Shown here: in pieces, positions 1 through 64,000 of the stretch
How the letters are laid out: every line of letters begins with the position of its first letter
How positions within the stretch are numbered: the stretch's first letter is position 1
Assembly (NCBI GenBank): GCA_020848905.1
Contig: JADLHG010000026.1
Span: 17,422-81,421 of the forward strand
Length of the DNA: 64,000 nucleotides
From: Deltaproteobacteria bacterium
GTDB lineage: Bacteria; Myxococcota_A; Polyangia; GCA-2747355; JADLHG01
Direction of reading: 5' to 3'
Translations under genes and position numbers: made by a program
Notes under the pieces: model-generated
What the model was told of the DNA's origin: nothing
Databases searched by the model: none
The model's input: only the letters and a program-made list of their open reading frames with translations

Positions 1-688
1 CTTCGAGGTCGCGGCGGCCGAGGTGACCCAGGGGGAGTTCAACACGCGCCTCGGCTACCTGCCGACCGGGTTGAAGACGGGGTGCGGGACGAGCTGCGCG
101 ATCGAGCTCGTCGGGTCCCACGAGGCGATGGCGTACTGCAACGCGCTCTCCGCCAGCGCCGGCCTCGCCCGCTGCTACAGCTGCAGCGGCACACGAGGGA
201 GCACCGCCTGCACCGCCGCCCCGGGCTACGCGGGGAGCGACCTCTATCGCTGTCCGGGGTATCGCCTCCCAACGGACGCCGAGTGGGAGTACGCGGCCCG
301 CGCCGGCAGCTCGTCGGCCTTCTACAACGGCTCCATCACCAACTGCGGTCCGCGCGCCGACCCGGGCGCGGAGCTCATCGGCTGGTACGCGCGCAACTCC
401 TCCAACTCCGTGCACCCCGTGCAGCAGAAGGCCAAGAACGCGTGGGGGCTCTACGACATGTCCGGCAACCTCGCCGAGTGGGTGCAGGATCTCTACGCGG
501 CGGACCTCGGCGGGGCGGCGCGCATCGACCCCGTCAGCGCCGTGGCCGTCGGCGACCGCGTGGTGCGCGGCGGCTCCTACTTCTCTCCCGCCGAGGAACT
601 GCGCTCCGCAAGCCGCTTTCACCTGCCCGCGCAGACCACGCCCGCCTATGCCACGGTCGGCTTTCGTTGCGCGCGCACGCTTCCCTGA
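1..688 (+). CDS. Formylglycine-generating enzyme (FGE/SUMF1) family protein, C-terminal part. The 5' end is truncated by the window edge.
   Basis: Frame is open from nt 2. Motifs RLPTDAEWEYAARAG, GNLAEWV, RGGSY and GFRCAR are typical of the FGE-sulfatase domain. Confidence 0.75.
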   Translation, partial: FEVAAAEVTQGEFNTRLGYLPTGLKTGCGTSCAIELVGSHEAMAYCNALSASAGLARCYSCSGTRGSTACTAAPGYAGSDLYRCPGYRLPTDAEWEYAARAGSSSAFYNGSITNCGPRADPGAELIGWYARNSSNSVHPVQQKAKNAWGLYDMSGNLAEWVQDLYAADLGGAARIDPVSAVAVGDRVVRGGSYFSPAEELRSASRFHLPAQTTPAYATVGFRCARTLP

Positions 689-707
689 CCGACCCGAGGG
701 CCCGCCC

Positions 708-2225
708 TCAGCGCGCGGCGATGGCCTCCCCATCCACGGTCAGCCACTCCGCAGGACCGAAACGCGCCACGAGGGCAGCCGCGAGGCGATCCGTATCCCC
801 GACGACCACGATCGTGGCGTCGGCAGGCCGGAGAAGACTCGCTGCGGCCCGACGCAGTCCCCGTGCGTCCAGGCGGGCCACCTGCTCGGGAAGCCGGCCG
901 AGCGCGTCCGCGGGACGGCCGTGCGTAGCCAGCTCCACCGCGGCGTTGAGCAACCCCGCCACCGTCTCGGCGCGCGCGGGCAGCTTCTCGACGACCAGCC
1001 GACGCCCCTTCCGGAGCTCGGCGGGAGGGACGTCGGTCGACCTCAAACGCTCGAGCTCGTAGAGCAGCTGGTCGAGCGCCGCGAGCGTGTCCTTCGTCGC
1101 CACCTGCGCCTCGGCGTAGAACTGGCCCGGCCCCCGCGGCTGGTCGAAGACCGCGTGCGCCCCGTAGGTGAAGCCGTGCCGCTCGCGCAGGTTCTCGTTC
1201 AGTCGGCTCGTGAAGCAGCCGCCGAGGATCGTCCCGATCAGCCGCACCGCCGCCTCGGAGGTCGCCGCGCGGGGCGGCAGGAGGTGTCCGACGCGGATTA
1301 CCGACTGGCTGGCGCCTCGTCGGCGGACCAGCACCAGCCGCGGGGAGCGCCGCGGCCCGACGCGCGCCGCATCGAGCTCGCGGGCCTCCGGCTCGCCCGA
1401 GGCCCGCTCCTCCGGCTTCTCCTCGCTCCCCTTCCAGTCGCCGAAGCGCGCGCGCAGGTTCCGCAGCAGGCGCTCGGGGACCACGTCGCCGACGGCCACG
1501 AGGACCACGTTCTCGGGGCGCACGTGCTGCCGGTAGAAGCGGCGCACGTCCTCCACGGTCAGGCGATCCACCTCGGTCGGCGTCGGGAGGAGCGGCCTCG
1601 CGTAGGGGTGCTCGCCGTAGAGGCTGCGACGGAGCGCGAGCGCCGCGACGCGGTCGGCGCGGGTCCGGCGCTGCTCTCCCCGCGCTCGGAGCTGCGTGCC
1701 GAGGCGCACGAACTCCTCCGCCTCGAGTCGCGGACGACGCACCACGTCCGCGAGCAGCGCCAGCACCTGCTCTTCGTGGCGGCTGAGCGCCTGGATCGAC
1801 ACGAGCATCGAATCCCAGTCGGCCGAGCTGTAGATGCTCGCGCCCATCTGCTCCAGCTCCGCGGCGAAGGAGAGCGCGTCGCGCGCTCCGGCCCCGCTCT
1901 CGAGCAGCTCGGCGGTGGCGTAGGCCAGGCCCACCCGCTGCGGCGGGTCGCTCGACGCCCCGCGCAGCACGAGCGCCCCCAGGCGCAGGATCGGCAGATC
2001 CCGCTTGGGGAGCATCCACACCTGCAGCCCGTTCTCGAGCCGCGTCACCGTCGCCACGGGGAACGGAAGCGCGCGCGCGGGACCGAGCGGCGGCCGCCGC
2101 TTCATGAAGACCGGCACGGCGACCGCCCCCCCGGCGGCGCCCGAGCGCGGCGCGCCGCAGGCGCAGGTAGCGAGCTGCGCGCCGAGGAGCGCCACGAGCA
2201 CGAGGAGCCTGAGCAACGCCGTCAC
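708..2225 (-). CDS. Peptidase M16 family protein (inactive/partner subunit type) with a lipoprotein-like signal peptide
   Basis: M16 domain features (LENGLQVWMLP...). A GTG start at 2225 gives the signal VTALLRLLVLVALLGAQLATCAC. The GTG overlaps the upstream TGA (GTGA coupling). The six-frame ORF extends further upstream, but that stretch is Arg/Gly-rich junk. Confidence 0.7.
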   Translation of the reverse strand: MTALLRLLVLVALLGAQLATCACGAPRSGAAGGAVAVPVFMKRRPPLGPARALPFPVATVTRLENGLQVWMLPKRDLPILRLGALVLRGASSDPPQRVGLAYATAELLESGAGARDALSFAAELEQMGASIYSSADWDSMLVSIQALSRHEEQVLALLADVVRRPRLEAEEFVRLGTQLRARGEQRRTRADRVAALALRRSLYGEHPYARPLLPTPTEVDRLTVEDVRRFYRQHVRPENVVLVAVGDVVPERLLRNLRARFGDWKGSEEKPEERASGEPEARELDAARVGPRRSPRLVLVRRRGASQSVIRVGHLLPPRAATSEAAVRLIGTILGGCFTSRLNENLRERHGFTYGAHAVFDQPRGPGQFYAEAQVATKDTLAALDQLLYELERLRSTDVPPAELRKGRRLVVEKLPARAETVAGLLNAAVELATHGRPADALGRLPEQVARLDARGLRRAAASLLRPADATIVVVGDTDRLAAALVARFGPAEWLTVDGEAIAAR

Positions 2226-3565
2226 TCCGCGGCTCCGTGGGCCGGCACGACCCAGAGCTGCACGCGACGCCTCAGATCGATCACGCGTCGACTGGCCGCG
2301 TGCACAGCCTCGGGCGTGGCCCGGCGAAAACGCGCCAGATCGCGGCCCAGGTAATCGGGTTGCCCGGTGAGCGCAAGGTAGCGGTTCAAGAGTTCGGCCC
2401 GCCGCTGCACCCGTTGCAGCCCGGCCACGAAGGCGGTCTCCACCTGGTTCTTCACCCGCTCGAGCTCGAGCGCCGTCGGCGGAGCGGCCAGAAAGCGCGC
2501 GAGCTCGCGCTCCACGACCCGGAGGAGCCTCGTCCGCGAGACCCCGGGCCGGGCCGTGACCTCCACCACGAAGGTGGAGGCGAGCTGACCGGAGTCCTGC
2601 CGCGCCTCCACGTCCAGCGCCACCTGCCGCTCGTAGACCAGCGCCTGGTGCAACCGCGAGCGCCGGCCCTCGGCGAGGAGCATCGCCGCGAGGTCCAGCT
2701 CCGCGTCCCCCGGAGTGAGCGCCGGAGGCGAGAGCCACGCCAGGTAGAGTCGCGGCGTCTTCACCCGGTCGGCGACGGTGCGCTGCACCGGGCGCCGGAG
2801 GCTCACCGGCGCGCGGTGGGGCGCGTCCACGGGGGGCGGGGCCGGGATCCAGGCGAAGTAGCGCTCCACGAGCCTCCGGGCGTGGGCGGGCTCGAAGTCC
2901 CCCGCCACCACGAGCGAGGCGTTGCGCGGCGTATAGAAGCGCCGAAAGAGCTCCTGCACGTCGCGGAGGGTCACGGCCCGCAGATCCGACGGCGAGCCGA
3001 TCACGGGCCAGCTATAGGGGTGTCCCTTGGGGTAGAGCAGGGTCGGTAACAGGAGCTGGGCCACGCCGTAGGGGGCGTTCTCGTAGTTCTGGCGGCGTTC
3101 GTTCAGCACCACCTCGCGCTGCAGGTCCAGCTTGCGCTGCGTGAGCGCGAGCGGGAGGGTGGCCATGCGGTCGGCCTCGATCCACAGGAGCCGCTCGAGC
3201 AGCCGCGACGGTCCGACGTCGTAGTAGACCGTCATGTCCTCGCTCGTGTAGGCGTTGTTCCACCCCCCGGCACGCTCCATCAGCTGATCGATCTGCTTCT
3301 CGGGCACGTTCTGCGAGCCCGAGAACATGAGGTGCTCGAAGAGGTGGGCCGCCCCCGACCGTCCTGCGGGCTCGTTGCGCGAGCCCACGCGGTAGAGCAC
3401 GTGGACCACCACGCGAGGCAGTCGGCGGTCGGCGTGGAGGATCACATCGAGGCCGTTCTTCAGGCGGAAGCGCTCGTGGGGAATCCCGAGCGGCGACGCG
3501 GTGGCGTCTCGTCCCGCGAGGAGGAGCAGCGCCACACAGCAGGCAACCGTCCGTCGGGGCATCAC
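2222..3565 (-). CDS. Peptidase M16 (pitrilysin/inverzincin) family zinc protease, active-site type
   Basis: HLFEHLMFSGS contains the inverted zinc-binding HxxEH motif. N-terminal signal peptide MMPRRTVACCVALLLLAG. Confidence 0.8.
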   Translation of the reverse strand: MMPRRTVACCVALLLLAGRDATASPLGIPHERFRLKNGLDVILHADRRLPRVVVHVLYRVGSRNEPAGRSGAAHLFEHLMFSGSQNVPEKQIDQLMERAGGWNNAYTSEDMTVYYDVGPSRLLERLLWIEADRMATLPLALTQRKLDLQREVVLNERRQNYENAPYGVAQLLLPTLLYPKGHPYSWPVIGSPSDLRAVTLRDVQELFRRFYTPRNASLVVAGDFEPAHARRLVERYFAWIPAPPPVDAPHRAPVSLRRPVQRTVADRVKTPRLYLAWLSPPALTPGDAELDLAAMLLAEGRRSRLHQALVYERQVALDVEARQDSGQLASTFVVEVTARPGVSRTRLLRVVERELARFLAAPPTALELERVKNQVETAFVAGLQRVQRRAELLNRYLALTGQPDYLGRDLARFRRATPEAVHAASRRVIDLRRRVQLWVVPAHGAAE

Positions 3566-3660
3566 GTATAAGCGTGACCCGACGGAGGAGGCGCGGCAAG
3601 GGCGGGGGCGCCGCCGCGCGCGCGAATCGAGCGAGCCGACCGGCCCGCGGGGTCAGAGTC

Positions 3661-3868
3661 CTCAGGTGCCGCCGAACCCGATGGTCACCTTGTCGGCCTC
3701 CACGATCACCGGCACGACGCGCCGCCCCTTGCTCGCGACGAGCATCGCGTCGAGCGCGTCCGGGTCGCGGCTCACATCGTGATAGGTGACGTCCTTGCCA
3801 GCGTAGGCCTCACGGGCCTTGGTGGTGTACGGTCAACCCGGCTTGCCGTAAATGATGATCTGACTCAC
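3661..3868 (-). CDS. Glutaredoxin/NrdH-like small redox protein with an in-frame TGA at the CxxC position. Candidate selenoprotein (U-P-Y-T).
   Basis: GTG start at 3868 with AAGGAGGAG 6 nt upstream. Translation is VSQIIIYGKPG-[TGA]-PYTTKAREAYAGKDVTYHDVSRDPDALDAMLVASKGRRVVPVIVEADKVTIGFGGT, with the Grx-fold order beta-CxxC-alpha-beta-alpha-cisPro(VP)-beta-GG. The TGA is at 3833..3835. It replaces the first Cys of the Grx YGKPGCPYC-type motif. Confidence 0.55.
3805..3819 (-). promoter_or_regulatory. SECIS-like hairpin (AGGCC-CGUGA-GGCCU) 13 nt downstream of the in-frame UGA
   Basis: The mRNA-sense sequence AGGCCCGUGAGGCCU forms a 5-bp GC-rich stem with a 5-nt loop containing GU. Flanking ACCA/UGG could extend the stem. 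Confidence 0.4.
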
Positions 3869-3913
3869 GCGCTCCTCCTTGCCGCGCACCGCGGCCGATC
3901 GTCGCACTTCGTC

Positions 3914-4561
3914 CTACAACGCGCCGACGAGGGCCTCGAGCCGACGCGGCAGAGTCTCCGGTTGCCGCCAGACCAGGTGGCGCAGGGCGTCGAGGAGCTG
4001 CTCGTGGACCCCCGGCTGGCTGCACTGAGCCAGGCGCAAGCGGCGTTCGAGCTGCCCCACCCCGTCGTCGATCCAGGCGTCGATCCGCTCGCGCGGCGCA
4101 TCCAGCGCGGCGGCGACGGCATCGCGCGCCAGCCCGTGGCCGTAGCGGAGCGCGAGCGCCACGCGGAGCGGCACAGGCAGCTCCTCGATCGCGACCCGCA
4201 GGAGGTCCGGCGTGAGGCCCGGTGGATAGGTCGCCCCGCGGGGCGTGCCGACCGGCTCGTCCCCCGTCGCGGCGTAGAGGCGCGCCCGCACCTCGGGGAG
4301 CGCAAGACCGCGCGCCACCCCGAGGAGCCAGTCCCGGAGCGAGCCCTCCAGCCGGAGGTGCAGGAGCTCGGTCACCGCTTCCGTGAAGGTCCGGTACGCC
4401 AGCTCCTCCGCCGCCTCCGCGCCGTCGGTGAGGTAGCGGCACGCCGCGTACACGGCCTGGCTGTGGTTGCGGATCAGCAGACTCGCCGCCTGCCGCAGTT
4501 GCCCGCCCCGAAGGGCGCTCAGCACGGCCTGGTCGGCGGGGGAATCGAGTCGGACCTCCAT
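3914..4561 (-). CDS. RNA polymerase ECF-type sigma factor (sigma-70 family, regions 2 and 4)
   Basis: ATG at 4561 (MEVRLDSPADQAVLSALRGG...). Region 2 and 4-like motifs. C-terminal LRVALALRYGHGLARDAVAAALDAPRERIDAWIDDGVGQLERRL. Confidence 0.7.
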   Translation of the reverse strand: MEVRLDSPADQAVLSALRGGQLRQAASLLIRNHSQAVYAACRYLTDGAEAAEELAYRTFTEAVTELLHLRLEGSLRDWLLGVARGLALPEVRARLYAATGDEPVGTPRGATYPPGLTPDLLRVAIEELPVPLRVALALRYGHGLARDAVAAALDAPRERIDAWIDDGVGQLERRLRLAQCSQPGVHEQLLDALRHLVWRQPETLPRRLEALVGAL

Positions 4562-4664
4562 GGGCCTCCGAAGGCGCGGGGAATGCCCCACCCCGCTGAC
4601 TCTGCCACCGGTGGGTTCGCCGAACAAGACGCGGAGCGCGCGCACCGCATGGGCGGTCGGGGCC

Positions 4665-6653
4665 CTACTTACAGAGGTAGGTGAAGCGATCCGTGTCGGA
4701 CCGCCCGGCGTAGTAGCCCCAGTGACGCGCGAGCAGCCGGCCATCCGGCGCGCGCTCGTACGAGAGCCTCATGGCGTGCGTGGCGTCGGCGGGGGCCCCG
4801 GAGTAGTACGAGGCGAGCTCCCCGGTCGCGTCGTACGAGAACGCGTGGAGCGACCCCGGAGGATAGAGCCGGGACAGGATACGGCCCGCCGCGTCGCGCG
4901 TGCGCTCCTCGAGCAGGTTGCCGTTGCGGTAGATGGCGATGCGCCGGCCACCGGCGGAGAAGCGGCGCTCGTGCAGCACGGGGGGCGGCAGGGTCGCGGG
5001 CAGCTGGCCGAGCCCCTCGGGGATCGCCCCCACCCCGTCGGTCGGCCGCGACGCGATGGCGTGGCGCGCGATCGTGTGCCGCGAGACCTCGGCCCCCTCG
5101 TAGGCCCAGCCGTGCTGCGCCACGAGCACGCCATTCATGCGGTACGCGCGCGTCACGAGCCTCCCGTCGCGGTCGTAGACGAAGGTCAGCGCCGTGACGA
5201 GCCGCTGGCCGTCCCGGTGGAGCAGGCGCACGTCGCTGGCTACGCGCTCGCCGTCCAGCGCGCGGGTGCGTTCGTACGTCACCGAGCCGTCGCTCCCCGA
5301 CAGCCTCTCGGCGACCATGCGGCCGAGCACGTCATAGGCGAGCTCCGCCCGCAGGACGGGCGCATCCCACACCGGGTGCCAGGCCATCCCTTCCACGCGG
5401 TCGTGCCCAAACCATCTATCGATCCCCGTGTCGTAGGCCGGGCCGAACCCGTAGTCGCCATCGAGGCCCGCCGGTCGATCCCCGACGGGCCAGCCCAGGG
5501 CGTAGACGCCGTCCGCCTCCGGGTAGCCGTAGCTCATGGCGTGAGGCAGCGTGGCGCAGCCGCCCGCGGCCGGCCGCTCGGGCCGCGCGGCCGTCCATTC
5601 GCGCTGGTGGAAGGCGGCGACCAGCGGCTCGAGGTCGTCGGAGCCGCGGAGCGCCCCCCCCTCCTGGTAGAGCTTCGGCGCGAGCTCGGTACGGCTCTGC
5701 TGCAGCCGACCGTCGGCCGCGTAGACCCACTCCTGTCGCGCCCACCGGGCTCCGTCCACCGCGCGCTCCACGGCGGTCAGTCGGCCCGCCGCATCGTAGG
5801 TGAAGTCGGCGCTCCCCACGCGCCCCGAATCGCGGTGCGTCACGGTGGAGCGGACGAGGCGATCCCCCCGGTAGCTCCACCGGCGCTCCGTGACGCCGGT
5901 CCGGTTGATACCATCCACGAAGCGCGAGGCCACGAGGCGCGCTCCGTCCCAGGTGTTGGTCCACGTGAACCACAGGGCGCCGCCGAAGTGGTAGCGGTCC
6001 TCGAGCAGGTGCCCGGCCCGGTCGAAGCGCCGTTCCAGGCGTCGCGCGGCGGTCGAGCCGTACTCCATCGCGAGCACCGTCACGTGGAGCTCGCCGGTGG
6101 TCGCGTGGCGCTTCGCGCGGATCGTGCCAGCCCAGCGTTCGCCTTCGAGGTCACCCGGTCTCGAGAAGGCCATCGGCGGTGGACGGTGGGTCCAGGCGCG
6201 GGCCACCGCGGGCAGCTCGACGAAGCAATCCCCGCCATCGCACGAGGTGCTCCCCGGCGCGGCGAAGAGCTCCAGCGGGGTCGGGAAGCCGTCCGTCACC
6301 CCGCCGCTCGTACGGCGCTCGAGGCGGCAGGAGCTCCCCTCGGCGGCACGCACCCAGGCGAGCAGCTCGGGGGCCAGCTCGGACCCCGGGTGCGCCGGTT
6401 GCGGAGCGCAGTAGCCGGTCGCCGCAGAGGGGGTGCCCGGCGGCGCCACTCCGGGAGGCGTCGGGCCCACCCCGGGTGTGGGAGCCGGGGGAAGGTGTTG
6501 CTCAGGGACCTCTGCCCGCGGGTCGCCCGTCTCAGGCAACCCGGGGCGCGAGCACCCCGCACACCAGAGCGACACCCCGAGCAGGGCGGCGCCGACCCCC
6601 GTGCTCCGCCCCACCGACCTACCGCTGTTTCGCGCTTCGCGTGTGTTCGTCAT
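4665..6653 (-). CDS. YD-repeat (RHS-family) lipoprotein
   Basis: Multiple YD repeats (YDAAGRLTAVER, YAADGRLQQSRTE, FVYDRDGRLVTRAYRMNG, SYDATGELASYY). N-terminal lipoprotein signal MTNTREARNSGRSVGRSTGVGAALLGVSLWCAGCS. AT-rich patch upstream. Confidence 0.7.
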   Translation of the reverse strand: MTNTREARNSGRSVGRSTGVGAALLGVSLWCAGCSRPGLPETGDPRAEVPEQHLPPAPTPGVGPTPPGVAPPGTPSAATGYCAPQPAHPGSELAPELLAWVRAAEGSSCRLERRTSGGVTDGFPTPLELFAAPGSTSCDGGDCFVELPAVARAWTHRPPPMAFSRPGDLEGERWAGTIRAKRHATTGELHVTVLAMEYGSTAARRLERRFDRAGHLLEDRYHFGGALWFTWTNTWDGARLVASRFVDGINRTGVTERRWSYRGDRLVRSTVTHRDSGRVGSADFTYDAAGRLTAVERAVDGARWARQEWVYAADGRLQQSRTELAPKLYQEGGALRGSDDLEPLVAAFHQREWTAARPERPAAGGCATLPHAMSYGYPEADGVYALGWPVGDRPAGLDGDYGFGPAYDTGIDRWFGHDRVEGMAWHPVWDAPVLRAELAYDVLGRMVAERLSGSDGSVTYERTRALDGERVASDVRLLHRDGQRLVTALTFVYDRDGRLVTRAYRMNGVLVAQHGWAYEGAEVSRHTIARHAIASRPTDGVGAIPEGLGQLPATLPPPVLHERRFSAGGRRIAIYRNGNLLEERTRDAAGRILSRLYPPGSLHAFSYDATGELASYYSGAPADATHAMRLSYERAPDGRLLARHWGYYAGRSDTDRFTYLCK

Positions 6654-6754
6654 GCACTCGAGGATGACCTCGGTGCATAACATTGGGAAACGCTCTTTTC
6701 GCTACTCAATAATATTGCACGGCCGAACAATGCCGCGGCGGGCGCTACGGCGGA

Positions 6755-7246
6755 CTACTTCAGGCTGTACGGACCGATCGGCATCTTGCTCGAATCGGTG
6801 ACCTTGACCTTCACGTCGAGGAGGTTGCCCAGCATCCAGAGCACCGGGGACGGCATCCAGGTCGCCGCCTTGGCCAGGGTGTTCACCCCGCGGCCGGTCA
6901 CTTCGACGCCGAAGCCGATGGTCCCCGGGAGCCGCACGTACATGGCGCGCCCCTTCCCCTGCTCGGGCTTCGACTCGAGGCCGTAGACGCCTCCGGTGAT
7001 CAGCTTGCCGTTCAAGTGATCCGACTGAAACGCGGCCACCTCCACGCGATAGGCGCGGTAGCCGGCGTGCTCGGCCGCGGCGTTGGCCCGGACGGCCGCC
7101 TTCATCCGCGGCATGAGCGCCTTGGACAGCACCGTGGCCTGGCGCGGGTTCAGGGTCAGAAACAGCCCCCCCTTTGCCTGCGCCGCTCCTGCGAACAGCA
7201 TCGCCGCCGCGATCACTCCGAGTCCGATTCGGCTCGAGGTTTTCAT
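6755..7246 (-). CDS. Hypothetical secreted protein
   Basis: ATG at 7246 gives signal peptide MKTSSRIGLGVIAAAMLFAGAAQA. Protein-like composition. No recognised domain. Confidence 0.5.
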   Translation of the reverse strand: MKTSSRIGLGVIAAAMLFAGAAQAKGGLFLTLNPRQATVLSKALMPRMKAAVRANAAAEHAGYRAYRVEVAAFQSDHLNGKLITGGVYGLESKPEQGKGRAMYVRLPGTIGFGVEVTGRGVNTLAKAATWMPSPVLWMLGNLLDVKVKVTDSSKMPIGPYSLK

Positions 7247-7490
7247 CACACGCCTCCTGACTCCCCGCCTGGCGCGCGTGGCGCCGCGGGCTCGTGGTGG
7301 TGATCCGCTCGCCTGCCGCCAGACCTTGGGCGGCATGCGAGCAGAAGACCCGTCGCTGGTTGATGTCGGAGCCTTGAGCAAGCGGCGTGCCGGCTGCCTT
7401 CGTCGGCGAAGCGCTGGAGATCGTTGCAGGCCGTCGGTAGGGGGGCGGAGAGGAGGCTCTCCGACTTTGGGTGGGTGGCTAGCGCGCGCT

Positions 7491-7525
7491 GGCTAGCAGG
7501 CGATCCCGGCTAGTAGGCGATCCCG
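7491..7525. repeat. Imperfect 17-bp tandem duplication (CTAGCAGGCGATCCCGGC / TAGTAGGCGATCCCGGC) spanning the vWA gene stop codon
   Basis: Direct repeat read in the sequence. The second copy encodes the C-terminal AGIAY-stop. The first copy lies just downstream and would encode AGIAC-stop. Confidence 0.6.
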
Positions 7526-8760
7526 GCCTTCGGGCCTTGCGCCTTCAGCGCCTCGCCCACCTTGTCGTCAAAGGCGTCGCTGCGGACGCTCTTCCGCCGG
7601 GTCTTCAGGTATCCGTCGCGGGCCTTGGCCAGCTTCGCGATCTCCTCCTGGACCTCCTTCCGCTCGCGCGCCACGCGGTCCACGTAGGCCTGCCGCGCCG
7701 GCGCGGGCAGCGCGGCCACCTGCGGCGGGAGCTCTCGCGCCGCCATCCCCCCGAGGGCACGGCCACGCCCGAGCTTGCTCAAGAGGTCGGCGCCGTCGAT
7801 CGCCCCGCGGCGGGCGCGATAGGTCGCGCTCTCGGCCTGCGCCACCTCGTCCATCGACAGATTCGACCGGGCCCGCTCGCGGGCCGCGTCCTTCTCCGCC
7901 CCGCTCCCCGACGGAAGGAGCGTGGCCGAGAGCTTGCGGTTCAGCTCCGCCAGCCGTCGGTCGTGCGGCGTGGCCATCGCCACCATGCCGCCGTCCTGCT
8001 GGATGCTCGCGTACATGCCGCCCGCCACCCGGGCGATACCGCGCCACGCGGTGGCCGTCTCTTCCATCTCGCCACACCGCACGGCGTTGATCACGATCCC
8101 CTTCTGGCTCGCCTCGCGCGCCAGCTCCTTCGAGTAGAGGCCTCCGCGCCCCTCGTGCGGCGGCGCGTCCCCGACGAGGAAGATGAGCCGCAGGACGTCC
8201 TTGCCGTCGCGCCACTGCATGTTGCGGATCGCCTCGGCCAGCGCGCGGTTCACGTGCTCGGGGGTGTCCCCGCCCCCGGCAGCCTCGAAGCCCTGGAGGT
8301 TCTTGTACACGTCGTCCACCTCCTCCGAGAGCGCGTAGCGGCGCGTCACGTACGCGTCCCCCACGTCCCGATAGCCGATGAGGCCGATGCGCACGTGCGG
8401 CTTCGGCTGCCCCGAGAGCACCTGATTGGCGATGGACCAGATCTTCCGCTTCGCCCCGGCGAGGAGCCCCGACATGCTGCCCGTCGTGTCCACCGCGAAG
8501 ACCAGGTCGACCTGCGGGGACTTCTCCTCGGCCACGGGCCTCGGCGGCTCGGGCGCCACCGTCGGGCGCGTGGGCACCACCGGCGGCTTCACCGTGGCCA
8601 CGCGCGGCGGATGCACGGGGTGAGGGTCGACAAGACGCGGGTCCAGCCGGGCCACGAGGGCGCGGTCGCTCCGGCCGGCCAGCGCCAGAGCCACGACGGC
8701 GATGACCCCCGCGAGCGCCATCAACCCGACCGTCACGTTACGTCTACGCTGGGTGGACAT
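7510..8760 (-). CDS. von Willebrand factor type A (vWA) domain protein, membrane-anchored
   Basis: N-terminal TM helix (VGLMALAGVIAVVALALAG). MIDAS motif DLVFAVDTTGSMSG. Typical vWA spacing of downstream T and D residues. Confidence 0.8.
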   Translation of the reverse strand: MSTQRRRNVTVGLMALAGVIAVVALALAGRSDRALVARLDPRLVDPHPVHPPRVATVKPPVVPTRPTVAPEPPRPVAEEKSPQVDLVFAVDTTGSMSGLLAGAKRKIWSIANQVLSGQPKPHVRIGLIGYRDVGDAYVTRRYALSEEVDDVYKNLQGFEAAGGGDTPEHVNRALAEAIRNMQWRDGKDVLRLIFLVGDAPPHEGRGGLYSKELAREASQKGIVINAVRCGEMEETATAWRGIARVAGGMYASIQQDGGMVAMATPHDRRLAELNRKLSATLLPSGSGAEKDAARERARSNLSMDEVAQAESATYRARRGAIDGADLLSKLGRGRALGGMAARELPPQVAALPAPARQAYVDRVARERKEVQEEIAKLAKARDGYLKTRRKSVRSDAFDDKVGEALKAQGPKAGIAY

Positions 8761-8885
8761 GGGACTCTCCTTCGGTTCGTACGAGCGGATGTCCCTAGAA
8801 ACGCGGCTCCCGTCCGATCGATCTACGGCACGTGCACGGGGCCCGCGAGCCCGGCCTTCGGCCTATTAAGCCCTCAGGTTCACGC

Positions 8886-8891
8886 TATAAT
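8886..8891 (+). promoter_or_regulatory. TATAAT -10-like hexamer 8 nt upstream of the kinase ATG. Candidate leaderless promoter.
   Basis: cacgcTATAATcgccggccATG. Only a weak -35 (TTAAGC with a 14-nt spacer). No SD sequence is possible in the 8-nt gap. Confidence 0.3.
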
Positions 8892-8899
8892 CGCCGGCC

Positions 8900-10948
8900 A
8901 TGTCCCGGCGGTGCCTCACCCTCTCGCTCCTCGGCCTCCTTTCGGCCAGCGCCGCCACGGCCCTGCTCTTCACCCTCTGCCTGCCGCTCCTGGTCTCGCT
9001 CCCCGCGGCGAGCTGGACCGGCGTCCCCCTCTGGGGCGTCCTCTCCCCCATGGCCGCCGGACTGGCCGGCGCCGCGGTGCTCCTCGCCGGCCACCGGGGC
9101 CTCCGCCGCGGCGTGCGCGCCGAGCACCTCGGGAACCTGCCGGGCCAGGTCGTGCTCGCTTTCGGAGTCGCCGCCACCACGACCCTCTTCCTCGGCGCGC
9201 TCATCGAGCGCGATGCGCTCCTCCGACACCGCCCGCTCGGGATCTTCCTCTCCGGACCCGCGCTCGTGCTGAGCGTGACCACCCTGCTGCGCCCGATCCT
9301 CCGCGTGCCGCTCGTGGCGGAGATGAACCGCCTGCTGGCGACGAGCCGCCGACCGCGGCGAGCCGAGGCCGACGGCAGCCCGTCCAGCGCCGCACCGGAG
9401 CCCGCCCCGTCCACCTCGCGCGGGCTCTTCCGCAGGTCGAGCCTCGCCGTGCTGGCCATCACGCCGGCCCTCACCGTCTCGGCGCTCGCCCTGGCCGGCG
9501 TCTCGTGGACCTTGATCGGAGTCCACAGCTACTACCACGTGCTCTCGAACGAGGAGCAGATGGCGCGCGGGCACCTCTCCACCCTGCTGCACACGGTGCA
9601 GGTCCAGCTCCAGCGGCTCCCGCACGCCAAGCATCGCGGCTTCGTCGAGACGCTCCCCGCCGCGCGCCAGGGGCAGGTGGTCCTGCTCGACGAGGACGGC
9701 CGCGTGCTGTCGCGCCGTTCGGGCCTCGACCCGCGGATCCCCCTCGAGCAGCGCGGCGAGCGCTGCCGCCAGGCCGAGCAGCAGTGGCGGTGCGCCGTCG
9801 AACCAGCCCCGGGCAATCGCCGGATCGCCGCCCTGCAGGCCCCGTCGCTTCCCGACGCCGAGGTCGCCGCCACCGACATCGGTCCGGCGCTCGTCCTCCT
9901 CGCGCTCGGATTCCTCCTCTTCGCCGGGATGCTCGGCCGCGCCGTCGGACAGGACGCCTCGCGCGACTTCCGCACCGTCACGCAGCAGCTCTACGCCATG
10001 GCCCGCGAGGACCAGCCCGACCTGGGACGCCCGCTCGCGGTGACCTCGCTGGACGAGGTCGGCGAGCTCGTGGCCGCCGTCGGCAAGCTGCGGACCCGCC
10101 TCGGCGCGGAGCTCGAGGCCTACCGCGACTCGGTCCGCAAGACGGCCGAGGCCGAGCGCATGAAGAACCAGTTCCTTTCCGACGTGAGCCACGAGCTCCG
10201 CACCCCGCTCAACTCGCTCTGCGGTCACGCGCAGCTTCTTCTCGAGGGGATCGAAGGTCCTCTGTCGACCGCCCAGCGTGAGGACATCCGCTCGATCTCG
10301 AAGGGGGGACAGCAGCTCCTCGCGCTGATGACCGACGTCCTGGACCTGTCGGTGATCGAGTCCGGAAAGCTCACCCTCAAGACCGAGAAGGTGGACCTGG
10401 CCCGCCTCTGCCGCGACATCGCGGAGGGCCAGCGATCGGTGCTGCGCGCCGCCGCGAAGGAGGGCCCCCCGAAGGTGCAGCTCGAGCTCGACCTCGCCGA
10501 GGAGCTGCCCGAGGTGGTGGCCGATCCGCGCCGCATCCAGCAGGTCCTGCTCAATCTGGTGAGCAACGCCATCAAGTTCACCACCGAGGGGTCGGTCACA
10601 CTGCGCGCCCGGCGCGAGGGCCCGGACCTCGTGCGCCTCGAGGTGGAAGACACGGGCACGGGGATCGGAGCCACCGACCTGCCGCGCGTCTTCGAGGAGT
10701 ACCGTCAGGCGGGCACGCTGCGGTCGAAGCGCAAGGGGACCGGCCTCGGGCTCGCGATCTGCCGCCGCCTCGTGGAGCTCCATGGTGGGCAGATTTCCGC
10801 CGAGAGCGAGATAGACCGGGGCTCGCGCTTCACGGTGCTCCTGCGCGTCGCCGGCCCCCCGCTGGCGGCGTCGTCCCGACCAGGCGGCGGAAGCGACCCG
10901 CGAGGGAGCCGCCCCGAAGGGAGCACCCCGGGAGGCAGCGCGCCGTGA
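8900..10948 (+). CDS. Sensor histidine kinase (multi-TM sensor region, HisKA + HATPase_c)
   Basis: H-box [17 protein letters not shown]1 and G2 boxes ([37 protein letters not shown]). Several N-terminal TM helices. Confidence 0.85.
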
Positions 10949-12858
10949 CCCGCGTCTACTTCGCGATGGGGTCGCTCCGCCTGCGGCTCATCCTGGGCGT
11001 GACCATCGGGACCGCCGTGCTCGGCGTCACCGAACTCGCGGGGGGCCAGCGCCTGCTCGGCCTCTCCCCGCTGCAGCTCCAGCAGCAGACGCTCACCTGG
11101 GGGGTCTACGCCACCTTCTTCGTGCTGGTCCTGTCGGCCTACGTCATGACCTACCTAAGGGGTGTCGCGCGCTTTCTCTCCCGCGTGCGCGACGAGGAAG
11201 GGCTCGAGATCCCCGCCGCAGAGAGCGCCGCGGTCCGCCGCACGGTGCTGCGCTTCCCCGTGGACTTCGTCCTCGTCGGCATGGGGCTCGCCACCTTCCT
11301 CACGGCGAGCAAGATCCCCCTCGACGTGCTGGTCTTCGACCTTCCGGCCGGAGCCGCAGTGGGGCTCGCCACCGGCACCGCCACGCTGACCCTCGCGGCG
11401 GGAGTGCTCTTCTACCTCGTGACGCGCGGCTGGATGCGCCCGCTGCTGGCCCACTTCCGGCACGAGGAGGTCCCCGAGGCCTCGCGCATCCCCGTGACCG
11501 GCAAGGTGGCCTTCGCGCTCGTGACCCTCGGCCTGGCCTCGACGGTCCCGACGGCGGTGATCGGGGCCGGCCGGATCCTGAGCCTCGAGCAGCAGAGCGC
11601 CGAGCGCTACGGGCAGCACCTGGCCGACACGCTGGCCCACGGCTCCTCCTGGCTCGCCGAGGACTCCTGGAAGGAAGCCCTGGCGGCCGCGCGACTCCCG
11701 GGCCGTCAGGTGCGTCTCGGGGACCGCCCCACCGCCGCGAGCGCCCCGCTCGTCCCCGGCCACGGGGCCTCCTTTCTGCAGCTCACGACGCTCGAGCCCT
11801 CCCATGCGCCCGCCGGCGAGCTTTCGGTGCTCGTGGTGCTGGCCACGCTGCTCCTCGGCGTGGCGGTCTTCGTCGGACGCAACCTCGGGCTAAGCCTGAG
11901 TCAGGACATCCGGTCGGTGACCCAGCGCATCTCGCTCCTGGCGCAGGGACCGCAGGCCGACGCCGAGCCGACGCCGAAGGGGCTCTCGCCGCTCGTCGCC
12001 GGGGCGCCGCAGTTCAGCGACCTGCGCGAGCTGACCAGCGCGGTGAACGCCCTCCTCTCGCGCATCACCTCGATCCACGTGGCGCACTTCGTCGCGGTGG
12101 AGCGCACACTCGAGGCGGACCAGCTTCGCACGCAGTTTCTCGCCAACATGAGTCACGATCTGCGCAGTCCCCTGAACTCGATCCTCGGCTTCGCGGAGCT
12201 CCTGCTGCAGGGGATGGAGGGGGAGCTCCCCCCCGCGCAGCACCAGGCGATCGAGACCATCCACCGCAACGGCACCGAGCTACTGCACCTGGTGAACGAG
12301 GTGCTGGAGTCGGCGAAGCTCGAGGCGGGGCGGCTGGCGCTGCACCGCGAGGACATGCCGCCGGCGGAGCTCCTCTCGGCCGCGCTCAAGGAGGCGCATT
12401 CCCGCGGCGTGCCCGCCGGAGTCGAGCTCTCCTCGGAGCTCCAGGCCGGGCTGCCGGTGCTCTTCGTCGACGGCCCGCGCCTGGCCGAGGCGCTGGCCTA
12501 CCTCGTGACCTACGCCGCCCAGGCGCTGCAAAACGGACGGATCCAGGTGCGCGTGCGCGCCACACCGCCGGCGGGCGAGACGCGCATCACCGAACAGCGC
12601 CTCACGCTCCAGCTCGTCGTGGCCGACGACGGGCCGGGCCTCTCCGAGGAGGAGAAGGAGCACCTCTTCTCGGGCTTCCGCCGCCGCCCCGGGCAGCGCG
12701 GCCTGAACCTCGGGCTCCCGCTCGCGCGCGCGCTCATCGAGCTCCACGGCGGAACGCTCGCCGTCTACAGCGCCGCGGGGCAAGGGACCACCTTCATGGC
12801 CAGCGTACCGGTTCAGGCCCGCCGCATGTCGGGCCGCTTTCGGCCCGTAAGGGTCTGA
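10945..12858 (+). CDS. Sensor histidine kinase (membrane, HisKA + HATPase_c)
   Basis: H-box [18 protein letters not shown]-binding motifs ([28 protein letters not shown]). The GTG start overlaps the upstream TGA (GTGA). Confidence 0.85.
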
Positions 12859-12869
12859 GCGCGGGCCGC

Positions 12870-13868
12870 GTGGTATACTGCCCCGACGAGACGCCATCCG
12901 TGATTCCCCAGGCGAAGCAGAGCGCGGCGGTCTCTCCCGCCGTGGTGCAGCGGATCGAGCAGGCGGTGGAGCGCGCGGTGCGCGGCAAGCGCGAGGTGGT
13001 GCGCCTGCTCCTCGCCGCGCTCTTCGCCCGCGGCCACGTGCTCATCGAGGACGTCCCCGGGGTGGGCAAGACCACGCTGGCGCGGGCGCTGGCCGCCTGC
13101 CTCGGCGGGACCTTCCGACGCATCCAGTTCACCTCGGACCTCCTCCCGTCGGACATCCTCGGGGTGAACGTCTATCGCGCCGAATCGGGGGCGTTCGAGT
13201 TCAAGCCGGGGCCGATCTTCGCCCACGTCGTGCTGGCCGACGAGATCAACCGCACCACGCCGCGCACGCAGAGCTCGTTGATGGAGGCCCTGAACGAGGG
13301 GCAGGTCACAGTGGATAATCACACCTACCCGCTCGAGTCGCCGTTCCTCGTCATCGCCACGCAGAACCCGGTCGAGCACTTCGGCACCTATCCGCTCCCC
13401 GAGTCGCAGATGGATCGGTTCCTCCTGCGCGTCACCATGGGCTACCCGGCCCACGACGACGAGCGGCGGCTGATCGCGGAGGGGGGTGGCCTCGACGCGG
13501 TGGCGAGCCTCGAGCCGGTGGTCACGCTCGACCAGGTGCGCGCCATGCAGGAGGTCGTGGATCAGGTGCGCGTGGATCCGGCGCTCCTCGACTACGTGAT
13601 GACGGTGGTGGCGGAGACGCGGCGCTCTCCGCACCTGGCGCTGGGGGTGAGCACCCGCGGGGCCATCGCCTGGTATCGCGCGGCGCAGGCCTTCGCGCTC
13701 GTGCAGGGACGCGACTACTGCGTCCCCGACGACGTGAAGCAGCTCGCGCCGAGCGTCCTCGCGCACCGGGTGATCCTCTCCGGGCAGCAGGAGGCGCTGG
13801 CGCAAGGGCGCGACGAGGCCGAGCAGGTGATCGCCGAGCTCCTGGCTCGCCTCCCCGTCCCTCTGTGA
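12870..13868 (+). CDS. MoxR-family AAA+ ATPase
   Basis: Walker [13 protein letters not shown]. Walker [25 protein letters not shown]. Typical MoxR length. An alternative GTG start is at 12900. Confidence 0.85.
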
Positions 13869-13899
13869 TCGCCCCGCCCACCGAGCCCACGGAAAGGCC

Positions 13900-14958
13900 G
13901 TGAAGCCCCGCTACCGCGCCCCCCGGCTGCGCTTCACCCGCGAGGGGAAGTACTTCGTCCTGCTGACCCTCGGCATCGGCTTCGCAGCGATCAACACCGG
14001 CAACAACCTCCTCTACCTCGTCCTCGGCATGCTGCTCTCGCTGATCGTGGGGAGCGGCGTCCTCTCCGAGCTCGGCCTCCTCGGGCTCTCCGCCCGGCGC
14101 AGGTTCCCGAGGCGCGTCTACGCGGGACGGCCGGTCCTCGCCACGGTGACGCTCGAGAACACGAAGCGTCGCCTCCCCTCCTTCTCCGTCGAGGTCCAGG
14201 ACCTGCTCGAGGGCCGGCCCCTCGACAAGAAGTGCTACTTCCTCAAGGTCCCGGCCCGCCGTTCGCAGGAGACCTCGTACCGCCACACCTTCCCGCGTCG
14301 AGGGGCCTACACGCTCACCGAGCTCGTACTCGGCACGCGCTTCCCCTTCGCGCTCTTCTTCAAGAGCTATAGGCACCACGCGCCGCTCGAGCTGGTCGTC
14401 TACCCCGCCGTGGAGCCGCTCTCGCCCGAGGAGCGCGGCGCCCGCGAGGGAGACGACAGGCTCGGCGTGCGGCTGGCCCGCCGGGGCGAGTTCCACGCCC
14501 TGCGCGAGTACCGCACCGGCGACGACCCGCGAGAGATTCACTGGCGCAAGAGCGCCCGCCTCGGTCGCCCCTTCGTGCGCCAGCACGAGGAACCGACCGG
14601 ACAGCGGCTGATGATCCTGCTCGACAACGGCGTCGATCGAGCTGCGCTCGGCGCCGAGGAGCTCGAGGCGCAAGAGCGCGCCGTGGTGCGCGCCGCCTCG
14701 CTCGCCACGCACTACCTCGAGCGAGGCTACGCCGTGGGGCTCGCCACCCGCACGGGGAGCGTGCCCCTCGGCTCCGGGCCTGGGCAGCTCGACCACCTCC
14801 TGCGCGCGCTCGCGCTCCTCGCCTTCGTCCCGGCCGAGGCCCCCCTCACGCCTCCGTCGCGCTTCTCCGGCGAGACGATCCTCGTGCGCCCCGGCCCCCC
14901 CTCGACCGCGCGCCCCTCTGCCGCGCCCCCCTCCGCGGCGGCCGGAGGGTCCCGCTGA
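13900..14958 (+). CDS. DUF58-family protein (MoxR partner, vWA-like)
   Basis: N-terminal TM pair. Signature [19 protein letters not shown] typical of DUF58. Lies immediately downstream of MoxR. Confidence 0.75.
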
Positions 14959-17180
14959 TGCGCTTCTCCTCGCTCCACAAGCTCTGCGCCTACCTCACGG
15001 TCGGCAGCGCCCTGGCGGCGGTGCTCCTCAGCCCGGAGCTCTCCCCCGCCGCGCGCCTCCTCCCCCCGCTCGCCCTCCTCCTGAGCTGGTTCGCCGAGCC
15101 CCCGCGCTGGCCCACGGCACGCCTCGCCGCGGCCTGGAACGTGGCCACGCTCGTCTTTCTGCTCGTGCAAGGGGCGCAGGTCCTCTCGGGCGCTCCGCTG
15201 ATCGAGGCCGGGGTGCACTTTCTGCTCGCAGTGCTGGTGAACAAGCTCTTCAACCGACGCACGAGCAAGGACTACCAGCAGCTCTACGTGGTGAGCCTCC
15301 TGCTCCTCGTGGCAGGCACGGTGCTCAACACGAGCCTCTCGTACGCCGTCTGCTTCGTGCTCTACGTCGTCTTCGCCACCTGGGCGCTGATCCTCTTCCA
15401 CCTGCGGCGCGAGATGGAGGAGAACTACCTCCTCAAGCACGGCGAGGACGAACGCAGCGAGCGCGTGGACGTGGAGCGCATCTTCGCCTCGCGACGAATC
15501 GTCGGCCCGGGGTTTCTCGCCGGCACCTCCCTCATCTCGCTCGTGATCCTCCTCGGCTCGGTGCTCCTCTTCACCTTCTTCCCGCGCGTGGGCTTCGGCC
15601 TCTTCTTCGGCCAGAAGCGCGGCGGCGTGATGATGGCCGGCTTTCGCGAGCAGGTGGCCCTCGGGCAGCACGGCACGGTGCGCGACAACCCGAAGGTCGT
15701 CATGCGGATCGTCTTCCCGGAGGGGAAGCGGCCGCCGCTCCTCTATTTCCGCGGGTCGGTCTACGACGCCTACCGCGACGGGACCTGGAGCCACGGCGCG
15801 GGGCTCGCCGGCACGACCGTGCCGATCGCGCCGACGGAAGGGCTCTACCTCGTGAACCCGGCTCCAGGCCTCCCCGCCGAGCCGCCCCCGCGCCTGGTTC
15901 GCGAGCGGCTCCTCCGGCAGGAGGTGTACCTCGAGCCGCTCGACTCGACGGTGCTCTTCGGCGCCGACCGCCCCGTGGCGGTCGAGGTGCCGCGTCCCCC
16001 CGGCGGGCTGCGTCCCCCTTTCCTGCCGCGCCGCGGCCCGCATGGCGAGCTCCGCGCCGACCGCGTGCGCACCGCCGGCGTGCACTACGTCGTCTTCTCG
16101 CAGCCGAAGCGCCCCGCGGCGCCGCTCCTCCGCTCGGCAGAAGCGCTCGAGGGCCCCCGCCTCGCGCGGTTTCTGCGCCTGCCCCCGGAGCTTCCCGAGC
16201 GGGTTCGCGCCCTCGGTCGCCGCCTCGTGGCAAGCGATCGCACGGTCTACGACAAGGTGCTCGCCGTCCAGCGCTACCTGACGACGAACTACCGCTACAC
16301 CCTGGCGCTCCAGCACCAGCCCGGACGCGAGCCGGTGGACGAGTTTCTCTTCGAGACCCGCCAGGGACACTGCGAGTACTTCGCCTCGGCCTTTGCCGTG
16401 CTCCTGCGTGCGGGCGGGGTCCACGCGCGCAACGTGAACGGCTTCGCCGGCGGGGAGTGGAACGGCTACGGCAAGTACCTCGCCGTGCGCGAGGGGGACG
16501 CGCACGCCTGGACCGAGGTGCTCTTTCCGAACGTGGGGTGGGTGGCCTTCGACGCCACGCCGACGGGGGCCGTGGCGCGCCCCGCCCCAGCCGGCTTCCT
16601 GAACAGCGTGACCCAGCTCCTCGATACGCTGCGCCTGCGCTGGTTCCGTTACGTGGTCGAGTACGACCTCGGCAAGCAGGTGGCCCTCTTCCGCCGCGCC
16701 GAGCGCCTCGTCAGCGGCCGCGGAGCGAAGCGCGAGGGGAGCTCGTGGTTTGCGCGCCACCGCAGGCTCCTCCTTGGTGCCGGAGGCGCGGCACTGGCCT
16801 GCCTCCTTGTCGTCGTGGCGTGGCGGCGGCGCAGGCGGCGCGGCTCCGACCCCGTGCGCGGCGAGGCCCGCGGCAGACCCCACCCCGCGGCGCAGCTCTA
16901 TCGCCGGGCCACGGCGCTCCTCACGCGGGCGGGCCGCACGCGCCCGGAGAGCGTCACCCCGCGAGAGTTCGCACGCGCGCTCGCCGAACAGCGCTTCCCG
17001 GCGGCGCCGCTGGTGGGGGACGTGACGGACTGCTACTATCGGGCCCGCTTCTCGCCGGTGCAGGGTGCGCGCGCCGAGCTCGAGACGCTGAGCCGGCTCG
17101 TCGGACAGCTCGAGCTCGCCCTGCGCGAGGCTGCGAGCGCCCCCGCGGCGGGTCCACGGAGCGCAAGGAGGGATCGATGA
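14958..17180 (+). CDS. Transglutaminase-like domain membrane protein (DUF3488-TGase-DUF4129 type)
   Basis: TGase core GHCEYFASAFAVLLRAGGVHARNVNGF...HAWTEVLFPNVGWVAFDATP (Cys-His-Asp). Multiple N-terminal TM helices. The ATG overlaps the upstream stop (TGATG). Confidence 0.8.
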   Translation: MRFSSLHKLCAYLTVGSALAAVLLSPELSPAARLLPPLALLLSWFAEPPRWPTARLAAAWNVATLVFLLVQGAQVLSGAPLIEAGVHFLLAVLVNKLFNRRTSKDYQQLYVVSLLLLVAGTVLNTSLSYAVCFVLYVVFATWALILFHLRREMEENYLLKHGEDERSERVDVERIFASRRIVGPGFLAGTSLISLVILLGSVLLFTFFPRVGFGLFFGQKRGGVMMAGFREQVALGQHGTVRDNPKVVMRIVFPEGKRPPLLYFRGSVYDAYRDGTWSHGAGLAGTTVPIAPTEGLYLVNPAPGLPAEPPPRLVRERLLRQEVYLEPLDSTVLFGADRPVAVEVPRPPGGLRPPFLPRRGPHGELRADRVRTAGVHYVVFSQPKRPAAPLLRSAEALEGPRLARFLRLPPELPERVRALGRRLVASDRTVYDKVLAVQRYLTTNYRYTLALQHQPGREPVDEFLFETRQGHCEYFASAFAVLLRAGGVHARNVNGFAGGEWNGYGKYLAVREGDAHAWTEVLFPNVGWVAFDATPTGAVARPAPAGFLNSVTQLLDTLRLRWFRYVVEYDLGKQVALFRRAERLVSGRGAKREGSSWFARHRRLLLGAGGAALACLLVVVAWRRRRRRGSDPVRGEARGRPHPAAQLYRRATALLTRAGRTRPESVTPREFARALAEQRFPAAPLVGDVTDCYYRARFSPVQGARAELETLSRLVGQLELALREAASAPAAGPRSARRDR

Positions 17181-18193
17181 GCTATCGCGTCGCCGTCGTC
17201 GGAGCCACGGGAGCCGTGGGCCACGAGATGCTGGAGGTGCTCTGGCAGCGCCGCTTCCCGGTGCGAGAGATCGTCGCGCTGGCCTCCGCCCGCTCGGCCG
17301 GCAAGAGCGTCCGCTTCGGGGACCGCGAGCTCCCCGTCGAAGTGCTCGGCCGGGACAGCTTCCGCGGCGTGCAGGTCGCCCTCTTCTCACCGGGCGCGTC
17401 GGTGAGCCGTGAGTTCGCTCCCCTCGCCGCCCAGGCCGGCGCGAAGGTGGTGGACAACACGAGCGCCTTCCGCATGGACCCTGACGTGCCGCTCGTGGTC
17501 CCCGAGGTGAACGGCGACGAGGCCCTCGCCTGCCCGCGGGGGATCATCGCCAACCCCAATTGCTCCACCATCCAGATGGTCGTGGCGCTCGACCCCCTCC
17601 GCAAGGCGGCCGGGCTCCGGCGCATCGTCGTCTCTACCTATCAGGCGGTGGCCGGCGCGGGCCAGAAGGCGATGGAAGAGCTCCAGCAGCAGATGACCGC
17701 GTGGGCCAGCGGCGCGACGCAACCTGCGCCGAAGGTCTTCCCCCACCCGATCCTGATGGAATGCATTCCGCAGATCGGCGACTTCCTCCCCGACGGAGAC
17801 AGCGTCGAGGAGCAGAAGATGGTCAAGGAGACGCAGAAGATCTTCGGCCTGCCGAACCTGCGCGTGAGCGCGACCACCGTGCGCGTGCCGGTGCTCATCG
17901 GGCACAGCGAGTCGGTCAACGTCGAACTCGAGCGACCGCTCTCGGCGGCCGAGGCCCGGGCGCTCCTCGCCGAGGCCCCGGGGGTCACGCTGATCGACGA
18001 CCCTGCGGCCCGAAAGTATCCCCTGGCGCGGCTCGCCGCCGGCACCGACCCGGTGTACGTGGGGCGCGTCCGGCGTGACCCGTCGGTCGAGCACGGGCTG
18101 AACCTCTGGGTCGTCTCCGACAACCTGCGCAAGGGCGCCGCGCTCAACGCGGTCCAGATCGCCGAGCACCTCGCCGCAGCAGGGGCGCTGTAG
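17177..18193 (+). CDS. asd: Aspartate-semialdehyde dehydrogenase
   Basis: MSYRVAVVGATGAVGHEM NAD-binding N-terminus. Active site ANPNCSTIQMVVAL. The ATG overlaps the upstream TGA. RBS AAGGAGGG. Confidence 0.9.
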   Translation: MSYRVAVVGATGAVGHEMLEVLWQRRFPVREIVALASARSAGKSVRFGDRELPVEVLGRDSFRGVQVALFSPGASVSREFAPLAAQAGAKVVDNTSAFRMDPDVPLVVPEVNGDEALACPRGIIANPNCSTIQMVVALDPLRKAAGLRRIVVSTYQAVAGAGQKAMEELQQQMTAWASGATQPAPKVFPHPILMECIPQIGDFLPDGDSVEEQKMVKETQKIFGLPNLRVSATTVRVPVLIGHSESVNVELERPLSAAEARALLAEAPGVTLIDDPAARKYPLARLAAGTDPVYVGRVRRDPSVEHGLNLWVVSDNLRKGAALNAVQIAEHLAAAGAL

Positions 18194-18365
18194 ATCGTCG
18201 CACGGCACGGGCCCACCTGCCGTTCTGGCGGCCCGCTCGCGGCAATTCTTGACAGATTGGCACGGCTTGGCCAGGCTAGGTTCCGCTCGGTGCGGCCAAG
18301 GCCCCGCCACAACTCAACTCCACGCCCCCTCGAGGGTGGCACATCGCTTGCTGAACAACTCCCCG

Positions 18366-19658
18366 ATGCCGCGTACGTTCCGCTCTCCTCGTCGTGTGGG
18401 GTTTCTCCTCGCGTGGGCCGCCCTCCTGCTTGCGCCGTCGGCCGCCCATGGGGCCTTCGCGGTCCGCGCCATCGAGCTCGACGACGCGGACGGCCGCATC
18501 GCCACCTCGAAGCTCCTCGAATACTTCAACCTGGCCCGCTGCCGCTGCGACCACCCGGTCAAGGTGATCGTGCGCATCACCCCCGACCTGGCGGCCAAGG
18601 GGCGCCTGCGCATCGTGAGCGGTCAGAGCTGCCTGACCACCACCGACAACAAGATCAAGCCCGAGTGCCGCGTGCTCTTCGCCGGCAAACTCAACGAGCA
18701 GCGCACCGATCTCTTCATCGACACCTCGGCCGCGCAGCTCATGACGAAGAGCGGCGGCTCGTGCGAGGCCAGCGAGGAGCTGGACTACACCATCTCGGTC
18801 TTCACCGACGTCGACGACGAGAAGTGGACCGAGAACGCGAGCAAGCTGACCTACTCCGTGGACACCAAGCGCCCCGTGGCCCCTTCGGCCGCGAAGAACA
18901 GCGACGGGACGACCCGAGCGCCCGAGGCGGGGGAGAGTCTGGTCAAGGTGAGCTTCGAGCAGCCGACCACCTCCGCCGAGAAGAACGTGAAGTACCAGCT
19001 CCTCTGCGAGCGCGTGAAGGACGGCCAGCCGGTGCTCGCGAGCCCTCCGGGGGCGGAGTACAAGACCCGGGCGTTGCTCAAGCAGTGCCGAGGGAGCGCC
19101 ACGACGAGCGACGGCGGCAGCCCGAGGGCCGACAGCCGCGCAGCCGACGCGGCGCCCCGCGATGGCGGCGTCGCGGAGGCCGGCACGAAGGAGGCGGGAG
19201 CCACCGAGGCCGGCCCCCGAGACGCGGGGACCCCCGACCAGGCAGCGCTCTCGCCGGACGCGAGCAGCTCGCTCCCCACCGGGATCGCCGAGCTGGACCC
19301 CCGCTATATCTGCTCCGCGGGCTTCCAGTCGGCCGGCAGCTACGACATCGCCGGCCTCGAGAACGGCCTGGCCTACCGCTTCTACGTGGTGTCGATCGAC
19401 CAGCGGGGCAACCCGAGCCTCCCGGCCGAGCTCGGTGAAGCCACGCCGCACCTCGAGGAGGACCTCTGGGAGCGCTACAAACGAAAGGGCGGTCAGGCCG
19501 AGGGGTGCGCGGTGAGCGAAGGACGCGGCGGGGCCCGACAGACCGTCGTCTCGGTGGCTTCGCTGCTCCTCGCGAGCCTCGTCCTCGGCGGCGTCTGGCT
19601 GGCACGACGCACCACCCGGCGACGCCGCGCCGGCGCCGCGAAGAAGGACGCGCCATGA
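18366..19658 (+). CDS. Secreted protein with a C-terminal MYXO-CTERM-like sorting signal
   Basis: Signal peptide MPRTFRSPRRVGFLLAWAALLLAPSAAHG. The C-terminus GGQAEGCAVSEGRGGARQ-TVVSVASLLLASLVLGGVWLA-RRTTRRRR has the Cys, Gly-rich, TM, basic-tail layout of MYXO-CTERM. Confidence 0.65.
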   Translation: MPRTFRSPRRVGFLLAWAALLLAPSAAHGAFAVRAIELDDADGRIATSKLLEYFNLARCRCDHPVKVIVRITPDLAAKGRLRIVSGQSCLTTTDNKIKPECRVLFAGKLNEQRTDLFIDTSAAQLMTKSGGSCEASEELDYTISVFTDVDDEKWTENASKLTYSVDTKRPVAPSAAKNSDGTTRAPEAGESLVKVSFEQPTTSAEKNVKYQLLCERVKDGQPVLASPPGAEYKTRALLKQCRGSATTSDGGSPRADSRAADAAPRDGGVAEAGTKEAGATEAGPRDAGTPDQAALSPDASSSLPTGIAELDPRYICSAGFQSAGSYDIAGLENGLAYRFYVVSIDQRGNPSLPAELGEATPHLEEDLWERYKRKGGQAEGCAVSEGRGGARQTVVSVASLLLASLVLGGVWLARRTTRRRRAGAAKKDAP

Positions 19659-20407
19659 TCTCGAGGATCGCGCTTTGCGCCCTCGCCGTGGGGCTGGTCG
19701 GGTCTCGGACCGCTCCGGTCCACGCCGCCGAGAAGAACGGCGAACCGAGCTACGCCAGCCCGCAGCACTTCGCCGTGGAGTTCAAGCTCGGCCCCTACGC
19801 CCCGAACATCGACAGCGAGTTCGGCGGCAGCGCCACCCCCTTCAAGGACATCTTCGGGGACGGCACGGGGCTCATGATCCGCGGCGAGCTCGACTACCAG
19901 TTCTGGGGCGGCTTCGGGAGCATCGGCGCGGGGCTCCAGCTCGGCTACTACGGCAAGTCGGCGCAGGCGCTGCAGGACACGGGCTCGGGCGGCGGCACGG
20001 CGGCCTCGGCCGGCGAGACGGGCATCACCCTCTTTCCGATCTCGCTCCTCGCGGTCTACCGCTTCGACGTGCTGGCCAAGCGCTTCAAGGTCCCGCTCGT
20101 CCCCTTCGCCAAGTTCGGCCTGAACTACACGCGCTGGTGGATCTTCAAGGGAGACGGCGGCGTGGCCAGCTTCGAGGGACACAAGGCCGCCGGCGGCACC
20201 TTCGGCTGGCAGGTGAACCTCGGCGGCGCCTTGCTCCTCGACATCTTCGAGCCCAGCGCCGCCAAGAACCTGGACAACGAGCTCGGCATCAACCACACGT
20301 ACCTCTTCTTCGAGTTTCAGCACATCGCCTCGGACGGCCTCGGCGCGAAGCACGCGCTGCGCGTGGGGGCCACGACCTGGCAGGCAGGCCTGGCGTTCGA
20401 ATTCTAG
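19655..20407 (+). CDS. Outer-membrane beta-barrel protein (OmpA-like 8-strand barrel type), secreted
   Basis: Signal peptide MISRIALCALAVGLVGSRTAPVHA. Alternating amphipathic strands. Terminal aromatic residue (…GLAFEF). ATGA overlap with the upstream gene. Confidence 0.6.
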   Translation: MISRIALCALAVGLVGSRTAPVHAAEKNGEPSYASPQHFAVEFKLGPYAPNIDSEFGGSATPFKDIFGDGTGLMIRGELDYQFWGGFGSIGAGLQLGYYGKSAQALQDTGSGGGTAASAGETGITLFPISLLAVYRFDVLAKRFKVPLVPFAKFGLNYTRWWIFKGDGGVASFEGHKAAGGTFGWQVNLGGALLLDIFEPSAAKNLDNELGINHTYLFFEFQHIASDGLGAKHALRVGATTWQAGLAFEF

Positions 20408-20453
20408 GCGCCGTAGTCTTCGACGGTCGCGCCCTCGCGCGCCCCGCGCCACG

Positions 20454-21269
20454 ATGATCCCCGAGCCCCAAGAGCCTCTCGCTCCCCCGGACCCTCCCGA
20501 ACGCAACCTGCTCCTCGTTGTGGCCTACGACGGGACCGACTACGCCGGCTGGCAGTACCAGCCGAATCGGCCGACGGTGCAGGGCGCTATCGAGGCGCGC
20601 CTGGCCGAGCTCACGCGCAGCTTCGCGCGGCTCCGCGTGGCGGGTCGCACTGACGCGGGGGTTCACGCGGAGGGCCAGCTGGCGTGCGTGCGCACCCGCT
20701 CCCGCATCTCGTGCGAGGGCCTGCGCCGCGGCCTGAACGCGCTATTGCCGAAGGACATCTCGATCCGCGACGTACGCGAGGTGGGCCTCGACTTCAACCC
20801 GCGCCACCACAACCAGGGCAAGCACTACCGCTACACGATCTGGCGCGCGCGCGAGCTCTCGATGCTGCACCACCGGCGGTCGCACCACCTCTTTCGTCCG
20901 CTCGACCTCGTGGCGATGGCCCAGGCCGGCCGGCTCCTGGTCGGCACGCACGACTTCGCCGCCTTTCGCGCGGCCGACTGCGACCGCCCGACCACCGTGC
21001 GGACGCTCTTCCGCTGCACGGTGAACGACGAAGGGCCGCTGCTCCACCTCGACGTGGAGGGGACGGCCTTTCTCAAGAACATGGTGCGCATCGTGGCCGG
21101 CACGCTGGTCGACATCGGCGCGGGGCGCATGCCCGTCGCGCGCATCGAGGAGCTCTTCGCGAGCGGGGACCGGACCCGCGCCGGCGCCACGCTCCCGCCG
21201 CACGGGCTGTCCATGGTCCGGGTCTTGCTCGACGCGCACGCCTCGACTCGCGACGAGGCACGGCTATAA
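20454..21269 (+). CDS. truA: tRNA pseudouridine(38-40) synthase
   Basis: VAYDGTDYAGWQYQP and the catalytic Asp region RVAGRTDAGVHA. Typical TruA length. Confidence 0.9.
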   Translation: MIPEPQEPLAPPDPPERNLLLVVAYDGTDYAGWQYQPNRPTVQGAIEARLAELTRSFARLRVAGRTDAGVHAEGQLACVRTRSRISCEGLRRGLNALLPKDISIRDVREVGLDFNPRHHNQGKHYRYTIWRARELSMLHHRRSHHLFRPLDLVAMAQAGRLLVGTHDFAAFRAADCDRPTTVRTLFRCTVNDEGPLLHLDVEGTAFLKNMVRIVAGTLVDIGAGRMPVARIEELFASGDRTRAGATLPPHGLSMVRVLLDAHASTRDEARL

Positions 21270-21309
21270 GGTATAGTCCCGACGGGTTCCGCGCGCGGGG
21301 ATTGGCAGG

Positions 21310-22176
21310 ATGAACTTCCGAAAGACCCTCTTCATCCTGCCGAACCTCTTCACCTTCGCCAACGTCTTCTGCGGATTTCTGGCGATCGCGCTCTGCTCGG
21401 GCGGTCCGGACGAGCAACACCTCTACGAGGCGGCGCTGGCCATCTGCTTCGGCTTCTTCTTCGATCTCTTCGACGGCCGCGTGGCCCGGCTGACCAAGAC
21501 GCAGTCCGTGCTGGGGGTCGAGCTCGACTCGCTGGCCGACGTGATCACCTTCGGCGCCGCGCCGGCGCTCCTGGTCTACAAGTGGGGGCTGACGAGCTTC
21601 GGCCTCTGGGGGCTCTCCGTGGCCTTCCTCTTCGTCGCCGGGGCCGCCTTCCGCCTGGCACGCTTCAACGTCCTGACCCTGCGCAAGACGGAGAAGGCGA
21701 GCGGACAGGTCGCGGGCCCCGACGAGTTCTTCATCGGCCTCTCGGTCCCCACGGCCACCGCGGTCATCGTCTCGCTGGTGGTCGTGCACCACCGCGTGGG
21801 GGGCAAGTACGTGCTCTACAGCCAGGGGGCCATCGCCACCCTGGTGGTCATCCTCTCCTATCTGATGGTCAGCCGCGTGCGCTTCCGCACCTTCAAGCAC
21901 CTGCGCCTGACGAAGAAGACGCTCGGGGTGATCTTCTTTCTCATCACCGGATCGATCGTCATCACGACCAAACTCCGCGCCTCGTTCGTCTTCGTCTTTC
22001 TGATCTCGGCCTACCTCGCCCTAGGACTGACCGAAGAGATCTATCGCTACGCGGCCGACCGCCGGCGCAAGCGGCGCGAGGCCAAGCTCGCGGCGGGGCA
22101 GCCGCTCAGCTCCGAGGACCAGGACCAGCCCGACGAGAACGACGAAGAGGTGCTCAAGGAGCTCGGCGCGGACTAG
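21310..22176 (+). CDS. pssA: CDP-alcohol phosphatidyltransferase family protein, most likely CDP-diacylglycerol--serine O-phosphatidyltransferase
   Basis: Motif DLFDGRVARLTKTQSVLGVELDSLADVITFGAAPA (D-G-x2-A-R-x8-G-x3-D-x3-D). Multiple TM helices. Confidence 0.75.
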   Translation: MNFRKTLFILPNLFTFANVFCGFLAIALCSGGPDEQHLYEAALAICFGFFFDLFDGRVARLTKTQSVLGVELDSLADVITFGAAPALLVYKWGLTSFGLWGLSVAFLFVAGAAFRLARFNVLTLRKTEKASGQVAGPDEFFIGLSVPTATAVIVSLVVVHHRVGGKYVLYSQGAIATLVVILSYLMVSRVRFRTFKHLRLTKKTLGVIFFLITGSIVITTKLRASFVFVFLISAYLALGLTEEIYRYAADRRRKRREAKLAAGQPLSSEDQDQPDENDEEVLKELGAD

Positions 22177-22181
22177 GACGG

Positions 22182-22724
22182 CTACCGGACCGCGCACCGC
22201 GTGTGACGTTGCGCCTCGGTGCAATCCTCTTGCGCGCGACGGCAGCGCCCACGCGCGTCCGCCTCGCCGAGGTAGTCCGCGAGGCCGCAGATGCGGCGCG
22301 CGGCGTGGCAGATCGCCCGCGTGTGGCGGCAGGGCTCCGGAGCTTTCTGGCCGGCCGCGCCCTCCCCGCTCTCGGCTGCCTCGACGGACGCGGAGGGCCC
22401 TGGCTCCCGCGCGGGGGGCTCCGCCTTCAGGCTGGTGGCTCCATCTTGGGCGCCCTCCCGGCCCCCCACGACCTCTCGGCGCGGGCGCGGCGGCAGACCG
22501 AGCGCGTGACGCGCCCGCGCGATCTCCCCCTCGAGGGCGGCGAGCTCGGAGCCGGGGTCGGCGACGCTCTTCGCCGCTCCGGGCATGCTTCGGCTTCCCA
22601 TCGCGCAGCCGGCCGCCGCGAGCGCCAGCGCGACTCCCACCCCGGCCAGCCGCGACCCGGCCGTCCGGACGCCGCCCCGCGCCGTTCGCTCCGCTGCCAC
22701 GCACCCCCGCAACCCGCTGGTCAT
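22182..22724 (-). CDS. Hypothetical lipoprotein with a Cys-rich C-terminus
   Basis: Lipobox LAAAGC. The ATG overlaps the stop of the upstream TPR lipoprotein gene (ATGA). Confidence 0.45.
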   Translation of the reverse strand: MTSGLRGCVAAERTARGGVRTAGSRLAGVGVALALAAAGCAMGSRSMPGAAKSVADPGSELAALEGEIARARHALGLPPRPRREVVGGREGAQDGATSLKAEPPAREPGPSASVEAAESGEGAAGQKAPEPCRHTRAICHAARRICGLADYLGEADARGRCRRAQEDCTEAQRHTRCAVR

Positions 22725-23317
22725 GGTGCCTTCCGCTCGCGAAGCTGCGCCTGGAGCTCCTTGTTCAGGGCGATCGAGCGCTCGAAGGCCTGGATCGCCT
22801 CCCGTGCCGCCTCTCGCGCCGCCTCCTTCGCGCCCCGCGCCTCGCGCCGCTTCACCTCGAGCTCCAGGAGCTCGCCGCGCACGGCGTGCAGGTTGGCGAG
22901 GTAGAACGACGGTCGGTGCGCCTCGGCGAGCTCCTTCTCCACTACCTGCAACGCCTCGGGGACCTTGTCCGCGCCGGCCAGGAGCTTCCCGAGCCGGGCC
23001 ACGGCGTCGAGACGCACCTCCTCGGCCTCGAGCCAGCCCTTCTCGGCCGGGAGCTTGAGGATCTCGCGCACGGCGGCGAGCGCACGCTCGGACTCGCCTT
23101 GTTGCAGGTGCAGGTCCGCTTGGTGGTGGTACGCGCGCGCCGTGGCGAGCCAGCTCACGAGAGCCCGGTCGGCCGCACGCGCCTTCGCGCTACCGGACGC
23201 GCCCGCGGAAGCCTCGCACGGACAGCAGTTCCCGGCCGCGCGCTCCGCCTGCTGCGAGCACGCGAGCAGCGCGGCGCCTCCGAGGAGCAGGCCCAGGACA
23301 GCCGTGAAGCGTCTCAT
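22721..23317 (-). CDS. Lipoprotein with TPR-like helical repeats
   Basis: ATG at 23317 with a GGAGG RBS. Signal MRRFTAVLGLLLGGAALLACSQQ. Helical repeat-like remainder. ATGA overlap with the anti-sigma gene stop. Confidence 0.55.
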   Translation of the reverse strand: MRRFTAVLGLLLGGAALLACSQQAERAAGNCCPCEASAGASGSAKARAADRALVSWLATARAYHHQADLHLQQGESERALAAVREILKLPAEKGWLEAEEVRLDAVARLGKLLAGADKVPEALQVVEKELAEAHRPSFYLANLHAVRGELLELEVKRREARGAKEAAREAAREAIQAFERSIALNKELQAQLRERKAP

Positions 23318-23853
23318 TCCCTCTCCTCCCCCGCGAGCAACCGGGCCCGCAGGTGACTCAGCCGATCCGCGAACACGAGGTCGATGCGTCGCGCCGCGCC
23401 GGCCCGATCCCGGATCGGCTGCCCGAGGAGCGCATCCGACGGACGCGACAGCGAGCTCGGCGCGCGTACCGGGGCCTCGCGCAGCGGCGCGGTGGCCGCC
23501 GGCATCGGCGCCTCGGCACGCTTGGACATCATCAGGCCCACGTTCAGCGCCACGAGCAGGGTCGCGGCGAGGGCGATCCCTCCCCCGAGCTTCAGCCCGA
23601 AACGCCGCCGCGCCGGGGTCGCCGCGCGCCGCTCGGCCACGGCCTGCTCCACGAGCGCCACCTTGCGCTCCTTCGGGAGCCGCTCCTCTCGCACCGAGGC
23701 CCGCAGCATCTCCGCCGCGGCCCGCAGGTCGCGCTGCTCGGGGCGCGGCGCCTCGCTCCCGTCGAGGCTCTGCCCGAAGGCCCGGGCTTGCTCGAGTTCT
23801 TCCTCGGTGGGCGGCGCCTCGTCCTCCGGCCACGATCCGTCCCGACCACTCAT
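23314..23853 (-). CDS. Putative anti-sigma factor (single-pass membrane protein)
   Basis: Lies immediately downstream of an ECF sigma with an ATGA overlap. Central TM helix GGIALAATLLVALNVGLMM. Confidence 0.55.
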   Translation of the reverse strand: MSGRDGSWPEDEAPPTEEELEQARAFGQSLDGSEAPRPEQRDLRAAAEMLRASVREERLPKERKVALVEQAVAERRAATPARRRFGLKLGGGIALAATLLVALNVGLMMSKRAEAPMPAATAPLREAPVRAPSSLSRPSDALLGQPIRDRAGAARRIDLVFADRLSHLRARLLAGEERE

Positions 23854-24476
23854 GGCTCACCAAATCCCTTGCGGAAGGCCTGCACGGCGCGAAAGAGCAC
23901 CACGTCGAAGGTCCCGAGCGTGACCTCCAGCAGCTTGGCACACTCCTCTCGAGGCCTCTCCTCGAGCAGGCGCAGCTCGATCGCCCGCCGGTAGCGCGGA
24001 TTCAACCCCGCCAGCGCCTCCGCGACGCGCGTCGCGTTCAGGCGGCGCTCCTCCTCCACCAGCAGCGCGTCCTCCGGCCCCGACGGCCCCGCGCTCATCG
24101 TCGCGGGCTCCGGCTCGGCCGCCACGCGATCCGCGAGCCGCCGCCGCCGCTGCGTGGCCCGGTGATGGTCCACGACTTTGTGCACCGCGATCTGCCGCAT
24201 CCAGAAATAGATGCTCCGCCCTTGCCAGACGAACGTAGACAGCTTCTCGATGGCTGTGACCATGGTCGCCTTCAGCAGGTCCTCCGCGGTCGCCCGATCG
24301 CCCACCCGCGGCAGAATCACGCGCGCGAAGAGCGCCTCGGCCTGCTGCCCGAGCAGCGTGCGCAAGGCCTCGGGGTCCCCGCGCTGCGCCCGCCGCACGA
24401 GCGCCTCCTCGAGCGACGCGACCTCCGTCCCCGCGCCGGGCGCCCCGCTGGCCTCTGCACCCTCGGATCGAGTCAC
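23850..24476 (-). CDS. RNA polymerase ECF-type sigma factor
   Basis: Sigma-70 region 2 (EDLLKATMVTAIEKLSTF...) and region 4 (RRAIELRLLEERPREECAKLLEVTLGTFDVVLFRAVQAFR). Confidence 0.8.
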   Translation of the reverse strand: MTRSEGAEASGAPGAGTEVASLEEALVRRAQRGDPEALRTLLGQQAEALFARVILPRVGDRATAEDLLKATMVTAIEKLSTFVWQGRSIYFWMRQIAVHKVVDHHRATQRRRRLADRVAAEPEPATMSAGPSGPEDALLVEEERRLNATRVAEALAGLNPRYRRAIELRLLEERPREECAKLLEVTLGTFDVVLFRAVQAFRKGFGEP

Positions 24477-24564
24477 CCGTCACCTAGACAACGCGCACCA
24501 TCCCGGCACCTTACACCACCAACGCGGACGGGGCGAAGCCGGGAGCCTTGTGGTATACGGACCC

Positions 24565-25470
24565 ATGGCGTGGATGGCCACGAACGTCTACGTGAAGGCC
24601 TTCGAGACCGCTCCCCTCGTGGACGCCGTGGACCGCATCCTCTCGGGGAGCGAGCGCCGCGCCGACCCCGAAGGGATCCTGGGCGAACCCCCCCCCGTGA
24701 CGCTCTCCCCGAGCACGGGCGGCTGGATCGCGATCTGCGGCCTGCGCGCCTGGGTGAGCGACCTTCCGTGGGTCGCGGAAGAGCTGGCCCGCGACCTCGG
24801 AACCACCGCCGTCAGCTCCGAGCTGCTCGGCAACAGCTACCGGCTGCGCCTGGCCGTCTGCGACGCGTCGGGCCCCCGCGAGAGCGCGCAGCACCCCGAC
24901 CTGCCGTGGGGGTCCGCCCCCGAGCACGAAGGAGAGATGCCCCGCTACGACGACGTGGAGGCGCTCGCCTTCCGCCGGCTCTCGGAGCTCGGGCTCCCCC
25001 CCCCGCTCGTGACCCTGGGAGTGCAGCCTTTCGCGCTCCCCGCACCGGCGCGCCTTCCGCTCGGCCGGGGAGTGCGGCTCTCGCGCGACGAAGGGAGCGG
25101 TTCCTTCAGCCGGAGTGAGGTGGAGCTGCACTCCTTCGCGGGGCGCCCGGACGAGCCCCCCGTCGTGCCCCAGGAGCTCGGGCAGGGGTTCGGCATCGTG
25201 ATCTTCGAGCACCGCTACGTGGAAGGCCGACCCACGACGGCAGCCATGAGCCGGCTGCTCGAGCTCGAGGACGGGTTCGCGGCGCGGGCCAGCCGCGCCA
25301 GCGGCGGTGCGCGCGTGAATCTCACGGTGACCTACCACGGCGGGCGCTTTCAGGAGGAACTCGACGAGGAGCTGCGGGCCCGCGGCCGCTTCGTGCCTCC
25401 GTCCGCCCGGCGACCTCAGACTCCGTGGTGGCAGTTCTGGTCCCATTTCGGCTTCAGCCGGCGCAGGTAG
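24565..25470 (+). CDS. Hypothetical protein
   Basis: Protein-like composition from MAWMATNVYVKAFETAPLVDAVDRIL... Ends 6 nt before the RNase II-family gene. No recognised motif. Confidence 0.4.
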   Translation: MAWMATNVYVKAFETAPLVDAVDRILSGSERRADPEGILGEPPPVTLSPSTGGWIAICGLRAWVSDLPWVAEELARDLGTTAVSSELLGNSYRLRLAVCDASGPRESAQHPDLPWGSAPEHEGEMPRYDDVEALAFRRLSELGLPPPLVTLGVQPFALPAPARLPLGRGVRLSRDEGSGSFSRSEVELHSFAGRPDEPPVVPQELGQGFGIVIFEHRYVEGRPTTAAMSRLLELEDGFAARASRASGGARVNLTVTYHGGRFQEELDEELRARGRFVPPSARRPQTPWWQFWSHFGFSRRR

Positions 25471-25476
25471 GCCCGG

Positions 25477-27381
25477 GTGGGAATCCTCGTCGAATACCTC
25501 GAAGAAGAGGGCCTCGCACTCGGCCTCGTGACCGCGAGCGAGCCCAAGCGGCTCAGTCTCACCGACGAACGCGGGCGGCAGACACGCCTCGCCCCCGACA
25601 AGGTCCTCTTTCGCCACGCCGGGGACTCCATCACCAAGCTCGTCGCTCAGCTCGAGGCGCTCGCCGCCGAGGTCGACGTGCGGCTCCTGTGGGACGCGGT
25701 GCAGGAGGAGCGCGCGGGAGAAGCCCACGAGCCGGAGGCGCTGGCGCGGCTCTACTTCGACGTGGACGACCCGGCGCACAGCTCGGCTGTCTATCGCGCG
25801 CTCGCGGCGGAGCGACTTCACTTCCGCCGCAAGGGACGCGGGTTCGAGGCTCGCAGCGCGGCCGAGGTGGAGAGCCTCGAGGCCCAGCGCGAGCTCGAAC
25901 GGCGCACGGCGCAAGAGCTCGCCGAGCTGACGCGGGCGCTTCGCGGGAAACGCGTGGACGCGGCCCTCTGCGAGCGGCTCGAGGCCTTTCTCCGGGGCGC
26001 GACCGACCGACCGCTCCAGCAGGCCCTGAGCCAGCTGTCGGGGGAACCCAGCGCCTACGCCTTCGAGCTCCTGCTCGCGAGCGGCCACCTCGGGCAGGCG
26101 GCCGACCTCGAGGTCCTGCAGGCGAACCTGCGCCCCGAGCCCGCGCCGAGCGCCCTGGCCTACGTCGAGGCGCTCGTCCCGCTACCGCTCGTCGAGCCCG
26201 TCGTGCGCGCGGCCTTCTCGATCGACGACCCCGACACGCGGGAGGTGGACGACGCCCTCTCGGCCACCGCCGAAGGGGACCTGGTGCGGGTGACGATCGA
26301 CATCGCCGACGCCGCGCGGCTGGTGGCGCCGGGAGATCCCACCGACGTGGAGGCCCGCCGGCGCGCCACCTCGGTCTACCTCCCCACGGGGACCTTCTAC
26401 ATGCTTCCGCCGCGCCTCGGCTGCAACCTCGGCAGCCTCGAGGTGGATACGCCCCGCGGGGCCCTGCGCACCACCGCGTGGATCGACCCCACGGGAGAGG
26501 TCCAGCGTGTCGAGCTGAGCCGCGTCGCGATCCGAGTGGGCGCGCGCCTCGACTACGACGCGGCCGACGCCCTCCTCGCAGGCCCTCAGACCGACGCCAC
26601 TGGCGCGGAGCTCGCACTGCTCCACCGCGCGGCCCTGCTCCTGCAAGCGCGCCGGCGGGCAGCGGGCGCCCTGCTCCTGCGCCGCAACGAATGGAAGCTC
26701 AAGGTCTCGCCCGACGGCTCGGCCATCGACGTCCGCCCCATCGAGCCGGACTCGCCGAGCCGCGCCCTGGTGGCCGAGTACATGATCCTCGCCAATCACC
26801 TCGCGGCGAAGCGCGCGCAGGAGGCCGGTGTGCCGCTCATCCACCGCGTCCAGCCCCCGCCGCTCGAGGGCGCCCCCGCGGTGGACCCGCAAGATCCCGC
26901 CGCGCTCGCCCGCCTGAAAGGGTTTCTCCGACCGGCCAGCCTCTCGCTGAACCCGGCTCCGCACTGGGGCCTCGGGGTCGCAGCCTACAGCCAGGTCTCG
27001 TCGCCGCTCCGGCGCTACGGGGACCTCGTGCAGCAGCGACAGCTCTGCGCGCTCGTCGCCGGCGAGGCGCCCCCCTACGACGCGAAGGCGCTGCTCGAGG
27101 TCCTCGCCACCGTGGAGGCCACCGAGCTCGAGATGAAGCGCGTCGAATCGGCGGTGACCCAGCGATGGGCGCTCGAGGTCGTGGCGCGCGCCCGGCGGGA
27201 CGAGCCGCAGCCCGCACGCGTGGTGGGCGAGGCCGGCGGAGGGGCGCGCGTGGAGCTTCTCTCGTGCGGGGCGCAGGGGCTGCTGACCGGCCCGGGCGCC
27301 TTGCCCGTCGGAACCGAGCTGCGCGTGCTCGTCGAGAAGGTGAACCCCCGCCGCGGCACCCTGCGGGTCCGACCCGCCTGA
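25477..27381 (+). CDS. Ribonuclease II/R family 3'-5' exoribonuclease (RNB domain)
   Basis: RNB motifs FSIDDPDTREVDDALS and HWGLGVAAYSQVSSPLRRYGDLVQQRQL. GTG start. Confidence 0.8.
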   Translation: MGILVEYLEEEGLALGLVTASEPKRLSLTDERGRQTRLAPDKVLFRHAGDSITKLVAQLEALAAEVDVRLLWDAVQEERAGEAHEPEALARLYFDVDDPAHSSAVYRALAAERLHFRRKGRGFEARSAAEVESLEAQRELERRTAQELAELTRALRGKRVDAALCERLEAFLRGATDRPLQQALSQLSGEPSAYAFELLLASGHLGQAADLEVLQANLRPEPAPSALAYVEALVPLPLVEPVVRAAFSIDDPDTREVDDALSATAEGDLVRVTIDIADAARLVAPGDPTDVEARRRATSVYLPTGTFYMLPPRLGCNLGSLEVDTPRGALRTTAWIDPTGEVQRVELSRVAIRVGARLDYDAADALLAGPQTDATGAELALLHRAALLLQARRRAAGALLLRRNEWKLKVSPDGSAIDVRPIEPDSPSRALVAEYMILANHLAAKRAQEAGVPLIHRVQPPPLEGAPAVDPQDPAALARLKGFLRPASLSLNPAPHWGLGVAAYSQVSSPLRRYGDLVQQRQLCALVAGEAPPYDAKALLEVLATVEATELEMKRVESAVTQRWALEVVARARRDEPQPARVVGEAGGGARVELLSCGAQGLLTGPGALPVGTELRVLVEKVNPRRGTLRVRPA

Positions 27382-27465
27382 CCCTTCGAGCCGGGTGGAC
27401 GAGAGCCCGGGACGAGACGCGAACCCCCCCGTGCGACCCCGTCGCCCTGTGCTAGACTTCGAGTC

Positions 27466-28368
27466 GTGAAGCCCACTGGCCGGACGCCCCCGCGCTGGTC
27501 CCTCGTCGCACCCGTCCTCCTCGCGTGCGGGTGCACGGCCCCGAACCCGAGCTTTCAGCCCGGCTCCACCGCGACGGACGGCAGCGCCGAGCCGGCCGAC
27601 GCCTCGACCGCCCGCCAGGACGGCCCCGGCCGCCAGCCGGATGCGCGACCCGGCCTCGTCGACGGACGACCCTCCTCGCGCGACCGTGGGCGCCCCGCGG
27701 ACGCAAGGATCAGCTGGGATGCCCCGCGCTGCACCCCGAACGCGTTTCTGGGCTGCCAGGGCGTGAAGACCACGCTCTTCTGCAACGGCACGGGAGATGG
27801 CACCCGGACGGTCTCGTGCGGCAACTACCTCTGCAACGCCCCGGCGAAGCGCTGCAACCAGTGTGACCCCGCGGCGCCCGCTTACTGCAAGGACAGCGAG
27901 CTCATGTCGTGCAACGACGGCCTCCCGGTGGGGAAGCTCTGTCCCGACGGGTGCGTGAACGGCGCGTGTCAGGGCTGCGTCCCCACCAGCTACTTCTTCG
28001 ACGCGGATCAGGACGGCTTCGGCGACCCGAAGACCCAGTACGACACCTGCTCGCAGCCGGGACCGTACTACGTCACGAACAACACCGATTGCGACGACCA
28101 GGACGCCAGCGCCTTCCCCACCCAGGCGCACTTCTTTCAGGCACCGACGAAGGGAACCAATGACTTCGACTACAACTGCGACAGCGTCGAAACGATGCAG
28201 TATCCGAGCCTCGCCCTCTGCAAGCGCAGCGGAAGCGTGTGCCTCGGTGACGGGTGGGTCGGCCTGGTGCCGGGCTGCGGCGGGCTTGCCGTCTTTGCGG
28301 AGTGCAAGCCGTCCGGCCAGAACGCGTGCGTGCAGAAGACCACCGGCCGCGCCCAGGGGTGTCGCTGA
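27466..28368 (+). CDS. Cys-rich secreted lipoprotein with a MopE-like putative metal-binding motif
   Basis: Lipobox LLACGCT. FFDADQDGFGDPKTQYDTC...NNTDCDDQDASAFP matches the D-x-D-G-x-G...C...DCDD pattern of the myxobacterial MopE-type motif. 20+ Cys. Confidence 0.6.
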   Translation: MKPTGRTPPRWSLVAPVLLACGCTAPNPSFQPGSTATDGSAEPADASTARQDGPGRQPDARPGLVDGRPSSRDRGRPADARISWDAPRCTPNAFLGCQGVKTTLFCNGTGDGTRTVSCGNYLCNAPAKRCNQCDPAAPAYCKDSELMSCNDGLPVGKLCPDGCVNGACQGCVPTSYFFDADQDGFGDPKTQYDTCSQPGPYYVTNNTDCDDQDASAFPTQAHFFQAPTKGTNDFDYNCDSVETMQYPSLALCKRSGSVCLGDGWVGLVPGCGGLAVFAECKPSGQNACVQKTTGRAQGCR

Positions 28369-28487
28369 CCGGGCCCACCCGGGGAGCTGCGAGGAACACG
28401 CCCCTCCCGAGGAGAAGCCCTCGACCGCGGTGACTCACTGATCTCACTGACCCCGCCGCCCTGACCCACCAACCTCGACGAGCTGCC

Positions 28488-30428
28488 CTATTCCTTGCCG
28501 CAGGGGCTCGCGCCGCACGCCGCCTCCACCACCCCGCCGGGGCGGAGAAACCGTTCGAGCTGCCGGTGACAGCTATCGAGCTGCCGGAGGACCCGGTGTC
28601 CCGACTGGCTATCCTCCGGGCGCGGCGCCGGAAGATTCTCCTCGGGCGGCACGGTTGGCGGCCGGGTATTCCACTGCACGTAAGCGGCGTCGAGCGGCCC
28701 CGGCTTGCTCGTCACGCCGAAGACCGGCTCTACGCTGGGCTCGAGCAGCGGCAACCCGAGGGCCCGCACCAGCGCGCGCGTGGCCAGATTCGGCACCTGA
28801 TCGTCGTCCTTGGCCTCCTGCAGCAGGATGCGCTTCGCCTTTCGCCCGGAGAGCGGCGCGGAGATCACCCGACGCGCGTAGTTGATCGGGTCGGTCCCGT
28901 CCCAGAGCGACTGCCCGAGGTGCAGGAGCACCAGCCGATCGAGGGGGTCCGGGTAGACCAGCTTCATCAAGACCGTGAAGGCCTCGAAATCCGAGCTGCG
29001 CTGGAGCATGAGCGACCACCACCCGGCCGACGCGTTGAAGACGAAGCGCTCCACCTCGGTGCTCAGCGCGGCAACCACGACCCCTTGGATCCCCCCGTTC
29101 GACACGCCGAAGTAGTACCGCTCCGCACCGTCCGTCGTGGGCGAGCCCTGGAGCGCCAGCGCCGCGTCCTTCAGGAACTCTCCCTGCACGAGCCGCCCCA
29201 GCACGTGCAGGTTGAGCTGCGCTTGGTAGAGGCGGTCGGTGACCTGCGGCAGCCGCGAGTAGTCCGTCACCACCCGCTGGGCGATCCGCCCGAGGTCAGG
29301 CTCCGAGAGCCCCACCCACGGCGTGCTGATCGCGACCATGCAGAGGCGGTCGATGAGCTTCTTGTGGTAGGGCGCCGACATCTCGAGGTCCGGCGAGGTG
29401 AAGAGCCCGTGGCCAAAGAGCAGCACCGGCAGAGGTCGCGTCGCGCGCTCCGCACAGCGGGGGAGGTGAAGGCGAAAGCCGAAGCGCTGCGCTCCGCGGT
29501 AGCTCGGCCACCCCTTCGCATCCAGCTTCAGCCAGGCTTCGGGGTCGTCGCTCGCCAGGTACGACGGGACCTCGAACTCCCCGTGCACCTCCCGCAGGAG
29601 GTGCGGCTCCGCGCTCGCCTCGTGCTCCACCGTGCGCGTCACCGTGTAGTGCGGCCCCCCGGTGGGAACACGCGCCAGTCCGTCGGCAACCATCTGCTTC
29701 AGCGGCCCGGTCACCGCCTCCTCGCTCGCGGTGTGAAAGTCCCACGCCAGCACCAGCCGCTCTCGCGCCACGCCCTGCCGCTCGAGAAAGGCGAAGACCT
29801 CCGCGAGCCGTTCCCCTTCCGCGCGCAGGGTGGGGTTGCGGGTCCCCTCGCCGTCGCGCAGGCGACGGAAGGGCTCGGGCGCCCGGAGCGCCTCTCCCGC
29901 CGCATCGCGGAGCCCCTCCTTCAGGGCGACCACGTAGCGCGCGCCGTGGCGCAGGACCTCGAGCGGCCGGACGATTAGCGCCGGCACGTAGGGTCGCTCC
30001 GCGTTCGCGTCCGTCTCGGCGAAGAGCGGCACCCGGCGCCCGGTGTCGTACTCGAGGAGCCAGATCGGGCTCTCGGCGGTCGTGGAACGCGCCGCGTCCT
30101 GCTGCCGCGGCAGACCGGTCCGACTCACCCCCGACCGGAAGTAGACGGTGACCTGCGACCCCACGCTGAAGCCGTCGAAGAGGGCGTAGCGGCTGGTATC
30201 GACGGAGGCGCCACCCTTGCTCCGCGGCAGGAGCTCCGGCGCGTAGCTCAGGCGGTATCCGGTCCGCGTGGCCGAATCCCGTCGCAGGTGAAAACTCGAG
30301 GGCCAGGGGAGGAAACAGTGGTCGAGCGTGAGCGGGTTGCAGTGCACGGGAGCGACCTGCTCCTCCACAGGCTCTGCGCCACACGCCGCCAGCCCCGCCA
30401 CCAAAACGATCCATCGTTTTAGAATCAT
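28488..30428 (-). CDS. Secreted lipoprotein, alpha/beta-hydrolase-like (GxSxG)
   Basis: Signal or lipobox MILKRWIVLVAGLAACG. GVSNGG nucleophile-elbow-like motif. Confidence 0.55.
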   Translation of the reverse strand: MILKRWIVLVAGLAACGAEPVEEQVAPVHCNPLTLDHCFLPWPSSFHLRRDSATRTGYRLSYAPELLPRSKGGASVDTSRYALFDGFSVGSQVTVYFRSGVSRTGLPRQQDAARSTTAESPIWLLEYDTGRRVPLFAETDANAERPYVPALIVRPLEVLRHGARYVVALKEGLRDAAGEALRAPEPFRRLRDGEGTRNPTLRAEGERLAEVFAFLERQGVARERLVLAWDFHTASEEAVTGPLKQMVADGLARVPTGGPHYTVTRTVEHEASAEPHLLREVHGEFEVPSYLASDDPEAWLKLDAKGWPSYRGAQRFGFRLHLPRCAERATRPLPVLLFGHGLFTSPDLEMSAPYHKKLIDRLCMVAISTPWVGLSEPDLGRIAQRVVTDYSRLPQVTDRLYQAQLNLHVLGRLVQGEFLKDAALALQGSPTTDGAERYYFGVSNGGIQGVVVAALSTEVERFVFNASAGWWSLMLQRSSDFEAFTVLMKLVYPDPLDRLVLLHLGQSLWDGTDPINYARRVISAPLSGRKAKRILLQEAKDDDQVPNLATRALVRALGLPLLEPSVEPVFGVTSKPGPLDAAYVQWNTRPPTVPPEENLPAPRPEDSQSGHRVLRQLDSCHRQLERFLRPGGVVEAACGASPCGKE

Positions 30429-30440
30429 AGTCCTAGAATA

Positions 30441-33089
30441 TCAGCTCGGCCTGCTGCCCGCCGCGTCCTCCCGGGCCCTCAGGCGCTGGCGCTGGCGCTC
30501 GCACCGCTCCTGCTCGGCGCGCCACCCCACGCGCGCCGCGCGCTGCGCCGCGGCCCGGAGCAGCCCCACGGCGGACTGCAGGTCTCCGCCATCGGCCAGC
30601 GCGGTGGCGACGCCCAGGGTCGCCGAGAGCCACGGCTCGCGGCTGCCGCGGAAGGTCTCCGGCGGCGAGGGAAGCACGCGCAGCACCCGCTGGAAGTGCT
30701 GCGCGGCCATCGCGTCGTCCAGCGCCTCCACCGCCTGCCACCCCGCCTCGAGCAGGTAGGGGATCGCCGCCTGTCCGTCGCCGGCCTCGTAGAGGTGGTA
30801 GCCCACGAAGGCGGCAGCCGCCCCTTCGTCGAGCGCGAGTTCGGCCGCCTGGCGGTGAAGCTCCTCGCGCACCGCGGCCGGCAACGAGGCGTAGGCCATC
30901 TCCCGGTGCAGCCGGTGAGAGGGCCGCCAGCCGGACCGCTCGAGCGTGAGAAAGCCCTGCTCGGCGAGGAAGGCCAGGGCCCCTTGCTCGGCCTGCACCT
31001 CGCTCACCAGCGTGGAGATGGTCTTGGGGGTCGAGGGGCGTCCCAGCACTGCCATGGCGTGGAGCTGCATGCGCGCGATAGCCGGAAGCCGCCCGATGCG
31101 CTGGTTGATCACCTCGGTGAGACTGCGTGGGAAGCGCACCGCCGCGTCGATGGCCAAGAGCCGCACGAGCTCGATGACCGTCATGGGGCTGCCACCCGAG
31201 GCCGCCGCCACGCGCCCCGCATCCCCCGCGATGCGCGCCCGGTCGAGGAGCAGCGTGGCGAGCTCGGTCGCTTCCTTCGAGCTCAGAGGCGGCACGGTCA
31301 GCGTCCGCGTCGTGTCGGGCCAGAGGAGGAGCAGCTGCGGCTCCTGCGTCACCACCACGTGCAGCGGGTGGTTGCCGGGCGTCAACGTGGCCAGCGCGGC
31401 CACCAGCTCTTGCGACGGGGCGTCGAAGCGGTCCAGGTCCCGGAAGACGAGGAGCATCGGCCGCCGCTGCGTCCCCGAGCGCTGCAGCGCCCTCCAGGCC
31501 TCCGCGCGGCGGGCGCGGCGCACGTCCGCCGGGTCCTTCGGGCGCGGCCCGAGGCCGAAGAACTCCACCAGCCCCCGGCGGTGCGCGGCCTCGAACCCGC
31601 TCGCGGTCGCTGCAGCCTCGAGCTCCCCCTCGTTCGCCGGCGGGTCCGACAGCCCGAGCAGCTGCGCCGCCGCGCGCTGAAGGGGCCCGAGCGGAGCGAA
31701 CCCGGGGAGCATGTCGGGCTCGCACCAGACCACGCCAAACCCCGCCCGCTCGGCCATCCGCGCCGCCTCACGCGCCAGCCTCCCCTTGCCCATTCCGCTG
31801 GCCCCGATGATGCGCAGGTACTGGCCCGCCGCGGGCCCGACGAAGAGCTCCCGCAGGCGGTCGAGCTCCGCCCCCAAGCCCACCATCGGCACGTCCCACC
31901 CGAGGGCGGGGCGGGGCGTGATGCTCGAGGTCGGCGCGAGGCGGATCTCCCCGGACGCGTCGTCCGAGGCCTGGAGCGCGGTGATCATCTCCGGCGGGAG
32001 GATCTCTTCGATGCTGTGCGCTCCCGACCGCAGCTCCTGACCGCACCCGCTGCACTGCCGTTCCGTGAGGCGCATCGGCCGACCGCACTCGGGGCAGGTG
32101 ACCAGCGCGCGACCCTCGTCCTCTCCCGGCTCGGGTCGCTGGCGGGCCAGCACGAGTCCCTCGAGCACCTGCCGGAACTCCGTCGCGCTCGCGAACCGAT
32201 CGGTCGGCGACTTGCGCAGAGCGCGCATCACCAGGGCGTCCAGGTACGGCGGGATCAGCGCGTCGCTCCGGACCGTGGACGGGCGCGCGGGGGTGAGGGT
32301 GACCTGGCTCAGGAGCGTGTCGGGAGCCGTCGCCCCGAGGAAGGGATTGGAGCCCGTCAGCGTCTCGTAGAGGATGACGCCCACCGAGTACAGGTCCGAG
32401 TGCAGCGTCAGCTCGTGCCCCTGGGCCTGTTCGGGGGACATGTACGCGGGCGTGCCGCACACGTGCCCGTGAGCGGTGATCCGCGCCTCGTCGGGATTCT
32501 GCCCCGCCGTGGCCATGCCGAAGTCGAGCACCTTCACGAAGTCGAGCTGGTCCGCCTGCGCGATGAGGTAGATGTTCTCGGGCTTCAGATCCCGGTGCAG
32601 CACCCCCAGGCGGTGGGAGGCCTCGAGCGCGGCGAGGAGCTGCCGCGCGATGTGAATGGCGCGACGCACGCCGAGGTAACCGACGGAGGCCAGCACCTCG
32701 GCGAGCGACTCGCCGCTCAGGTACTCCATCACGAGGTAGGTCAGCCCCGGCGTCGAGCGGAAGTCCAGAATGGAGACGATGTTCGGGTGGTCGATCTGGC
32801 TGGCCAGCCGCGCCTCGTTCTCTAGGCGGCGGCGCGCCGTGGTGTCGGCGGCCAGGCTGGGGTGCAGGATCTTCACGGCCACCGCGTGCCCGAGCCCCTC
32901 CACCTCGGCCCGATAGACGGCGCCCATCGCGCCGGTCCCAACGAGATACCGCAGCCGGTAGCGCCCGTCGAGAACCTGCCCCACCGCGGCCAGGGTATCG
33001 AAGAACGCCACCTCTCCGAGCACCGTCCCGCACTGGCTGCAGAAGCGCTGGTCGTCGGTCGTGGGCTTGCCGCAGCGGGGGCAGGTCAT
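30441..33089 (-). CDS. Serine/threonine protein kinase with an N-terminal zinc ribbon, an internal second zinc ribbon, a P-loop (STAND-type) NTPase domain and C-terminal helical repeats
   Basis: Kinase motifs GAMGAVYRA, VAVKIL, HRDLKPENIYL, DFG, SPEQ. Zinc ribbons CPRCGKP...CSQCG and CPECGRP...CSGCG. Walker A GASGMGKGRLAREA. Confidence 0.85.
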   Translation of the reverse strand: MTCPRCGKPTTDDQRFCSQCGTVLGEVAFFDTLAAVGQVLDGRYRLRYLVGTGAMGAVYRAEVEGLGHAVAVKILHPSLAADTTARRRLENEARLASQIDHPNIVSILDFRSTPGLTYLVMEYLSGESLAEVLASVGYLGVRRAIHIARQLLAALEASHRLGVLHRDLKPENIYLIAQADQLDFVKVLDFGMATAGQNPDEARITAHGHVCGTPAYMSPEQAQGHELTLHSDLYSVGVILYETLTGSNPFLGATAPDTLLSQVTLTPARPSTVRSDALIPPYLDALVMRALRKSPTDRFASATEFRQVLEGLVLARQRPEPGEDEGRALVTCPECGRPMRLTERQCSGCGQELRSGAHSIEEILPPEMITALQASDDASGEIRLAPTSSITPRPALGWDVPMVGLGAELDRLRELFVGPAAGQYLRIIGASGMGKGRLAREAARMAERAGFGVVWCEPDMLPGFAPLGPLQRAAAQLLGLSDPPANEGELEAAATASGFEAAHRRGLVEFFGLGPRPKDPADVRRARRAEAWRALQRSGTQRRPMLLVFRDLDRFDAPSQELVAALATLTPGNHPLHVVVTQEPQLLLLWPDTTRTLTVPPLSSKEATELATLLLDRARIAGDAGRVAAASGGSPMTVIELVRLLAIDAAVRFPRSLTEVINQRIGRLPAIARMQLHAMAVLGRPSTPKTISTLVSEVQAEQGALAFLAEQGFLTLERSGWRPSHRLHREMAYASLPAAVREELHRQAAELALDEGAAAAFVGYHLYEAGDGQAAIPYLLEAGWQAVEALDDAMAAQHFQRVLRVLPSPPETFRGSREPWLSATLGVATALADGGDLQSAVGLLRAAAQRAARVGWRAEQERCERQRQRLRAREDAAGSRPS

Positions 33090-33141
33090 CGAAGCCGTCC
33101 CCTACCGTGCGGCACGCGACCGACCGTTCGCCGCGGACCCA

Positions 33142-35007
33142 TCAGCACGCGATGCGGGGCAGGTGGTCTATCGGACTCCCCGTGCGCCCCTCGACGTCGG
33201 GGAGGAGCAGGAGCCCACCCCAGCAGTACATGGGGCAGCTTCGCGCGTAGGTCCCCGGCTGCGGCTCCCCTTGCCCCGTGAGGGCCGAGTAGTTCTCGTG
33301 GATGTGACCGTGTCGCTCCCATTCGCCGTCGAAGAGGGCGCGGCACTGCTCGGCGAGCTGCGACGCGAGCGCCGGGCTGCTCTGCCGCAGGCCGGCCCAG
33401 ACCAGAAAGCTCATCGGTGGCCAGATGCGACCCCGCCAGTAGTCTCCGTCGCCGTCGTAGTCCGGGGCGTTGCGCGCGAGGGACGGGAGTACCGGCGGAC
33501 GCCAGAAGGTCTCGTGCTGCGCGAGCACACGCGTCACGGTCTCCTGGGCGCGGTCCGCCGGAGCCAGCCCCGCGGCGAGCGGATAGAAGGCCGTCGGAGT
33601 GAGCGCCCCGCCGCGCCCCCAGTCGAGGCGCAGGTTGTGATACCGGCCGTCCTCTCCCCAGAGGTGCTGGTTCACCGCGGCGTGAATGCGCCGGTAGTCG
33701 GCGCGGTAGGGTTCGGGGTCCTCGCCGATGAGCTCCGCGAGTCCCGCGAGGCAGCGCGCCGAGAGCGCGCCGAGGCTCGTGAGATCCAGACAGGCCTGGC
33801 CGAGTCGCCGCCCCACCGGGTCGAACCCCAGCTCCTCCCACATCGGCGAGTCGTCGAGCCCCGACTCGTACGCGGCACCGACCCAGCCCGAGATGTGCAG
33901 CGGGTTGCCGTCGGTGACGAGGCCGTCCGCGCCGCCGTCGCTCCACGCGAGCAGCCCCTCGCCCCCGCCTCGCCGGTGCTCCATCAGCCAGCGATGTCCG
34001 CGTGCGAGCGCGGGGAAGACCTCGGCCGCGAAGTCGGCGTGGCCGTCGTAGCAGAGGTACCAGGCCGCGAGCGGCAGGAGCGGCGGCCCCGTTCGCGTCG
34101 AGCGATGCGGTCCCAACCTGAGCCCCGGCACGCGCCCGCTCTCCTCCGTGTCGGCGAGCACCGCCCGCAAAAGCCCGCGCCCGAGGGCCGGGGTCGCGCG
34201 CGCCACGAGGAGCACCGACAGCGCCACGTCCCAGGTGAACGAGAGCGGGCCGCTGGCCTGCTCCGCGCAGCCGGTGACGCGGGCCAGCATCTCGACCCAG
34301 GCCCGGTTCACGGGCAGGTAGACGTCGCGGCGCTGCTCGTCGAAACAGACGTTCCAGCGCACGGCGTGGCCCATGCGCGCCGGACCGCTCAGCTGGTCCT
34401 TGCCGTAGTAGGTCACGTACGAGGTCGCCTGGCGCAGCCGCTTCAGCGCCTTTGCCACCTGGATCGTCTCGGGCATGCGCCCCACGGCGACGAAATTCTC
34501 GCCCGGGGCGAGCCGCACCCGCCCGCCGGTGACCACCGGACCGTCGGCGAGCGCGATCGTCCTGAGCGGCGCCCCCGGCTCCCCCCCCGTGGCCTCGAGC
34601 TCGCACTCGATCCCCTCGGCGAGGCGCAAGCAGCGCGCGAGCACCAGCAGCACCCCCTGGCGCATCACCGGGTCGTCGCTTGGGCCACAGGCCAGGCTCC
34701 GCGAATCCGCCACGAGGAGCTGTAGATGCGCCTCGGGCCGGTCGAGCTCGAGCTCGTGGCAGCCGTCCTGTGTCCAGCAGCCGAGACGCAGCCCTCCCGC
34801 GAGCTCGGGCAGGTCGTGGTGTCCCAGGTGGCGGGGGGGCGCCGCGAGCGGCTGTCCGACGTTCGGGCCGAAGCGCTCCAGCGTCCGTCCGTTCCGCCGG
34901 TCGACGAGGCGCAGGACGACGCGATCTCCGGTCCGCGTATCCAGCGCCTCCGTGGTGCTACGCGGCGACCACAGCCTCCAGCCCCATTTCCAGTCGTTCT
35001 GTTCCAT
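33142..35007 (-). CDS. Six-hairpin glycoside hydrolase (GH63/GH37-like glucosidase/trehalase superfamily)
   Basis: C-terminal DYWRGRIWPPMSFLVWAGL and an overall (alpha/alpha)6-type pattern. The family assignment is tentative. Confidence 0.5.
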   Translation of the reverse strand: MEQNDWKWGWRLWSPRSTTEALDTRTGDRVVLRLVDRRNGRTLERFGPNVGQPLAAPPRHLGHHDLPELAGGLRLGCWTQDGCHELELDRPEAHLQLLVADSRSLACGPSDDPVMRQGVLLVLARCLRLAEGIECELEATGGEPGAPLRTIALADGPVVTGGRVRLAPGENFVAVGRMPETIQVAKALKRLRQATSYVTYYGKDQLSGPARMGHAVRWNVCFDEQRRDVYLPVNRAWVEMLARVTGCAEQASGPLSFTWDVALSVLLVARATPALGRGLLRAVLADTEESGRVPGLRLGPHRSTRTGPPLLPLAAWYLCYDGHADFAAEVFPALARGHRWLMEHRRGGGEGLLAWSDGGADGLVTDGNPLHISGWVGAAYESGLDDSPMWEELGFDPVGRRLGQACLDLTSLGALSARCLAGLAELIGEDPEPYRADYRRIHAAVNQHLWGEDGRYHNLRLDWGRGGALTPTAFYPLAAGLAPADRAQETVTRVLAQHETFWRPPVLPSLARNAPDYDGDGDYWRGRIWPPMSFLVWAGLRQSSPALASQLAEQCRALFDGEWERHGHIHENYSALTGQGEPQPGTYARSCPMYCWGGLLLLPDVEGRTGSPIDHLPRIAC

Positions 35008-35039
35008 CGCTCTCGTCGGCCCGAGGGACCCCGTGCGCG

Positions 35040-36386
35040 TCAGCTACCGCTGAACTGTACTCCGTCGAAGCGCAGGCTGGGAATGGCCCACGCGCTGTAA
35101 GGATAGGGGTCGTTGCCGACGGCCTCGAGCCGATGCCAGAGGGAGGTGTGCGAGTCGGTGACGTTCATCTCGTTCACCGGCCGCACGCGCTTGCCCTTCT
35201 CGACGAGGAAGCCGCTCACGCCGAAGGAGAAGTCCCCGCTCGCCGCGTTCGCGTTGCCCCCGAGGAAGCCGGTCACGAGCACGCCGCGGTCGACCCCGGC
35301 CGTGAGCGCGTCGAGGTCCAGGGTTCCCACCGGCAGGACGAGGTTGCTCGTGCTCCCCGAGGTGGGCGCCATCCCCAGCTTGCGACCGTAGTACACGTCC
35401 ACGAGGTAGGCCCGCAGCCGCCCCTGCTCGACCAGCGGAAAGCGCCGCGCGCGCAGCCCGTCCCCGTCGAAGGTGCGCGAGCCGATCCCCCGCGGCACGA
35501 GCGGATCGTCCACCAGCGTCAGCCGTTCGCCACCTATCGCCTCGCCGAGCTTCCCCTCGAAGCAGGACCGTCGCTGCTGCAGCGCCCCGCCGGCGAGCGG
35601 CTCCAGCAGCGAGCTCACGAGCCTCGCCGCGGCCCGGTTCTCCACGAGGAGCGTCATGCGCTGGCTCTCGACCTTCGTCGAGCCGATCCGCTCGAGCGCC
35701 CGTCGCGCCGCCTCCTCGCCGATCCCGCGCGGGTCGGGGAGCGCCGCCAGGTGCCGCGCGCCCGCCCAGGCGTAGTCCTCGGGGCGACGGTCTCCCTCCT
35801 CGCGGACGGTGACCTGCGCGCTCACCGCGAACCAGGTCGTGCGGTGCGTCCCGCGAAACCCGTTCGAGTGGAGCTGCAGGGCCTCGCTCGCCTGCGAGCT
35901 CACCTCTGCCACCGCCGAGACCACGCGCTCCCCCGCCGCGCGCGCCGCGTCCTCGGCGAGCACCGCCATGGCGAGGCGCTCGTCCACGCTCAGCCGGTCG
36001 TACCCCGGGTCGAAGAGGTCGAGCTCCACTCCCGGCGTCGGCCCGTAGAGCTCGGGGTCAGCCAGCCTCCGGTGCGGATCGGGGGCCAGCGTGCGCGTCA
36101 TGGCGAGGCACTCGTCGCAAAATCGGTCGAGCGCGTCGCGCTCGAGGAAGCTCGTGCTGTTCGCCGAGTAGCGCCCGTCGAGGTAGAGCGACAAGGTCAA
36201 CCCGCGGCTCGTCGAGGCCTGGAGGCTCTCGACCTTCGCCTGTCGTCGCCGCAGCTTGACGAAGCGCGCGCGCGACAGCGAGACGGCCGCTTGCGTCGCC
36301 CCCCGCTTCAGGGCGCGCTCCATCAGCTCTTCGGCCAGCTTGCTCGAGGTGGCATCGATCATCGTCCGCTCCTCATCCGACGCCAC
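35040..36386 (-). CDS. pmbA: PmbA/TldE-family metalloprotease partner protein
   Basis: TldD/PmbA family C-terminal pattern (GVLVTGFLGGNANAASGDFSFGVSGFLVEKG). Paired with tldD upstream. Confidence 0.75.
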   Translation of the reverse strand: MASDEERTMIDATSSKLAEELMERALKRGATQAAVSLSRARFVKLRRRQAKVESLQASTSRGLTLSLYLDGRYSANSTSFLERDALDRFCDECLAMTRTLAPDPHRRLADPELYGPTPGVELDLFDPGYDRLSVDERLAMAVLAEDAARAAGERVVSAVAEVSSQASEALQLHSNGFRGTHRTTWFAVSAQVTVREEGDRRPEDYAWAGARHLAALPDPRGIGEEAARRALERIGSTKVESQRMTLLVENRAAARLVSSLLEPLAGGALQQRRSCFEGKLGEAIGGERLTLVDDPLVPRGIGSRTFDGDGLRARRFPLVEQGRLRAYLVDVYYGRKLGMAPTSGSTSNLVLPVGTLDLDALTAGVDRGVLVTGFLGGNANAASGDFSFGVSGFLVEKGKRVRPVNEMNVTDSHTSLWHRLEAVGNDPYPYSAWAIPSLRFDGVQFSGS

Positions 36387-37791
36387 CGACGGTGATGGCC
36401 GAAACCTTCACCGTGGGCATGCCGAGCGACACGGGCACGCTCTGGCCGTCCTTGCCGCAGGTCCATCCTCCCTGGTCGAGCTCCAGGTCCGTACCCACCA
36501 TCACCACGTCGCGCAGCACCTGCGGTCCGTTCCCGATCAGGTTCACGTCCTTGATCGGCCGCGTGAGCTCTCCCCCTTCGATGAGGTAGCCCGATTTGAT
36601 GTAGAAGGTGAAGTCGCCGGCGCCGATCTTCACCTGGCCGTTGGTGAAGCTCTCGGCGTAGATCCCGCGCTCCACCGACCGGATGATCTCCTCGGGCGCG
36701 TGCGGCCCCGGGAGCATGTAGGTGTTCCGCATGCGCGGGAGCGGGGCGTGGCGAAAGGACTGGCGACGCCCGTTTCCCGTCGGGGCCACCCCGTAGTGCC
36801 GCGCGCTGATCCGGTCGTGCAGGAAGGTCCTGAGGACGCCCCCCTCGACCAGCACCGTGCGCTCGGTGTCGTTCCCCTCGTCGTCCACGTTGATCGACCC
36901 ACGCGCCGACGGGATCGTCCCGTCGTCCACGATCGAGACGAACGGCTCGGCGATGCGCTGGTTCACCTTGTCGCTGTAGATCGAGATCCCCTTGCGGTTG
37001 AAGTCGGCCTCCATCCCGTGGCCGATCGCCTCGTGCAGGAGGATCCCGGAGCTCCCCGCCGCGAGCACCAGGGGCATCTCGCCAGCGCGGGGCTGCACCG
37101 CCTCGAAGAGCAACAGCGTGCGCCGCACCGCCTCGGTGGCCAGCTTCTCGATCAGGTCGTCGCCGTAGAACTCGAGCCCCGCGCGGGCGCCGACGGCGTA
37201 GTGGTTCTCCTCCTTGCGCTCCCCGCGCTGCGCCACGCAGAAGACGTAGACCGTGGTCATCGGCTGCTCGTCGTACGAACGCCGCCCCTCCGAGTCCACC
37301 ACCAGCAGGCGCGTCTCGCCGTCCATCGCGCGGATGCGCACCTTCTGCACCGCGGGGTCCTCGGCGAAGGCCCGCGCGTCGATACGCTCGAGCAGTGGCA
37401 GCCGCTGCTCCGTCGCCACGCTGCCCCACGGAATCTTCGCCGGGTAGAGGTCGGGGTGCGCTCGCGCGGCGATCGCCTGCGGCGCGACGACCTGGCCGCC
37501 GTGCGCGATGGCCGAGGCCACCTTCGCCGCCTCGTGCAGGCTCGCCTCCTCGAACTCCTCGCAGAAGGCGTAGCCGGTCGCGTCCCCCGAGAGGACGCGA
37601 ATGCCCACGCCGAGGTCCTCCGTGCGAAAGGCGCGGTCCACCTTCTGGTCCTCGAGCCCAATGGTCGTGGTGGTGCGCTGCTGAAAGAAGAGGTCGCAGT
37701 AGTCGCCCCCGCGCTCGAGGGCCGTGCGCATCACGCGGTGATAGAGCCCGTCCTCGAGGCCGAAGTGGCGGGCGAAGAAGTCCTGAGACAT
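36373..37791 (-). CDS. tldD: TldD-family metalloprotease
   Basis: HEAIGHGMEADF (HExxxH). Overlaps the pmbA start by 14 nt. Confidence 0.85.
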   Translation of the reverse strand: MSQDFFARHFGLEDGLYHRVMRTALERGGDYCDLFFQQRTTTTIGLEDQKVDRAFRTEDLGVGIRVLSGDATGYAFCEEFEEASLHEAAKVASAIAHGGQVVAPQAIAARAHPDLYPAKIPWGSVATEQRLPLLERIDARAFAEDPAVQKVRIRAMDGETRLLVVDSEGRRSYDEQPMTTVYVFCVAQRGERKEENHYAVGARAGLEFYGDDLIEKLATEAVRRTLLLFEAVQPRAGEMPLVLAAGSSGILLHEAIGHGMEADFNRKGISIYSDKVNQRIAEPFVSIVDDGTIPSARGSINVDDEGNDTERTVLVEGGVLRTFLHDRISARHYGVAPTGNGRRQSFRHAPLPRMRNTYMLPGPHAPEEIIRSVERGIYAESFTNGQVKIGAGDFTFYIKSGYLIEGGELTRPIKDVNLIGNGPQVLRDVVMVGTDLELDQGGWTCGKDGQSVPVSLGMPTVKVSAITVGGVG

Positions 37792-37870
37792 CGTTCCTCC
37801 GAACTGGAGCGGCAGCTCGCCCGTAGCCTACCATCGAACGGGAGGCGCGCCGACCGTCATGGCACGACCC

Positions 37871-38932
37871 TCACGGCACCAACACGCGCCGCGAGACGAA
37901 TGCGTCCCCCTCTGCCGCCAGGAGCTCGACCCTCGGCGAATACCCGGCGGCCACGACCCAGAGCCGCCCTCCCGGCTCCCAGCCGAGCTGGCGCAGCGGC
38001 GCGGCCGTGACGGGGCGCTTGATCCACCGTCGAGGGGTCAGCGCCGGGAGCGCCCATTCGCCGACGCCGACGACCCCCATGGCGTGCAGCGTGGCCAGCG
38101 ACCTGCCATCGCGCGAGAAGACGAGCTGGTGCGCGCCGGGGAAGGGGAGCGGCAGGCGCCTCAGCGCCGCCGGAAAGAGCCCCTTCAGCGCCTCCACGGG
38201 CGCCTCGGCGACGAGCTTTCGCCGCTGCACGTCCCAGAGGAGGAGCCGGCGTCCCGCCCCCAGCGCCAGCCGATCTCCTCGCGGCGAAAAGGCCGCGCTG
38301 AAGGTCGTCTCGTCGGCACGGCTCTCCCAGCGGAAGTGGAGCGCCGCCCGCCGGCCGCGCAGCGCGTAGACCTCGAGGAGCGCCCCGCCGCCCCGGGGAA
38401 GGTCGCCGAAGAGCGCGAGGAACGCACCGTCCTCCGAGAGCGCGACCCCCTGGCCTCGCCCCCGACGCAGCGTGACCGTGGCGAGCACCGCCCCCGTGCC
38501 TCCGTCCCAGACCCGCGCCGTGCGCGCATCCTCCACGCTCCCGCCCGCGGTGTAGAGGGCCGCCACGCGCTCTCCGTCGCCCGAGAGCGCGGTCCGCACC
38601 ACGTTGAGCACACCGGGGAGCGCGAGCAGCCGCCGCGCCTCGAAGCGGGCCCCGCGGTGGAGCAGCACCCCGCCCTCGCCCACCGCCGCCAGGGCGCCCT
38701 TGGCCATGCTGCCACGGAAGAAGGTCTCGCTCGGCAGCTCGGCCAGCTTGCGACCGCTCTCGCGGTCCCAGACGTGGATCGGCCCCCCCTCCTGCGCGGC
38801 CACGCGCGAGGCGTCGGGGGCCACGATGGCCGTCGTGGGAACGCGACCGTTGCCGTGCGCAACCGCGCCGCCGAGGAGGAGCGCCGCTACCAGCGCGCCG
38901 GCGGCGAGGCCGCGTCTCGTTACGACGTCCAA
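37871..38932 (-). CDS. WD40/beta-propeller repeat protein, probably periplasmic
   Basis: Repeated ..VWDxxxGxxLAxx.. blades (VWDRESGRKLAEL, VWDGGTGAVLATV, LWDVQRRKLVAEA). Signal-like LAAGALVAALLLGGAVAHG. Start is uncertain (TTG at 38932 proposed). Confidence 0.55.
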   Translation of the reverse strand: MDVVTRRGLAAGALVAALLLGGAVAHGNGRVPTTAIVAPDASRVAAQEGGPIHVWDRESGRKLAELPSETFFRGSMAKGALAAVGEGGVLLHRGARFEARRLLALPGVLNVVRTALSGDGERVAALYTAGGSVEDARTARVWDGGTGAVLATVTLRRGRGQGVALSEDGAFLALFGDLPRGGGALLEVYALRGRRAALHFRWESRADETTFSAAFSPRGDRLALGAGRRLLLWDVQRRKLVAEAPVEALKGLFPAALRRLPLPFPGAHQLVFSRDGRSLATLHAMGVVGVGEWALPALTPRRWIKRPVTAAPLRQLGWEPGGRLWVVAAGYSPRVELLAAEGDAFVSRRVLVP

Positions 38933-38945
38933 GCCGATCGGCGTC

Positions 38946-39515
38946 CTACACGTTCGGGTTGTGCCGCTCGAGGATGAAGGTGCCGACGTGCAGCCGCACC
39001 GAGCCGATCGCGCCGTAGCCCTTGCCCACGAGCAGGTCGTCCCCCTCGCCCGCGCAGACGAGGTAGTCACGGAGCAGCCGCGAAGGATCCCAGAGCGGGT
39101 TGCGCCCGCAGTCGTAGTTCAGGAAGACCGCGTTCGGGTACTCGTGGTCGGGGTCCGAGAGCCTGACCGGATAGACGTCGAAGAGCCCGTGCTTGATCGA
39201 TTCGCCCCCCCGGAGCTTCTCGATCCATGGGTTCTCGAGGCCATTCTGCTCCACCTTCACGTTGTAACCTTGCAGGCGCGTCGGATCTCCGGGGGTCGGG
39301 CGAAAGCCCTTCTTGAACTTCCGCATCGCGCCGACATCGACGATGAGCCCAGTCTGGAAGGTGGGGAGCCCGGGGATGCCGTTGGCCCACCCCGTGTTGT
39401 AGCCGCGGAACTCCCAGCCCGCGAGCGACTCCAGCGCGGGGGCCCTCCCCTGCCGCATCACTTCCTCGATCTCCTCGGCGCTCGCCTTGCACAGCTCTTC
39501 GTAGGTCCTGCCCAT
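38946..39515 (-). CDS. Hypothetical protein (189 aa) immediately downstream of the GMC oxidoreductase
   Basis: ATG at 39515 lies 18 nt after the GMC stop. Composition is conserved-looking, with Lys, Asn, Tyr and Trp well represented. Confidence 0.5.
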   Translation of the reverse strand: MGRTYEELCKASAEEIEEVMRQGRAPALESLAGWEFRGYNTGWANGIPGLPTFQTGLIVDVGAMRKFKKGFRPTPGDPTRLQGYNVKVEQNGLENPWIEKLRGGESIKHGLFDVYPVRLSDPDHEYPNAVFLNYDCGRNPLWDPSRLLRDYLVCAGEGDDLLVGKGYGAIGSVRLHVGTFILERHNPNV

Positions 39516-39532
39516 GGGTTCCTCGCCTCTGC

Positions 39533-41473
39533 TCAGTTCGCGGCCTGGCCCTCGGCCCGGGTGGACGTCAGCGCCCGGTGGATCGTCTCCACCGCACGGC
39601 GCGCGAAGGCCATGATCGTGATTTGGGAGTTCACTGCAATCGGGCCGGGCACCACGCTCCCGTCGACGAGGTAGAGCCCGTCCAGCCCGCGGAGCCGGTA
39701 GTCCGGTCCCACCACCGCGCTTCGGGGGTCGCGCCCCATGCGACAGGTGCCGAGCGGGTGGAAGGCGCTCAGCACCAGGTCCGAGGCCGAGAGCCGCGCC
39801 GCCCGGAAGCGATCCAGCTCGGCGCGGCTGCGCAGCACGGGCCAGGTGCGCACCGCCGGAAAGACCGCCTGCGCCCCGGCCTCGAAGTAGAGGTCCGCGA
39901 TGAGCGACAGCCCCTCGTGCAGCCGCGTCACGTCCCCGTCGTTCAGGAAGTAGCTCGTGAGCACCTGCCCCCTGGGACCGCGCCGCAGCCTTCCCCGGCT
40001 GGTCTCGGCGATCATCGCGCCGTAGGTGGCGAAGCGGTCGTAGGCCTCGAGCTCCGCCACGAGCTCGCGCCCCACGAGCTGCAGCGGGATGGCCGCCATG
40101 TCGAGCGGCAGGTTGGCCGCCACGAGGAGCAGGCCCCGGTCCTGAAAGTGGGTGATGCCGTAGGGCGACGAGACGAGCACGTCGAAGCCCCGCACCACCT
40201 CGGGGAGCCGCGCGGAGACCGACCCCGAGGGGTGGATGGTCAGGCCGCGCCCCACGGCCTCGCCCCCGAGGTCGTGCTCCCAGAGGATGCGAGGGGTGTT
40301 GAAGCTCCCGCAGGCCAGCACCACGGTCCGCGCCCGCACGCGAAGGCCCTTGCCGTGCGAGCGCACCACCGCGCCCCGCACCTTCCCCTGACGGATCACG
40401 AGCTGCTCGAGAGTGGTCTCGGTCAGCAGCAGCGCCCCCGCGCGCAGCGCCGCGGGGATGAAGGTGCGGTCCATCGACCCCTTGCCCCCCGACGGACAGC
40501 CCATGTCGCAGGTGTTCTGGCCGTCGCAACCGGGAGCGTTACGCGGCAGCGGCCCGTGCACGAAGCCGCGCGCCTCGGCCACCCGGGCCATCCGCTCCAC
40601 GCCGCGCCCCCAGTACCTCTCCGGCGTCGGCGCCACCTCGAGCCGCGTCTCGACCTCGTCGAAGAAGGGCGCCATGCGCTCCTCGGAGAGCTCGGGAAGC
40701 CCCTCCTCGACCCACCGCCGATGCACCCACGCCGGCGGACGCAGACAGGTCGCCGTGTTGATCGTCGTGGAGCCGCCTACCGTGCGCCCCGCTGGGACCG
40801 GCACGAAGAGGTTGCCGAGGACGAGATTCTGGACGCGCCAGTCGTAGACGGTGCGGAACGCGTGCAGCGCCTGCCCCTTGAAGTCCTGGCGCTGGAAGTA
40901 GCGGCCGGACTCCACCACGAGGACGGCGTGCCCCCGCTCGGCCAGCTCCTTGGCCACCACGGCCCCCGAGGCCCCCGAGCCGATCACCAGCACGTCCGTC
41001 TCGAGCTCCTCCTCGTCGAGGTCGCAGCCGCGCACCACCTGCTGCGCGAAGCGCGGGGCGGGCTCGGCCTGCCGCGGGGCCTTGTCGTGCGGGACCCCGA
41101 AGTGCTCGCAGAGCTCCGGCCCGTCGAAGTAGAAGAGCTTGACCGCCGAGGCGACGAGCCCGAGCAGCGCCCCCACCGGGCCGCCCCCCGCGAGCCACTC
41201 GGCGAGCAGGGTCTGCTGCCGGTCGCTCGCGAGCCGCGCGAAACGCTGACCGGTGCGCGCCACCGCCGCGCTGTCGAGGAGCGCGCAGGCCCCGTTGAAG
41301 AGCTGCGGAACCCGCGCGTGCAGCGCCCCGAGCTCGGCGTACATGCGCTCGACCTCGGCCTCGGTGACCCCCGCGATCGCGCGGCCGCGCGGCACGATGG
41401 CGCGGCAGACGGCGATCGCCGCAGCCGTCGGAGAAGCCGCTTTCGGGAGGGGTTCGGGCATGGGACGGGTCAA
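39533..41473 (-). CDS. GMC-family FAD-dependent oxidoreductase with a roughly 150-aa N-terminal extension
   Basis: FAD fingerprint DVLVIGSGASGAVVAKELAERGHAVLVVESG. GMC C-terminal region HPLGTCRMG. Confidence 0.8.
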   Translation of the reverse strand: MTRPMPEPLPKAASPTAAAIAVCRAIVPRGRAIAGVTEAEVERMYAELGALHARVPQLFNGACALLDSAAVARTGQRFARLASDRQQTLLAEWLAGGGPVGALLGLVASAVKLFYFDGPELCEHFGVPHDKAPRQAEPAPRFAQQVVRGCDLDEEELETDVLVIGSGASGAVVAKELAERGHAVLVVESGRYFQRQDFKGQALHAFRTVYDWRVQNLVLGNLFVPVPAGRTVGGSTTINTATCLRPPAWVHRRWVEEGLPELSEERMAPFFDEVETRLEVAPTPERYWGRGVERMARVAEARGFVHGPLPRNAPGCDGQNTCDMGCPSGGKGSMDRTFIPAALRAGALLLTETTLEQLVIRQGKVRGAVVRSHGKGLRVRARTVVLACGSFNTPRILWEHDLGGEAVGRGLTIHPSGSVSARLPEVVRGFDVLVSSPYGITHFQDRGLLLVAANLPLDMAAIPLQLVGRELVAELEAYDRFATYGAMIAETSRGRLRRGPRGQVLTSYFLNDGDVTRLHEGLSLIADLYFEAGAQAVFPAVRTWPVLRSRAELDRFRAARLSASDLVLSAFHPLGTCRMGRDPRSAVVGPDYRLRGLDGLYLVDGSVVPGPIAVNSQITIMAFARRAVETIHRALTSTRAEGQAAN

Positions 41474-41521
41474 ACCATATCAGGGGCCTCGGCCGTTGCA
41501 AGCGGGCAGACCGCCCGAGGA

Positions 41522-44074
41522 TCAGCCCCAGTGGATCATGGCCGGGAAATAGGGATGCACGAGATCCGCATGCGCGGGGAGCACCCGGAGCGAGTGGCCG
41601 TGCTGCCCGCTCATGCGACACGGAATGGCCCCGGCGTAGAGGTGCTCGCCCTCCCCGAGAGACTCGAGGTAGCCCATGGTGATGGCCGACCCCTTCTTGA
41701 TGCGGCCCTGCCCGTCGAGGGGCCCGTGGTAGAGCTGCACGGCCACTTCCTCGGGGGTGAGCGTCCCGAGGTGGACCACCGCCGTGACCCGCAGCGCCGC
41801 CCCCACCTCGAGCTCTCCGACGGTGTCGGAGCGCACCTGCCGGATGGAGATCTCCGCCCAGTGGGCGCGCAGTCGCCCCAGCCACTCGGCGAGGTCGCGG
41901 GCCCGTCGCAGGTTGTCCCCCGAGAGACGCAGCATGCGTCGACTCGCCGGATGGTAGAAGCGCTGCATGTAGTCGGCCACCATGCGGTCGGTGTTGAAGG
42001 CCGGACAGACGGTGCGGATCGAGCCCTTCATGCGCGCGATCCAACCGCGAGGCAGCCCGTCCCTGCCGCGGTCGTAGAAGAGCGGCACCACCTCCTTCTC
42101 GAGCAGGTCGTAGATGGCGTGCGACTCCACCTCGTCCTGCATCTGGTGGTCCTCGTAGACCTCCCCGTGGCCGATGGCCCACCCGTTGTGCGCCTCGACC
42201 GCCTCGGGCCACCACCCGTCGAGGATCGACATGTTGATGCCGCCGTTCGGCGGGACCTTCATGCCGCTCGTGCCGCTCGCCTCCATCGGCCGCCGGGGCG
42301 TGTTCAGCCACACGTCGCACCCCCGCACCAGCCTGCGCGCCACGTGCATCCCGTAGTCCTCGAGGAAAACGATGCGCCGCCGGAGCAGGGGGTCCCGCGC
42401 GTGATGGATCACCTGCCGGATGAGTTCCTTGCCCGCCGCGTCGCGTGGGTGCGCCTTGCCGGCGATGACCACCTGCACGGGTCGGTCGTGATCCCCGACG
42501 ATGCGCTTCAGTCGCTCGAGGTCCCGGAAGAGCAGATACGCGCGCTTGTAGGTGGCGAAGCGTCGCGCGAAGCCGATCGTCAGCGCCTCGGGGTCCAGCA
42601 CCTCGCGCGCGTGCTCCACCTCCGCGAGGGGCTCGCCGCGCCGCTGGAGCTGCGCCGCCAGCCGCCGCCGCGCGAAGTTGACCAGCCGCGCGCGCTGCCG
42701 CTCGTGGATGCGCCAGAGCTCCTCGTCGGGGATCGCCGCCACGCGTTCCCACGCCGCGGCTCCGGTGTCGAAGTCGCGCCACCTCGGCCCGAGGTACCGG
42801 TCGAAGAGCTCCACCATGTCCCCGGAGATCCAGCTCATAGTGTGCACGCCGTTGGTCACCGACGCGATCGGGACCTCGTCCTCGGGCAGGCCGGGCCAGA
42901 TCCCCGCCCACATCTTGCGCGAGACCTCGCCGTGCAGGCGGCTCACCCCGTTGCTGTAGGCCGCGCAGCGCAGCGCGAGCACGGTCATGCAGAAGGGCTC
43001 GGCGGTGTCCCGCGGGTCGATGCGGCCGAGCCCGAGGAAGCCGTCGCGATCCAGCCCGAGCTTGGGCCAGTAGTCGCGCAGGTACTTGTCCACGAGCTCC
43101 GCCGCGAACATGTCGTTCCCGGCCGGCACGGGGGTGTGCGTGGTGAAGACGTTGCCCGCGGAGGTGGTGAGCCGCGCCTCGGTGAAGCTCGCCCCCGTCC
43201 GCAGCATGACCCGCCGGATGCGCTCGAGGGCCTGGAACGCCGAGTGCCCTTCGTTCATGTGGCAAACGGTCGGCTCGATGCCGAGGAGCGCGAGCAGCCG
43301 CTGTCCGCCGATCCCGAGCAGGATCTCCTGCTGCATGCGCATCTCGGTGTCGCCACCGTAGAGCTGCGCGGTGATCTCGCGGTCCGCGAGGCTGTTCTGC
43401 TCGAGGTTCGTGTCGAGCAGGTAGATCGGCACGCGCCCCACAGCGAGGTGCCAGACCTGCGCCACGACCGTCCGTCCGGCGAGCTCGACGGGGACCGTGA
43501 TCGGCGCCCCCGCCTCTCCGCGCACGAGCTTGAGCGGCAGGTTGAAGAAGTCGTTCTCGGGGAAGCGCTCCTGCTGCCACCCGTCCACGTTCAGGTACTG
43601 CTGGAAGTAGCCCACGCGGTAGAGGAGGCCCACGCCGACGAGGGGGAGCCCGAGGTCGGAGCTGGACTTGATGTGATCGCCGGCGAGGATCCCGAGGCCC
43701 CCCGAATAGATCGCCAGGCTCTCGGTCAGCCCGTACTCCGCCGAGAAGTACGCGATGTTCAGCGGGTCGTCACCGTAGTGCCGTTCGTACCAGGTAGAGG
43801 CCTTCTTGTAGCGCTCGAGCTGCTGCGCAACCCGCTGCATGTGCGAGAGGAAGCCTTCGTCGTGGGCCACCTCCTCGAGGCGCTCCTGGCGAATCGAACC
43901 CAGCACCCGCACGGGATTGTGCAGCGAGCTCTCCCAGAGGTCGGGCTCGAGGCGCTGGAAGAGCGAGATGGCGTCGTGGGACCAGCACCACCAGAGGTTG
44001 AACGCCAGCGTGCGCAGGGGCTCGAGCCTCCCCGGCAGCGCAGGCACGACCACGAACTTGCGAATGGTCGACAT
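41522..44074 (-). CDS. glgP: Alpha-glucan (glycogen/maltodextrin) phosphorylase, GlgP type with a DUF3417-like N-terminus
   Basis: ATG at 44074 with a GGAGGAGG RBS. N-terminus MSTIRKFVVVPALPGRLEPLRTLAFNLWWCWS. GT35 core (YFSAEYGL, GGLGILAGDHIKSSSDLGLP). Confidence 0.8.
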   Translation of the reverse strand: MSTIRKFVVVPALPGRLEPLRTLAFNLWWCWSHDAISLFQRLEPDLWESSLHNPVRVLGSIRQERLEEVAHDEGFLSHMQRVAQQLERYKKASTWYERHYGDDPLNIAYFSAEYGLTESLAIYSGGLGILAGDHIKSSSDLGLPLVGVGLLYRVGYFQQYLNVDGWQQERFPENDFFNLPLKLVRGEAGAPITVPVELAGRTVVAQVWHLAVGRVPIYLLDTNLEQNSLADREITAQLYGGDTEMRMQQEILLGIGGQRLLALLGIEPTVCHMNEGHSAFQALERIRRVMLRTGASFTEARLTTSAGNVFTTHTPVPAGNDMFAAELVDKYLRDYWPKLGLDRDGFLGLGRIDPRDTAEPFCMTVLALRCAAYSNGVSRLHGEVSRKMWAGIWPGLPEDEVPIASVTNGVHTMSWISGDMVELFDRYLGPRWRDFDTGAAAWERVAAIPDEELWRIHERQRARLVNFARRRLAAQLQRRGEPLAEVEHAREVLDPEALTIGFARRFATYKRAYLLFRDLERLKRIVGDHDRPVQVVIAGKAHPRDAAGKELIRQVIHHARDPLLRRRIVFLEDYGMHVARRLVRGCDVWLNTPRRPMEASGTSGMKVPPNGGINMSILDGWWPEAVEAHNGWAIGHGEVYEDHQMQDEVESHAIYDLLEKEVVPLFYDRGRDGLPRGWIARMKGSIRTVCPAFNTDRMVADYMQRFYHPASRRMLRLSGDNLRRARDLAEWLGRLRAHWAEISIRQVRSDTVGELEVGAALRVTAVVHLGTLTPEEVAVQLYHGPLDGQGRIKKGSAITMGYLESLGEGEHLYAGAIPCRMSGQHGHSLRVLPAHADLVHPYFPAMIHWG

Positions 44075-44157
44075 GCCTCCTCCCCTCTCCGTCGGGGCGC
44101 AGCATGCCAGCCGCGAGGAGGTCGAGCAACCCCCCGCGCGTGCGTGCCACGCCGCGA

Positions 44158-45672
44158 TCAGCGCCGGCGGGCGAAGAAGAGGGCGAGTCCGAGGAGGAGC
44201 GGCAGGAGCAGGCCGAGGTCGCGGCCACCGCCTGCGCCGAGACGACAGCCCCCCACGCGGTCGGCGAGGTCCGCCGGCGGGCCGCACACCGCGTCGGCAC
44301 CGTCGGGGAGACAGGTCGCGCCGGCAGCGCACGCCGCGCCGCTCTTGTTGCAGCGGGCGGTGCAGTACGAGAGGTTCGTGAGCGGGTCCACCAGGCAGAG
44401 GCCCGTGCTGCAGTCGTTGGCGGTCTGGCACGCGGCGCCGAAGTCCCCCGCGTCGAGCCGCGGCCGACAGATCCGCTCCACGCAGTGGTAGCCCGCTCCG
44501 CAGGCGCTGTTCGCCGTGCAGGCCTGCGTGCAGTACCCGGCCCGCTCCTCCGAGGTGCCGAAGCAGAGCTTGCTGCCGCACTGCTGGCTCTCCGTGCACG
44601 CGGTGCCGAAGGTTCCGGCCCCCGCCGAGACGCTGTCGCCGCCGCGCACCCTCACCGTCACGAGCGCCGAGGCGACGCTGCCGCCGTGCGTCTGCACCAC
44701 CGCCTGAAGGACGCGGTTTCCGCCCCGCAGGGGGCCGATCTCGAACCTGAACGGAGCCTGGCGCTTGCTCGCCGCCACCGTCCCGTCCACGAGGAGGTCC
44801 ACCCGCAGCAGCGCGGGGCTGCTGGCCAGCACCGAGACCTCCACGCGATCCGCCGCCTCGAACCCGCTCGTGGGGCTCAGAATCAGCACGTCGCCGAGGT
44901 CGTGGTCCCCGGCGGCGCGGGGCGCGCGCTCCAGCGCCACCTGGCGGGTGATCCACGCGCGAAAGATGTCCACGCGCATGTCGTTCCCCTCGTCGCCGCA
45001 GCTCCCACCCTTGGTGGAGTGCACGCCGAGCAGGATGGGCCGTCCCTCGCGCAGGGCGAAGGTCGGCCCGCCGGAGTCGCCGTCGCAGATGTTTCCGGCG
45101 GAGGCCGCCGCGCCGTACACGGTGAAGAGCTGGTCCGTCACGGTCCCGACGGTGTTCGTGGCCCGCCGCTTGACGCCGAAGCTGCCCTGCCCCTCGAGCG
45201 GCTTGCCGAACCCCACGAGCACGACGCTCTCGCCCACTCGCGGCGCGCGCGTGGCGAGCTCGACCGGCTCGATCCCGCCGACGTCCTCCATCAGCCGCAC
45301 CACCGCCAGGTCGGCATCGTTGCCACCCACGTAGCTCGGGTGCATCGTGACGGTCGCCGCGGCGAAGCGGGGCCCTTGCAGACCGGAGGGGTAGAAGACC
45401 ACCGGCCCCTGCCCCGCCACGCAGTGACCCGCCGTGATCAGCGTGCGGCGCCCGACGAGCGTGGCCGTGCAGCCCGAGTTCGAGCCGGTCCCCGCCACGA
45501 CGATCGCCCCGACCGCGGCGAAGCCCGACTCCGGCGCACCGTTAACGATGGCCGAGGTACGACTCGTCAACTGGGTCTCGGGGTGCGCGGAGTCCCCCGC
45601 GCAGGCCGCCTGGCCGAGCATGAAGGCCGCGGTCAGTAGCCGGAGCATCAGGGGACCGCTGGAGCGTCGCAT
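44158..45672 (-). CDS. Secreted trypsin-like (S1) serine protease with C-terminal Cys-rich modules and a MYXO-CTERM-like tail
   Basis: Catalytic triad TAGHC / D / GDSGGP. Signal peptide MRRSSGPLMLRLLTAAFMLGQAACAG. C-terminus GGCRLGAGGGRDLGLLLPLLLGLALFFARRR. Confidence 0.8.
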   Translation of the reverse strand: MRRSSGPLMLRLLTAAFMLGQAACAGDSAHPETQLTSRTSAIVNGAPESGFAAVGAIVVAGTGSNSGCTATLVGRRTLITAGHCVAGQGPVVFYPSGLQGPRFAAATVTMHPSYVGGNDADLAVVRLMEDVGGIEPVELATRAPRVGESVVLVGFGKPLEGQGSFGVKRRATNTVGTVTDQLFTVYGAAASAGNICDGDSGGPTFALREGRPILLGVHSTKGGSCGDEGNDMRVDIFRAWITRQVALERAPRAAGDHDLGDVLILSPTSGFEAADRVEVSVLASSPALLRVDLLVDGTVAASKRQAPFRFEIGPLRGGNRVLQAVVQTHGGSVASALVTVRVRGGDSVSAGAGTFGTACTESQQCGSKLCFGTSEERAGYCTQACTANSACGAGYHCVERICRPRLDAGDFGAACQTANDCSTGLCLVDPLTNLSYCTARCNKSGAACAAGATCLPDGADAVCGPPADLADRVGGCRLGAGGGRDLGLLLPLLLGLALFFARRR

Positions 45673-45733
45673 CGCCCACATAATGGTGCAAAGGTCAGAC
45701 CAGCCCCCACACGGGTCGCACACCACACTAAGT

Positions 45734-45743
45734 GCGCAATATT
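45734..45743. promoter_or_regulatory. Perfect 10-bp palindrome GCAATATTGC in the lower-GC region upstream of the S1 protease gene
   Basis: Read directly. Lies in the 195-nt gap between the protease start (45672) and the lgt stop (45867). Candidate operator. Confidence 0.3.
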
Positions 45744-45866
45744 GCTTGTGAGCTTCGGCTCGGTGGCCCATCCCACGCTCCGGCACGACGGCTTCTCCTT
45801 CAGCCACCCGTCTCGCGAGTCCCCAGCACCGCCTGCCACCGGCGGGCGCCCATTAGCCGCGCCGCG

Positions 45867-46674
45867 TTATCGCCCGCGCGCCTTGGCCGGCTTCGTGCGC
45901 GCCGGCTCCTTCTTCGCAGGCCTGTTCTTCACGTGGCGTCCGTAGGCCATCAGCGCGATCCCCGCGGCCCCCATGAGCACCGCCGAGTACTGCCCCGGCG
46001 TGAAGCCGAGGTAGGTCTTGTCCTCGACCCGCAGGTAGTCGAGAGCGAACCGGACCGGCGCATAGAGCAGCATCATCAGCCCCGGATGAAACCCCGGGAA
46101 GGGACGGACCCCCTTCAGGGCGTAGAGCACCCCGGTGAGCACGATGGTGTAGAGCATCTCGTAGAGCCCGAGGTCGTGCTCGGGGAGCGCGCCGCACTTC
46201 ACGCCCATGAAGAAACTCGTCGGGCGCCCCGGATGGTCGTGGACCACGGTGCAGCCCAGTCGACCGAAGATCCAGCCCGGCATCAGCCCGAAGATGATCG
46301 CGTCGGCGTACTCGAGGAGCGAGACCTTCCGGCGCCGGGCGAAGTACCAGTAGGCGCCGAGCAGTCCCCCGACGAAGCCGCCGAAGGAGGAGAGCCCGCT
46401 CCAGAAGGCGAGCAGGACGAGCGGGTTCTCCGCGATGCGGTGCGGGAAGTAGAAGACGACCGAGACCCAGTGCGCGACGACGAACCCCACCACGACGGTC
46501 CAGACCATGCCGTCGGCGCAGAGGTCGGGGTCGAGACCGGTGGCCTTCGCCCGCCGCCGCGCCAGCAGGTAGCCGACCACGAGCCCGATCCCCACGAGCA
46601 CCCCGAAGGGCTGAATAGGCACCACGCCGAAGAGCGGCGGGATCTTGACGACGTCGCGTAGACAGGGCAGCACG
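45867..46674 (-). CDS. lgt: Prolipoprotein diacylglyceryl transferase
   Basis: Lgt-like polytopic membrane protein of about 268 aa with GLYEMLY and HP motifs. GTG start at 46674 is inferred. The six-frame ORF extends upstream with Arg-rich junk. Confidence 0.75.
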
Positions 46675-46868
46675 AGCGGCTCCGACTGAGAGAAGGGCCC
46701 GGCGAACGCAAGCCTCCTGCGCCCCGGGCGCGGGTACGGTACCCAGGATGCGACGGGCAGGTCAAGGTGCGCCCGACGGGGTCGCCCGAGGAGCAGCCGC
46801 TCGGACGCGGAGCGAATCGCGTTCCGGCGCGGCGCAAGCTGGCAAACGCACGCCCCTCTTTGTAAGCT

Positions 46869-48347
46869 ATGGCCTCGATGCTCAGACACGCTCTCATGGT
46901 CGGGGTCCTGGGCGGACTCCTCGTGCCCGCCCCCGCCGTGGCCAAGCCCGCCATCGCCGTGCTCGCCTTCGGCGGCGAGGACGGAGCGAAGGTGCGCACC
47001 GGGCTGATGCGGCTGCTTCGCGCGCGGTACAACGTCCTCGATGGACAGGATCTGCTCGACGCGTGCGACGAGCTCGGCATCGCGATGAGCCGCGGGCCCA
47101 ACCTCGCGCGCGCCGCGAAGCACATCGGCGCCATCGGCGTCGTCGGAGGCACGGCCGCGGGAGGGCGCGCGGCGATCGCCGTCTACAGCGGCGAGACGGG
47201 CGAGCCGGTGCTGACCTCGACGCTCCCCTCGAAGAACCTGGCGAAGCTGCTGCAGCCCGTGGCGAAGGCGCTCCGCGGACTCGAGGCGGCGCCGGTGAAG
47301 AAGGCCGCAGACCCCTCCCAGCCGATCGACAAGGGAGGAGGAGGCGGCGGCAAGGAAGACGGCTTGACCTTCGAGCCCGACCCCGTCGAGCGTCCCGGCA
47401 CGGGGACCGGGCAGCCGAAGGCGGGCACGGGCCCGGCCGCCAGCGCGGGGGGACAGGCGAGCGCCGCCGCGAACCCGATCGGGGACGGCTCGTCCTCCTC
47501 GGCCGCGCTCGACTACGACCCCGAGACGCCGGGGGGAAAGGGGGCCAAGGGCGGTCCGTCGGGTGGGGGAGCGCAGACTCCGGCGGTGGCGGACAAGCCG
47601 TCAGCCGATCGTCCGCTGCGCGTCGCAGGCACCGTCGGCTTCGGCACGTGGATGCGTGACTTCTCGCTGAACGACCCGGTGGGCACCGCGCCCCGCTACA
47701 GCTCGGGAGCGGCCTTCGCGCTGCGCGTTGGGGTCGACGTGCGCCCCGTCGCCTTCTTCACCGACGGCTACCCGGCGGGCGTCTTCATCCGGCTGCGCTA
47801 CCAGGCCGCGCTGGGCCTGCAATCCAAGATCAAGGACGCGGGCGGCGACGGCTTTTCCACCTCCCTCGGCGAGCTGCTCCTCGACTTCGGCTACGACTGG
47901 AAGATCATGCAGCAGAGCGCGACCTCGCCGCACGTCGAGGCCGGGATCGGCTTCGGCATGATGAACTTCGGCATCGACTGGAAGACGGCGACGAAGACCT
48001 TGCCCGACGCGGCGTACCGCTTCGTGCCCATCGGTGTAGGCTTGAACTGGCCGTTCCTTTCCTTCATGGGGGCGTATGTGCGCGGGGACTACCGCGTGGT
48101 CCTCTCGAGCGGCGAGGTCGAGGACGAGAACAACTGGTACGGCAAGTCCGGGACGGGGGGGATCTCGGTCGCCATCGGAGTGACCGGCACCTGGAAGAAG
48201 ATCATCGGCTCGGTGGAGTACGCGTACACGCGCTACTTCTACGCCTTCAAGGACGCCGTGGCGCGACAGCAGGCGGGCAAGCGCGCAGCCGGCGGCGCGC
48301 TGGACCTGCTGCACGGCTTCATCGCGAACGTCGGCTACTCCTACTGA
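46869..48347 (+). CDS. Hypothetical secreted protein (N-terminal domain, Gly/Pro-rich linker, C-terminal beta-rich domain)
   Basis: Signal peptide MASMLRHALMVGVLGGLLVPAPAVA. Protein-like composition. Confidence 0.5.
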   Translation: MASMLRHALMVGVLGGLLVPAPAVAKPAIAVLAFGGEDGAKVRTGLMRLLRARYNVLDGQDLLDACDELGIAMSRGPNLARAAKHIGAIGVVGGTAAGGRAAIAVYSGETGEPVLTSTLPSKNLAKLLQPVAKALRGLEAAPVKKAADPSQPIDKGGGGGGKEDGLTFEPDPVERPGTGTGQPKAGTGPAASAGGQASAAANPIGDGSSSSAALDYDPETPGGKGAKGGPSGGGAQTPAVADKPSADRPLRVAGTVGFGTWMRDFSLNDPVGTAPRYSSGAAFALRVGVDVRPVAFFTDGYPAGVFIRLRYQAALGLQSKIKDAGGDGFSTSLGELLLDFGYDWKIMQQSATSPHVEAGIGFGMMNFGIDWKTATKTLPDAAYRFVPIGVGLNWPFLSFMGAYVRGDYRVVLSSGEVEDENNWYGKSGTGGISVAIGVTGTWKKIIGSVEYAYTRYFYAFKDAVARQQAGKRAAGGALDLLHGFIANVGYSY

Positions 48348-48408
48348 ACGTGGAGGCCTTGGCCGCGTTCAACCGCGGAACGACGCGTTTCGGTGACGGC
48401 CGGCGACG

Positions 48409-49536
48409 CTACTCGGCCTCCACGCAGCTCTTACGCTTCGGGTACCGCTCGCAGATCGAGAGCGGCGGCGGGGCGGGGGCCCATTCCGACAGCCCGTCGT
48501 AGCCTGGACACTCGCCGTTCGCGCGGCACCAGCGGTTGACGCCCTCGCGGAGCCGGCAGTGCCAGGACTCGGGCGTCGTCGCCTCGGGCGGGGCGGCGTC
48601 GAGGCGGCGCGTCCCTGTCGTCGCGCAACGGACCGTCGAGGAGAAGACCGCGCGGCTCGTCTCGCTCACGAAGCAACGATCCGTCGTGGAGCACGGGGCG
48701 AAGCGCAAGGGCACGCAGCGCTCGTCCTCCCAGCCCGGTCGCACCGCCTCGAAGACGCGCCCGTCGGCGTCTCCCAAGATCTGCGCGTGGCCGAGGCCGG
48801 GGAAAGAGCAGACGTAGGCGCGCCGGGCCGGTTCCTGCTCCTCGCCGCGCAGGGCGGCAAGCGGAGCGAGGAGCTTGTTCTGCACCCAGCCCGACGCGGC
48901 GCCGACGACGAACACGAAGCGCCGCGAGGTGTCTCGCCGTAGCCAGTCCAGTACGACCTTGCCGGCCTCGAGCTCCTGCCAGCCCCGCCCCTTCTCCGAG
49001 ACGCTGTAGACCCAGTAGGTGTCGTAGCTGGGATCGAGGAGCAGCGCGCGATTCACCACCGCGTCCTGGCGCTGGAGCGCCATCAGCATCGGCACGCGCC
49101 CGAGGCTGTAGCCGGCCACCGTGACGTTGCGCCTCCCGTGCAGGAAGTCGTCCAGCGCGGGGATGCTCCAGGGTTGCGGGTGGTCGAGAGGCACCCCCTC
49201 GCCGTCCACGAGAGGCGCCCCGTCGGGGGCGCGCATCGGCGTGAGCCCCTGGATCATGCGGTACGAGCCGTCGCGGCCGTCCAGCATGCGCGGGGCGAGG
49301 AAGGGGATCTCCGCCCGCGCCGCTTCCGCCTCGAGAGGCCGGATCTGCGGGGCCACGACCGCCTCGGTGTTGGCCATGCCGTGGTAGTAGACCACGGCTC
49401 CGAGGGGACCCGAAGCCGCCGCGCGGAGCCCTTCGCCCGGTGGGCTCGCCGGCGCCGCGCCGCAGGCTGCGAGCCACGCGAGCGCCGTCGCAAGCCCTCC
49501 CACGCCCAGGCAGCGAGCCGACCTGCACGATCGCAT
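48409..49536 (-). CDS. Lipoprotein, alpha/beta-hydrolase-like (GYSLG)
   Basis: ATG at 49536 with a GGAGGAGG RBS. Signal MRSCRSARCLGVGGLATALAWLAACG. G-x-S-x-G motif VAGYSLGRV. Confidence 0.55.
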   Translation of the reverse strand: MRSCRSARCLGVGGLATALAWLAACGAAPASPPGEGLRAAASGPLGAVVYYHGMANTEAVVAPQIRPLEAEAARAEIPFLAPRMLDGRDGSYRMIQGLTPMRAPDGAPLVDGEGVPLDHPQPWSIPALDDFLHGRRNVTVAGYSLGRVPMLMALQRQDAVVNRALLLDPSYDTYWVYSVSEKGRGWQELEAGKVVLDWLRRDTSRRFVFVVGAASGWVQNKLLAPLAALRGEEQEPARRAYVCSFPGLGHAQILGDADGRVFEAVRPGWEDERCVPLRFAPCSTTDRCFVSETSRAVFSSTVRCATTGTRRLDAAPPEATTPESWHCRLREGVNRWCRANGECPGYDGLSEWAPAPPPLSICERYPKRKSCVEAE

Positions 49537-49781
49537 CGAACCCTCCTCCGGATCGCACCACGGGACCGCTTCGCCCCGCGCGAACGCAGCCGGTGCCCGG
49601 GAGTGCCTACGCAAGAGCAGGGCCAGGGCACCGCCCGAAGGATGTCGAGGCCTTGGAGGGTCATCGGATCGACGCCTCGCCTGGCCAGCGAGGATGCCGT
49701 CTCCGAAGGTCGGTGAGCTCGAAAGAGGGGGAAAAGGTCAGCGGGGGGCGGGAGGCGCCGTCGACCCTCGGCGCGGGCTAC

Positions 49782-52319
49782 TTAGGGCTTCACGATCGTC
49801 GGCGCGCCATCCTTCACCGCCGTCCCGAAGAAGCTCATCGACTGCTTCTTGCCGTTCGGGTTCTGGAAGATGACGAAGTGGTCGTCGTAGGTCCCGTCGG
49901 AAGCGTAGGGCACCATGGCCCCCGTCAGCTTCTTGCCCCCCACCGTGAAGTTCTCCTTCACGGGGGCCTCGATCAACTTGAACTGCGGAGGATTGGGTCC
50001 GCAGCTATCCGGCTTGCAGTCCTTCTCGCAGGTCTTGCAGCTCTCGCTCCCGCCGCAGATCCCATCGCCGCAGCGTTCGGCAGGCTGGTTCACCTGCGAG
50101 AGCCCCATCACGCGCGTCAACGCCTCGATCGTCACGGGAGGCGTGTAGCTGTCGGAGACGCCGTAGCTCAGGAACACGTGCTTGCCCCCCACGCCCTTGT
50201 TCGGGTCCGAGATGATCGAGCGCCCATAGTTGAGCGAGTCGACCTCTTCGAAGAAGAGCTGCAGCAGGTTCAGCAGCGGGTGCGAGGTGCCGACCTTCCC
50301 GTCGGCCATGGCGAGCTGCACCCCCGCCGCGATGTTTACCGGCTTGGTCTTGTACATCAGCGACCCGAGCAGATACCCGCCCGCCCCCGAGAGCAGTGTC
50401 CCCTGCACCCCTGGCTCGAAGGCCAGGAAGGGCAGCCCCTCGACGGTCCCCTGCGAGTGACCGAAGTAGTAGGCCTTGTCCGTACGCAGCTTCACGACCT
50501 CGCCGGTCGGCGAGCTCGCCTTGTCCACCGACAGCGCCCCGAGCACGCGCATGAGCTGGAACTTGTCCGCCGCCGCCTGGTAGACGTTGTCGCGCGCCGC
50601 GCGCGGATTCCGCAGGTTGAAGAAGAGCTCGTCCGGCTTGTCGGTGCTCGCGCGCCGCGGACCGTGCATGCCGCCGTCGATGCTGATCACCGCCATCTTC
50701 GAGAGGTCGGCTCCTGCGCCGTCCTTCACGTCCGCGAGCGCCGCCGCCGTGCCCCCCTCGATGAAGCTCCGATAGTGTCCCCCCGTGCCGTGTCCGAAGA
50801 CGACGACGGGCCAGCCCCCCTCGGGCGTCGGCCCCTTCGGGACCGTGAGGCTGAAACAGACCTTCTCTTCGCGGTCCACGGTCGGCCGCCCCTCTCCGTC
50901 GTAGACGATCGCCCCACCGTCGGCGATGGCCTTGTACGGCGGCTTGCCCTTCTGGAACACGGGCGTCATGTACGTCCCCTGCAGCTCGTGGAACGCCGGG
51001 TCGGCCGCCTTCGGACACGCGTGCGTCGGATCCTTGCCGTCGTCGCAGGGAGACTTGTTCGTGCCGTCGCAGAGCGTCAGCCCTTCCACCTTCGGCGCCG
51101 CCTGCGCCTGCACCACGTCGCGGAAGCGCGCCATCCTGGCCTGCGGGTCCATGGTGGTGAAGACCGCCGCGTTGATCACCGACGCGGGGTCGATCGCCTT
51201 GTCCTTGAGGAAGGCCCGCAGCGGGGCGTAGGCCTGCCACGCCGCCTTCTCGTCGGCGTCCGTGGGCTCCGTCTCGCCCGACACCACCTTGAAGTCCTTG
51301 TCCGCCCCGACCTCCTCACCCTTGCTGTCCTTGACCCCCTTGCGAAGGACCAGCGCATAGGTGGTCTTCGGCGCGAGCGGCACGCCGATCGTGGGGCGCA
51401 CGGCGAACCAGTTGTCGCAGATGTACTTGCCACGCGAGGTGCTCGCGAACATGAAGAGCCCCACTCCGTTGCCGTAGCCCGAGGAGGCCTTGTCGATGTT
51501 GTAGAACTGGATCGTCGGCTTCTCGCCGCTCACGGTGAGCGAGCCAAGGTCCACGGTCTTGCTGAAACGCATGAAGACCGCGGTGCTGAGCCCGAAACCC
51601 GTCACGTCCTCGCTGATCGCCTTCAGGTACTCGGCGACGATCTCCCCTAGCTCAGGCGGCAGCGCTTTCGACGGATTCGGGTGCTGCGTCACGTCCACCC
51701 GTCCGTTCTTCAGGCGGATGTTGTTCGGGAACGGGAGCTGGTAGAACTCGGCCAGCCCCTGCCCCTTGCGCGGGATCTCGAAGTACGAGCGCAGAGGCCC
51801 TGTGTCCTGGTTGCAGCTCACCCCCGCCCAGAAGGACATCGGCGCGCACTTGTCCTGGTAACAGACGAGGCCGAGCGAGCAGTCCATCTGCCCGCCGCAG
51901 GCCTCTCCCTTGAGCTTCGTCCCGGGCGCGCCGGGCTTGGCGCACTTCAGGGTGCCCGAGCAGAGCAGCCCCTTGCCGCAGCTCTCGTTCCCCTTGCACT
52001 CCTGCCCCTCGCTCGCGTTCCCCGGGTCGGCGCACTTGCCGAACGAGGCGCACACGTACTGCGCCTGGCAATCCAGGTTCGAGGCGCAGCCGTCGTCCTT
52101 GCCCTGCGTGCCGGGTTGTCCCGGCCGGGCGCACTTGCTCTCGCCGGAGCAGACGAGCGTGGGAGCGCACTCCGCCGTGGCCGCGCAGCCCTCCCCTTCC
52201 TTTCGTCCCACGCCCCCATCTCCGCCGGGCACCGTCTCGGAGTTGGTACACCCCGGAAGGAACTTCGCTCCGGCCCCGACGCACCCTAAAAACACCAATG
52301 CCGCCGCAACGCGTTTCAT
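49782..52319 (-). CDS. Large secreted lipoprotein with N-terminal Cys-rich repeats and an alpha/beta-hydrolase (esterase/lipase-like) domain
   Basis: Signal MKRVAAALVFLGCVGAGA. Repeated CxxxxxC modules. YYFGHSQGT nucleophile elbow. C-terminal Cys-rich module. Confidence 0.6.
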   Translation of the reverse strand: MKRVAAALVFLGCVGAGAKFLPGCTNSETVPGGDGGVGRKEGEGCAATAECAPTLVCSGESKCARPGQPGTQGKDDGCASNLDCQAQYVCASFGKCADPGNASEGQECKGNESCGKGLLCSGTLKCAKPGAPGTKLKGEACGGQMDCSLGLVCYQDKCAPMSFWAGVSCNQDTGPLRSYFEIPRKGQGLAEFYQLPFPNNIRLKNGRVDVTQHPNPSKALPPELGEIVAEYLKAISEDVTGFGLSTAVFMRFSKTVDLGSLTVSGEKPTIQFYNIDKASSGYGNGVGLFMFASTSRGKYICDNWFAVRPTIGVPLAPKTTYALVLRKGVKDSKGEEVGADKDFKVVSGETEPTDADEKAAWQAYAPLRAFLKDKAIDPASVINAAVFTTMDPQARMARFRDVVQAQAAPKVEGLTLCDGTNKSPCDDGKDPTHACPKAADPAFHELQGTYMTPVFQKGKPPYKAIADGGAIVYDGEGRPTVDREEKVCFSLTVPKGPTPEGGWPVVVFGHGTGGHYRSFIEGGTAAALADVKDGAGADLSKMAVISIDGGMHGPRRASTDKPDELFFNLRNPRAARDNVYQAAADKFQLMRVLGALSVDKASSPTGEVVKLRTDKAYYFGHSQGTVEGLPFLAFEPGVQGTLLSGAGGYLLGSLMYKTKPVNIAAGVQLAMADGKVGTSHPLLNLLQLFFEEVDSLNYGRSIISDPNKGVGGKHVFLSYGVSDSYTPPVTIEALTRVMGLSQVNQPAERCGDGICGGSESCKTCEKDCKPDSCGPNPPQFKLIEAPVKENFTVGGKKLTGAMVPYASDGTYDDHFVIFQNPNGKKQSMSFFGTAVKDGAPTIVKP

Positions 52320-52431
52320 GGCTACGCCCCTTTAAGCTGGATAGGTCGCGGATGATAGCGCAACGCCGGGGCGGGCCCAAGGGCCAGAGCCGAGAGGCGG
52401 CGATCGGAAGGGGAGCCCTCTCGGGCCGAGG

Positions 52432-52965
52432 CTACGGCTGGGGCTTGCCCGCCGAGGCCGGCGCCGGCGTGGGAGCCGTCGCGCGCGGTCCCGGAGCCAC
52501 GGGTCGGCTCTCGTCGGCCAGCAACTCGGGCTTGGCCTTGAAGGTCCACAGGTTGTTCGCCACGTAGTTCACGGCCGTGGCGAGCGCGATCCCGAAGAGC
52601 TGGGCCACGAGGTAATGGAAGCGCAACCCGAGGGTGAGCGCCATCGCGGTGCCGAACTGCACCGCCGAGGCCGCCGAGCAGACGAGGTAGAAGCGCCCGA
52701 GGCGGCCGAGGACCTGCCGCTCGCCCTTCGGACGGTCCCGCCAGGTCCACACGTCGTTGAGCAGGAAGTTGGTGAAGATGGAGAGGACGATGCCCAGCGC
52801 GAAGGCCGCGGCCTTGCGCCACCCCTCGTCGAGGCCGGTGAAGGCCATGCGATAGCCGAGCCAGGTGAAGACCAGGTTCACCGGCACACCGCTCGCCCCC
52901 ACCAAGCAGAACTTGATGAAGCGACGCTGCTCCTTGGACAGGAAGCGGTAGACCAGTTTCCGCAT
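52432..52965 (-). CDS. GtrA-family membrane protein (polysaccharide synthesis/flippase-associated)
   Basis: Four TM helices. N-terminal FIKFCLVGASGVPVNLVFTWL is typical of GtrA. Confidence 0.65.
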   Translation of the reverse strand: MRKLVYRFLSKEQRRFIKFCLVGASGVPVNLVFTWLGYRMAFTGLDEGWRKAAAFALGIVLSIFTNFLLNDVWTWRDRPKGERQVLGRLGRFYLVCSAASAVQFGTAMALTLGLRFHYLVAQLFGIALATAVNYVANNLWTFKAKPELLADESRPVAPGPRATAPTPAPASAGKPQP

Positions 52966-53122
52966 GCGCTATCACCTATGGTAGCAGAGCAACGTACGTC
53001 GAGCGACTACCTTTAGCAACGATTGCGCAGCGTTGTCTATTCCAAATCCATTTCTCTTGTGGGGGTCCGGAACCTGGGGTTAACTCGGCAGAACCTGGGG
53101 AGAATACCCCTCGGCGAAAGGA

Positions 53123-54073
53123 GTGCCCATGCAGGATCTGCGTCGCCCGGAGCAGCGGTCGGAGCCCGTGACCTGGGAGCCGGCATTGGTCGAACCCACG
53201 CCTGCCGCGACGGACCCCGTCGCCCCGTCTCCCTCGGTCGAGACGATCTACGAACGCAACGCCGCCTCTGCCTCCGCCACCGTTCCCGCCGCCGCTCGCG
53301 CCGATAAGAAGCGCGGGCTGCCACTCTGGCTCGGCCGCGCCGACGTCCTCGGCACCTTCGGCTTGTGCACCGTCTGGGGCTACGTCCACACCTGGAGCCT
53401 GCCCATCCTGCTGCCGCTCACCAAGCGCTACCGGCGCGAACGGCTCATGAGCCGGCTCAACGACATGCCCGGCTGGGCGCGCTTCTGCCTCAAGCACCTG
53501 CTGCAGGTGGACGTCACCGTCGTGGGACAGGAGCTCCTGCCCGAGGACGACCGCGGCCACATGTACATCTGCAACCACCAGAGCTACGTGGACATCATCG
53601 TGCTCATGGACGCGCTGAACACGACGGCGTTTCTGGCCAAGCAGATGGTGAAGCGCTTTCCCGTGATCGGTCTCGCCGCCTACTCGGGCGGCTCCATCTT
53701 CGTGGAGCGCAAGGACAAGGACAGCCGGCGCCGCGCGCTCGAGGCCACGATTCGCATGTGCCGCGAGTCCACCGGGGTCATCGTCTTCCCCGAGGGGACG
53801 CGCTCGGCGGACGGCACGATCAGCGGACAGCCCCACCCGGGCGCGATCAAGGCCGCCTACGAGCACGGCATCAAGATCATCCCCATCGGCCTCGACGGCA
53901 CGACGGACATCTGCCCGAAGTCCATGGACCGCGTGAATCGCGGACGCGACGTGGCGGTGACGATCGGCGCGCCGCTCGACCCGCACGACTACGACAGCGC
54001 CGAGGCCTGGGTCGCGGCGGTGTGGGATCGCGTGAGCGCGCTCTACGCGCAGAGCGCCCGTCGCGTCGCGTAG
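53123..54073 (+). CDS. plsC: 1-acyl-sn-glycerol-3-phosphate acyltransferase family protein
   Basis: H(x)4D motif NHQSYVDI and the FPEGTRS motif. RBS AAAGGAG. Confidence 0.75.
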   Translation: MPMQDLRRPEQRSEPVTWEPALVEPTPAATDPVAPSPSVETIYERNAASASATVPAAARADKKRGLPLWLGRADVLGTFGLCTVWGYVHTWSLPILLPLTKRYRRERLMSRLNDMPGWARFCLKHLLQVDVTVVGQELLPEDDRGHMYICNHQSYVDIIVLMDALNTTAFLAKQMVKRFPVIGLAAYSGGSIFVERKDKDSRRRALEATIRMCRESTGVIVFPEGTRSADGTISGQPHPGAIKAAYEHGIKIIPIGLDGTTDICPKSMDRVNRGRDVAVTIGAPLDPHDYDSAEAWVAAVWDRVSALYAQSARRVA

Positions 54074-54141
54074 CCGCCGTCCGCCCTCCCGCCTCCGCCG
54101 TCGCGTCGCACTCCCCGCCGAGCTGAAGGGACTTCCTTTTC

Positions 54142-54169
54142 TGGACAGGACCGGTCACGATGATAGAAT
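54142..54169 (+). promoter_or_regulatory. Sigma-70-like promoter candidate (TGGACA-16nt-TAGAAT) upstream of the OMP-sigma-antisigma genes
   Basis: Read in an unusually AT-rich stretch. The ATG at 54194 is preceded by GCGAGGAA. Confidence 0.35.
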
Positions 54170-54193
54170 CCAAGAAAAGCGAGGAATTATAAC

Positions 54194-55108
54194 ATGATTC
54201 CAGTCCTCCGCGTCGGCCTGGCGCTCTTTCTCGTGGCTCTCGCGCCGCGAGCGGCGGCTGCCCGAGACCTGCAGGGGCCTCGGGTCATCGCCATGGGCGG
54301 GTCCCTCCGCGCGGCCGCGGCCGGCACCTCGGCGCTGATCATGAACCCGGCGGGGATGAGCCTCGCTCGCATGTACAACATCACCGCCTTCTACCAGTAC
54401 CGCGCCTCCGACGCGGCGAACCTGATCAACGCGGCGGTGGTCGACTCGGTCACGGCCCGCCTCGCCGCGGGGCTCTCGTACTCCTTCGCCCGCGCCAACC
54501 CCGTGCAGACAGTGGCCCTCGCCGGCGGCAAGCTGCTCACGCTCGACGAGGTCACGAACACGCACGAGGTCGCCCTGGGGCTGGCCTACCCGCTCGGGAG
54601 CCTCGCTACGATCGGCCTGACGGCGAAGTACCTCAACCACCAGTCCACCCTGCCGAGCACCGCCCCCGCGGAGCTCGCTCCGGCGGGAATCAGCACCGTC
54701 AGCTTCGACGCGGGCGCCATCATCAAGCTCGTCCAGGGGCTGCAGGTGGGCGTCGTGGGCTACAACCTGGTCCCCGTGGACAGCTACAACTACCCCCGGC
54801 TGCTCGGCATGGGGGCCTCGTACACCTTCGCGCAGCTCATGACGCTGAGCTTCGACACGGTGTTGAACTTCAACAGCCACCCCGACGGGGTGAAGCCCAG
54901 CTTCCACGGCGGCCTCGAGGCCTTCTTCTCGCAGCGCTACGCCTTGCGGGCCGGTGCGGCGCACGACATGGTCCGCGGCACGACCTACGTGACGGGGGGC
55001 CTCGGCCTGCTCTCCCAGCGCGTGGGTGCCGAGGTGGGCGTGCGACAGATGGTGAAGGGCGGAGCCGAAACCCTGCTCGCCTTCTCACTCCAGCTCTTCA
55101 TGCAGTAG
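54194..55108 (+). CDS. Putative outer-membrane beta-barrel protein
   Basis: Signal peptide MIPVLRVGLALFLVALAPRAAAA. Alternating hydrophobic beta pattern. C-terminal ...LQLFMQ. Confidence 0.55.
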   Translation: MIPVLRVGLALFLVALAPRAAAARDLQGPRVIAMGGSLRAAAAGTSALIMNPAGMSLARMYNITAFYQYRASDAANLINAAVVDSVTARLAAGLSYSFARANPVQTVALAGGKLLTLDEVTNTHEVALGLAYPLGSLATIGLTAKYLNHQSTLPSTAPAELAPAGISTVSFDAGAIIKLVQGLQVGVVGYNLVPVDSYNYPRLLGMGASYTFAQLMTLSFDTVLNFNSHPDGVKPSFHGGLEAFFSQRYALRAGAAHDMVRGTTYVTGGLGLLSQRVGAEVGVRQMVKGGAETLLAFSLQLFMQ

Positions 55109-55132
55109 CGCAGTGCCTGCTAACGTAGCGGC

Positions 55133-55726
55133 ATGAATCTCCGGGAGCGCTGGCTCGTCCACCGGCTGCAGCAGCGGGATGAGCGCGCCTTCCGCGAGAT
55201 GGTGCGGACCTACGAGGCCCAGGTCTTCAACCTGGTCTTCCGCATGCTCGGCAACCGGCAAGAGGCAGAGGACCTGGCGCAAGACGTCTTTCTCACCGTC
55301 TTCAAGTCCATCGACAGCTTCAGAGGCGACAGCAAGCTGAGCACCTGGCTCTACCGTATCGCCGTCAACACCTGCAAGAACCGCTACAAGTACCTCGCGC
55401 GGCGGCGACACAACGCCCTGCAACCCCTCGACGAGGCCAGCGAGCGCGAGGCGGCGGCGCAAGACCAGGGCGGCCCCACGATCCCCTTGCAGGCGCACCT
55501 GAGCCGCCCCGATCACCTCGTCGAGGGGCGCGCGCTCGAGGCGGCGCTGCAACGCGAGCTCGAGAATCTGGAGGAAGAACACCGCCTGCTCATCGTGCTC
55601 CGCGACGTGCAGGGGCTGAGCTACCAGGAGATCGCAGCCATCACCCAGCTGCCCGAGGGGACCGTGAAGTCGCGCCTGCACCGCGCGCGCATGGCCCTCA
55701 AGGAGCGGCTGGAGAAGTACATGTGA
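55133..55726 (+). CDS. RNA polymerase ECF sigma factor (RpoE-like)
   Basis: Region 2 FREMVRTYEAQVFNLVFRMLGNRQEAEDLAQDVFLTVFK. Region 4 LRDVQGLSYQEIAAITQLPEGTVKSRLHRAR. Confidence 0.85.
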   Translation: MNLRERWLVHRLQQRDERAFREMVRTYEAQVFNLVFRMLGNRQEAEDLAQDVFLTVFKSIDSFRGDSKLSTWLYRIAVNTCKNRYKYLARRRHNALQPLDEASEREAAAQDQGGPTIPLQAHLSRPDHLVEGRALEAALQRELENLEEEHRLLIVLRDVQGLSYQEIAAITQLPEGTVKSRLHRARMALKERLEKYM

Positions 55727-55733
55727 GCGGCCC

Positions 55734-56156
55734 ATGGACCATCAGCGCGCAAACGAGCTGTTCAGCGAGTACCTCGAGGGAGAGCTCCCGCCCGAGGAGA
55801 AGCAGGCGGTCGAGGAGCACCTCGCCGGCTGCGACACCTGTCGCGCGGAGCTCGAGGCCTTCCGCACGACGCTGCGAGGCCTGTCGGGGCTGCACACCCT
55901 GCCGCCGCCGACGGACTTCGCCCATCAGGTGGAGCAGCGCATCCACCGCCGCTCGCGCGGGCGCTTCTTCGGCGACGACCGCACGCTCAGCCGCATCCCC
56001 TTCGAGTGGCTCTCCTTCGCGCTCATCGTCTTCGTGCTCGCCATGTACGTTCTGCTGATGCTCGATTCGAAAAAGGTGGCTACCCCGCCGAAGGGGGGCA
56101 GCGGGCCCGCCGCGCGGTCCGGTGACGGCGGGAAGGCGACTCCGCCCGCCCCGTGA
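55734..56156 (+). CDS. Zinc-finger (ZAS-type) anti-sigma factor, membrane-anchored
   Basis: HLAGCDTC matches H-x3-C-x2-C. A TM helix LSFALIVFVLAMYVLLML follows. Lies 8 nt downstream of the ECF sigma. Confidence 0.7.
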   Translation: MDHQRANELFSEYLEGELPPEEKQAVEEHLAGCDTCRAELEAFRTTLRGLSGLHTLPPPTDFAHQVEQRIHRRSRGRFFGDDRTLSRIPFEWLSFALIVFVLAMYVLLMLDSKKVATPPKGGSGPAARSGDGGKATPPAP

Positions 56157-56247
56157 TGGGCCGTCTCGAAACGGTTCGACGGGTAGAGCGGGCGACCAAT
56201 TGGGGGAGCGAAGGTACGGGAGGGAGGCGGAGGGGCGCGGAGGGCGA

Positions 56248-58038
56248 CTACTTGCGGACCTGGAAGCCGAAGATCTTGTCGTCGGGCATCTTCGCCAGCT
56301 CCACGCCGGTGACCAGCATGCCGTCGGTGCGGTGCGCGACGACGTCGAGGAAGTCCACACCCACGTCGTAGTAGCCGTCGTTGCCGTAGTCGTAGACCAC
56401 GTCGAACTTCAGCAGCCCCACTTGGTCGAGCGGCAGCGTCGAAGGATTGATGATCGCGACGGGCGGCGAGTTGGTGCAGCTATTCTGCACGGTGGCGCCC
56501 TGGTACTGCACGACCTTGTCCTTGTAGTAGATGCGGCCCACGCTCCCCGGACCGCCCGGCTTGACTATCTGCGGGTTGTTCCAGAATTTGGACCAATCCT
56601 GGTGCGCCACGACGATCTTGGTCACGTTGGCGTGCTTCCCTTCCGCCATGCCGACGGGCGGGTTCACGTAGGTGAAGATCGGGTTCGACACGGTGTACGT
56701 GTTGTCCCAGCCCTCGATGATCCCGCGCCCGGGGGAACCGTACGCGAGGTTCACGATGAGGTGCGAAGAGGTCATGCGCGCCTGCACGGCCTCGTCGTAG
56801 GCCTTCTGGGCCGCGGCAGCGAGCGTGGCGTCGGTGGCCGCGGACTTGGCCAGCGTGGCCGCCTGCTTCGAGGCCGTCTCGGACTTGTCCGCCTCGGCGC
56901 GACAGGTCGGCGCGTCGGCGAGCGTCTGATCGAAGGCCTTCTGCGCGGCGAGGGCCGCCGTCTCGGCCGCTTGCGCCTGGGCCTGGGCCTGGGTGGCCGC
57001 CTCGCGCGCCGCCTTGGCCTTGGCCTGCGCCTCGGGGCTGTTCTTCGCCGCCGCCTCGGCCTGGTCCGCCGCATCGGCAGCCGCCTTGGCCGCCACCTTC
57101 GCCGCGTCCGCCGCACCGCGTGCGGTCAGGCTGTCCGACTTCGCGCGGAACCACGCGCCGCTGTACTGGATGGTCAGGCCCACCTCGGACTCGCCGTCCA
57201 CGCCGTCCTTGTGACCGAACGAGTGGTCGAACTTCCCGTTGCGGTCCACGTCCACGATGATGTCGTAGGGGCCGACGTTCTTGCCGGTAGGCTGCCAGCC
57301 GAGGTCGGTGGGCTTGATGATGCCGTTCTCCACCTTGGCCACGATGGGGCCGGCGAGCCAGCCCTCCTGGCCGCGCTGCGGAATGGGCTTGTTCTTCCAG
57401 ACGTCCTGGTCCTTCACGAGGTAAAGGTCCACGGAGGTGACGCCCGTCGGAAACCCGCGCCCGGCGGCGTAGACGGGAGCCGCGGTCTCGCCGTTGTCGG
57501 GGAGCGCCCCCACGACGTAGGCGTTGATCGGGCGGCCGTCCGGCTTGGCGCTGTAGACGTGCGGAGGCTGGACCTCGTCGATCTGGAAGCCGTAGCCCTG
57601 GATCATGTGCAGCGTCGGCAGCACGGGGACCTCGCCGGAACCGACGAGCTTGCCCGCCTCGAGGTCGTGGATCTTGACCTGCAGGGTGTCCCGCTCCTTG
57701 ACGCCGTCGAACTCGGTGAGGTCGTGGGCCACCGAAGCGAGCCCCAGCCGACCCATCGTGTCGGTGAGCAGGTCGGCCCGCGCCACCTCCTTACCGGTGT
57801 CCTTGTTCACGACGAGGACCTGGTGCATGGCGTTCGCGCGATAGAGGGTGTCCTTCCCGGTCGCGATCTGCAGCGCGCCGCCGCTTCGCAGCACGCCGTC
57901 GTCGCCGCCGGAGCTCTCGATCGCCAGCCCGCTGCTGCCGAAGCGTCCCTGGCCGTAGCCCGGGTCGGCCGTGTCAGCGCAGCCGCCAGCGACAAGACCC
58001 ACGATCCCGATGGCGCGAACGAAGCGGACTGGACGCAT
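56248..58038 (-). CDS. Hypothetical lipoprotein with an internal Ala/Gln/Lys-rich low-complexity linker
   Basis: ATG at 58038 with a GGAGG RBS. Signal MRPVRFVRAIGIVGLVAGGCAD. Confidence 0.55.
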   Translation of the reverse strand: MRPVRFVRAIGIVGLVAGGCADTADPGYGQGRFGSSGLAIESSGGDDGVLRSGGALQIATGKDTLYRANAMHQVLVVNKDTGKEVARADLLTDTMGRLGLASVAHDLTEFDGVKERDTLQVKIHDLEAGKLVGSGEVPVLPTLHMIQGYGFQIDEVQPPHVYSAKPDGRPINAYVVGALPDNGETAAPVYAAGRGFPTGVTSVDLYLVKDQDVWKNKPIPQRGQEGWLAGPIVAKVENGIIKPTDLGWQPTGKNVGPYDIIVDVDRNGKFDHSFGHKDGVDGESEVGLTIQYSGAWFRAKSDSLTARGAADAAKVAAKAAADAADQAEAAAKNSPEAQAKAKAAREAATQAQAQAQAAETAALAAQKAFDQTLADAPTCRAEADKSETASKQAATLAKSAATDATLAAAAQKAYDEAVQARMTSSHLIVNLAYGSPGRGIIEGWDNTYTVSNPIFTYVNPPVGMAEGKHANVTKIVVAHQDWSKFWNNPQIVKPGGPGSVGRIYYKDKVVQYQGATVQNSCTNSPPVAIINPSTLPLDQVGLLKFDVVYDYGNDGYYDVGVDFLDVVAHRTDGMLVTGVELAKMPDDKIFGFQVRK

Positions 58039-58376
58039 GCGGGTTCCTCCTCTTGAGCCTGAGGCTAAGCATTTCCCAGGCCAGATGACCAGCGTTGGCA
58101 CATGGGGTCGGCAGCCCCAGGGATGGCCCGTCTAAGCGCCTTGAACCAGTGACATCTACGCGGGACGCGGGGCCTTTCCACGATCGTCGGATCCTCGTCC
58201 GGACGGGGGGACGACTGTGCCCGAAGTGCCCGGCCCGCTGGGGTCATCCGTCCCCGTCCCGAGAGGGGGAACGGGCCTCCCGGTGGTGGGTAACTATCCT
58301 ACATCCCCCGGAAATTTGGGAGGCGATCTCTCGCATGGTATCCAGGCTTTCCACCCCCAGAGGAGGGAGCCGACCC

Positions 58377-61367
58377 GTGCAGATCGCCAACGCAGACCCT
58401 CAACGATCAGATCTGGACCTGCAGAGCGCGAACGATCCCCGGGCCATGGCCCTGCGGCTGGTGGGCGCCGGCAAGAAGGTCCTCGTAGCCGGGCTCGTCG
58501 AGGAGTCGGTGCTTCGAGCCCTGAAGGAACAGCAGTGCCACCTCGTCGTCGTGGCGAAGGAGCGGCAGGCGGCGACCGCGCTGCGCAAACACTGCGCGAC
58601 GGTGATTCACGGTGACCTCGCGCAGCTGAACCTCGGGCCGTACCTCCACGGGCGCAAGTTCGACGTGCTTCTGCTTGGCCAGCTCCTGCAGCAAACGCCC
58701 GCCGCTGCGACCCTCGTGCGCCGACTGCTGCCCTATCTCTCGGAGCAGGGCGCGATCGTCGCCGTCTTCCTGAACGCGGCGCACGCGAGCCGACGTCTGG
58801 CGCTCCTCGCGGGTGAGGCCGACGCGGTGCAGGAGGGGGCCGCGCTCTCGCTCGGAAGCCTGGACGAGATCCGCCGCGGCCTGGCCGAGGGCGGGCTCGC
58901 GCTCGACGCCGTGGAGCGGCTCTACAGTCCGCTCTACGAGAAGCCCGTCGGCGACGGAGATACGTGGGACACCGAGAGCATTCCTCCCGCGGTCCAGCTG
59001 CTGCTCGAACGTGACCCCGAGGCGTCGGTCGGCTTCTACGTGGCCCGCGCGGTGCGCAACCGGATCGATGCGAGCGTCGAGACGCCGCGCCCGGCTCGTC
59101 CCTCGCGCGCTCCGAACGGCCGCCGGACCCTGCTGAGCCGCGCGGAGCAGCAGACGCTCGAGGCGCCGCTGCGTCAGGCCCACGAAACGCGGATGCAGGC
59201 CGAGGCGCGCCTCGCCGCCCTCGCGCTCTCGATGCGCGAGACGGAAGAGGAGAGCGTGCGGCTGCGGGGACAGCTCGACGAACTGCACGGCGAGCTCGAG
59301 GAGCTCCGCCGGCACGCCGAGCAGCACGCGGGGGCCTCCACGGCGCAGGCGGCGAAGCTCCAGCTCCAGCTCGTGGAGCGCGAGGAGGAGCTTCGGCGAC
59401 GGGCGGCGGGGCTCGAGGCGCTCGAGCGCGAGCTCGAACGCAGCGTCGAACACGGCGAGGAGGCGCGGAGGGAACTGGCGCACCTCCTCGGCGAACGGGA
59501 CGGGGAGATCGCGGCGAAGGAAGCGGCGCTCCGCACCCAGCAGGCCGCGGTCGCCGAGCTCGAGGCCGAGCTCGGCCGGCTGCGAGCCCTCGCGCAGACC
59601 GACACGGCGGCGCACCTCCGTCGGGTCGCCGAGCTCGAGGAACGCGAGGCCTCCCAGGGCATCGCCGTGGCCGAAGCCGAGCGCCGGCTGGAGGAGCTTG
59701 CCGAGCGGCTGCGGCAGAGCGACGCAGCCCGGGACGCGCTCGACGCCGAGCTGCTGCGACGTCGCGAGGAGGTGACGGCCACGGAGGAGGCGCGAGCCGC
59801 GCTCGACGCGGCCCTGGCGACCCTCGCAGCGAAAGAGAGCGCTCTCGCGTCCGAGCAACACCGCTCCACGGCCAGCCTCGCGGCCCTCGAGCGTCGGCTG
59901 GAGCAGGAGCGAACTGCGGCGGAGCAGACCTCGCTCACCTTGGCGGCGCGGCTCGGCGAGCTGGAGGACCGGCTGCGCGAGGCCGAGGCCGAGCGAGCCG
60001 AGCGCGAGGGGGAGCTGGACGGGCTGCGCACCCGCCTCGAGGTCACCCGCGGGTGGCTGGCCGAGCGCGACGAGCAGGTCGCCGCGGTGACGGCGCACCT
60101 CGAGCGGACGCAGGGGCACCTCGACGAGACGACCGGAGAGCTGGCCGCGTTCGCCGCGCGTCTGGAGAGCTGCCAGGCCGAGCTGTCGCAGCGCGAAGCG
60201 TCGATCGAGGAGCTCAAGGCCCGCCTCGCCGGGGAGCGCGAGCAGGGAGAAGCGGCACGCCGGGCGCTGGCCGAGGCCGAGGGCACGCTGGCCGAGGTCG
60301 AGAGCGCGCTGGCCGCGCAGGCCCTCGAGCTCGAGGCGAGCGCATGCGCCCTCCACGGCGCGCAGGGGCAGGTCCGGGCCGAGCAGGCCCGCGCGGCGCT
60401 ACTGGAGGACGATCTGGAGGCCACGCGCAACGGGGTGGGCCTCGAACGGGCGCGAGCGGAGGCGCTCGCGGCGACGCTCGAGGGGGCCCACCACGAGCTC
60501 GCGGCGGTGCGCACCCAGGGGGAAGCCACGACCCTCGCGCTCGAAACCACCCGCGACGAGCTCGCGGCGGCGCGCAACCACGGGGAAGCCACGGCCTTCG
60601 CGCTCGAGGTCGCCCGCAACGAGCTGTCGGCAGCGCGCACCGACGCAAACACCACGGCCCTCGCGCTCGAGGCCGCCCGCGACGAGCTGTCGGTCGCCCG
60701 CAGCCGCGGCGAAGCGCTCGAGCTGACCCGAGAGGAGCTGACGGCGGCACGCGCCCGCGGCGAGGCCCTCGAAGCGGAGCTTCGCGAAGCCCGCGGCGAC
60801 CTGGCGCAGGAGCGCACGCGCACCGACGAGCTCTTCCGCCGGAGCTCCGAGCAGGCCGAGGAGATCCGCGGCCTCGAGCAACGACTCGCCCGCGCGGGAG
60901 CCGAGGTGGCCGCGGTGCAGAGCTCGCTCGAGGCCCGCGTCTCCTCGCTCCTGACCGACCTCGGCGAGCGCGAGCAGATCCTGAGCGCCCGCGGCGCGCG
61001 CGTGCACCAGCTCGAGGAAGAGGCCGAGACGCTGCGCCGGGCCGCGCAGCACATGCGGGCGGTCCTCGAGCTCCACGCCGCGGAGCTCCAGGACGAGCTC
61101 TCACGGCTGCGCGGGAGCTTCCTCGTGCGGATCGCCGCGCGGGTGATGGACACGCGCGAGCGGCTGCTGCCCGTGGGGACCCGCCGACGCGCGGCCTACG
61201 ACCGCCTCGTCGGATACGCTGCGACGGCGACTCCGCCCACGCGCTCGGAACAGCTCAGCCGCTCCGCCCGCCCCCGCGGCGCGTCGCGGCCGGCCTCCTC
61301 CACCCCCCTCGACGGTGCGATCTCGCGCGCCACCTCCCTCTTCCGGCAGCCGTCGGCGCGGGCATAG
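58377..61367 (+). CDS. Large coiled-coil protein with an N-terminal Rossmann/methyltransferase-like domain
   Basis: GTG at 58377 with GGAGGG 8 nt upstream (alternative ATG at 58335). N-terminal VGAGKKVLVAG glycine-rich loop. Roughly 750 aa of E/A/R/L coiled coil with 21-aa tandem repeats. Confidence 0.6.
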   Translation: MQIANADPQRSDLDLQSANDPRAMALRLVGAGKKVLVAGLVEESVLRALKEQQCHLVVVAKERQAATALRKHCATVIHGDLAQLNLGPYLHGRKFDVLLLGQLLQQTPAAATLVRRLLPYLSEQGAIVAVFLNAAHASRRLALLAGEADAVQEGAALSLGSLDEIRRGLAEGGLALDAVERLYSPLYEKPVGDGDTWDTESIPPAVQLLLERDPEASVGFYVARAVRNRIDASVETPRPARPSRAPNGRRTLLSRAEQQTLEAPLRQAHETRMQAEARLAALALSMRETEEESVRLRGQLDELHGELEELRRHAEQHAGASTAQAAKLQLQLVEREEELRRRAAGLEALERELERSVEHGEEARRELAHLLGERDGEIAAKEAALRTQQAAVAELEAELGRLRALAQTDTAAHLRRVAELEEREASQGIAVAEAERRLEELAERLRQSDAARDALDAELLRRREEVTATEEARAALDAALATLAAKESALASEQHRSTASLAALERRLEQERTAAEQTSLTLAARLGELEDRLREAEAERAEREGELDGLRTRLEVTRGWLAERDEQVAAVTAHLERTQGHLDETTGELAAFAARLESCQAELSQREASIEELKARLAGEREQGEAARRALAEAEGTLAEVESALAAQALELEASACALHGAQGQVRAEQARAALLEDDLEATRNGVGLERARAEALAATLEGAHHELAAVRTQGEATTLALETTRDELAAARNHGEATAFALEVARNELSAARTDANTTALALEAARDELSVARSRGEALELTREELTAARARGEALEAELREARGDLAQERTRTDELFRRSSEQAEEIRGLEQRLARAGAEVAAVQSSLEARVSSLLTDLGEREQILSARGARVHQLEEEAETLRRAAQHMRAVLELHAAELQDELSRLRGSFLVRIAARVMDTRERLLPVGTRRRAAYDRLVGYAATATPPTRSEQLSRSARPRGASRPASSTPLDGAISRATSLFRQPSARA
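60518..60780 (+). repeat. Tandem 63-nt (21-aa) repeats inside the coiled-coil gene, about 3 to 4 copies
   Basis: The unit GGGGAAGCCACGACCCTCGCGCTCGAAACCACCCGCGACGAGCTCGCGGCGGCGCGCAACCAC recurs at about 60518, 60582 and 60645 with substitutions. Confidence 0.7.
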
Positions 61368-61410
61368 GGACCCCCGGCGCGGGCGCACGGGCCCTACCTG
61401 ACCGCGCGGC

Positions 61411-61995
61411 TCACTTCGCGCAGTAGCTGCAGGGCACGCCGGGGACCGGGTTGCACGTACCGCCCCCCGGACAACTCGAGGTGCAGGTGGGCCGACAGAG
61501 GCCGGTCTTCGCCGTGGGCGGCGACGCGATGCACACGAGGGTCCCGGCGCACGGGCGGTCCTCGTCGCAGGCCTTGCCCTCGCCTTCGCCCGGCATGCAC
61601 ACGGCCTGGCTTATGACGGTGTTGATGCAGGTCTCGCTATCCTTGCACGGGCTGACCTTCGGATTGCAGTCGGCGCGCGTGCAAGGCGACCGACAGGCGC
61701 CCTTCACGCAGAGCAGCGGGGCCTTGCAGGGGCATGGCCCGCCGGGGATCGTCGTGAGCACCGTGCTGTCGGGCTTGACGGGCGCCGCGTCGGCTCGGAC
61801 GGCGGGCTGGTCGTAGTGCACGGCCAGGTCCGCCGGCGGGACGGCGCGGTCACGGAGCGGCGCCGCGTCGGCCGGAGGAATGGGGCTCGAGCTGCCTGGG
61901 CAACCGGCGGTGCAGCTGACGAGAGCGATCCAGAGCCCCGGAGTTCGGAGGAGCGCCGACGCGAGGCGAGAAGGGGTGGGTGAAGGCATTGTCAT
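61411..61995 (-). CDS. Cys-rich lipoprotein (paralog A)
   Basis: ATG at 61995 or 61989. Signal MTMPSPTPSRLASALLRTPGLWIALVSCTAGC. About 20 Cys, including GGPCPCKAPLLCVKGACRSPCT. Confidence 0.55.
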   Translation of the reverse strand: MTMPSPTPSRLASALLRTPGLWIALVSCTAGCPGSSSPIPPADAAPLRDRAVPPADLAVHYDQPAVRADAAPVKPDSTVLTTIPGGPCPCKAPLLCVKGACRSPCTRADCNPKVSPCKDSETCINTVISQAVCMPGEGEGKACDEDRPCAGTLVCIASPPTAKTGLCRPTCTSSCPGGGTCNPVPGVPCSYCAK

Positions 61996-62039
61996 CCGTT
62001 TTGCAATCCACGTTCCGTAGGAGGCCAGTCGACGAGAGC

Positions 62040-62681
62040 GTGACCACAGCGTGCCACAGCCGGACGAAATGGGTGCAACGCCTCGCGCTTTCCGCCGGAT
62101 TGGTCGCCCTGACCGCAAGCCAGGGGTGCCAGACCGGCACGGTGGAAAGCGGGGACGCTAGACCCCAGGGCCCCCCTCCGACCTGGAGCGATCAGGGGAG
62201 CTGGCCCGATCGGGGGGCGGAGCGAAAGGACCAGAGGCTCGCCGACCGGGATGCCGGGGCGGGGGAGGCCCGGCCGAGGGACCGCGGCGTCCGGGACGCG
62301 GGCCGAGCGGACGCACCGACGACGCCCGGGCTGGGCGGACCGTGCCCGTGCAAGGCCCCCTTGCTCTGCGTCTGGAAGACCTGCCACGCCCCCTGCACTC
62401 CCTCCGGAGGCTGCGACGAGCTCTCGGGATGCCCGTCGAACCAGGCCTGCATCGCCGTCACCGACCGCCCGGCCGGGACCTACGCCTGCGTCCCCGGGGT
62501 CGCGCTCGGTGCCACCTGCGACGCGAACACCTCGTGCCGCAGCGGGACGATCTGCGCCACGGTCTCGGGCAAGCCTTTGCAGTGCACCGCCACCTGCCCG
62601 ACGCCGGGCGCGGGCTGCGGGCAGGGTGGCCTGTGCATCCCCACCTCCCGCGCGGGCTGCAACCTCTGCGCGCCGCCGTGA
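62040..62681 (+). CDS. Cys-rich lipoprotein (paralog B), divergently transcribed
   Basis: Lipobox LVALTASQGC. GGPCPCKAPLLCVWKTCHAPCT is shared with paralog A. Start is uncertain (GTG 62040, or in-frame 61980/62001/62076). Confidence 0.5.
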   Translation: MTTACHSRTKWVQRLALSAGLVALTASQGCQTGTVESGDARPQGPPPTWSDQGSWPDRGAERKDQRLADRDAGAGEARPRDRGVRDAGRADAPTTPGLGGPCPCKAPLLCVWKTCHAPCTPSGGCDELSGCPSNQACIAVTDRPAGTYACVPGVALGATCDANTSCRSGTICATVSGKPLQCTATCPTPGAGCGQGGLCIPTSRAGCNLCAPP

Positions 62682-62769
62682 GCTCCGTGGGGCATGTTTT
62701 GCTTGATCCCCCGGCGAATTGGGGGCATACACGGCGGGCGTCTTACCCAGGCGGCACGTCGAGGGGCCC

Positions 62770-64000
62770 ATGGGCCGCAGAAACATCCTTGAGATTCCGC
62801 TGAACGAGCTCGCCGAAGGCGACATCATCTACGATTGGAACACTGCGACCTCAAGTTCCAGGCCCCTCCAGCCGATTAGACTCTTCGACGAAACCCTGCG
62901 GGACGGATTGCAGTCCCCCTCGGTCGTAGACCCGCCAATCGGCGAGAAGTTGCGTCTCGTGCACCTGATGGACCAGGTCGGAATCCACCACGTCGACATC
63001 GGGTTGCCCGGTGCCGGCCCGCGTGCGCGAGAGGACGTGCGCGCGCTGGCCCGCGAGATGGCCGACGCGAAGCTGGGGATCCGGGGCGCCTGCGCCGCGC
63101 GCACCACGGCGGTGGACATCCAGCCGATCATCGACATCTCGCAGGAGGTCGGGCTCGAGATCGAGGTCATGACCTTCATCGGGTCCAGCTCCATCCGGCG
63201 CTACGCCGAGCAGTGGGACCTCGAGCTGATGCTCAAGCGCACCGCCGAGGCCGTCGAGCTGTGCCGGCGCCACAACCTGCCGTGCACGTACGTGACGGAG
63301 GACACGACGCGCTCTCACCCCGAGGTCCTCGAGACCCTCTTCCGCTGCGCCATCGATAACGGCGCGTACCGCCTCTGCCTGTGCGACACCGTGGGTCACG
63401 CCACCCCCGACGGCGTGCGGGCGCTCATCGAGTGGACGCTGCGCCTGACCGCCGAGCACGGCCCTCACGTGGGGATCGACTGGCACGGGCACAATGACCG
63501 CGGGCTCGCCCTCGAGAACGCCCTCTGGGCGGCGCAGTTCGGCGCAGACCGGGTGCACGGCACGATCCTCGGCGTGGGCGAGCGCGTCGGAAACACGGCC
63601 ATCGATCAGCTCCTGCTGAACCTGAAGCTCCTCGGCTGGCACCAGGGGGACGTGAGCAAGCTCGTGCTCCTCTGCAAGACGCTCTCCGCCGCCACCCGAG
63701 TTCCCATCCCTTTCAATTACCCGCTCGTGGGCGACGACGCCTTCCGCACGGCCACCGGAGTTCACGCCGCGGCCGTGATCAAGGCCGAGCGCCGGGGCGA
63801 TAGTTATTTGGCGGACCACATCTATTCTGGAGTGCCGGCCAGCGCGTTCGGCAAGCAACAAGAAATTGCCATCGGCCACATGAGTGGCGAATCCAACGTA
63901 GTCTACTGGCTTGGCAAGCGGGGTGTAGAGGCGGCGGACGAGCTGGTGAGACGCATCTTCGACGAAGCCAAGAAGTCCAACCGGCTTCTCACCGACGATG
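62770..64000 (+). CDS. 2-isopropylmalate synthase/homocitrate synthase family (DRE-TIM metallolyase), 3' end truncated by the window edge
   Basis: FDETLRDGLQSP, HGHNDRGLALENALWAA and GERVGNTAIDQ motifs. Not in the ORF track because it has no stop inside the window. Confidence 0.75.
   Translation, partial: MGRRNILEIPLNELAEGDIIYDWNTATSSSRPLQPIRLFDETLRDGLQSPSVVDPPIGEKLRLVHLMDQVGIHHVDIGLPGAGPRAREDVRALAREMADAKLGIRGACAARTTAVDIQPIIDISQEVGLEIEVMTFIGSSSIRRYAEQWDLELMLKRTAEAVELCRRHNLPCTYVTEDTTRSHPEVLETLFRCAIDNGAYRLCLCDTVGHATPDGVRALIEWTLRLTAEHGPHVGIDWHGHNDRGLALENALWAAQFGADRVHGTILGVGERVGNTAIDQLLLNLKLLGWHQGDVSKLVLLCKTLSAATRVPIPFNYPLVGDDAFRTATGVHAAAVIKAERRGDSYLADHIYSGVPASAFGKQQEIAIGHMSGESNVVYWLGKRGVEAADELVRRIFDEAKKSNRLLTDD

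Follow-up and report, generated by a model that had tools for sequence, protein, structure and literature searches.

A sigma-like gene conserved with an M16 peptidase pair, and a two-selenocysteine glutaredoxin-like gene in its spacer, at a Myxococcota-type locus

Results

On the minus strand of the window, i.e. the whole 64-kb stretch of DNA that was analysed, lie four closely spaced genes: a sigma-like gene (3914..4561; 215 aa), in which an ECF-type sigma-2 domain is followed by a sigma-4-like region and, at the C terminus, by a conserved tail; a gene for a UXX-star family 1 glutaredoxin-like selenoprotein (3653..3868; 71 aa); M16A (2222..3565; 447 aa), encoding the active-type subunit of an M16B peptidase and bearing a Sec signal peptide; and M16B (708..2225; 505 aa), encoding an inactive-type partner subunit that is a lipoprotein. 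All further features of the unit are likewise on the minus strand. The order and most of the coordinates agree with a preliminary description of this DNA, the exception being the glutaredoxin-like gene, which had been ended at 3661 with a 95-nt gap to M16A; because the supposed stop TGA is a second selenocysteine (Sec) codon, the gene ends at 3653, and the gap is 87 nt. The sigma-like ORF has an ATG start at 4561, confirmed by alignment of its N terminus with those of homologues, and is preceded by a 103-nt spacer (4562..4664) in which a promoter is presumed. The glutaredoxin-like ORF starts with GTG at 3868, 45 nt after the sigma-like stop, and direct reading places its Shine-Dalgarno sequence, AAGGAGGA, at 3873..3880. 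The 4-nt overlap of M16A and M16B, reported earlier as a GTGA start/stop, was confirmed at 2225..2222. Elsewhere in the same window, at 55133-56156, is a canonical ECF plus zf-HC2 pair, which represents the normal arrangement in this genome.

M16A matches Peptidase_M16 (3.1e-18) and M16_C (1.6e-29) and has the zinc motif HLFEH at residues 74-78, with REVVLNE, including the downstream Glu ligand, at 150-156; its closest solved structures, 4nnz and 3amj_C, are described as 'zinc peptidase active subunit'. M16B matches M16_C (2.4e-29) and M16 (4.2e-11), has no HxxEH motif, carries the lipobox LATC, and is closest to 3gwb and 3amj_B, described as 'zinc peptidase inactive subunit'. The earlier assignment of an active-type peptidase and a lipoprotein partner thus holds, and the best reading of the two sequences is as a probable exported M16B-type heterodimer, with active alpha and inactive beta subunits that are translationally coupled.

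The identity of the sigma-like protein is less straightforward. The domain models PF04542 (19.8 bits, cut-off 24), PF08281 (17.6 bits, cut-off 25.7) and TIGR02937 (39.2 bits, cut-off 42.9) all score below threshold, and the NCBI annotation is hypothetical protein. Its designation as an ECF sigma in the preliminary description is therefore supported as to fold and weak homologues, but every curated sequence cut-off is missed; the sigma identity rests on the predicted fold and on 1,455 weak homologues. A sigma-2 domain is recognisable, there is no signal peptide, and the AF2 model (pLDDT 86, pTM 0.83) contains a sigma-4-like fold, on which 2h27 superposes over 58-68 aa at 2.6-3.1 Å, although the recognition helix of this region is acidic (RERIDAWIDDG), not basic. 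Self-inhibited SigG1 (141 aa) can be superposed on the model, as can SigW and CnrH in their anti-sigma-bound forms; the predicted shape is the compact one that ECF sigmas take when an anti-sigma is bound. The C-terminal extension (residues ~185-215, including the tail motif; 3917..4009) is modelled as two helices, 185-194 and 203-214, at pLDDT ~97.

Homologues of the sigma-like protein form a small family: a search of 1.84 billion proteins gave 19 cluster representatives at E<=1e-10, all from uncultured Myxococcota-type MAGs or metagenomes. In its members, diverged to 28-45% identity, a variable middle separates an ECF sigma-2 domain from a conserved C-terminal helix (WRxSESLqRRLExLasAL), with the family-wide motif W-R-x-x-E-x-L-x-R-R-L-E-x-L-x-x-A-L. 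Six positions of the tail (L204, R206, R207, L208, L211, L215) show no variation among 20 members, some of which lack sigma-4, and the tail is modelled at pLDDT 93-97 in long and short forms alike. The region 2.2 motif (AEDLTQExF; AE[DE]L..x.F) is well conserved; in ECF sigmas this region contacts RNAP. Sigma-4 is absent altogether from most members (~131 aa), and in the long forms its recognition helix is degenerate.

In 7/7 relatives with an identifiable downstream gene (L165, L166, L167, L168/L169, L171, L172/L173 and the P0179 contig), an M16A ortholog lies 7-66 nt 3' of the sigma-like gene; in an eighth, P0182, the gene 58 nt downstream has the same orientation but was assigned no identity, and this relative was left out of the count. 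M16B comes after M16A wherever the contig reaches. The M16A orthologs of these modules are 59-72% identical, and the M16A of the window shares 59-66% identity with those of the other sigma-like modules. Among 80 related loci with M16A homologues at <=50% identity, an M16B partner gene is kept 3' of M16A in nearly all of those extending far enough, and the sigma-like and glutaredoxin-like genes are never present. The comparison of gene orders shows the sigma-like gene, M16A and M16B to be a conserved three-gene module, so that the single minus-strand unit of the preliminary description is sustained for these three genes but not for the glutaredoxin-like gene.

It may be asked if this adjacency has functional meaning, or reflects shared ancestry in one narrow lineage, as the small size of the family and its restriction to uncultured Myxococcota-type sources might suggest. 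The latter appears distinctly improbable. The trio has stayed contiguous despite divergence of the sigma-like proteins (28-45%) and of M16A (59-66%), while its surroundings differ, including peptidase S74 and FadL genes in L165, a VWA gene in L166, a YD-repeat gene in the window and other genes on the P0179 contig; further, in several loci only 7-25 nt separate the sigma-like gene from M16A, a spacing that points to coupling within an operon.

The glutaredoxin-like protein scores 99.9 bits against NF041114 (equivalog cut-off 72), a match that, with the U-G-L tail left off, spans positions 1-67 of the 70 in the profile, and also matches PF00462 (2.3e-8). By sequence reading, there are two in-frame TGA codons, the first (3833..3835) encoding Sec12 at the active-site position of CPYT, giving G-U-P-Y-T, and the second (3662..3664) encoding Sec69; the 3' end of the gene, ACC TGA GGA CTC TGA (3667..3653), is a UXX-star ending (T-U-G-L-stop). 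A TGA-X-X-stop ending is present in 83/83 family loci, and the first Sec position is TGA in 33 of 69 distinct loci, with TGC or TGT in the remainder. A SECIS-like hairpin, AGGCC-CGUGA-GGCCU (3805..3819), follows the first TGA, and L001 has A-U in place of a G-C pair in it, a compensatory change; the motif CCCG[U/G]GAGG occurs in 28/33 TGA loci versus 1/36 Cys loci (Fisher p=7e-13). A second such hairpin, GCGGGCC-GGUC-GGCUCGC (3631..3648), lies in the 3' UTR, i.e. the spacer before M16A; L001 carries the same GGUC-loop hairpin, and comparable hairpins are found 12-15 nt past the TGA across UXX-star family 1. No Rfam family was matched in a scan of window positions 1-9000. There is no tRNA in the 64-kb window, and no sel family among the 25 most frequent of the 41 Pfam families in its 34 large ORFs; with no Sec-incorporation genes or tRNA-Sec found in the window, we infer Sec decoding in this organism from the gene itself.

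Judged by these sequence features, this is a selenoprotein gene typical of UXX-star family 1, a family already catalogued and listed as the two-Sec 'UxxT' selenoprotein in a review (PMC13188914). It shares with the family (NF041114; 'distant Grx-like protein 1') the [C/U]PYT site, a Sec three residues from the C terminus and hairpins after both TGA codons; nothing structural differs, and the one unusual thing is where it lies, with a sigma-like gene on one side and an M16 pair on the other, a placement that is not conserved. The closest relative, L001, is 85% identical, likewise has two Sec codons and lies between PilZ and histidine-kinase genes, and the neighbours of family 1 genes in 80 genome loci are LolA-like, ThyX, thioesterase or MFS genes. 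The comparison of neighbourhoods shows the gene to be free-standing, located in the sigma-M16A spacer in this genome only.

These results bear on the proposal, made in the preliminary description, that the selenoprotein takes the place of an anti-sigma in a four-gene module, acting either on the sigma, as a thiol/selenol redox switch, or on the peptidase pair, as a maturation factor. Anti-sigmas of the ZAS type sense redox state, and the gene does occupy the usual anti-sigma position of ECF operons, 45 nt past the sigma-like stop, with a strong Shine-Dalgarno sequence and a terminator on neither side. The proposed gene order is, however, not conserved in either direction of comparison, an outcome that the preliminary description itself had named as refuting the idea: no glutaredoxin gene is present in or near the module in any of the eight relatives of the sigma-like protein, where sigma-M16A gaps of only 7-66 nt leave no room for one, and about 83 loci of the glutaredoxin family include no case of an adjoining sigma or M16 gene. 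Profile searches found no anti-sigma or zf-HC2 domain in the protein, which also lacks a signal peptide, unlike the two exported peptidases, and the genome has its canonical ECF-zf-HC2 pair elsewhere in the window. Such a redox module thus seems highly improbable.

Discussion

The reading that we favour, with a probability of about 0.6, is that the sigma-like protein is a self-regulated ECF-type regulator whose gene shares a transcript with the genes of an exported M16B heterodimer, and that the selenoprotein gene has been inserted in the spacer. A single transcript, started upstream of the sigma-like gene, would cover all four genes; the gaps of 45 nt and 87 nt, the 4-nt overlap and the finding of no intrinsic terminator between the genes support such a transcript. 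Nor was a sigma-70-type promoter found between them. The sigma-like protein probably needs no separate anti-sigma. Its C-terminal helices may turn back to lie between sigma-2 and sigma-4, keeping it in a compact inactive shape, from which some signal would free it; the freed protein would then drive transcription of the operon that encodes it, peptidase genes included. The selenoprotein would be an independent small redox protein that is merely on the same transcript. With respect to the promoter, no sigma-70 consensus match was found in the 103-nt spacer, comparison with upstream regions of relatives gave no common motif beyond TTGACA-like boxes in three of them, and, against this reading, no ECF-type autoregulated promoter was recognised in the spacer or in those upstream regions. 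The acidic recognition helix of the window protein and its sequence scores below the curated thresholds also count against it.

There is precedent for self-regulation of this type. ECF sigmas that have a regulatory C-terminal extension and no anti-sigma include types with short extensions (ECF238/CorE-SigZ type, ECF29) and with longer ones (ECF41/56: SigJ, SigG1); the extension-regulated concept is described in the ECF reclassification paper (PMC7826278), according to which other discernible regulation is usually missing from ECF groups whose C-terminal extension is short. Like these, the window protein adds a further C-terminal segment to a two-domain sigma-2/sigma-4-like core, and its gene has no anti-sigma gene nearby, the gene 3' of it encoding a glutaredoxin-fold selenoprotein without an anti-sigma domain. 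By contrast with them, its tail (WRxSESLqRRLExLasAL) is not Cys-rich, RCE/D or SnoaL-like, it scores below the Pfam and TIGR cut-offs used for collecting ECFs, and most members of its family have lost sigma-4. The ECF literature searched contains no mention of a link of ECF-type proteins to an M16 pair.

Because most family members lack sigma-4, a classical sigma role cannot explain the family-wide link to M16. An alternative is that the sigma-like protein is a pseudo-sigma tied to the M16 pair rather than an initiation factor, either as a PhyR-like decoy or partner, or with its tail as a recognition or cleavage element for the M16B enzyme. In favour of this, the conserved core of the family comprises sigma-2 and the tail only, the sigma-4 recognition helix of the long forms is degenerate, and two members match PhyR_sigma2. 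The export signals point in both directions. In L166, L167 and L171 the M16A ortholog has no room for a signal peptide, and in L167 M16B also lacks a lipobox, so that peptidase and sigma-like protein could share a compartment there; by contrast, the peptidases of L165, L168/169, L172 and L173 have clear signal peptides or lipoboxes, as in the window, and, since the sigma-like protein has no export signal, the two are topologically separated in these cases. The good conservation of region 2.2 is a further point against the alternative, which we consider rather unlikely.

The short forms, with sigma-2 and no sigma-4, do recall the split sigma SigO-RsoA of B. subtilis and the sigma-like decoy of PhyR. 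The family differs from PhyR in having no receiver domain, and from SigO-RsoA in that no gene for a separate, sigma-4-only partner was observed next to the short forms, and in that a sigma-4-like fold is retained in the window protein. Also in favour of the pseudo-sigma alternative, the basic targeting peptides recognised by MPP-type M16B enzymes are prone to form amphiphilic helices (PMC12731061), and in Bacteroides an M16 peptidase is reported to control a transcription regulator (PMC13081976). It is conceivable, though unlikely, that proteins consisting of sigma-2 and the conserved C-terminal helix are an undescribed class of sigma-derived regulators, coupled mechanistically to an MPP-like M16B pair. 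If so, the peptidase could bind or clip the Arg-rich amphipathic tail, switching the regulator on or off, or, alternatively, the short forms might be RNAP-binding decoys or one half of a split sigma; the long form in the window would then be an ancestral, still sigma-like member of the class.

The M16 genes themselves have counterparts among heterodimeric bacterial M16B peptidases. They resemble Sphingomonas Sph2681/Sph2682 (PDB 3amj) and T. thermophilus TTHA1264/1265, in which genes for an active HxxEH and an inactive subunit lie side by side, and these structures are among the best solved-structure sequence matches for both window peptidases. Unlike those heterodimers, the window pair has a signal peptide and a lipoprotein signal, and it belongs to a distinct clade, 59-66% identical internally, <=50% identical to other such pairs and always preceded by the sigma-like gene.

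Genomic organization and conservation of the block

The order and common strand previously assigned to the four minus-strand genes are borne out by the ORF list and the sequence; in a window of ~73% G+C these are a sigma-like gene (4561..3914, 215 aa), a small glutaredoxin (Grx)-like gene (GTG start at 3868, with AAGGAGGA ahead of it), the M16A peptidase gene (3565..2222, 447 aa, with HLFEH at residues 74-78 and REVVLNE at 150-156) and the M16B gene (2225..708, 505 aa, lacking HxxEH and having an LATC lipobox), the last two overlapping by GTGA. The coordinates in the preliminary description are likewise right, the one exception being the 3' end given for the Grx-like gene, the stop of which is at 3653. 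Scanning of 400-7600 gave no sigma-70 promoter at all, and no intrinsic terminator inside the four-gene block, the latter result suggesting that the block is co-transcribed. An Rfam scan of window positions 1-9000 (E<=1) gave zero matches, and PADLOC assigned no defence system to the sigma-like, M16A, M16B or YD-repeat proteins, or to a 208-aa ORF. A plus-strand ORF (23-688) encoding an FGE-sulfatase (SUMF1-like) domain is convergent on the M16B end, the stop codons being 19 nt apart; a fragment of an FGE-sulfatase gene is also present at the edge of L166, a locus of a sigma-like relative.

The genomic context of eight distinct members of the sigma-like family reveals a conserved sigma-like/M16A/M16B trio. 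In seven of them (L165, from a Myxococcales MAG, L166, L167, L168/L169, L171, L172/L173 and the P0179 contig) an M16A orthologue lies 7-66 nt downstream of the sigma-like gene, with M16B next wherever the contig reaches; in the eighth (the P0182 contig) a co-directional gene of unassigned identity is located 58 nt downstream. The M16A proteins of these modules are 59-72% identical to that of the window. The best of 145 other metagenomic M16A homologues are <=50% identical; these retain the pairing of M16A with M16B, yet neither a sigma-like nor a Grx gene ever precedes it. No Grx gene is present in the related sigma-like/M16 modules. Thus the proposal of a single unit stands for the trio, but not for the selenoprotein as a member with a role, and the order sigma/Grx/M16/M16 is not found in relatives, where only sigma-like/M16A/M16B is conserved. 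The simplest history is that of an ancestral sigma-like/M16A/M16B operon, into the first spacer of which the selenoprotein gene would have been acquired in this lineage.

Outside the trio, gene content varies by locus. L166 shares with the window an upstream VWA gene (64% identity; 8760..7510, minus strand, in the window), but lacks the two minus-strand ORFs that in the window separate it from the sigma-like gene, i.e. a 208-aa ORF without a family match (7381..6755) and a 672-aa YD/RHS-repeat ORF (6683..4665). In L166 (6520-8000) the VWA orthologue and the sigma-like gene are immediate neighbours, the former upstream, so the window ORFs at 4665-7381 have the appearance of an insertion specific to this lineage. 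Short CTTCACTCC-like repeats occur in tandem in the L166 spacer that precedes the sigma-like gene (7756-7860). An upstream ORF without a Pfam match is common to loci encoding short forms of the sigma-like protein (L169 3-371, L172 2-568, L173 2-313; 86-91% mutual identity), and is a possible additional component of the module there. On the plus strand, the window region 8900-17180, which adjoins the divergent VWA gene, encodes two histidine kinases, a MoxR-type AAA ATPase, a DUF58 protein and a TgpA/transglutaminase-like protein, and is a typical MoxR-VWA neighbourhood.

The intervening selenoprotein gene

Against NF041114 ('UXX-star selenoprotein family 1'; cut-off 72), the Grx-like protein with Cys in place of Sec reaches 99.9 bits. 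Its gene has two in-frame TGA codons predicted to encode Sec, one at 3835..3833, within G-U-P-Y-T, and one at 3664..3662, which is followed by GGA CTC TGA, so that the protein ends T-U-G-L-stop at 3653. Each is followed on the minus strand by a predicted hairpin, AGGCC-CGUGA-GGCCU (3819..3805) and GCGGGCC-GGUC-GGCUCGC (3648..3631), respectively. Both TGA codons are present in the closest relative (L001, 85% identical), as is a GGUC-loop hairpin identical in kind, while its first hairpin has a compensatory G-C to A-U change. The TGA-X-X-stop ending is present in all 83 family loci and a first-site TGA in 33 of 69 distinct loci. The trimmed-alignment locus search is biased to Cys-type genes, because in-frame TGA breaks tblastn, and so under-samples the closest two-Sec relatives.

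Whole-hairpin folding energies do not differ from those of shuffled sequences, and folding energy downstream of the first UGA does not separate Sec-type from Cys-type genes. A sequence-motif test, used in place of folding energy, does so: a CCCG[U/G]GAGG RNA motif is present 3' of the first codon in 28/33 Sec-type versus 1/36 Cys-type loci (p=7e-13). The motif, a candidate in-frame SECIS core, sits 12-36 nt downstream of the first ([C/U]PYT) site (family loci L003-L082, L001 and window 3805-3835). A 2026 review gives UXX-star family 1 as a two-Sec 'UxxT' selenoprotein (PMC13188914). The profile score, Sec codons, hairpins, family pattern and this listing together imply that the small gene is real, intact and already known.

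The preliminary description proposed that this protein, being in the position of an anti-sigma factor, substitutes for one in a four-gene redox-linked module regulating or maturing the secreted peptidases. Such a redox or selenium switch would, if true, have been a new regulatory principle. Domain and profile searches, however, reveal no anti-sigma domain in the Grx-like protein, and the family neighbourhoods, like the related modules lacking Grx, contradict the proposal. The closest Grx-like relatives are flanked by PilZ and histidine-kinase genes, or adjoin a Ser/Thr kinase gene. When 80 genome loci of the Grx family, taken with flanks of 10 kb, were searched by tblastn with the sigma-like and M16 proteins of the window, no sigma gene was matched, and M16 matches were obtained in only four loci, each ~8 kb off; the family HMM added just two weak generic ECF matches. 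Among 144 flanking ORFs scanned with Pfam, LolA-like, ThyX, thioesterase and MFS families were present; the listed 25 most frequent families include neither sigma nor M16. The redox-module proposal is thus very improbable. The selenoprotein belongs to a known family, its placement in the sigma-like/M16A spacer is incidental, and it hence does not point to a new redox/selenium regulatory principle.

The sigma-like protein family

The sigma-like protein, annotated by NCBI as hypothetical, falls below every curated sequence threshold, so the label 'ECF sigma' was over-confident, though right as to the predicted fold. By contrast, a canonical ECF sigma gene elsewhere in the window (PF04542 71 bits, PF08281 58.5 bits), with a zf-HC2 anti-sigma gene (47 bits) 7 nt on (55133-56156, plus strand), represents the normal arrangement of this genome. 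A word-indexed protein search returned only the sigma-like protein itself, and its family came to light only with an exhaustive HMMER search; this gave 1,455 weak relatives, which are typical ECF sigmas, and a small close family (19 representatives at E<=1e-10). Two alignments of the family (A3 and A5) have a conserved sigma-2 region, including the region-2.2 motif AEDLTQExF, a variable middle and a strongly conserved C-terminal tail, W-R-x-S-E-S-L-q-R-R-L-E-x-L-a-s-A-L. The model of the window protein superposes on CnrH/CnrY (140 aa), SigG1 (141 aa) and RpoE/NepR (128 aa). Short forms of ~131 aa, without sigma-4, make up about half of the clusters and the majority of the metagenome members; the model of one of them (pTM 0.76; TM 0.80 to sigma-E region 2) comprises a sigma-2 domain and a tail helix placed with confidence. 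A sigma fold is thus predicted by the models, and the tail is conserved in the alignments.

The compact model, and published ECF groups with short extensions, which usually lack anti-sigmas (PMC7826278), are consistent with autoinhibition, in which the C-terminal helices would replace an anti-sigma factor; the sigma-like protein would then control the peptidase operon. A shared ECF-type promoter was not found upstream of the sigma-like genes; TTGACA-like boxes are present there in three relatives. A sigma role is not applicable to the short forms, and the sigma-4 recognition helix of the window protein is acidic. For these reasons a substantial, albeit rather unlikely, alternative is that the family are pseudo-sigma proteins whose link to the peptidase pair is of another kind. 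Compared with ECF sigmas having regulatory extensions, the sigma-like/M16B module is a variant of the class, its sigma-4-less majority being unusual.

The family is thus ECF-derived but outside curated sigma models, with its own conserved C-terminal helix, often without sigma-4, and tied to one clade of M16B pairs. A sigma-M16 link is not mentioned in the ECF classification or the M16 review searched, and nothing relevant was found in searches of the literature on ECF/sigma together with M16/insulinase. The module provides a concrete case for studying control of ECF-type proteins without an anti-sigma factor, and the use of bacterial M16B heterodimers, the natural substrates of which are mostly unknown.

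The M16 peptidases

Among solved structures, M16A and M16B best match the active and the inactive subunit, respectively, of the Sphingomonas Sph2681/Sph2682 M16B heterodimer, and similar proteins. Both window subunits are predicted to be exported, through a signal peptide in one case and a lipoprotein signal in the other. The possibility that the pair acts on the sigma-like tail in the manner of a RiPP leader peptidase was considered and rejected; the tail shows high conservation instead of variability, and the window peptidases have export signals. Such signals are also present in L165, L168/169, L172 and L173; by contrast, M16A in L166 (8553-8850), L167 (411-800, 1601-2100) and L171 (1901-2341) has no frame space for a signal peptide, and the L167 M16B lacks a lipobox. 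The predicted location of the peptidases thus varies among orthologous modules. Elsewhere, the window has two paired ORFs for PmbA/TldD metallopeptidases.

Follow-up and report, generated by a model that had tools for sequence, protein, structure and literature searches.

A probable member of UXX-star selenoprotein family 1 with two predicted selenocysteine codons

The DNA analysed here, a 64-kb stretch referred to below as the window, carries a minus-strand gene that very probably decodes TGA as selenocysteine (Sec), at two positions rather than one, as judged from the codon patterns of the gene and its relatives. [quoted passage not shown] It is not a new gene: the family is catalogued, curated and named by the NCBI pipeline. 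An earlier note on this DNA had proposed a candidate selenocysteine-containing glutaredoxin-like protein. The gene does not go unrecognised, given its passing score against the curated NF041114 model, the names that NCBI gives to its homologues, and the entry for the family in a 2026 review (PMC13188914).

Gene structure and family membership

The predicted coding sequence consists of GTG, ten codons, UGA (Sec12) with Pro-Tyr-Thr, 53 further codons ending in GFGGT, and UGA (Sec69), Gly, Leu and a UGA stop codon. Its elements are as follows.

3872..3880, minus strand: Shine-Dalgarno sequence AAGGAGGAG, 3 nt before the GTG start codon (read off the sequence)
3868..3866, minus strand: GTG start codon (read off the sequence)
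3653..3868, minus strand: predicted full coding sequence, 71 codons plus stop (translation, NF041114 score and codon comparison with the relative L001)
3833..3835, minus strand: predicted first Sec codon, UGA (Sec12) (aligned to the CPYC motif of 2KLX; TGA in relatives)
3662..3664, minus strand: predicted second Sec codon, UGA (Sec69) (conserved TGA, two codons and stop after GFGG[T/S] in family loci)
3653..3655, minus strand: predicted true stop, UGA, after Gly70-Leu71 (read off the sequence, and family comparison)

The strong ribosome-binding site described in the earlier note is confirmed in the sequence (3880..3872), with its GGAGG core 5 nt upstream of the GTG start. The predicted product is MSQIIIYGKPGUPYTTKAREAYAGKDVTYHDVSRDPDALDAMLVASKGRRVVPVIVEADKVTIGFGGTUGL. 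U-P-Y-T falls at codons 12-15, the glutaredoxin active-site position, and the full form has two Sec residues. The 3' end of the gene reads TGA GGA CTC TGA (3664..3653), a Sec-X-X-stop ending. The open reading frame of the earlier note is present, but its left coordinate was one base off, the apparent stop being 3664..3662; this TGA, taken there as the end of a 68-codon frame, would be the second Sec codon, two codons before the true stop. The absence of an alternative start that preserves the fold is borne out, as the next in-frame start codon (GTG, 3775..3773) yields only a 37-aa fragment without strand 1 and helix 1. Only 5 residues of the protein lie beyond the GG turn, which leaves no room for a C-terminal helix.

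With Sec written as Cys, the product scored 99.9 bits against NF041114 (cutoff 72, E 6.8e-29), and the match spans residues 4-68 of the protein and positions 1-67 of the 70 in the profile. It also passes the parent model NF041212 (81.2 bits, cutoff 66) and Pfam PF00462 Glutaredoxin (34.6 bits, cutoff 22.9), in agreement with the glutaredoxin fold that had been recognised by eye. The best PDB match is 2KLX (E 3.9e-6), in which the first TGA, as had been proposed for 3833..3835, is aligned with the first Cys of CPYC (query ygkpgCPYttkar against YTRPNCPYCKRAR in 2KLX). In common with UXX-star family 1, the window protein has a length of ~70 aa, G-K-x-x-[U/C]-P-Y-T, VPVIV, two Sec residues and the ending GFGG[T/S]-U-G-[V/I/L]-stop. 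The last residue is mostly Val or Ile in the family and is Leu here; nothing substantial differs.

[quoted passage not shown] The review cites Haft & Tolstoy 2025 (mSystems) as its source for the other UXX-star families, and for NF041114 it cites the GOS 2008 paper, from whose main text the present family name is absent. We found no biochemical work on any NF041114 member in the literature, and PMC13188914 lists the family without experiments.

The window protein can be separated from its nearest neighbours among known families. UXX-star families 2 (NF041211) and 3 (NF047338) and the HUGP/GUXX-star fusion (NF045501) share with it the glutaredoxin-like scaffold and the Sec-X-X-stop end, and align with it from end to end, but it falls below their cutoffs (61.3 vs 100, 49.5 vs 97 and 51.6 vs 325, respectively). 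Classical dithiol glutaredoxins with CPYC (2KLX; E. coli Grx3, 1FOV/3GRX) share the PF00462 fold family and the nucleophile position, and the window protein also keeps the P-Y of their motif, the cis-Pro-type VP and the GG turn. Unlike them, it has Thr for the second Cys, as the earlier note had correctly read, lacks the C-terminal helix and carries a second Sec on its tail. It misses the cutoffs of the glutaredoxin equivalogs TIGR02181 (35.6 vs 90) and TIGR02180 (18.7 vs 87.25) and of NrdH-redoxin TIGR02194 (22.6 vs 85.75 bits), having UPYT in place of the dithiol C-x-x-C. The Sec-containing glutaredoxin of Clostridium oremlandii, which has UxxC (Kim et al. 2011, as cited in PMC13188914), has the nucleophile position in common with the window protein but retains the second motif Cys where Thr is found here.

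Relatives were collected from two sources. The automatic pattern used to scan a genome collection demanded a Cys codon at site 1 and thus returned only Cys forms, with TGY at site 1 in 59 genome loci. Sec forms were recovered from a metagenome collection using a hand-made pattern that demanded TGA at site 1, which gave at least 120 matches. Among the 120 metagenome matches listed, 114 are full family members with both TGAs, the first being required by the pattern itself. Thr never varies at the second CxxC position in the family, and no other Cys column is conserved.

Possible roles of the two selenocysteines

Sec12, at the start of helix 1, would take the nucleophile position. The resolving Cys is replaced by Thr in every family member, and Sec69 would be the only other conserved redox residue, placed on a Gly-rich tail directly after the GG turn; in glutaredoxin folds this turn lies next to the active site. 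With Thr in place of the resolving Cys and Sec69 near the active site, an intramolecular Sec12-Sec69 diselenide would form, and in members with Cys at site 1 a selenenylsulfide would take its place. On this fold reasoning, we put the chance that the protein works as an intramolecular Sec12-Sec69 redox couple at somewhat below even. The narrower proposal, that the two residues form a genuine intramolecular diselenide whose resolving residue comes from a mobile C-terminal tail rather than from the CxxC, is a tentative one that draws on the same reasoning.

The tail would act like that of mammalian thioredoxin reductase, whose C-terminal Gly-Cys-Sec-Gly-stop is thought to shuttle electrons to and from a buried centre. 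Both proteins have a near-terminal Sec, a flexible Gly-rich tail and a SECIS outside the coding sequence (the second of two predicted in the window gene). The mammalian enzyme, however, has an unrelated fold and belongs to another domain of life; its Sec is partnered by the adjacent Cys, whereas the presumed partner lies 57 residues away here, and it relies on a eukaryotic SECIS and SBP2 where the window gene has a predicted bacterial SelB hairpin.

The main functional alternative to a redox couple keeps the same gene and the same two Sec residues, but has them bind a soft metal or metalloid (Hg, As, Cu, Se) as a bis-selenolate ligand, in a chaperone or sequestering protein. Haft and colleagues, as reported in PMC13188914, suggest that Sec in UXX-star proteins may serve as metal-binding ligands; possible metal binding was the only function for Sec in these proteins that we found in the literature, and we found no diselenide proposal. 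The flexible Gly-rich tail and the lost resolving Cys would also suit a chelating site. Gene neighbourhoods were compared for 176 loci (among the matches listed) by running BLAST all-against-all on their flanking ORFs. Some subfamilies adjoin a gene for an ABC-transporter ATPase (in 17 loci) or for an ArsR-like regulator (in 15), both named by eye from motifs, which would fit a metal-related role. Against this, no metal-resistance genes adjoin the window gene, which lies beside a sigma-70-like gene and two M16 peptidase genes, and among the matches listed no neighbour is kept in more than 24 of the 176 loci. Proteins built on a glutaredoxin fold and carrying their nucleophile at this position are, moreover, typically redox enzymes. 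We regard the metal-ligand reading as possible but not probable.

The largest cluster of flanking ORFs consists of spurious GC-rich antisense ORFs, and none of the clusters includes the neighbours of the window gene. With real clusters reaching 24 loci at most, functional inference from operon structure was rejected. The window also encodes TldD and a VWA protein.

The second UGA codon and its predicted hairpin

The earlier note had proposed a mono-selenol glutaredoxin of 68 residues, with a single Sec at U-P-Y-T and its end at the TGA at 3662-3664. In favour of this reading, TGA is the commonest true stop in the window and the gene-caller products in the database all end in ...GGT. The family loci argue strongly against it. 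Among the matches listed, TGA, two codons and a stop follow GFGG[T/S] in 173 of 176 loci and the first of these positions is never TAA or TAG, whereas the later stop is a free mix (in the first 63 loci, TGA 35, TAG 15 and TAA 13). The two codons in between are conserved and encode Gly followed by Val, Ile or Leu. Exceptions at site 2 include L031, with Ser, and L040, with Cys (TGC) at the very position of the second TGA. The UXX-stop ending is also what defines the curated family. To these points is added a hairpin with a GGU-type loop at a fixed distance, described below. We therefore consider a 68-residue product very unlikely: the second Sec is almost universally conserved and appears to have a SECIS of its own in the 3' UTR.

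A bacterial SECIS hairpin is predicted after each of the two UGA codons, and the first of them behaves as a SECIS in comparisons among relatives.

3805..3819, minus strand: predicted SECIS 1, AGGCC (3819..3815)-CGUGA-GGCCU (3809..3805), inside the coding sequence (minimum-free-energy fold; covariation)
3631..3648, minus strand: predicted SECIS 2, GCGGGCC-GGUC-GGCUCGC, in the 3' UTR (minimum-free-energy fold; family hairpin conservation)

Taken singly, the window hairpins fold no better than shuffled sequence. The AGGCC-CGUGA-GGCCU hairpin pointed out in the earlier note, 13 nt downstream of the first TGA, is present and is the minimum-free-energy fold of its stretch, but the folding energies are unremarkable against shuffles (z = +0.22 for 61 nt, -0.60 for the 36-nt SECIS 1 stretch and +0.62 for the 43-nt SECIS 2 stretch). 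Single-sequence folding is uninformative in DNA of 71% G+C, and comparative tests were used for this reason; the significance of the hairpins comes entirely from comparison with relatives. A search of the whole window against Rfam gave 0 hits, with no family match for the hairpins. In the fdhF SECIS of E. coli the apical loop is GGUC, and G23 and U24 contact SelB. Both window hairpins resemble this type in starting 13 nt past the final base of UGA, SECIS 2 has the loop GGUC, and SECIS 1 has G and U at +23/+24; they differ from the fdhF type in their shorter stems, of 5 and 7 bp, and in having no evident bulged U.

The stem of SECIS 2 (7 bp including one G-U pair) begins 13 nt past the end of the second UGA and 4 nt after the true stop; it is not followed by a U-run and we found no terminator-like site. 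Among the matches listed, a perfect hairpin occurs at this place in 168 of 169 distinct loci, with a mean stem of 7.2 bp (5.0 in shuffles) and stems of at least 6 bp in 88% (39% in shuffles). In 141 loci the loop begins at +19..+23. It is most commonly GGUC, GGU, GGC or GUC, while the stem sequences all differ. The loop of the window hairpin begins 2 nt further from UGA than the family mode.

The first UGA codon, decoding and annotation

SECIS 1 has a 5-bp stem beginning 13 nt after UGA, and, counting from the U of UGA, positions +23/+24 in its loop are G and U. The earlier description of this hairpin as SECIS-like is supported by the relatives: among the matches listed, it covaries in 116 TGA-bearing sequences and is absent from 58 Cys-bearing ones. 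At least 4 of the 5 pairs can form in 62% of the Sec forms vs 3% of the Cys forms, and GU or GG stands at +23/+24 in 116/116 vs 8/58. The covariation score is 0.255, compared with 0.141 in shuffles (0/500), with 48 cells in which both sides have changed; in the Cys-form control, 42% of cells are paired. All 116 Sec forms encode the Arg of the loop by CGU, AGG or CGG and none by CGC, the codon used in 37 of the 58 Cys forms. The closest relative of the window gene, L001 (85% identical), retains both TGAs and has a synonymous compensatory change in this stem, from G-C to A-U.

These data also bear on whether the gene is a pseudogene or an assembly error, i.e., a Cys-type glutaredoxin-like gene in which TGY was mutated to or misread as TGA. 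This organism contributes a single sequence and Cys forms do occur in the family, as such a reading would allow. An independent contig (L001/L002) nevertheless has the same TGA, as do 114 further contigs among the matches listed. The flanking DNA of L001 and the window gene cannot be aligned, and over the entire frame, the stretch ahead of the first TGA included, the two genes differ by 28 synonymous-only and 12 non-synonymous codons, a dN/dS-like pattern that indicates purifying selection both before and after the TGA. The ribosome-binding site and start codon are intact, and the window gene has the RNA signature of Sec forms (the hairpin and the CGU Arg codon), which is missing from Cys forms. 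We judge an error or a decayed gene to be highly improbable.

Neither selA, selB, selD nor tRNA-Sec was found within the 64-kb window: ARAGORN detected 0 tRNAs in it, and 40 window ORFs, chosen by GC3, gave no match to a SelA, SelB or SelD family in NCBIfam. Decoding outside the Sec system, by near-cognate read-through or by reassignment to Trp or Gly, would fit this lack of machinery in the window but is scarcely credible, as TGA terminates 22 of the 38 predicted genes there, we know of no TGA reassignment in Myxococcota of 71% G+C, Cys (the standard counterpart of Sec) replaces both positions in relatives, and SECIS-type hairpins track the TGAs. TGA is thus the commonest ordinary stop in the window, which points to a standard genetic code. 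No other in-frame TGA with coding signal on both sides was found in the window; the search required 40-codon flanks, so that a TGA close to the end of a gene, as happens in the target gene, would escape it.

With Sec at both UGA codons, decoding may be pictured from the anatomy of the gene. Translation would begin at GTG 3868. At UGA 3835-3833, the in-frame hairpin at 3819-3805 would recruit SelB and Sec-tRNA(Sec), and Sec12 would be inserted. At UGA 3664-3662, the hairpin at 3648-3631, with its GGUC loop just past the true stop, would direct the insertion of Sec69. Gly and Leu would then be added before termination at UGA 3655-3653. A Sec three residues from the end means that the second SECIS can lie wholly in untranslated RNA.

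Being a textbook example of an already curated selenoprotein family, the gene has small discovery value, and its practical value lies in annotation. The full-length homologues returned from a large public protein collection were all cut at ...GGT, and double-Sec forms appeared only as fragments of 42-44 aa. These fragments, which start after the TGA, are the database proteins nearest to the window gene, as would be expected of a gene that ordinary gene callers miss. Proteomes of MAGs from Myxococcota, Acidobacteriota (Vicinamibacterales) and Desulfobacterota that come from ordinary gene finders therefore systematically under-report the protein. The family is abundant, with at least 120 matches to one metagenome pattern, and is a reasonable target for studies of natural diselenides or of the rules of bacterial SECIS placement beyond a stop codon. 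If Sec12 and Sec69 do form a diselenide, this very widespread 71-residue protein would join the few diselenide redox proteins found in nature and would have an unusually low potential.

Structure and family membership of the gene

The minus-strand frame that opens at GTG 3868 translates as MSQIIIYGKPG-TGA-PYTTKAREAYAGKDVTYHDVSRDPDALDAMLVASKGRRVVPVIVEADKVTIGFGGT-TGA-GGA-CTC-TGA. Its features are as follows.

3880..3872, minus strand: ribosome-binding site AAGGAGGAG, 3 nt 5' of the GTG (read from sequence)
3868..3866, minus strand: start codon GTG (read from sequence)
3835..3833, minus strand: first TGA (translation)
3819..3805, minus strand: SECIS 1, AGGCC-CGUGA-GGCCU, 13 nt past the first TGA (minimum-free-energy fold of the stretch)
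3664..3662, minus strand: second TGA (translation)
3655..3653, minus strand: third TGA, the true stop (translation)
3648..3631, minus strand: SECIS 2, GCGGGCC-GGUC-GGCUCGC (minimum-free-energy fold)

An earlier note had proposed a glutaredoxin-like protein with a single selenocysteine (Sec) at the first TGA, followed by a hairpin, and had taken the second TGA as the stop codon, with its left coordinate one base off. The TGA, the frame and the hairpin are all present, the first TGA lying where the note had put it. As it also stated, no alternative start rescues the protein; the nearest in-frame start after the first TGA (GTG, 3775..3773) gives a 37-residue fragment that lacks strand 1 and helix 1.

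The protein was scored against profile models with Sec written as cysteine.

Profile scores of the protein
NCBIfam NF041114, "UXX-star selenoprotein family 1" (equivalog): 99.9 bits, cutoff 72, E 6.8e-29
NF041212, "Uxx-star family glutaredoxin-like (seleno)protein": 81.2 bits, cutoff 66
UXX-star family 2: 61.3 bits, cutoff 100
UXX-star family 3: 49.5 bits, cutoff 97
YruB: 36.9 bits, cutoff 88.55
Glutaredoxin 3: 35.6 bits, cutoff 90
Pfam Glutaredoxin PF00462: 34.6 bits, cutoff 22.9
NrdH: 22.6 bits, cutoff 85.75

The gene is thus a typical member of a family that is already known and curated. Review PMC13188914 tabulates NF041114 with the motif UxxT and two Sec, and one database homologue (P0004) is already named "UXX-star (seleno)protein family 1" by NCBI. 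The nearest solved structure, 2KLX (E 3.9e-6), is an ordinary CPYC glutaredoxin; in this alignment the first TGA matches the first cysteine of CPYC, as the earlier note had expected, and Thr15 matches the second. "UXX-star" denotes Sec-X-X-stop, which directed attention to the 3' end of the gene, where GGT-TGA-GGA-CTC-TGA reads exactly as U-G-L-stop. This is very probably a genuine selenoprotein gene, and the core call of the earlier note was right.

Conservation of both UGA codons

Codons at the C-terminal site were tallied in 63 records, from the DNA of 60 genome loci (all with cysteine at the first site, since the search pattern demanded a Cys codon) and of the closest relative (L001/L002). 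Past the GG turn, 61 of the 63 records have TGA as their first stop, and in 60 the frame continues for exactly two codons beyond it (Gly-Val in 47, Gly-Ile in six; the window has Gly-Leu). The final stop varies freely among TGA (35), TAG (15) and TAA (13). Among the loci listed, the only family members without the C-terminal Sec are L040, with cysteine (TGC GGG GTT TAA, about 2700-2725), and L031, with serine (TCA GGG GTC TGA, about 6200-6215). At the sequence level, a conserved TGA together with an orthologue that has cysteine in its place and a true stop that varies is the classical selenoprotein signature. TGA-XX-stop occurs in 173 of 176 family records among the matches listed. The single-Sec reading of the earlier note missed the second Sec and the SECIS in the 3' UTR. 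Related Myxococcota with the C-terminal TGA include Anaeromyxobacter oryzae (L018) and Anaeromyxobacter MAGs (L030, L050).

A hand-made pattern demanding TGA at the first site (ATHTWYGGNAAR-N6-TGACCNTAYAC) was run on metagenome contigs and matched at least 120 of them. Among the 120 matches listed, 114 are complete family members, every one of which (114/114) also carries the C-terminal TGA-XX-stop. The window protein is 85% identical to that of L001, and both TGAs are unchanged between the two genes, while the 60 nt upstream are just 32% identical. Across the whole frame 28 codon changes are synonymous only and 12 are non-synonymous; the 11 codons ahead of the first TGA account for four and three of these, the latter all within the first three codons. 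This pattern indicates that the first 11 residues share one translated frame with the remainder and are part of the protein, so that one refuting condition named in the earlier note does not apply.

All 20 full-length database homologues end in ...GGT (19 as ...GFGGT or ...GF[A/D]GGT, one as ...GYGGT), and the three database proteins nearest to the window protein are fragments of 42-44 aa that start past the first TGA. Both are the expected output of ordinary gene callers on a double-TGA gene. Every called homologue among P0001-P0023 is truncated, in keeping with the earlier claim that standard gene callers would not see the gene. The double-Sec homologues in this set appear only as the 42-44 aa fragments, labelled "glutaredoxin" or "hypothetical protein".

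Two covarying hairpins at SECIS-like distances

From the window sequence alone, hairpin folding energies are no better than those of dinucleotide shuffles (z +0.22, -0.60, +0.62), and a 5-bp GC stem by itself proves nothing because the DNA is 71.4% G+C. We therefore compared 116 Sec forms (TGA at the first site, among the matches listed) with 58 Cys forms. Numbering starts with the U of UGA as position 1, and the stem in the window joins 17-21 to 27-31. Loop codons were compared between L064-L183 and L004-L062 at alignment columns 28-30 of A2/A3 (+22..+24 from UGA1).

SECIS 1 in Sec forms and Cys forms (shuffles in brackets)
At least 4 of 5 pairs formed: Sec 62%; Cys 3%
Cells paired: Sec 74.8% (68.3 ± 0.7; 0/500 as high); Cys 42.4% (39.6 ± 1.3; 15/500)
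Cells changed on both sides: Sec 48 (16.0 ± 3.3; 0/500); Cys 15 (9.9 ± 2.3; 17/500)
Covariation score: Sec 0.255 (0.141; 0/500); Cys 0.126 (0.083; 6/500)
Codon at 22-24: Sec, all Arg, CGU 62, AGG 32, CGG 22, CGC 0; Cys, CGC 37/58, with Leu, Ile or Lys in place of Arg in some
GU or GG at 23/24: Sec 116/116; Cys 8/58

When the 3' partner is slid by 1-3 columns in the Sec forms, paired cells fall to 25-56%. Positions 21 and 27 are third-codon positions on both sides, and their pairs in Sec forms are C-G (74), U-A (26), U-G (6) and A-U (1). Comparing L001 with the window, AAG/GCC becomes AAA/GCU, both changes being synonymous and a G-C pair becoming A-U. As judged from these alignments, the Arg codon of the loop is cleanly constrained at the RNA level. 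The fdhF element of E. coli contacts SelB through its loop bases G23 and U24; the likeness of positions 23/24 here serves only as a lead.

The window gene belongs to the majority SECIS 1 class. About 38% of Sec forms (~44/116; peptide UPYTxAAREDY..RR), for example L065, L080, L095, L103 and L168, lack the window-type 5-bp hairpin; a GCCGCC/GGCGGC stem of longer range seems to replace it. Many of them can pair GCCGCC with GGCGGC ~16 nt apart (+16..+42 from UGA1). One Cys form (TGT), from a Syntrophus sp. MAG (L034:3723-3770), keeps a Sec-type hairpin, AGGCC-CGGUC-GGCCU, and looks like a recent Sec-to-Cys switch.

SECIS 2 starts 13 nt past the end of the second UGA and 4 nt past the true stop. 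Among the matches listed, 168 of 169 distinct loci have a perfect hairpin at this position, with a mean stem of 7.2 bp (5.0 in shuffles) and stems of at least 6 bp in 88% (39% in shuffles). Stem sequences are unrelated among the 169 loci, while the loop starts at +19 to +23 in 141 of them and is most commonly GGUC (25), GGU (19), GGC (16) or GUC (16). An intrinsic terminator at this position is ruled out, since no U-run follows the window hairpin and the search for terminator-like sites called none. In L031 a CGGCA-GGU-UGCCG hairpin lies further 3'.

Genomic context and a proposed redox centre

The neighbouring reading frames are as follows.

3914-4744, minus strand: sigma-70-like ORF, 276 aa, 45 nt upstream (TIGR02937 37.9, below the cutoff of 42.9)
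2222-3565 and 708-2738, minus strand: two tandem M16-type peptidase-like ORFs, the first 87 nt downstream

No terminator-like sites were found across this stretch, and the sigma-70-like ORF, the selenoprotein gene and the M16 ORFs may form one transcription unit. Relatives do not share this arrangement; in L001 the neighbours are PilZ and histidine-kinase genes on the opposite strand. Of 176 loci (matches listed), at most 24 share any real neighbour family; by eye these families are ABC ATPases, nucleoside-diphosphate kinases, ArsR-like regulators and histidine kinases. Gene context thus gives no clue to function. TGA ends 22 of the 38 predicted genes of the window, indicating a standard genetic code. 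The 64-kb window yielded no tRNA, no Rfam family, no SelA, SelB or SelD and no further candidate in-frame TGA.

Elsewhere in the window, an adjacent MXAN_2561-family MXYO-CTERM-anchored protein (weak, below cutoff) and MXAN_2562-family outer-membrane beta-barrel (231.8 bits) at 18249-20407 (plus strand) are Myxococcota markers and assign the window to that phylum. The best named relative of the window TldD is from a Myxococcales MAG (72% identity; Archangium 61%). A gene identical to that of the VWA-domain protein (7510-8760, minus strand) lies on contig k141_128646 (11.6 kb) of ENA metagenome assembly ERZ27258500, and a TldD in ENA data (P0024) is 98% identical to that of the window, indicating repeated sampling of this organism or of a close relative. 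The alpha-glucan phosphorylase ORF (41522-44956, minus strand; 1144 aa; TIGR02094 865.6 bits) matches only from residue 306-401, reflecting either a long N-terminal extension or a start called too early, and overlaps another GC3-rich ORF (44158-45807). A long ORF at 58095-61367 (plus strand) has no family match and contains tandem repeats of 63 bp (3.4 copies) and 51 bp (2.2 copies) at 60475-60772; the long minus-strand ORFs over it (GC1 0.85-0.92) look like spurious antisense frames.

By the known bacterial route of Sec insertion, SelB loaded with Sec-tRNA(Sec) would bind the matching hairpin when the ribosome reaches each UGA; SECIS 2 can sit wholly in untranslated RNA because just two codons follow its UGA. 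In glutaredoxins the GG turn lies at the edge of the active site. Thr takes the place of the motif's resolving cysteine in all family members, and Sec69, two residues past the GG turn, is the one further redox residue that is conserved. From this fold reasoning we tentatively propose Sec12 as the nucleophile and Sec69 as its partner, with an intramolecular diselenide as the redox centre (a selenenylsulfide in members with cysteine at the first site); the proposed tail is reminiscent of that of thioredoxin reductase. The main functional rival, which we hold to be somewhat less likely, is a bis-selenolate metal or metalloid site; a review (PMC13188914) suggests that Sec in UXX-star proteins may serve as a metal ligand. 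The remaining worth of the gene lies in a warning for annotation and in pointing to an abundant protein with two predicted selenocysteines.

Follow-up and report, generated by a model that had tools for sequence, protein, structure and literature searches.

The window analyzed here, a 64-kb stretch of DNA from a Myxococcota-type MAG (72% GC), contains seven genes in which a minus-strand vWA gene faces the string HK1-HK2-MoxR-DUF58-TgpA-asd, where HK1 and HK2 are histidine kinases (Table 1). Pfam and reading of the sequence bore out the gene order, the strands and the GTGA, TGATG and ATGA couplings proposed in a first-pass annotation, and all seven genes were confirmed at the coordinates given there. 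The start of HK2 overlaps the stop of HK1 (GTGA), the stop of HK2 lies 11 nt (not 12 nt, as had been claimed) before the GTG start of MoxR, 31 nt separate MoxR from DUF58, DUF58 and TgpA meet at TGATG, and TgpA and asd overlap at ATGA. Further downstream, an ATGA overlap joins the outer-membrane (OM) barrel gene to an FN3-like gene. The NCBI annotation of the source MAG has HK1 and HK2 of the same lengths (P0121 and P0001, with 100% identity along the entire query).

Table 1. Genes and features of the locus, with window positions and the basis of each assignment
Feature	Position	Strand	Basis
vWA protein, membrane-anchored, 416 aa	7510..8760	-	Pfam VWA_4 2.2e-10, VWA 2.9e-07
Divergent intergenic region, 139 bp	8761..8899	.	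Read from sequence
HK1, 682 aa	8900..10948	+	Pfam HAMP-like, HisKA 1.1e-16, HATPase_c 1e-29 (103.6 bits)
HK2, 637 aa	10945..12858	+	Pfam HisKA, HATPase_c (66 bits)
MoxR-family AAA+ ATPase, 332 aa	12870..13868	+	Pfam AAA_3 9.8e-62, AAA_lid_2 2.7e-23
DUF58 protein, 352 aa	13900..14958	+	Pfam DUF58 7e-16
TgpA-type polytopic transglutaminase-like protein, 740 aa	14958..17180	+	Pfam TgpA_N 1.8e-38, Transglut_core 1.2e-26, DUF4129 8.9e-10
asd (aspartate-semialdehyde dehydrogenase), housekeeping	17177..18193	+	Pfam; NCBIfam PRK14874 2.4e-142, 474 bits
Putative FN3-fold secreted surface protein	18366..19658	+	Sequence, NCBIfam, AF2, Foldseek
MXAN_2562-family outer-membrane beta-barrel protein	19655..20407	+	NCBIfam NF040596 6.3e-69

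No intergenic terminator-like site was detected from HK1 through asd, and the six terminator-like matches were all located outside gene junctions. Together with the tight junctions, this supports co-transcription: the genes from HK1 to asd, followed by the FN3-like and OM-barrel genes, form a tightly packed string that is probably transcribed as a unit. A consensus promoter scan of the divergent region yielded no full -35/-10 pair. A TATAAT hexamer at 8885-8890 is a candidate promoter element, and since it is 9 nt ahead of the HK1 ATG, the mRNA leader of HK1 may be very short or absent.

The vWA protein (N-terminus MSTQRRR) has one TM segment at residues 9-27, a remainder predicted to be extracytoplasmic and a DTTGS MIDAS-like motif. 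Its orthologues (57-58% identity) are found upstream of the HK pair in loci L001 and L002, and the P0010 contig has a Pfam vWA gene at the equivalent position. The window MoxR is 47-74% identical to MoxR of related loci. DUF58 is the customary vWA-fold partner of MoxR, and here it carries an N-terminal TM segment (residues 37-55). The TgpA-type protein, which has DUF4129 at its C-terminus, retains an intact Cys472-His516-Asp532 triad, and all three residues are invariant in the family alignment. It is followed by asd in L001, L002 and the P0010 contig, and asd is missing at that place in L003 and L004. The FN3-like protein begins with a signal peptide and ends in a Gly-Cys/TM/Arg-rich tail resembling MYXO-CTERM. 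It is SgmI (MXAN_2561)-like in that its C-terminal region matched the NCBIfam MXAN_2561 family at 2.7e-15, which is under the model cutoff. An FN3 fold is supported by its AF2 model (pLDDT 67), for which the best Foldseek PDB matches were tandem FN3 domains (E 4e-7 to 1e-5). The gene is kept downstream of TgpA in L001, L003, L004, L008 and L088. The OM-barrel protein scored 231.8 bits against NF040596 (cutoff 100).

The first-pass annotation regarded MoxR-DUF58-transglutaminase modules as known and described them as Bat-like; that term is imprecise for the window module. Bat (BatA-E) aerotolerance-type MoxR operons occur in Bacteroides, Borrelia and Leptospira. Such operons, of which Borrelia BB0172/BB0173 is an example (PMC5700661), likewise have MoxR and DUF58 beside membrane vWA proteins. 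However, the third gene of the window module is TgpA and not BatA/BatB, no TPR BatC-like or BatD/E-like gene was seen, and the sole vWA gene of the locus lies upstream of the kinases in divergent orientation; the term is thus a loose analogy only. The module as such is known from Pseudomonas aeruginosa, in which PA2875 (MoxR), PA2874 (DUF58) and PA2873 (TgpA) are transcribed together; TgpA of this species is essential, resides in the inner membrane and has its transglutaminase domain in the periplasm (PMC3507681). The order and domains of the three genes (AAA_3 MoxR, DUF58, TgpA_N with the transglutaminase core) are the same, whereas in the window the HK pair precedes the trio and the asd, FN3-like and OM-barrel genes come after it; no kinase genes are described at the P. 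aeruginosa locus (PMC3507681).

Both kinases are predicted to have approximately six TM segments. HK1 contains a HAMP-like linker and an extracytoplasmic loop of ~120 aa in which a C-x8-C motif is conserved, and its N-terminal sensor family comprises just 19 clusters in a set of 1.84 billion representatives. The window HK1 has the acceptor His431 (H-box SHELRTP) and canonical N (N552, N556, K559), G1 (D584-T-G-x-G) and G2 (G613-x-G-L-G-L) boxes. Canonical N, G1 and G2 motifs were present in every HK1-type sequence examined (27 covering the N box; 18 cluster representatives). The acceptor position is different: among the 18 representatives, His occurs in 11, Gln in three, Arg in two and Val in two, so that His is lost in 7/18, where, as in all our motif counts, the unit is a cluster or locus and not an independent evolutionary event. 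Three further loci (L003, L008 and L088) have Ala, Ala and Glu at this position, and these and the two Val variants probably derive from one clade. We propose that HK1 would be the catalytic half of a kinase, whose own acceptor His may be dispensable in many relatives.

HK2, which has a small alpha/beta extracytoplasmic loop, is decayed in the opposite half. Its H-box, SHDL[R/K]SP, is invariant in ~75 HK2-type sequences (His404 in the window), and in the same sequences the position corresponding to the Mg-binding Asn (N556 in HK1) is occupied by Tyr, Phe, His, Trp or Ser and in none of them by Asn. The window HK2 has Tyr at both N-box Asn positions, as confirmed by alignment to the solved kinase 7z8n. 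The G1 box is decayed in most of these sequences, the ATP lid is four residues shorter in 10/10 aligned HK2 cores, and the Pfam HATPase_c match, weak in the window protein, is lost altogether in many orthologues. The AF2 model of HK2 had a pLDDT of 78, and RetS and DivL were among its best PDB sequence matches. HK2 is therefore proposed, on its motifs, to be the phospho-acceptor half, with a catalytic domain not expected to bind Mg-ATP. Residual nucleotide binding is possible in the window protein, since its G1 is still DxGxG-like (DDGPG; G2 is GLNLGL), and HK2 could alternatively serve as a phosphatase or modulator.

The complementary decay of HK1 and HK2 suggests one heteromeric split kinase, in place of the two equivalent, cognate-looking kinases or two-kinase relay envisaged previously. 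We estimate a probability of about 0.6 that they are anciently duplicated paralogues (32% identity between the cytoplasmic cores) between which the labour of one histidine kinase has been divided. A His-less kinase with selected, intact ATP motifs needs an external acceptor, and the invariant His of the neighboring HK2 is the obvious candidate: each His-less HK1 with a readable neighbor is followed by a His-bearing HK2 (L001, L003, L008, L088 and L168). HK1 was directly upstream of HK2 in every locus with both ends visible and the order was never reversed; the 4-nt overlap was read from the sequence of the window, L001, L002, L004, the P0010 contig, L167 and L168. It is possible that HK1 and HK2 hetero-oligomerize via their DHp helices, that the catalytic domain of HK1 would then phosphorylate HK2 His404 in trans, and that HK2~P would in turn donate its phosphoryl group to a response regulator whose gene lies elsewhere. 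As both proteins are polytopic, each with its own extracytoplasmic loop, two inputs could be integrated. The window HK1 could also act alone because it retains His431.

The last point bears on a different explanation, that HK1 and HK2 are independent orphan kinases, each a homodimer with a separate regulator elsewhere and adjacent owing to an old tandem duplication, HK2 having a non-canonical nucleotide site or being purely a phosphatase. The diverged cores and distinct sensor regions are consistent with it, as are the presence of His in both window proteins, the G1-like DDGPG of HK2 and the frequency of orphan kinases in this phylum (PMC12471899). However, it leaves unexplained why His is lost from HK1 in ~40% of family clusters while the ATP motifs remain perfect, why the N-box Asn is absent from all HK2, and why the genes were never apart in the loci examined, frequently with a 4-nt overlap. 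We consider it unlikely.

Split or otherwise unusual kinases are known from several systems. Rhodobacter sphaeroides CheA3/CheA4, which belong to a different kinase class from HK1/HK2, carry catalytic and phospho-acceptor domains on separate polypeptides. GacS and RetS form kinase heteromers in which RetS acts as an inhibitor of GacS and requires neither ATP binding nor its own His, and DivL is a pseudokinase with Tyr in place of His and the fold kept. To our knowledge, none of these shows reciprocal decay within one tandem HisKA pair, unlike HK1/HK2. In the FasBCAX system of group A Streptococcus, the tandem kinases FasB and FasC assemble into a heteromer and not into homodimers; FasC is a proposed pseudokinase with a dispensable kinase domain, and the kinase domain of FasB is proposed to phosphorylate FasC at H246 (PMC12675982). 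The HK1/HK2 genes are likewise in tandem and the proposed acceptor/catalytic split matches. However, the Fas locus also encodes an sRNA effector and the regulator FasA, whereas HK1/HK2 have no regulator gene nearby, and it belongs to another phylum; we claim no orthology. HK1 and HK2 also differ in that both are ~6-TM sensors and that complementary decay is family-wide, the catalytic HK1 lacking His in many lineages.

A phmmer search using CheY, OmpR and an NtrC receiver as queries, in which the positive control was detected, found no receiver domain in any ORF of at least 70 aa in the window, in agreement with the regulator noted earlier as missing, and 0/10 loci tested had one nearby. The absence of an adjacent regulator, previously thought non-standard, is not unusual here, as orphans account for more than 50% of the response regulators of Myxococcus xanthus (PMC12471899).

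The proposed co-occurrence of the HK pair with the MoxR module was found in relatives, within limits. The pair is immediately upstream of MoxR-DUF58-TgpA in nine loci (the window, L001-L004, the P0010 contig, L008, L088 and L090) and 0.7-4.4 kb away in five more (L005, L043, L049, L059 and L167); the recurrence of the same gene order in many independent contigs places the arrangement beyond chance. Of the GTDB species-representative MoxR-DUF58-TgpA loci for which 4.5 kb or more of upstream sequence was available, 4/27 had the pair. The linkage is thus conserved but not obligatory, a lineage-limited neighborhood confined to a single group of myxobacteria-like organisms.

The HK pair may be functionally coupled to MoxR-DUF58-TgpA or the FN3 protein. 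There is, however, a slightly less than even chance that its position is inherited synteny, in which case the MoxR module would function independently and the pair would signal to a regulon unrelated to it. The low count among representatives points this way, and in Kofleriaceae and Polyangiaceae the same synteny block keeps the flanking TetR-ETF and aminotransferase genes and lacks the pair; for example, TetR-ETF-ETF is straight before MoxR in Kofleriaceae L010, whereas L003 has TetR-ETF-ETF-hydrolase-HK1-HK2-MoxR. The conserved block also carries housekeeping genes (ETF, asd and truA) and a CDP-alcohol transferase, which makes adjacency alone weak evidence of shared function. Moreover, in L167 two genes on the opposite strand intervene between the pair and MoxR, remoter pairs (L107, L133 and L166) adjoin ruvB/pgk, a REC-GAF-PAS protein or an FG-GAP protein without MoxR, and the P. 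aeruginosa trio has been described as a transcription unit by itself (PMC3507681). On the other hand, the HK2-MoxR spacing in the window clade is very tight (11 nt in the window, 46-85 nt in relatives) with a junction free of terminator-like sites, and the neighborhood persists where MoxR identity has fallen to 47-50% and the flanks otherwise differ (L005, L043 and L049).

In addition, an independent phylum has a comparable cluster: the bifidobacterial PFNA cluster, pkb2-fn3-aaa-atp-duf58-tgm, whose kinase is reported to phosphorylate MoxR (PMC8430577, PMC6803598). Both sets comprise a membrane sensor kinase, an FN3 surface protein, a MoxR ATPase, DUF58 and a transglutaminase-like membrane protein, the parallel resting on the FN3-fold MYXO-CTERM protein and OM barrel encoded downstream in the window. 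However, PFNA has one Ser/Thr kinase in place of two histidine kinases, its genes are ordered differently, its Gram-positive host has neither an outer-membrane barrel nor MYXO-CTERM, and the FN3 proteins have only fold class in common. By analogy with Pkb2, the HK pair might act directly on the envelope module and not via a classical regulator, either sensing the state of the surface machinery of TgpA, FN3 and vWA proteins or controlling MoxR-DUF58-TgpA by membrane contacts or non-canonical phosphorylation. The shared set of parts, the supported FN3 fold, the lack of nearby receiver domains and the secreted vWA and FG-GAP proteins that repeatedly adjoin the pair (L001, L002, L004, L166 and L169) are consistent with such action. 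We nevertheless find it improbable: we know of no AAA+ ATPase phosphorylated by a histidine kinase, the invariant HK2 HisKA H-box points to ordinary His-to-Asp transfer, and most MoxR-DUF58-TgpA loci have no linkage to the pair.

Independent of its targets, the main new result on this kinase pair is that HK1 and HK2 are not equivalent: HK1 keeps the ATP-using domain, and HK2 the histidine that would be phosphorylated.

The two membrane sensor kinases, HK1 and HK2, are the first of several tightly spaced genes (see table), which the first-pass annotation had described as a cluster of vWA, two-kinase, MoxR, DUF58 and transglutaminase-like genes. All genes named there, and the GTGA, TGATG and ATGA junction types, were confirmed by Pfam searches and by reading of the sequence. 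In order, HK1 and HK2 are joined by GTGA, HK2 and MoxR are separated by 11 nt (12 nt had been given) and MoxR and DUF58 by 31 nt, DUF58 and TgpA overlap by 1 nt (TGATG), and TgpA and asd are joined by ATGA. A promoter and terminator scan of the region found no terminator-like sites within the gene junctions, and Rfam and tRNA scans gave nothing relevant there. Judging from its layout, the gene string is likely co-transcribed within the window's clade. A perfect TATAAT hexamer at 8885-8890, 9 nt 5' of the HK1 ATG, is a candidate element, for which no matching -35 element turned up in a consensus scan; given its position, the HK1 mRNA may be leaderless or carry only a very short leader.

Features of the kinase-MoxR region, with positions in the window
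Feature	Position	Strand	Basis
Membrane-anchored vWA protein	7510-8760	-	Pfam
HK1, HisKA/HATPase_c kinase	8900-10948	+	Pfam
HK2, HisKA/HATPase_c kinase	10945-12858	+	Pfam
MoxR AAA_3 ATPase	12870-13868	+	Pfam
DUF58 protein	13900-14958	+	Pfam
TgpA_N + transglutaminase-core + DUF4129 protein	14958-17180	+	Pfam
asd	17177-18193	+	Pfam
Secreted protein, signal peptide + Gly-Cys / TM / Arg-rich tail, MYXO-CTERM-like	18366-19658	+	sequence
Outer-membrane beta-barrel, MXAN_2562 family	19655-20407	+	NCBIfam

The window has a GC content of 72% and its nearest relatives are Myxococcota-type MAGs; HK1 and HK2 are 100% identical to NCBI-annotated proteins on a 181-kb contig of a "Deltaproteobacteria bacterium" MAG. 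On the minus strand, at lower coordinates than the vWA gene, are genes for two M16 peptidases, a weakly matching sigma-70-region-2 protein, a 672-aa protein in which YD/RHS repeats score weakly (4665-6683) and a 208-aa protein of no family (6755-7381). The last two, encoded between the vWA gene and the sigma-like one, had no homologs in the related loci (BLAST, 1e-8). On the other side, asd is followed by the secreted protein, the ATGA-coupled outer-membrane beta-barrel, truA and a CDP-alcohol phosphatidyltransferase gene.

HK1 and HK2 each have about six TM segments, with an extracytoplasmic loop of 85-120 residues preceding the last one, and their cytoplasmic halves are 32% identical, which makes them old paralogs. 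They had been taken for two cognate-looking kinases; however, alignment of the cores of ten HK1/HK2 pairs, followed by reading of the motif columns in approximately 100 sequences, revealed that they are not equivalent and that their motifs decay in a complementary manner. This complementary decay, missed in the first pass, is in our view the most interesting content of the region.

The H-box of HK1 reads SHELRTP (His431) and its ATP site is canonical (N552, N556, D584xGxG and G613xGLGL), as are the N, G1 and G2 boxes of all HK1-type proteins examined. The acceptor position is less constant: among 18 family representatives it is occupied by His in 11, Gln in 3, Arg in 2 and Val in 2, so that His is replaced in 7 of the 18, and in the related loci L003, L008 and L088 the residues are Ala, Ala and Glu, respectively. 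The family itself is small. A full-length, word-indexed query was swamped by generic kinase cores; the N-terminal 400 aa were used instead in an exhaustive search, in which the sensor region matched just 19 clusters out of 1.84 billion representatives. The loop of HK1 that is predicted to be extracytoplasmic contains a C-x8-C motif (9761-9790, residues about 288-297), kept by nearly all family members; it may form a disulfide hairpin or act as a redox-sensitive element.

In HK2, the H-box is SHDLRSP (His404), and each of approximately 75 HK2-type sequences has SHDL(R/K)SP with an invariant acceptor His. In HisKA kinases, the N-box Asn is required for Mg-ATP binding and kinase activity. None of the approximately 75 HK2-type sequences has Asn at the Mg-ATP-binding (second) position of this box, and in the window HK2 both N-box Asn positions are Tyr, as confirmed by alignment to the solved kinase 7z8n. 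The window HK2 has a G2 box reading GLNLGL and, like all ten aligned HK2 cores, an ATP lid shortened by 4 residues; G1 is decayed in most HK2-type sequences, and many have lost the Pfam HATPase_c score. Based on these degenerate Mg-ATP-binding features, HK2 is filed as a putative pseudokinase-type member. Thus, the acceptor His is present in both window kinases, whereas a canonical ATP site is found in HK1 and not in HK2. In a metagenome scan with the HK2 alignment (generic H-box patterns), only about 15 of the 80 loci listed were true HK2-type. The C-terminus of HK2 (12832-12858, SGRFRPVRV) follows a conserved clade tail, GR(L/F)RPV(K/Q/R/A)V-COOH, which could be a docking peptide.

The two genes also travel together. 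HK1 is directly upstream of HK2 at every locus with both ends visible, each His-less HK1 with a readable neighbor, as in L001, is followed by a His-bearing HK2, and in an AT-richer lineage the two genes likewise overlap by 4 nt. The textbook histidine kinase is a homodimer, and obligate heteromers seldom occur naturally; in experiments with EnvZ and NtrB, His-less and ATP-site mutants reportedly complement each other in trans inside a dimer. An HK1 that sheds its own His while selection preserves its ATP site depends on a partner for the acceptor. Since the HK2 family shows the opposite loss, the complementary motif decay is most simply read as HK1 and HK2 forming a single heteromeric kinase, whose HK1 catalytic domain would phosphorylate the His of HK2. 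A purely inhibitory, RetS-like HK2 was considered as the main model and rejected, because it leaves a His-less HK1 with intact ATP-binding motifs unexplained. It should be noted that the window HK1 retains His431 and the window HK2 a G1-like DDGPG, so some independent activity is possible. An experimentally supported precedent for a heteromer is the FasB/FasC kinase pair of group A Streptococcus, described in 2025 only, by authors who term such heteromers rare (PMC12675982). The likeness to FasBC is at the sequence level only: GTGA-coupled tandem genes, a degenerate HK2 catalytic domain and an invariant HK2 His.

The first-pass annotation had also noted the absence of a response regulator, and indeed no receiver domain was detected in any ORF of at least 70 aa in the 64-kb window. 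Within 10 kb on either side of nine related loci, the only receiver domain was that of an NtrC in L002, which is paired with its own kinase and served as a positive control. The lack of an adjacent regulator is unremarkable for this phylum: in M. xanthus, more than half of the response regulators are orphans (PMC12471899). In their cores, the two kinases are similar to hybrid and phosphorelay kinases such as TorS, HrmK and BarA, with scores far below the cutoffs of those models. REC-containing proteins occur near more distant kinase pairs (L086, L133 and L166), which gives only a hint of the output. An ECF sigma factor with an adjoining zf-HC2 anti-sigma factor (55124-56156, plus strand) and a second ECF sigma factor (23850-24476, minus strand) could each be an alternative regulatory output nearby.

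The genes downstream of the kinases form a TgpA-type module. The order MoxR (AAA_3 plus lid)-DUF58-TgpA is shared with 35 related loci, and the TgpA catalytic triad (C472, H516 and D532) is intact and invariant in the TgpA alignment; in the TM profile, the transglutaminase core, between TM segments at about 186-204 and 604-622, is predicted to be compatible with an extracytoplasmic location. In order and domains (MoxR, DUF58, TgpA_N plus transglutaminase core, Cys-His-Asp triad), the trio corresponds to the co-transcribed P. aeruginosa genes PA2875-PA2874-tgpA, of which tgpA is essential (PMC3507681). The label "Bat-like" given to the module was not upheld: no BatA/B/C-type gene is located 3' of DUF58, where TgpA, asd, the FN3-like gene and the outer-membrane barrel gene are found instead, the sole vWA gene is divergent, and no TPR match was found among the ORFs scanned. 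The closest TgpA among GTDB representatives (L006, 8850-11057, 46% identity, from a Polyangia MAG) stands alone, without MoxR or DUF58 upstream.

The link of the kinase pair to this module is the weaker part of the case. The pair is directly 5' of MoxR in the window, L001, L002, L003, L004, L008, L088, L090 and the related P0010 contig, and 0.7-4.4 kb 5' of it in five Nannocystaceae-type loci, in which an O-methyltransferase and often an aminotransferase, 3' of HK2, are inserted. The Methyltransf_3 O-methyltransferase is always directly before MoxR (L005 12062-12706, L043 6801-7577, L049 7235-7963, L059 6905-7963 and L167 15699-16343), and in L167 two opposite-strand genes lie between the pair and MoxR. 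Carriers of the pair include the Nannocystis / Enhygromyxa group. Among the linked loci, MoxR identity falls from 74% to 47% and the flanks are entirely different in some. The co-occurrence of the five genes, proposed as a check, therefore held for related loci, directly or within 4.4 kb; however, only 4 of 27 loci from GTDB species representatives (collinear MoxR-DUF58-TgpA with at least 4.5 kb of upstream sequence) carry the pair. In the Kofleriaceae locus L010, TetR-ETF-ETF directly precedes MoxR, whereas L003 has TetR-ETF-ETF-hydrolase-HK1-HK2-MoxR, so that within an otherwise conserved block the pair has been either gained or lost. Polyangiaceae, like Kofleriaceae, have no kinase pair at this position. 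As ETF, asd and truA genes also occur in the block, synteny here need not mean shared function. MoxR is missing beside more distant pairs, which adjoin ruvB/pgk, a REC-GAF-PAS gene or an FG-GAP gene instead.

What keeps the coupling idea alive is that the bifidobacterial PFNA cluster has exactly the same part list: a sensor kinase, an FN3 surface protein, MoxR, DUF58 and a transglutaminase-like membrane protein. Its Ser/Thr kinase, Pkb2, was reported to phosphorylate MoxR (PMC8430577), whereas the window kinases are of the HisKA type. The sole Ser/Thr kinase noted in the window is an 882-aa zinc-ribbon, Ser/Thr protein kinase and AAA_16 (STAND-like) protein encoded 13 kb away (30441-33089, minus strand).

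The FN3 part would be the secreted protein 3' of asd. It had no Pfam FN3 match; its AlphaFold model (pLDDT 67) gave tandem FN3 domains as the best PDB matches in Foldseek, so that an FN3 fold is predicted with moderate confidence. Its C-terminal region matches the MXAN_2561 (SgmI) family (NCBIfam), below the cutoff of that model. SgmI has been described as a cell-surface FN3 protein with a role in social motility or a link to it, and MXAN_2562 as co-transcribed with its gene (bioRxiv 10.64898/2026.08.28.747804). The FN3-fold protein and the MXAN_2562-family barrel (18366-20407) are kept as a pair 3' of TgpA in several relatives. Synteny with M. xanthus upstream of sgmI is probably not shared, MXAN_2558 being an RlpA-type lytic transglycosylase (PMC11444678).

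For the divergent vWA protein, an extracytoplasmic location is predicted. Conservation of its gene beside the kinase pair is confined to the clade of the window, where a large FG-GAP protein is often encoded as well; in L001 and L002 these two genes are adjacent. Large FG-GAP (integrin-alpha-like) genes directly adjoin HK1-HK2 in L001 (4814-7714, minus), L002 (4918-7740, minus), L004 (4713-7553, minus), L166 (4677-8789, plus) and L169 (4953-7673, minus); those in L166 and L169 abut distant pairs, MoxR-less ones included. The sensor may thus have an extracellular, integrin-like partner. No FG-GAP homolog occurs in the window itself, and the 672-aa YD/RHS-repeat protein there was dismissed as an equivalent since it showed no BLAST similarity at 1e-8.

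Overall, the observation made in the first pass stands and its interpretation is supported in part. The most far-reaching reading is that HK1 and HK2 represent a novel, obligate two-gene "split" membrane histidine kinase family in Myxococcota, with ATP binding on one polytopic sensor and the acceptor His on a second (a two-input AND gate), and that this kinase is the dedicated sensor of the MoxR-DUF58-TgpA-FN3 surface module, corresponding in Gram-negative bacteria to the PFNA kinase-MoxR system of actinobacteria. We consider it tentative, with a probability of about 0.3. To our knowledge, no role has been assigned to MoxR-DUF58-TgpA, though tgpA is essential in P. aeruginosa; a lineage in which this module is packed together with an FN3 surface protein and a sensor gives a starting point for finding its stimuli. 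For the kinases, comparative sequence data alone provide a clean and falsifiable case, with His lost in approximately 40% of HK1 clusters and the Mg-ATP-binding N-box Asn lost in every HK2. If confirmed, the pair would be a natural system for trans-phosphorylation and for signal integration by two different sensor domains, and would call for caution in genome surveys that count such genes as two independent kinases.
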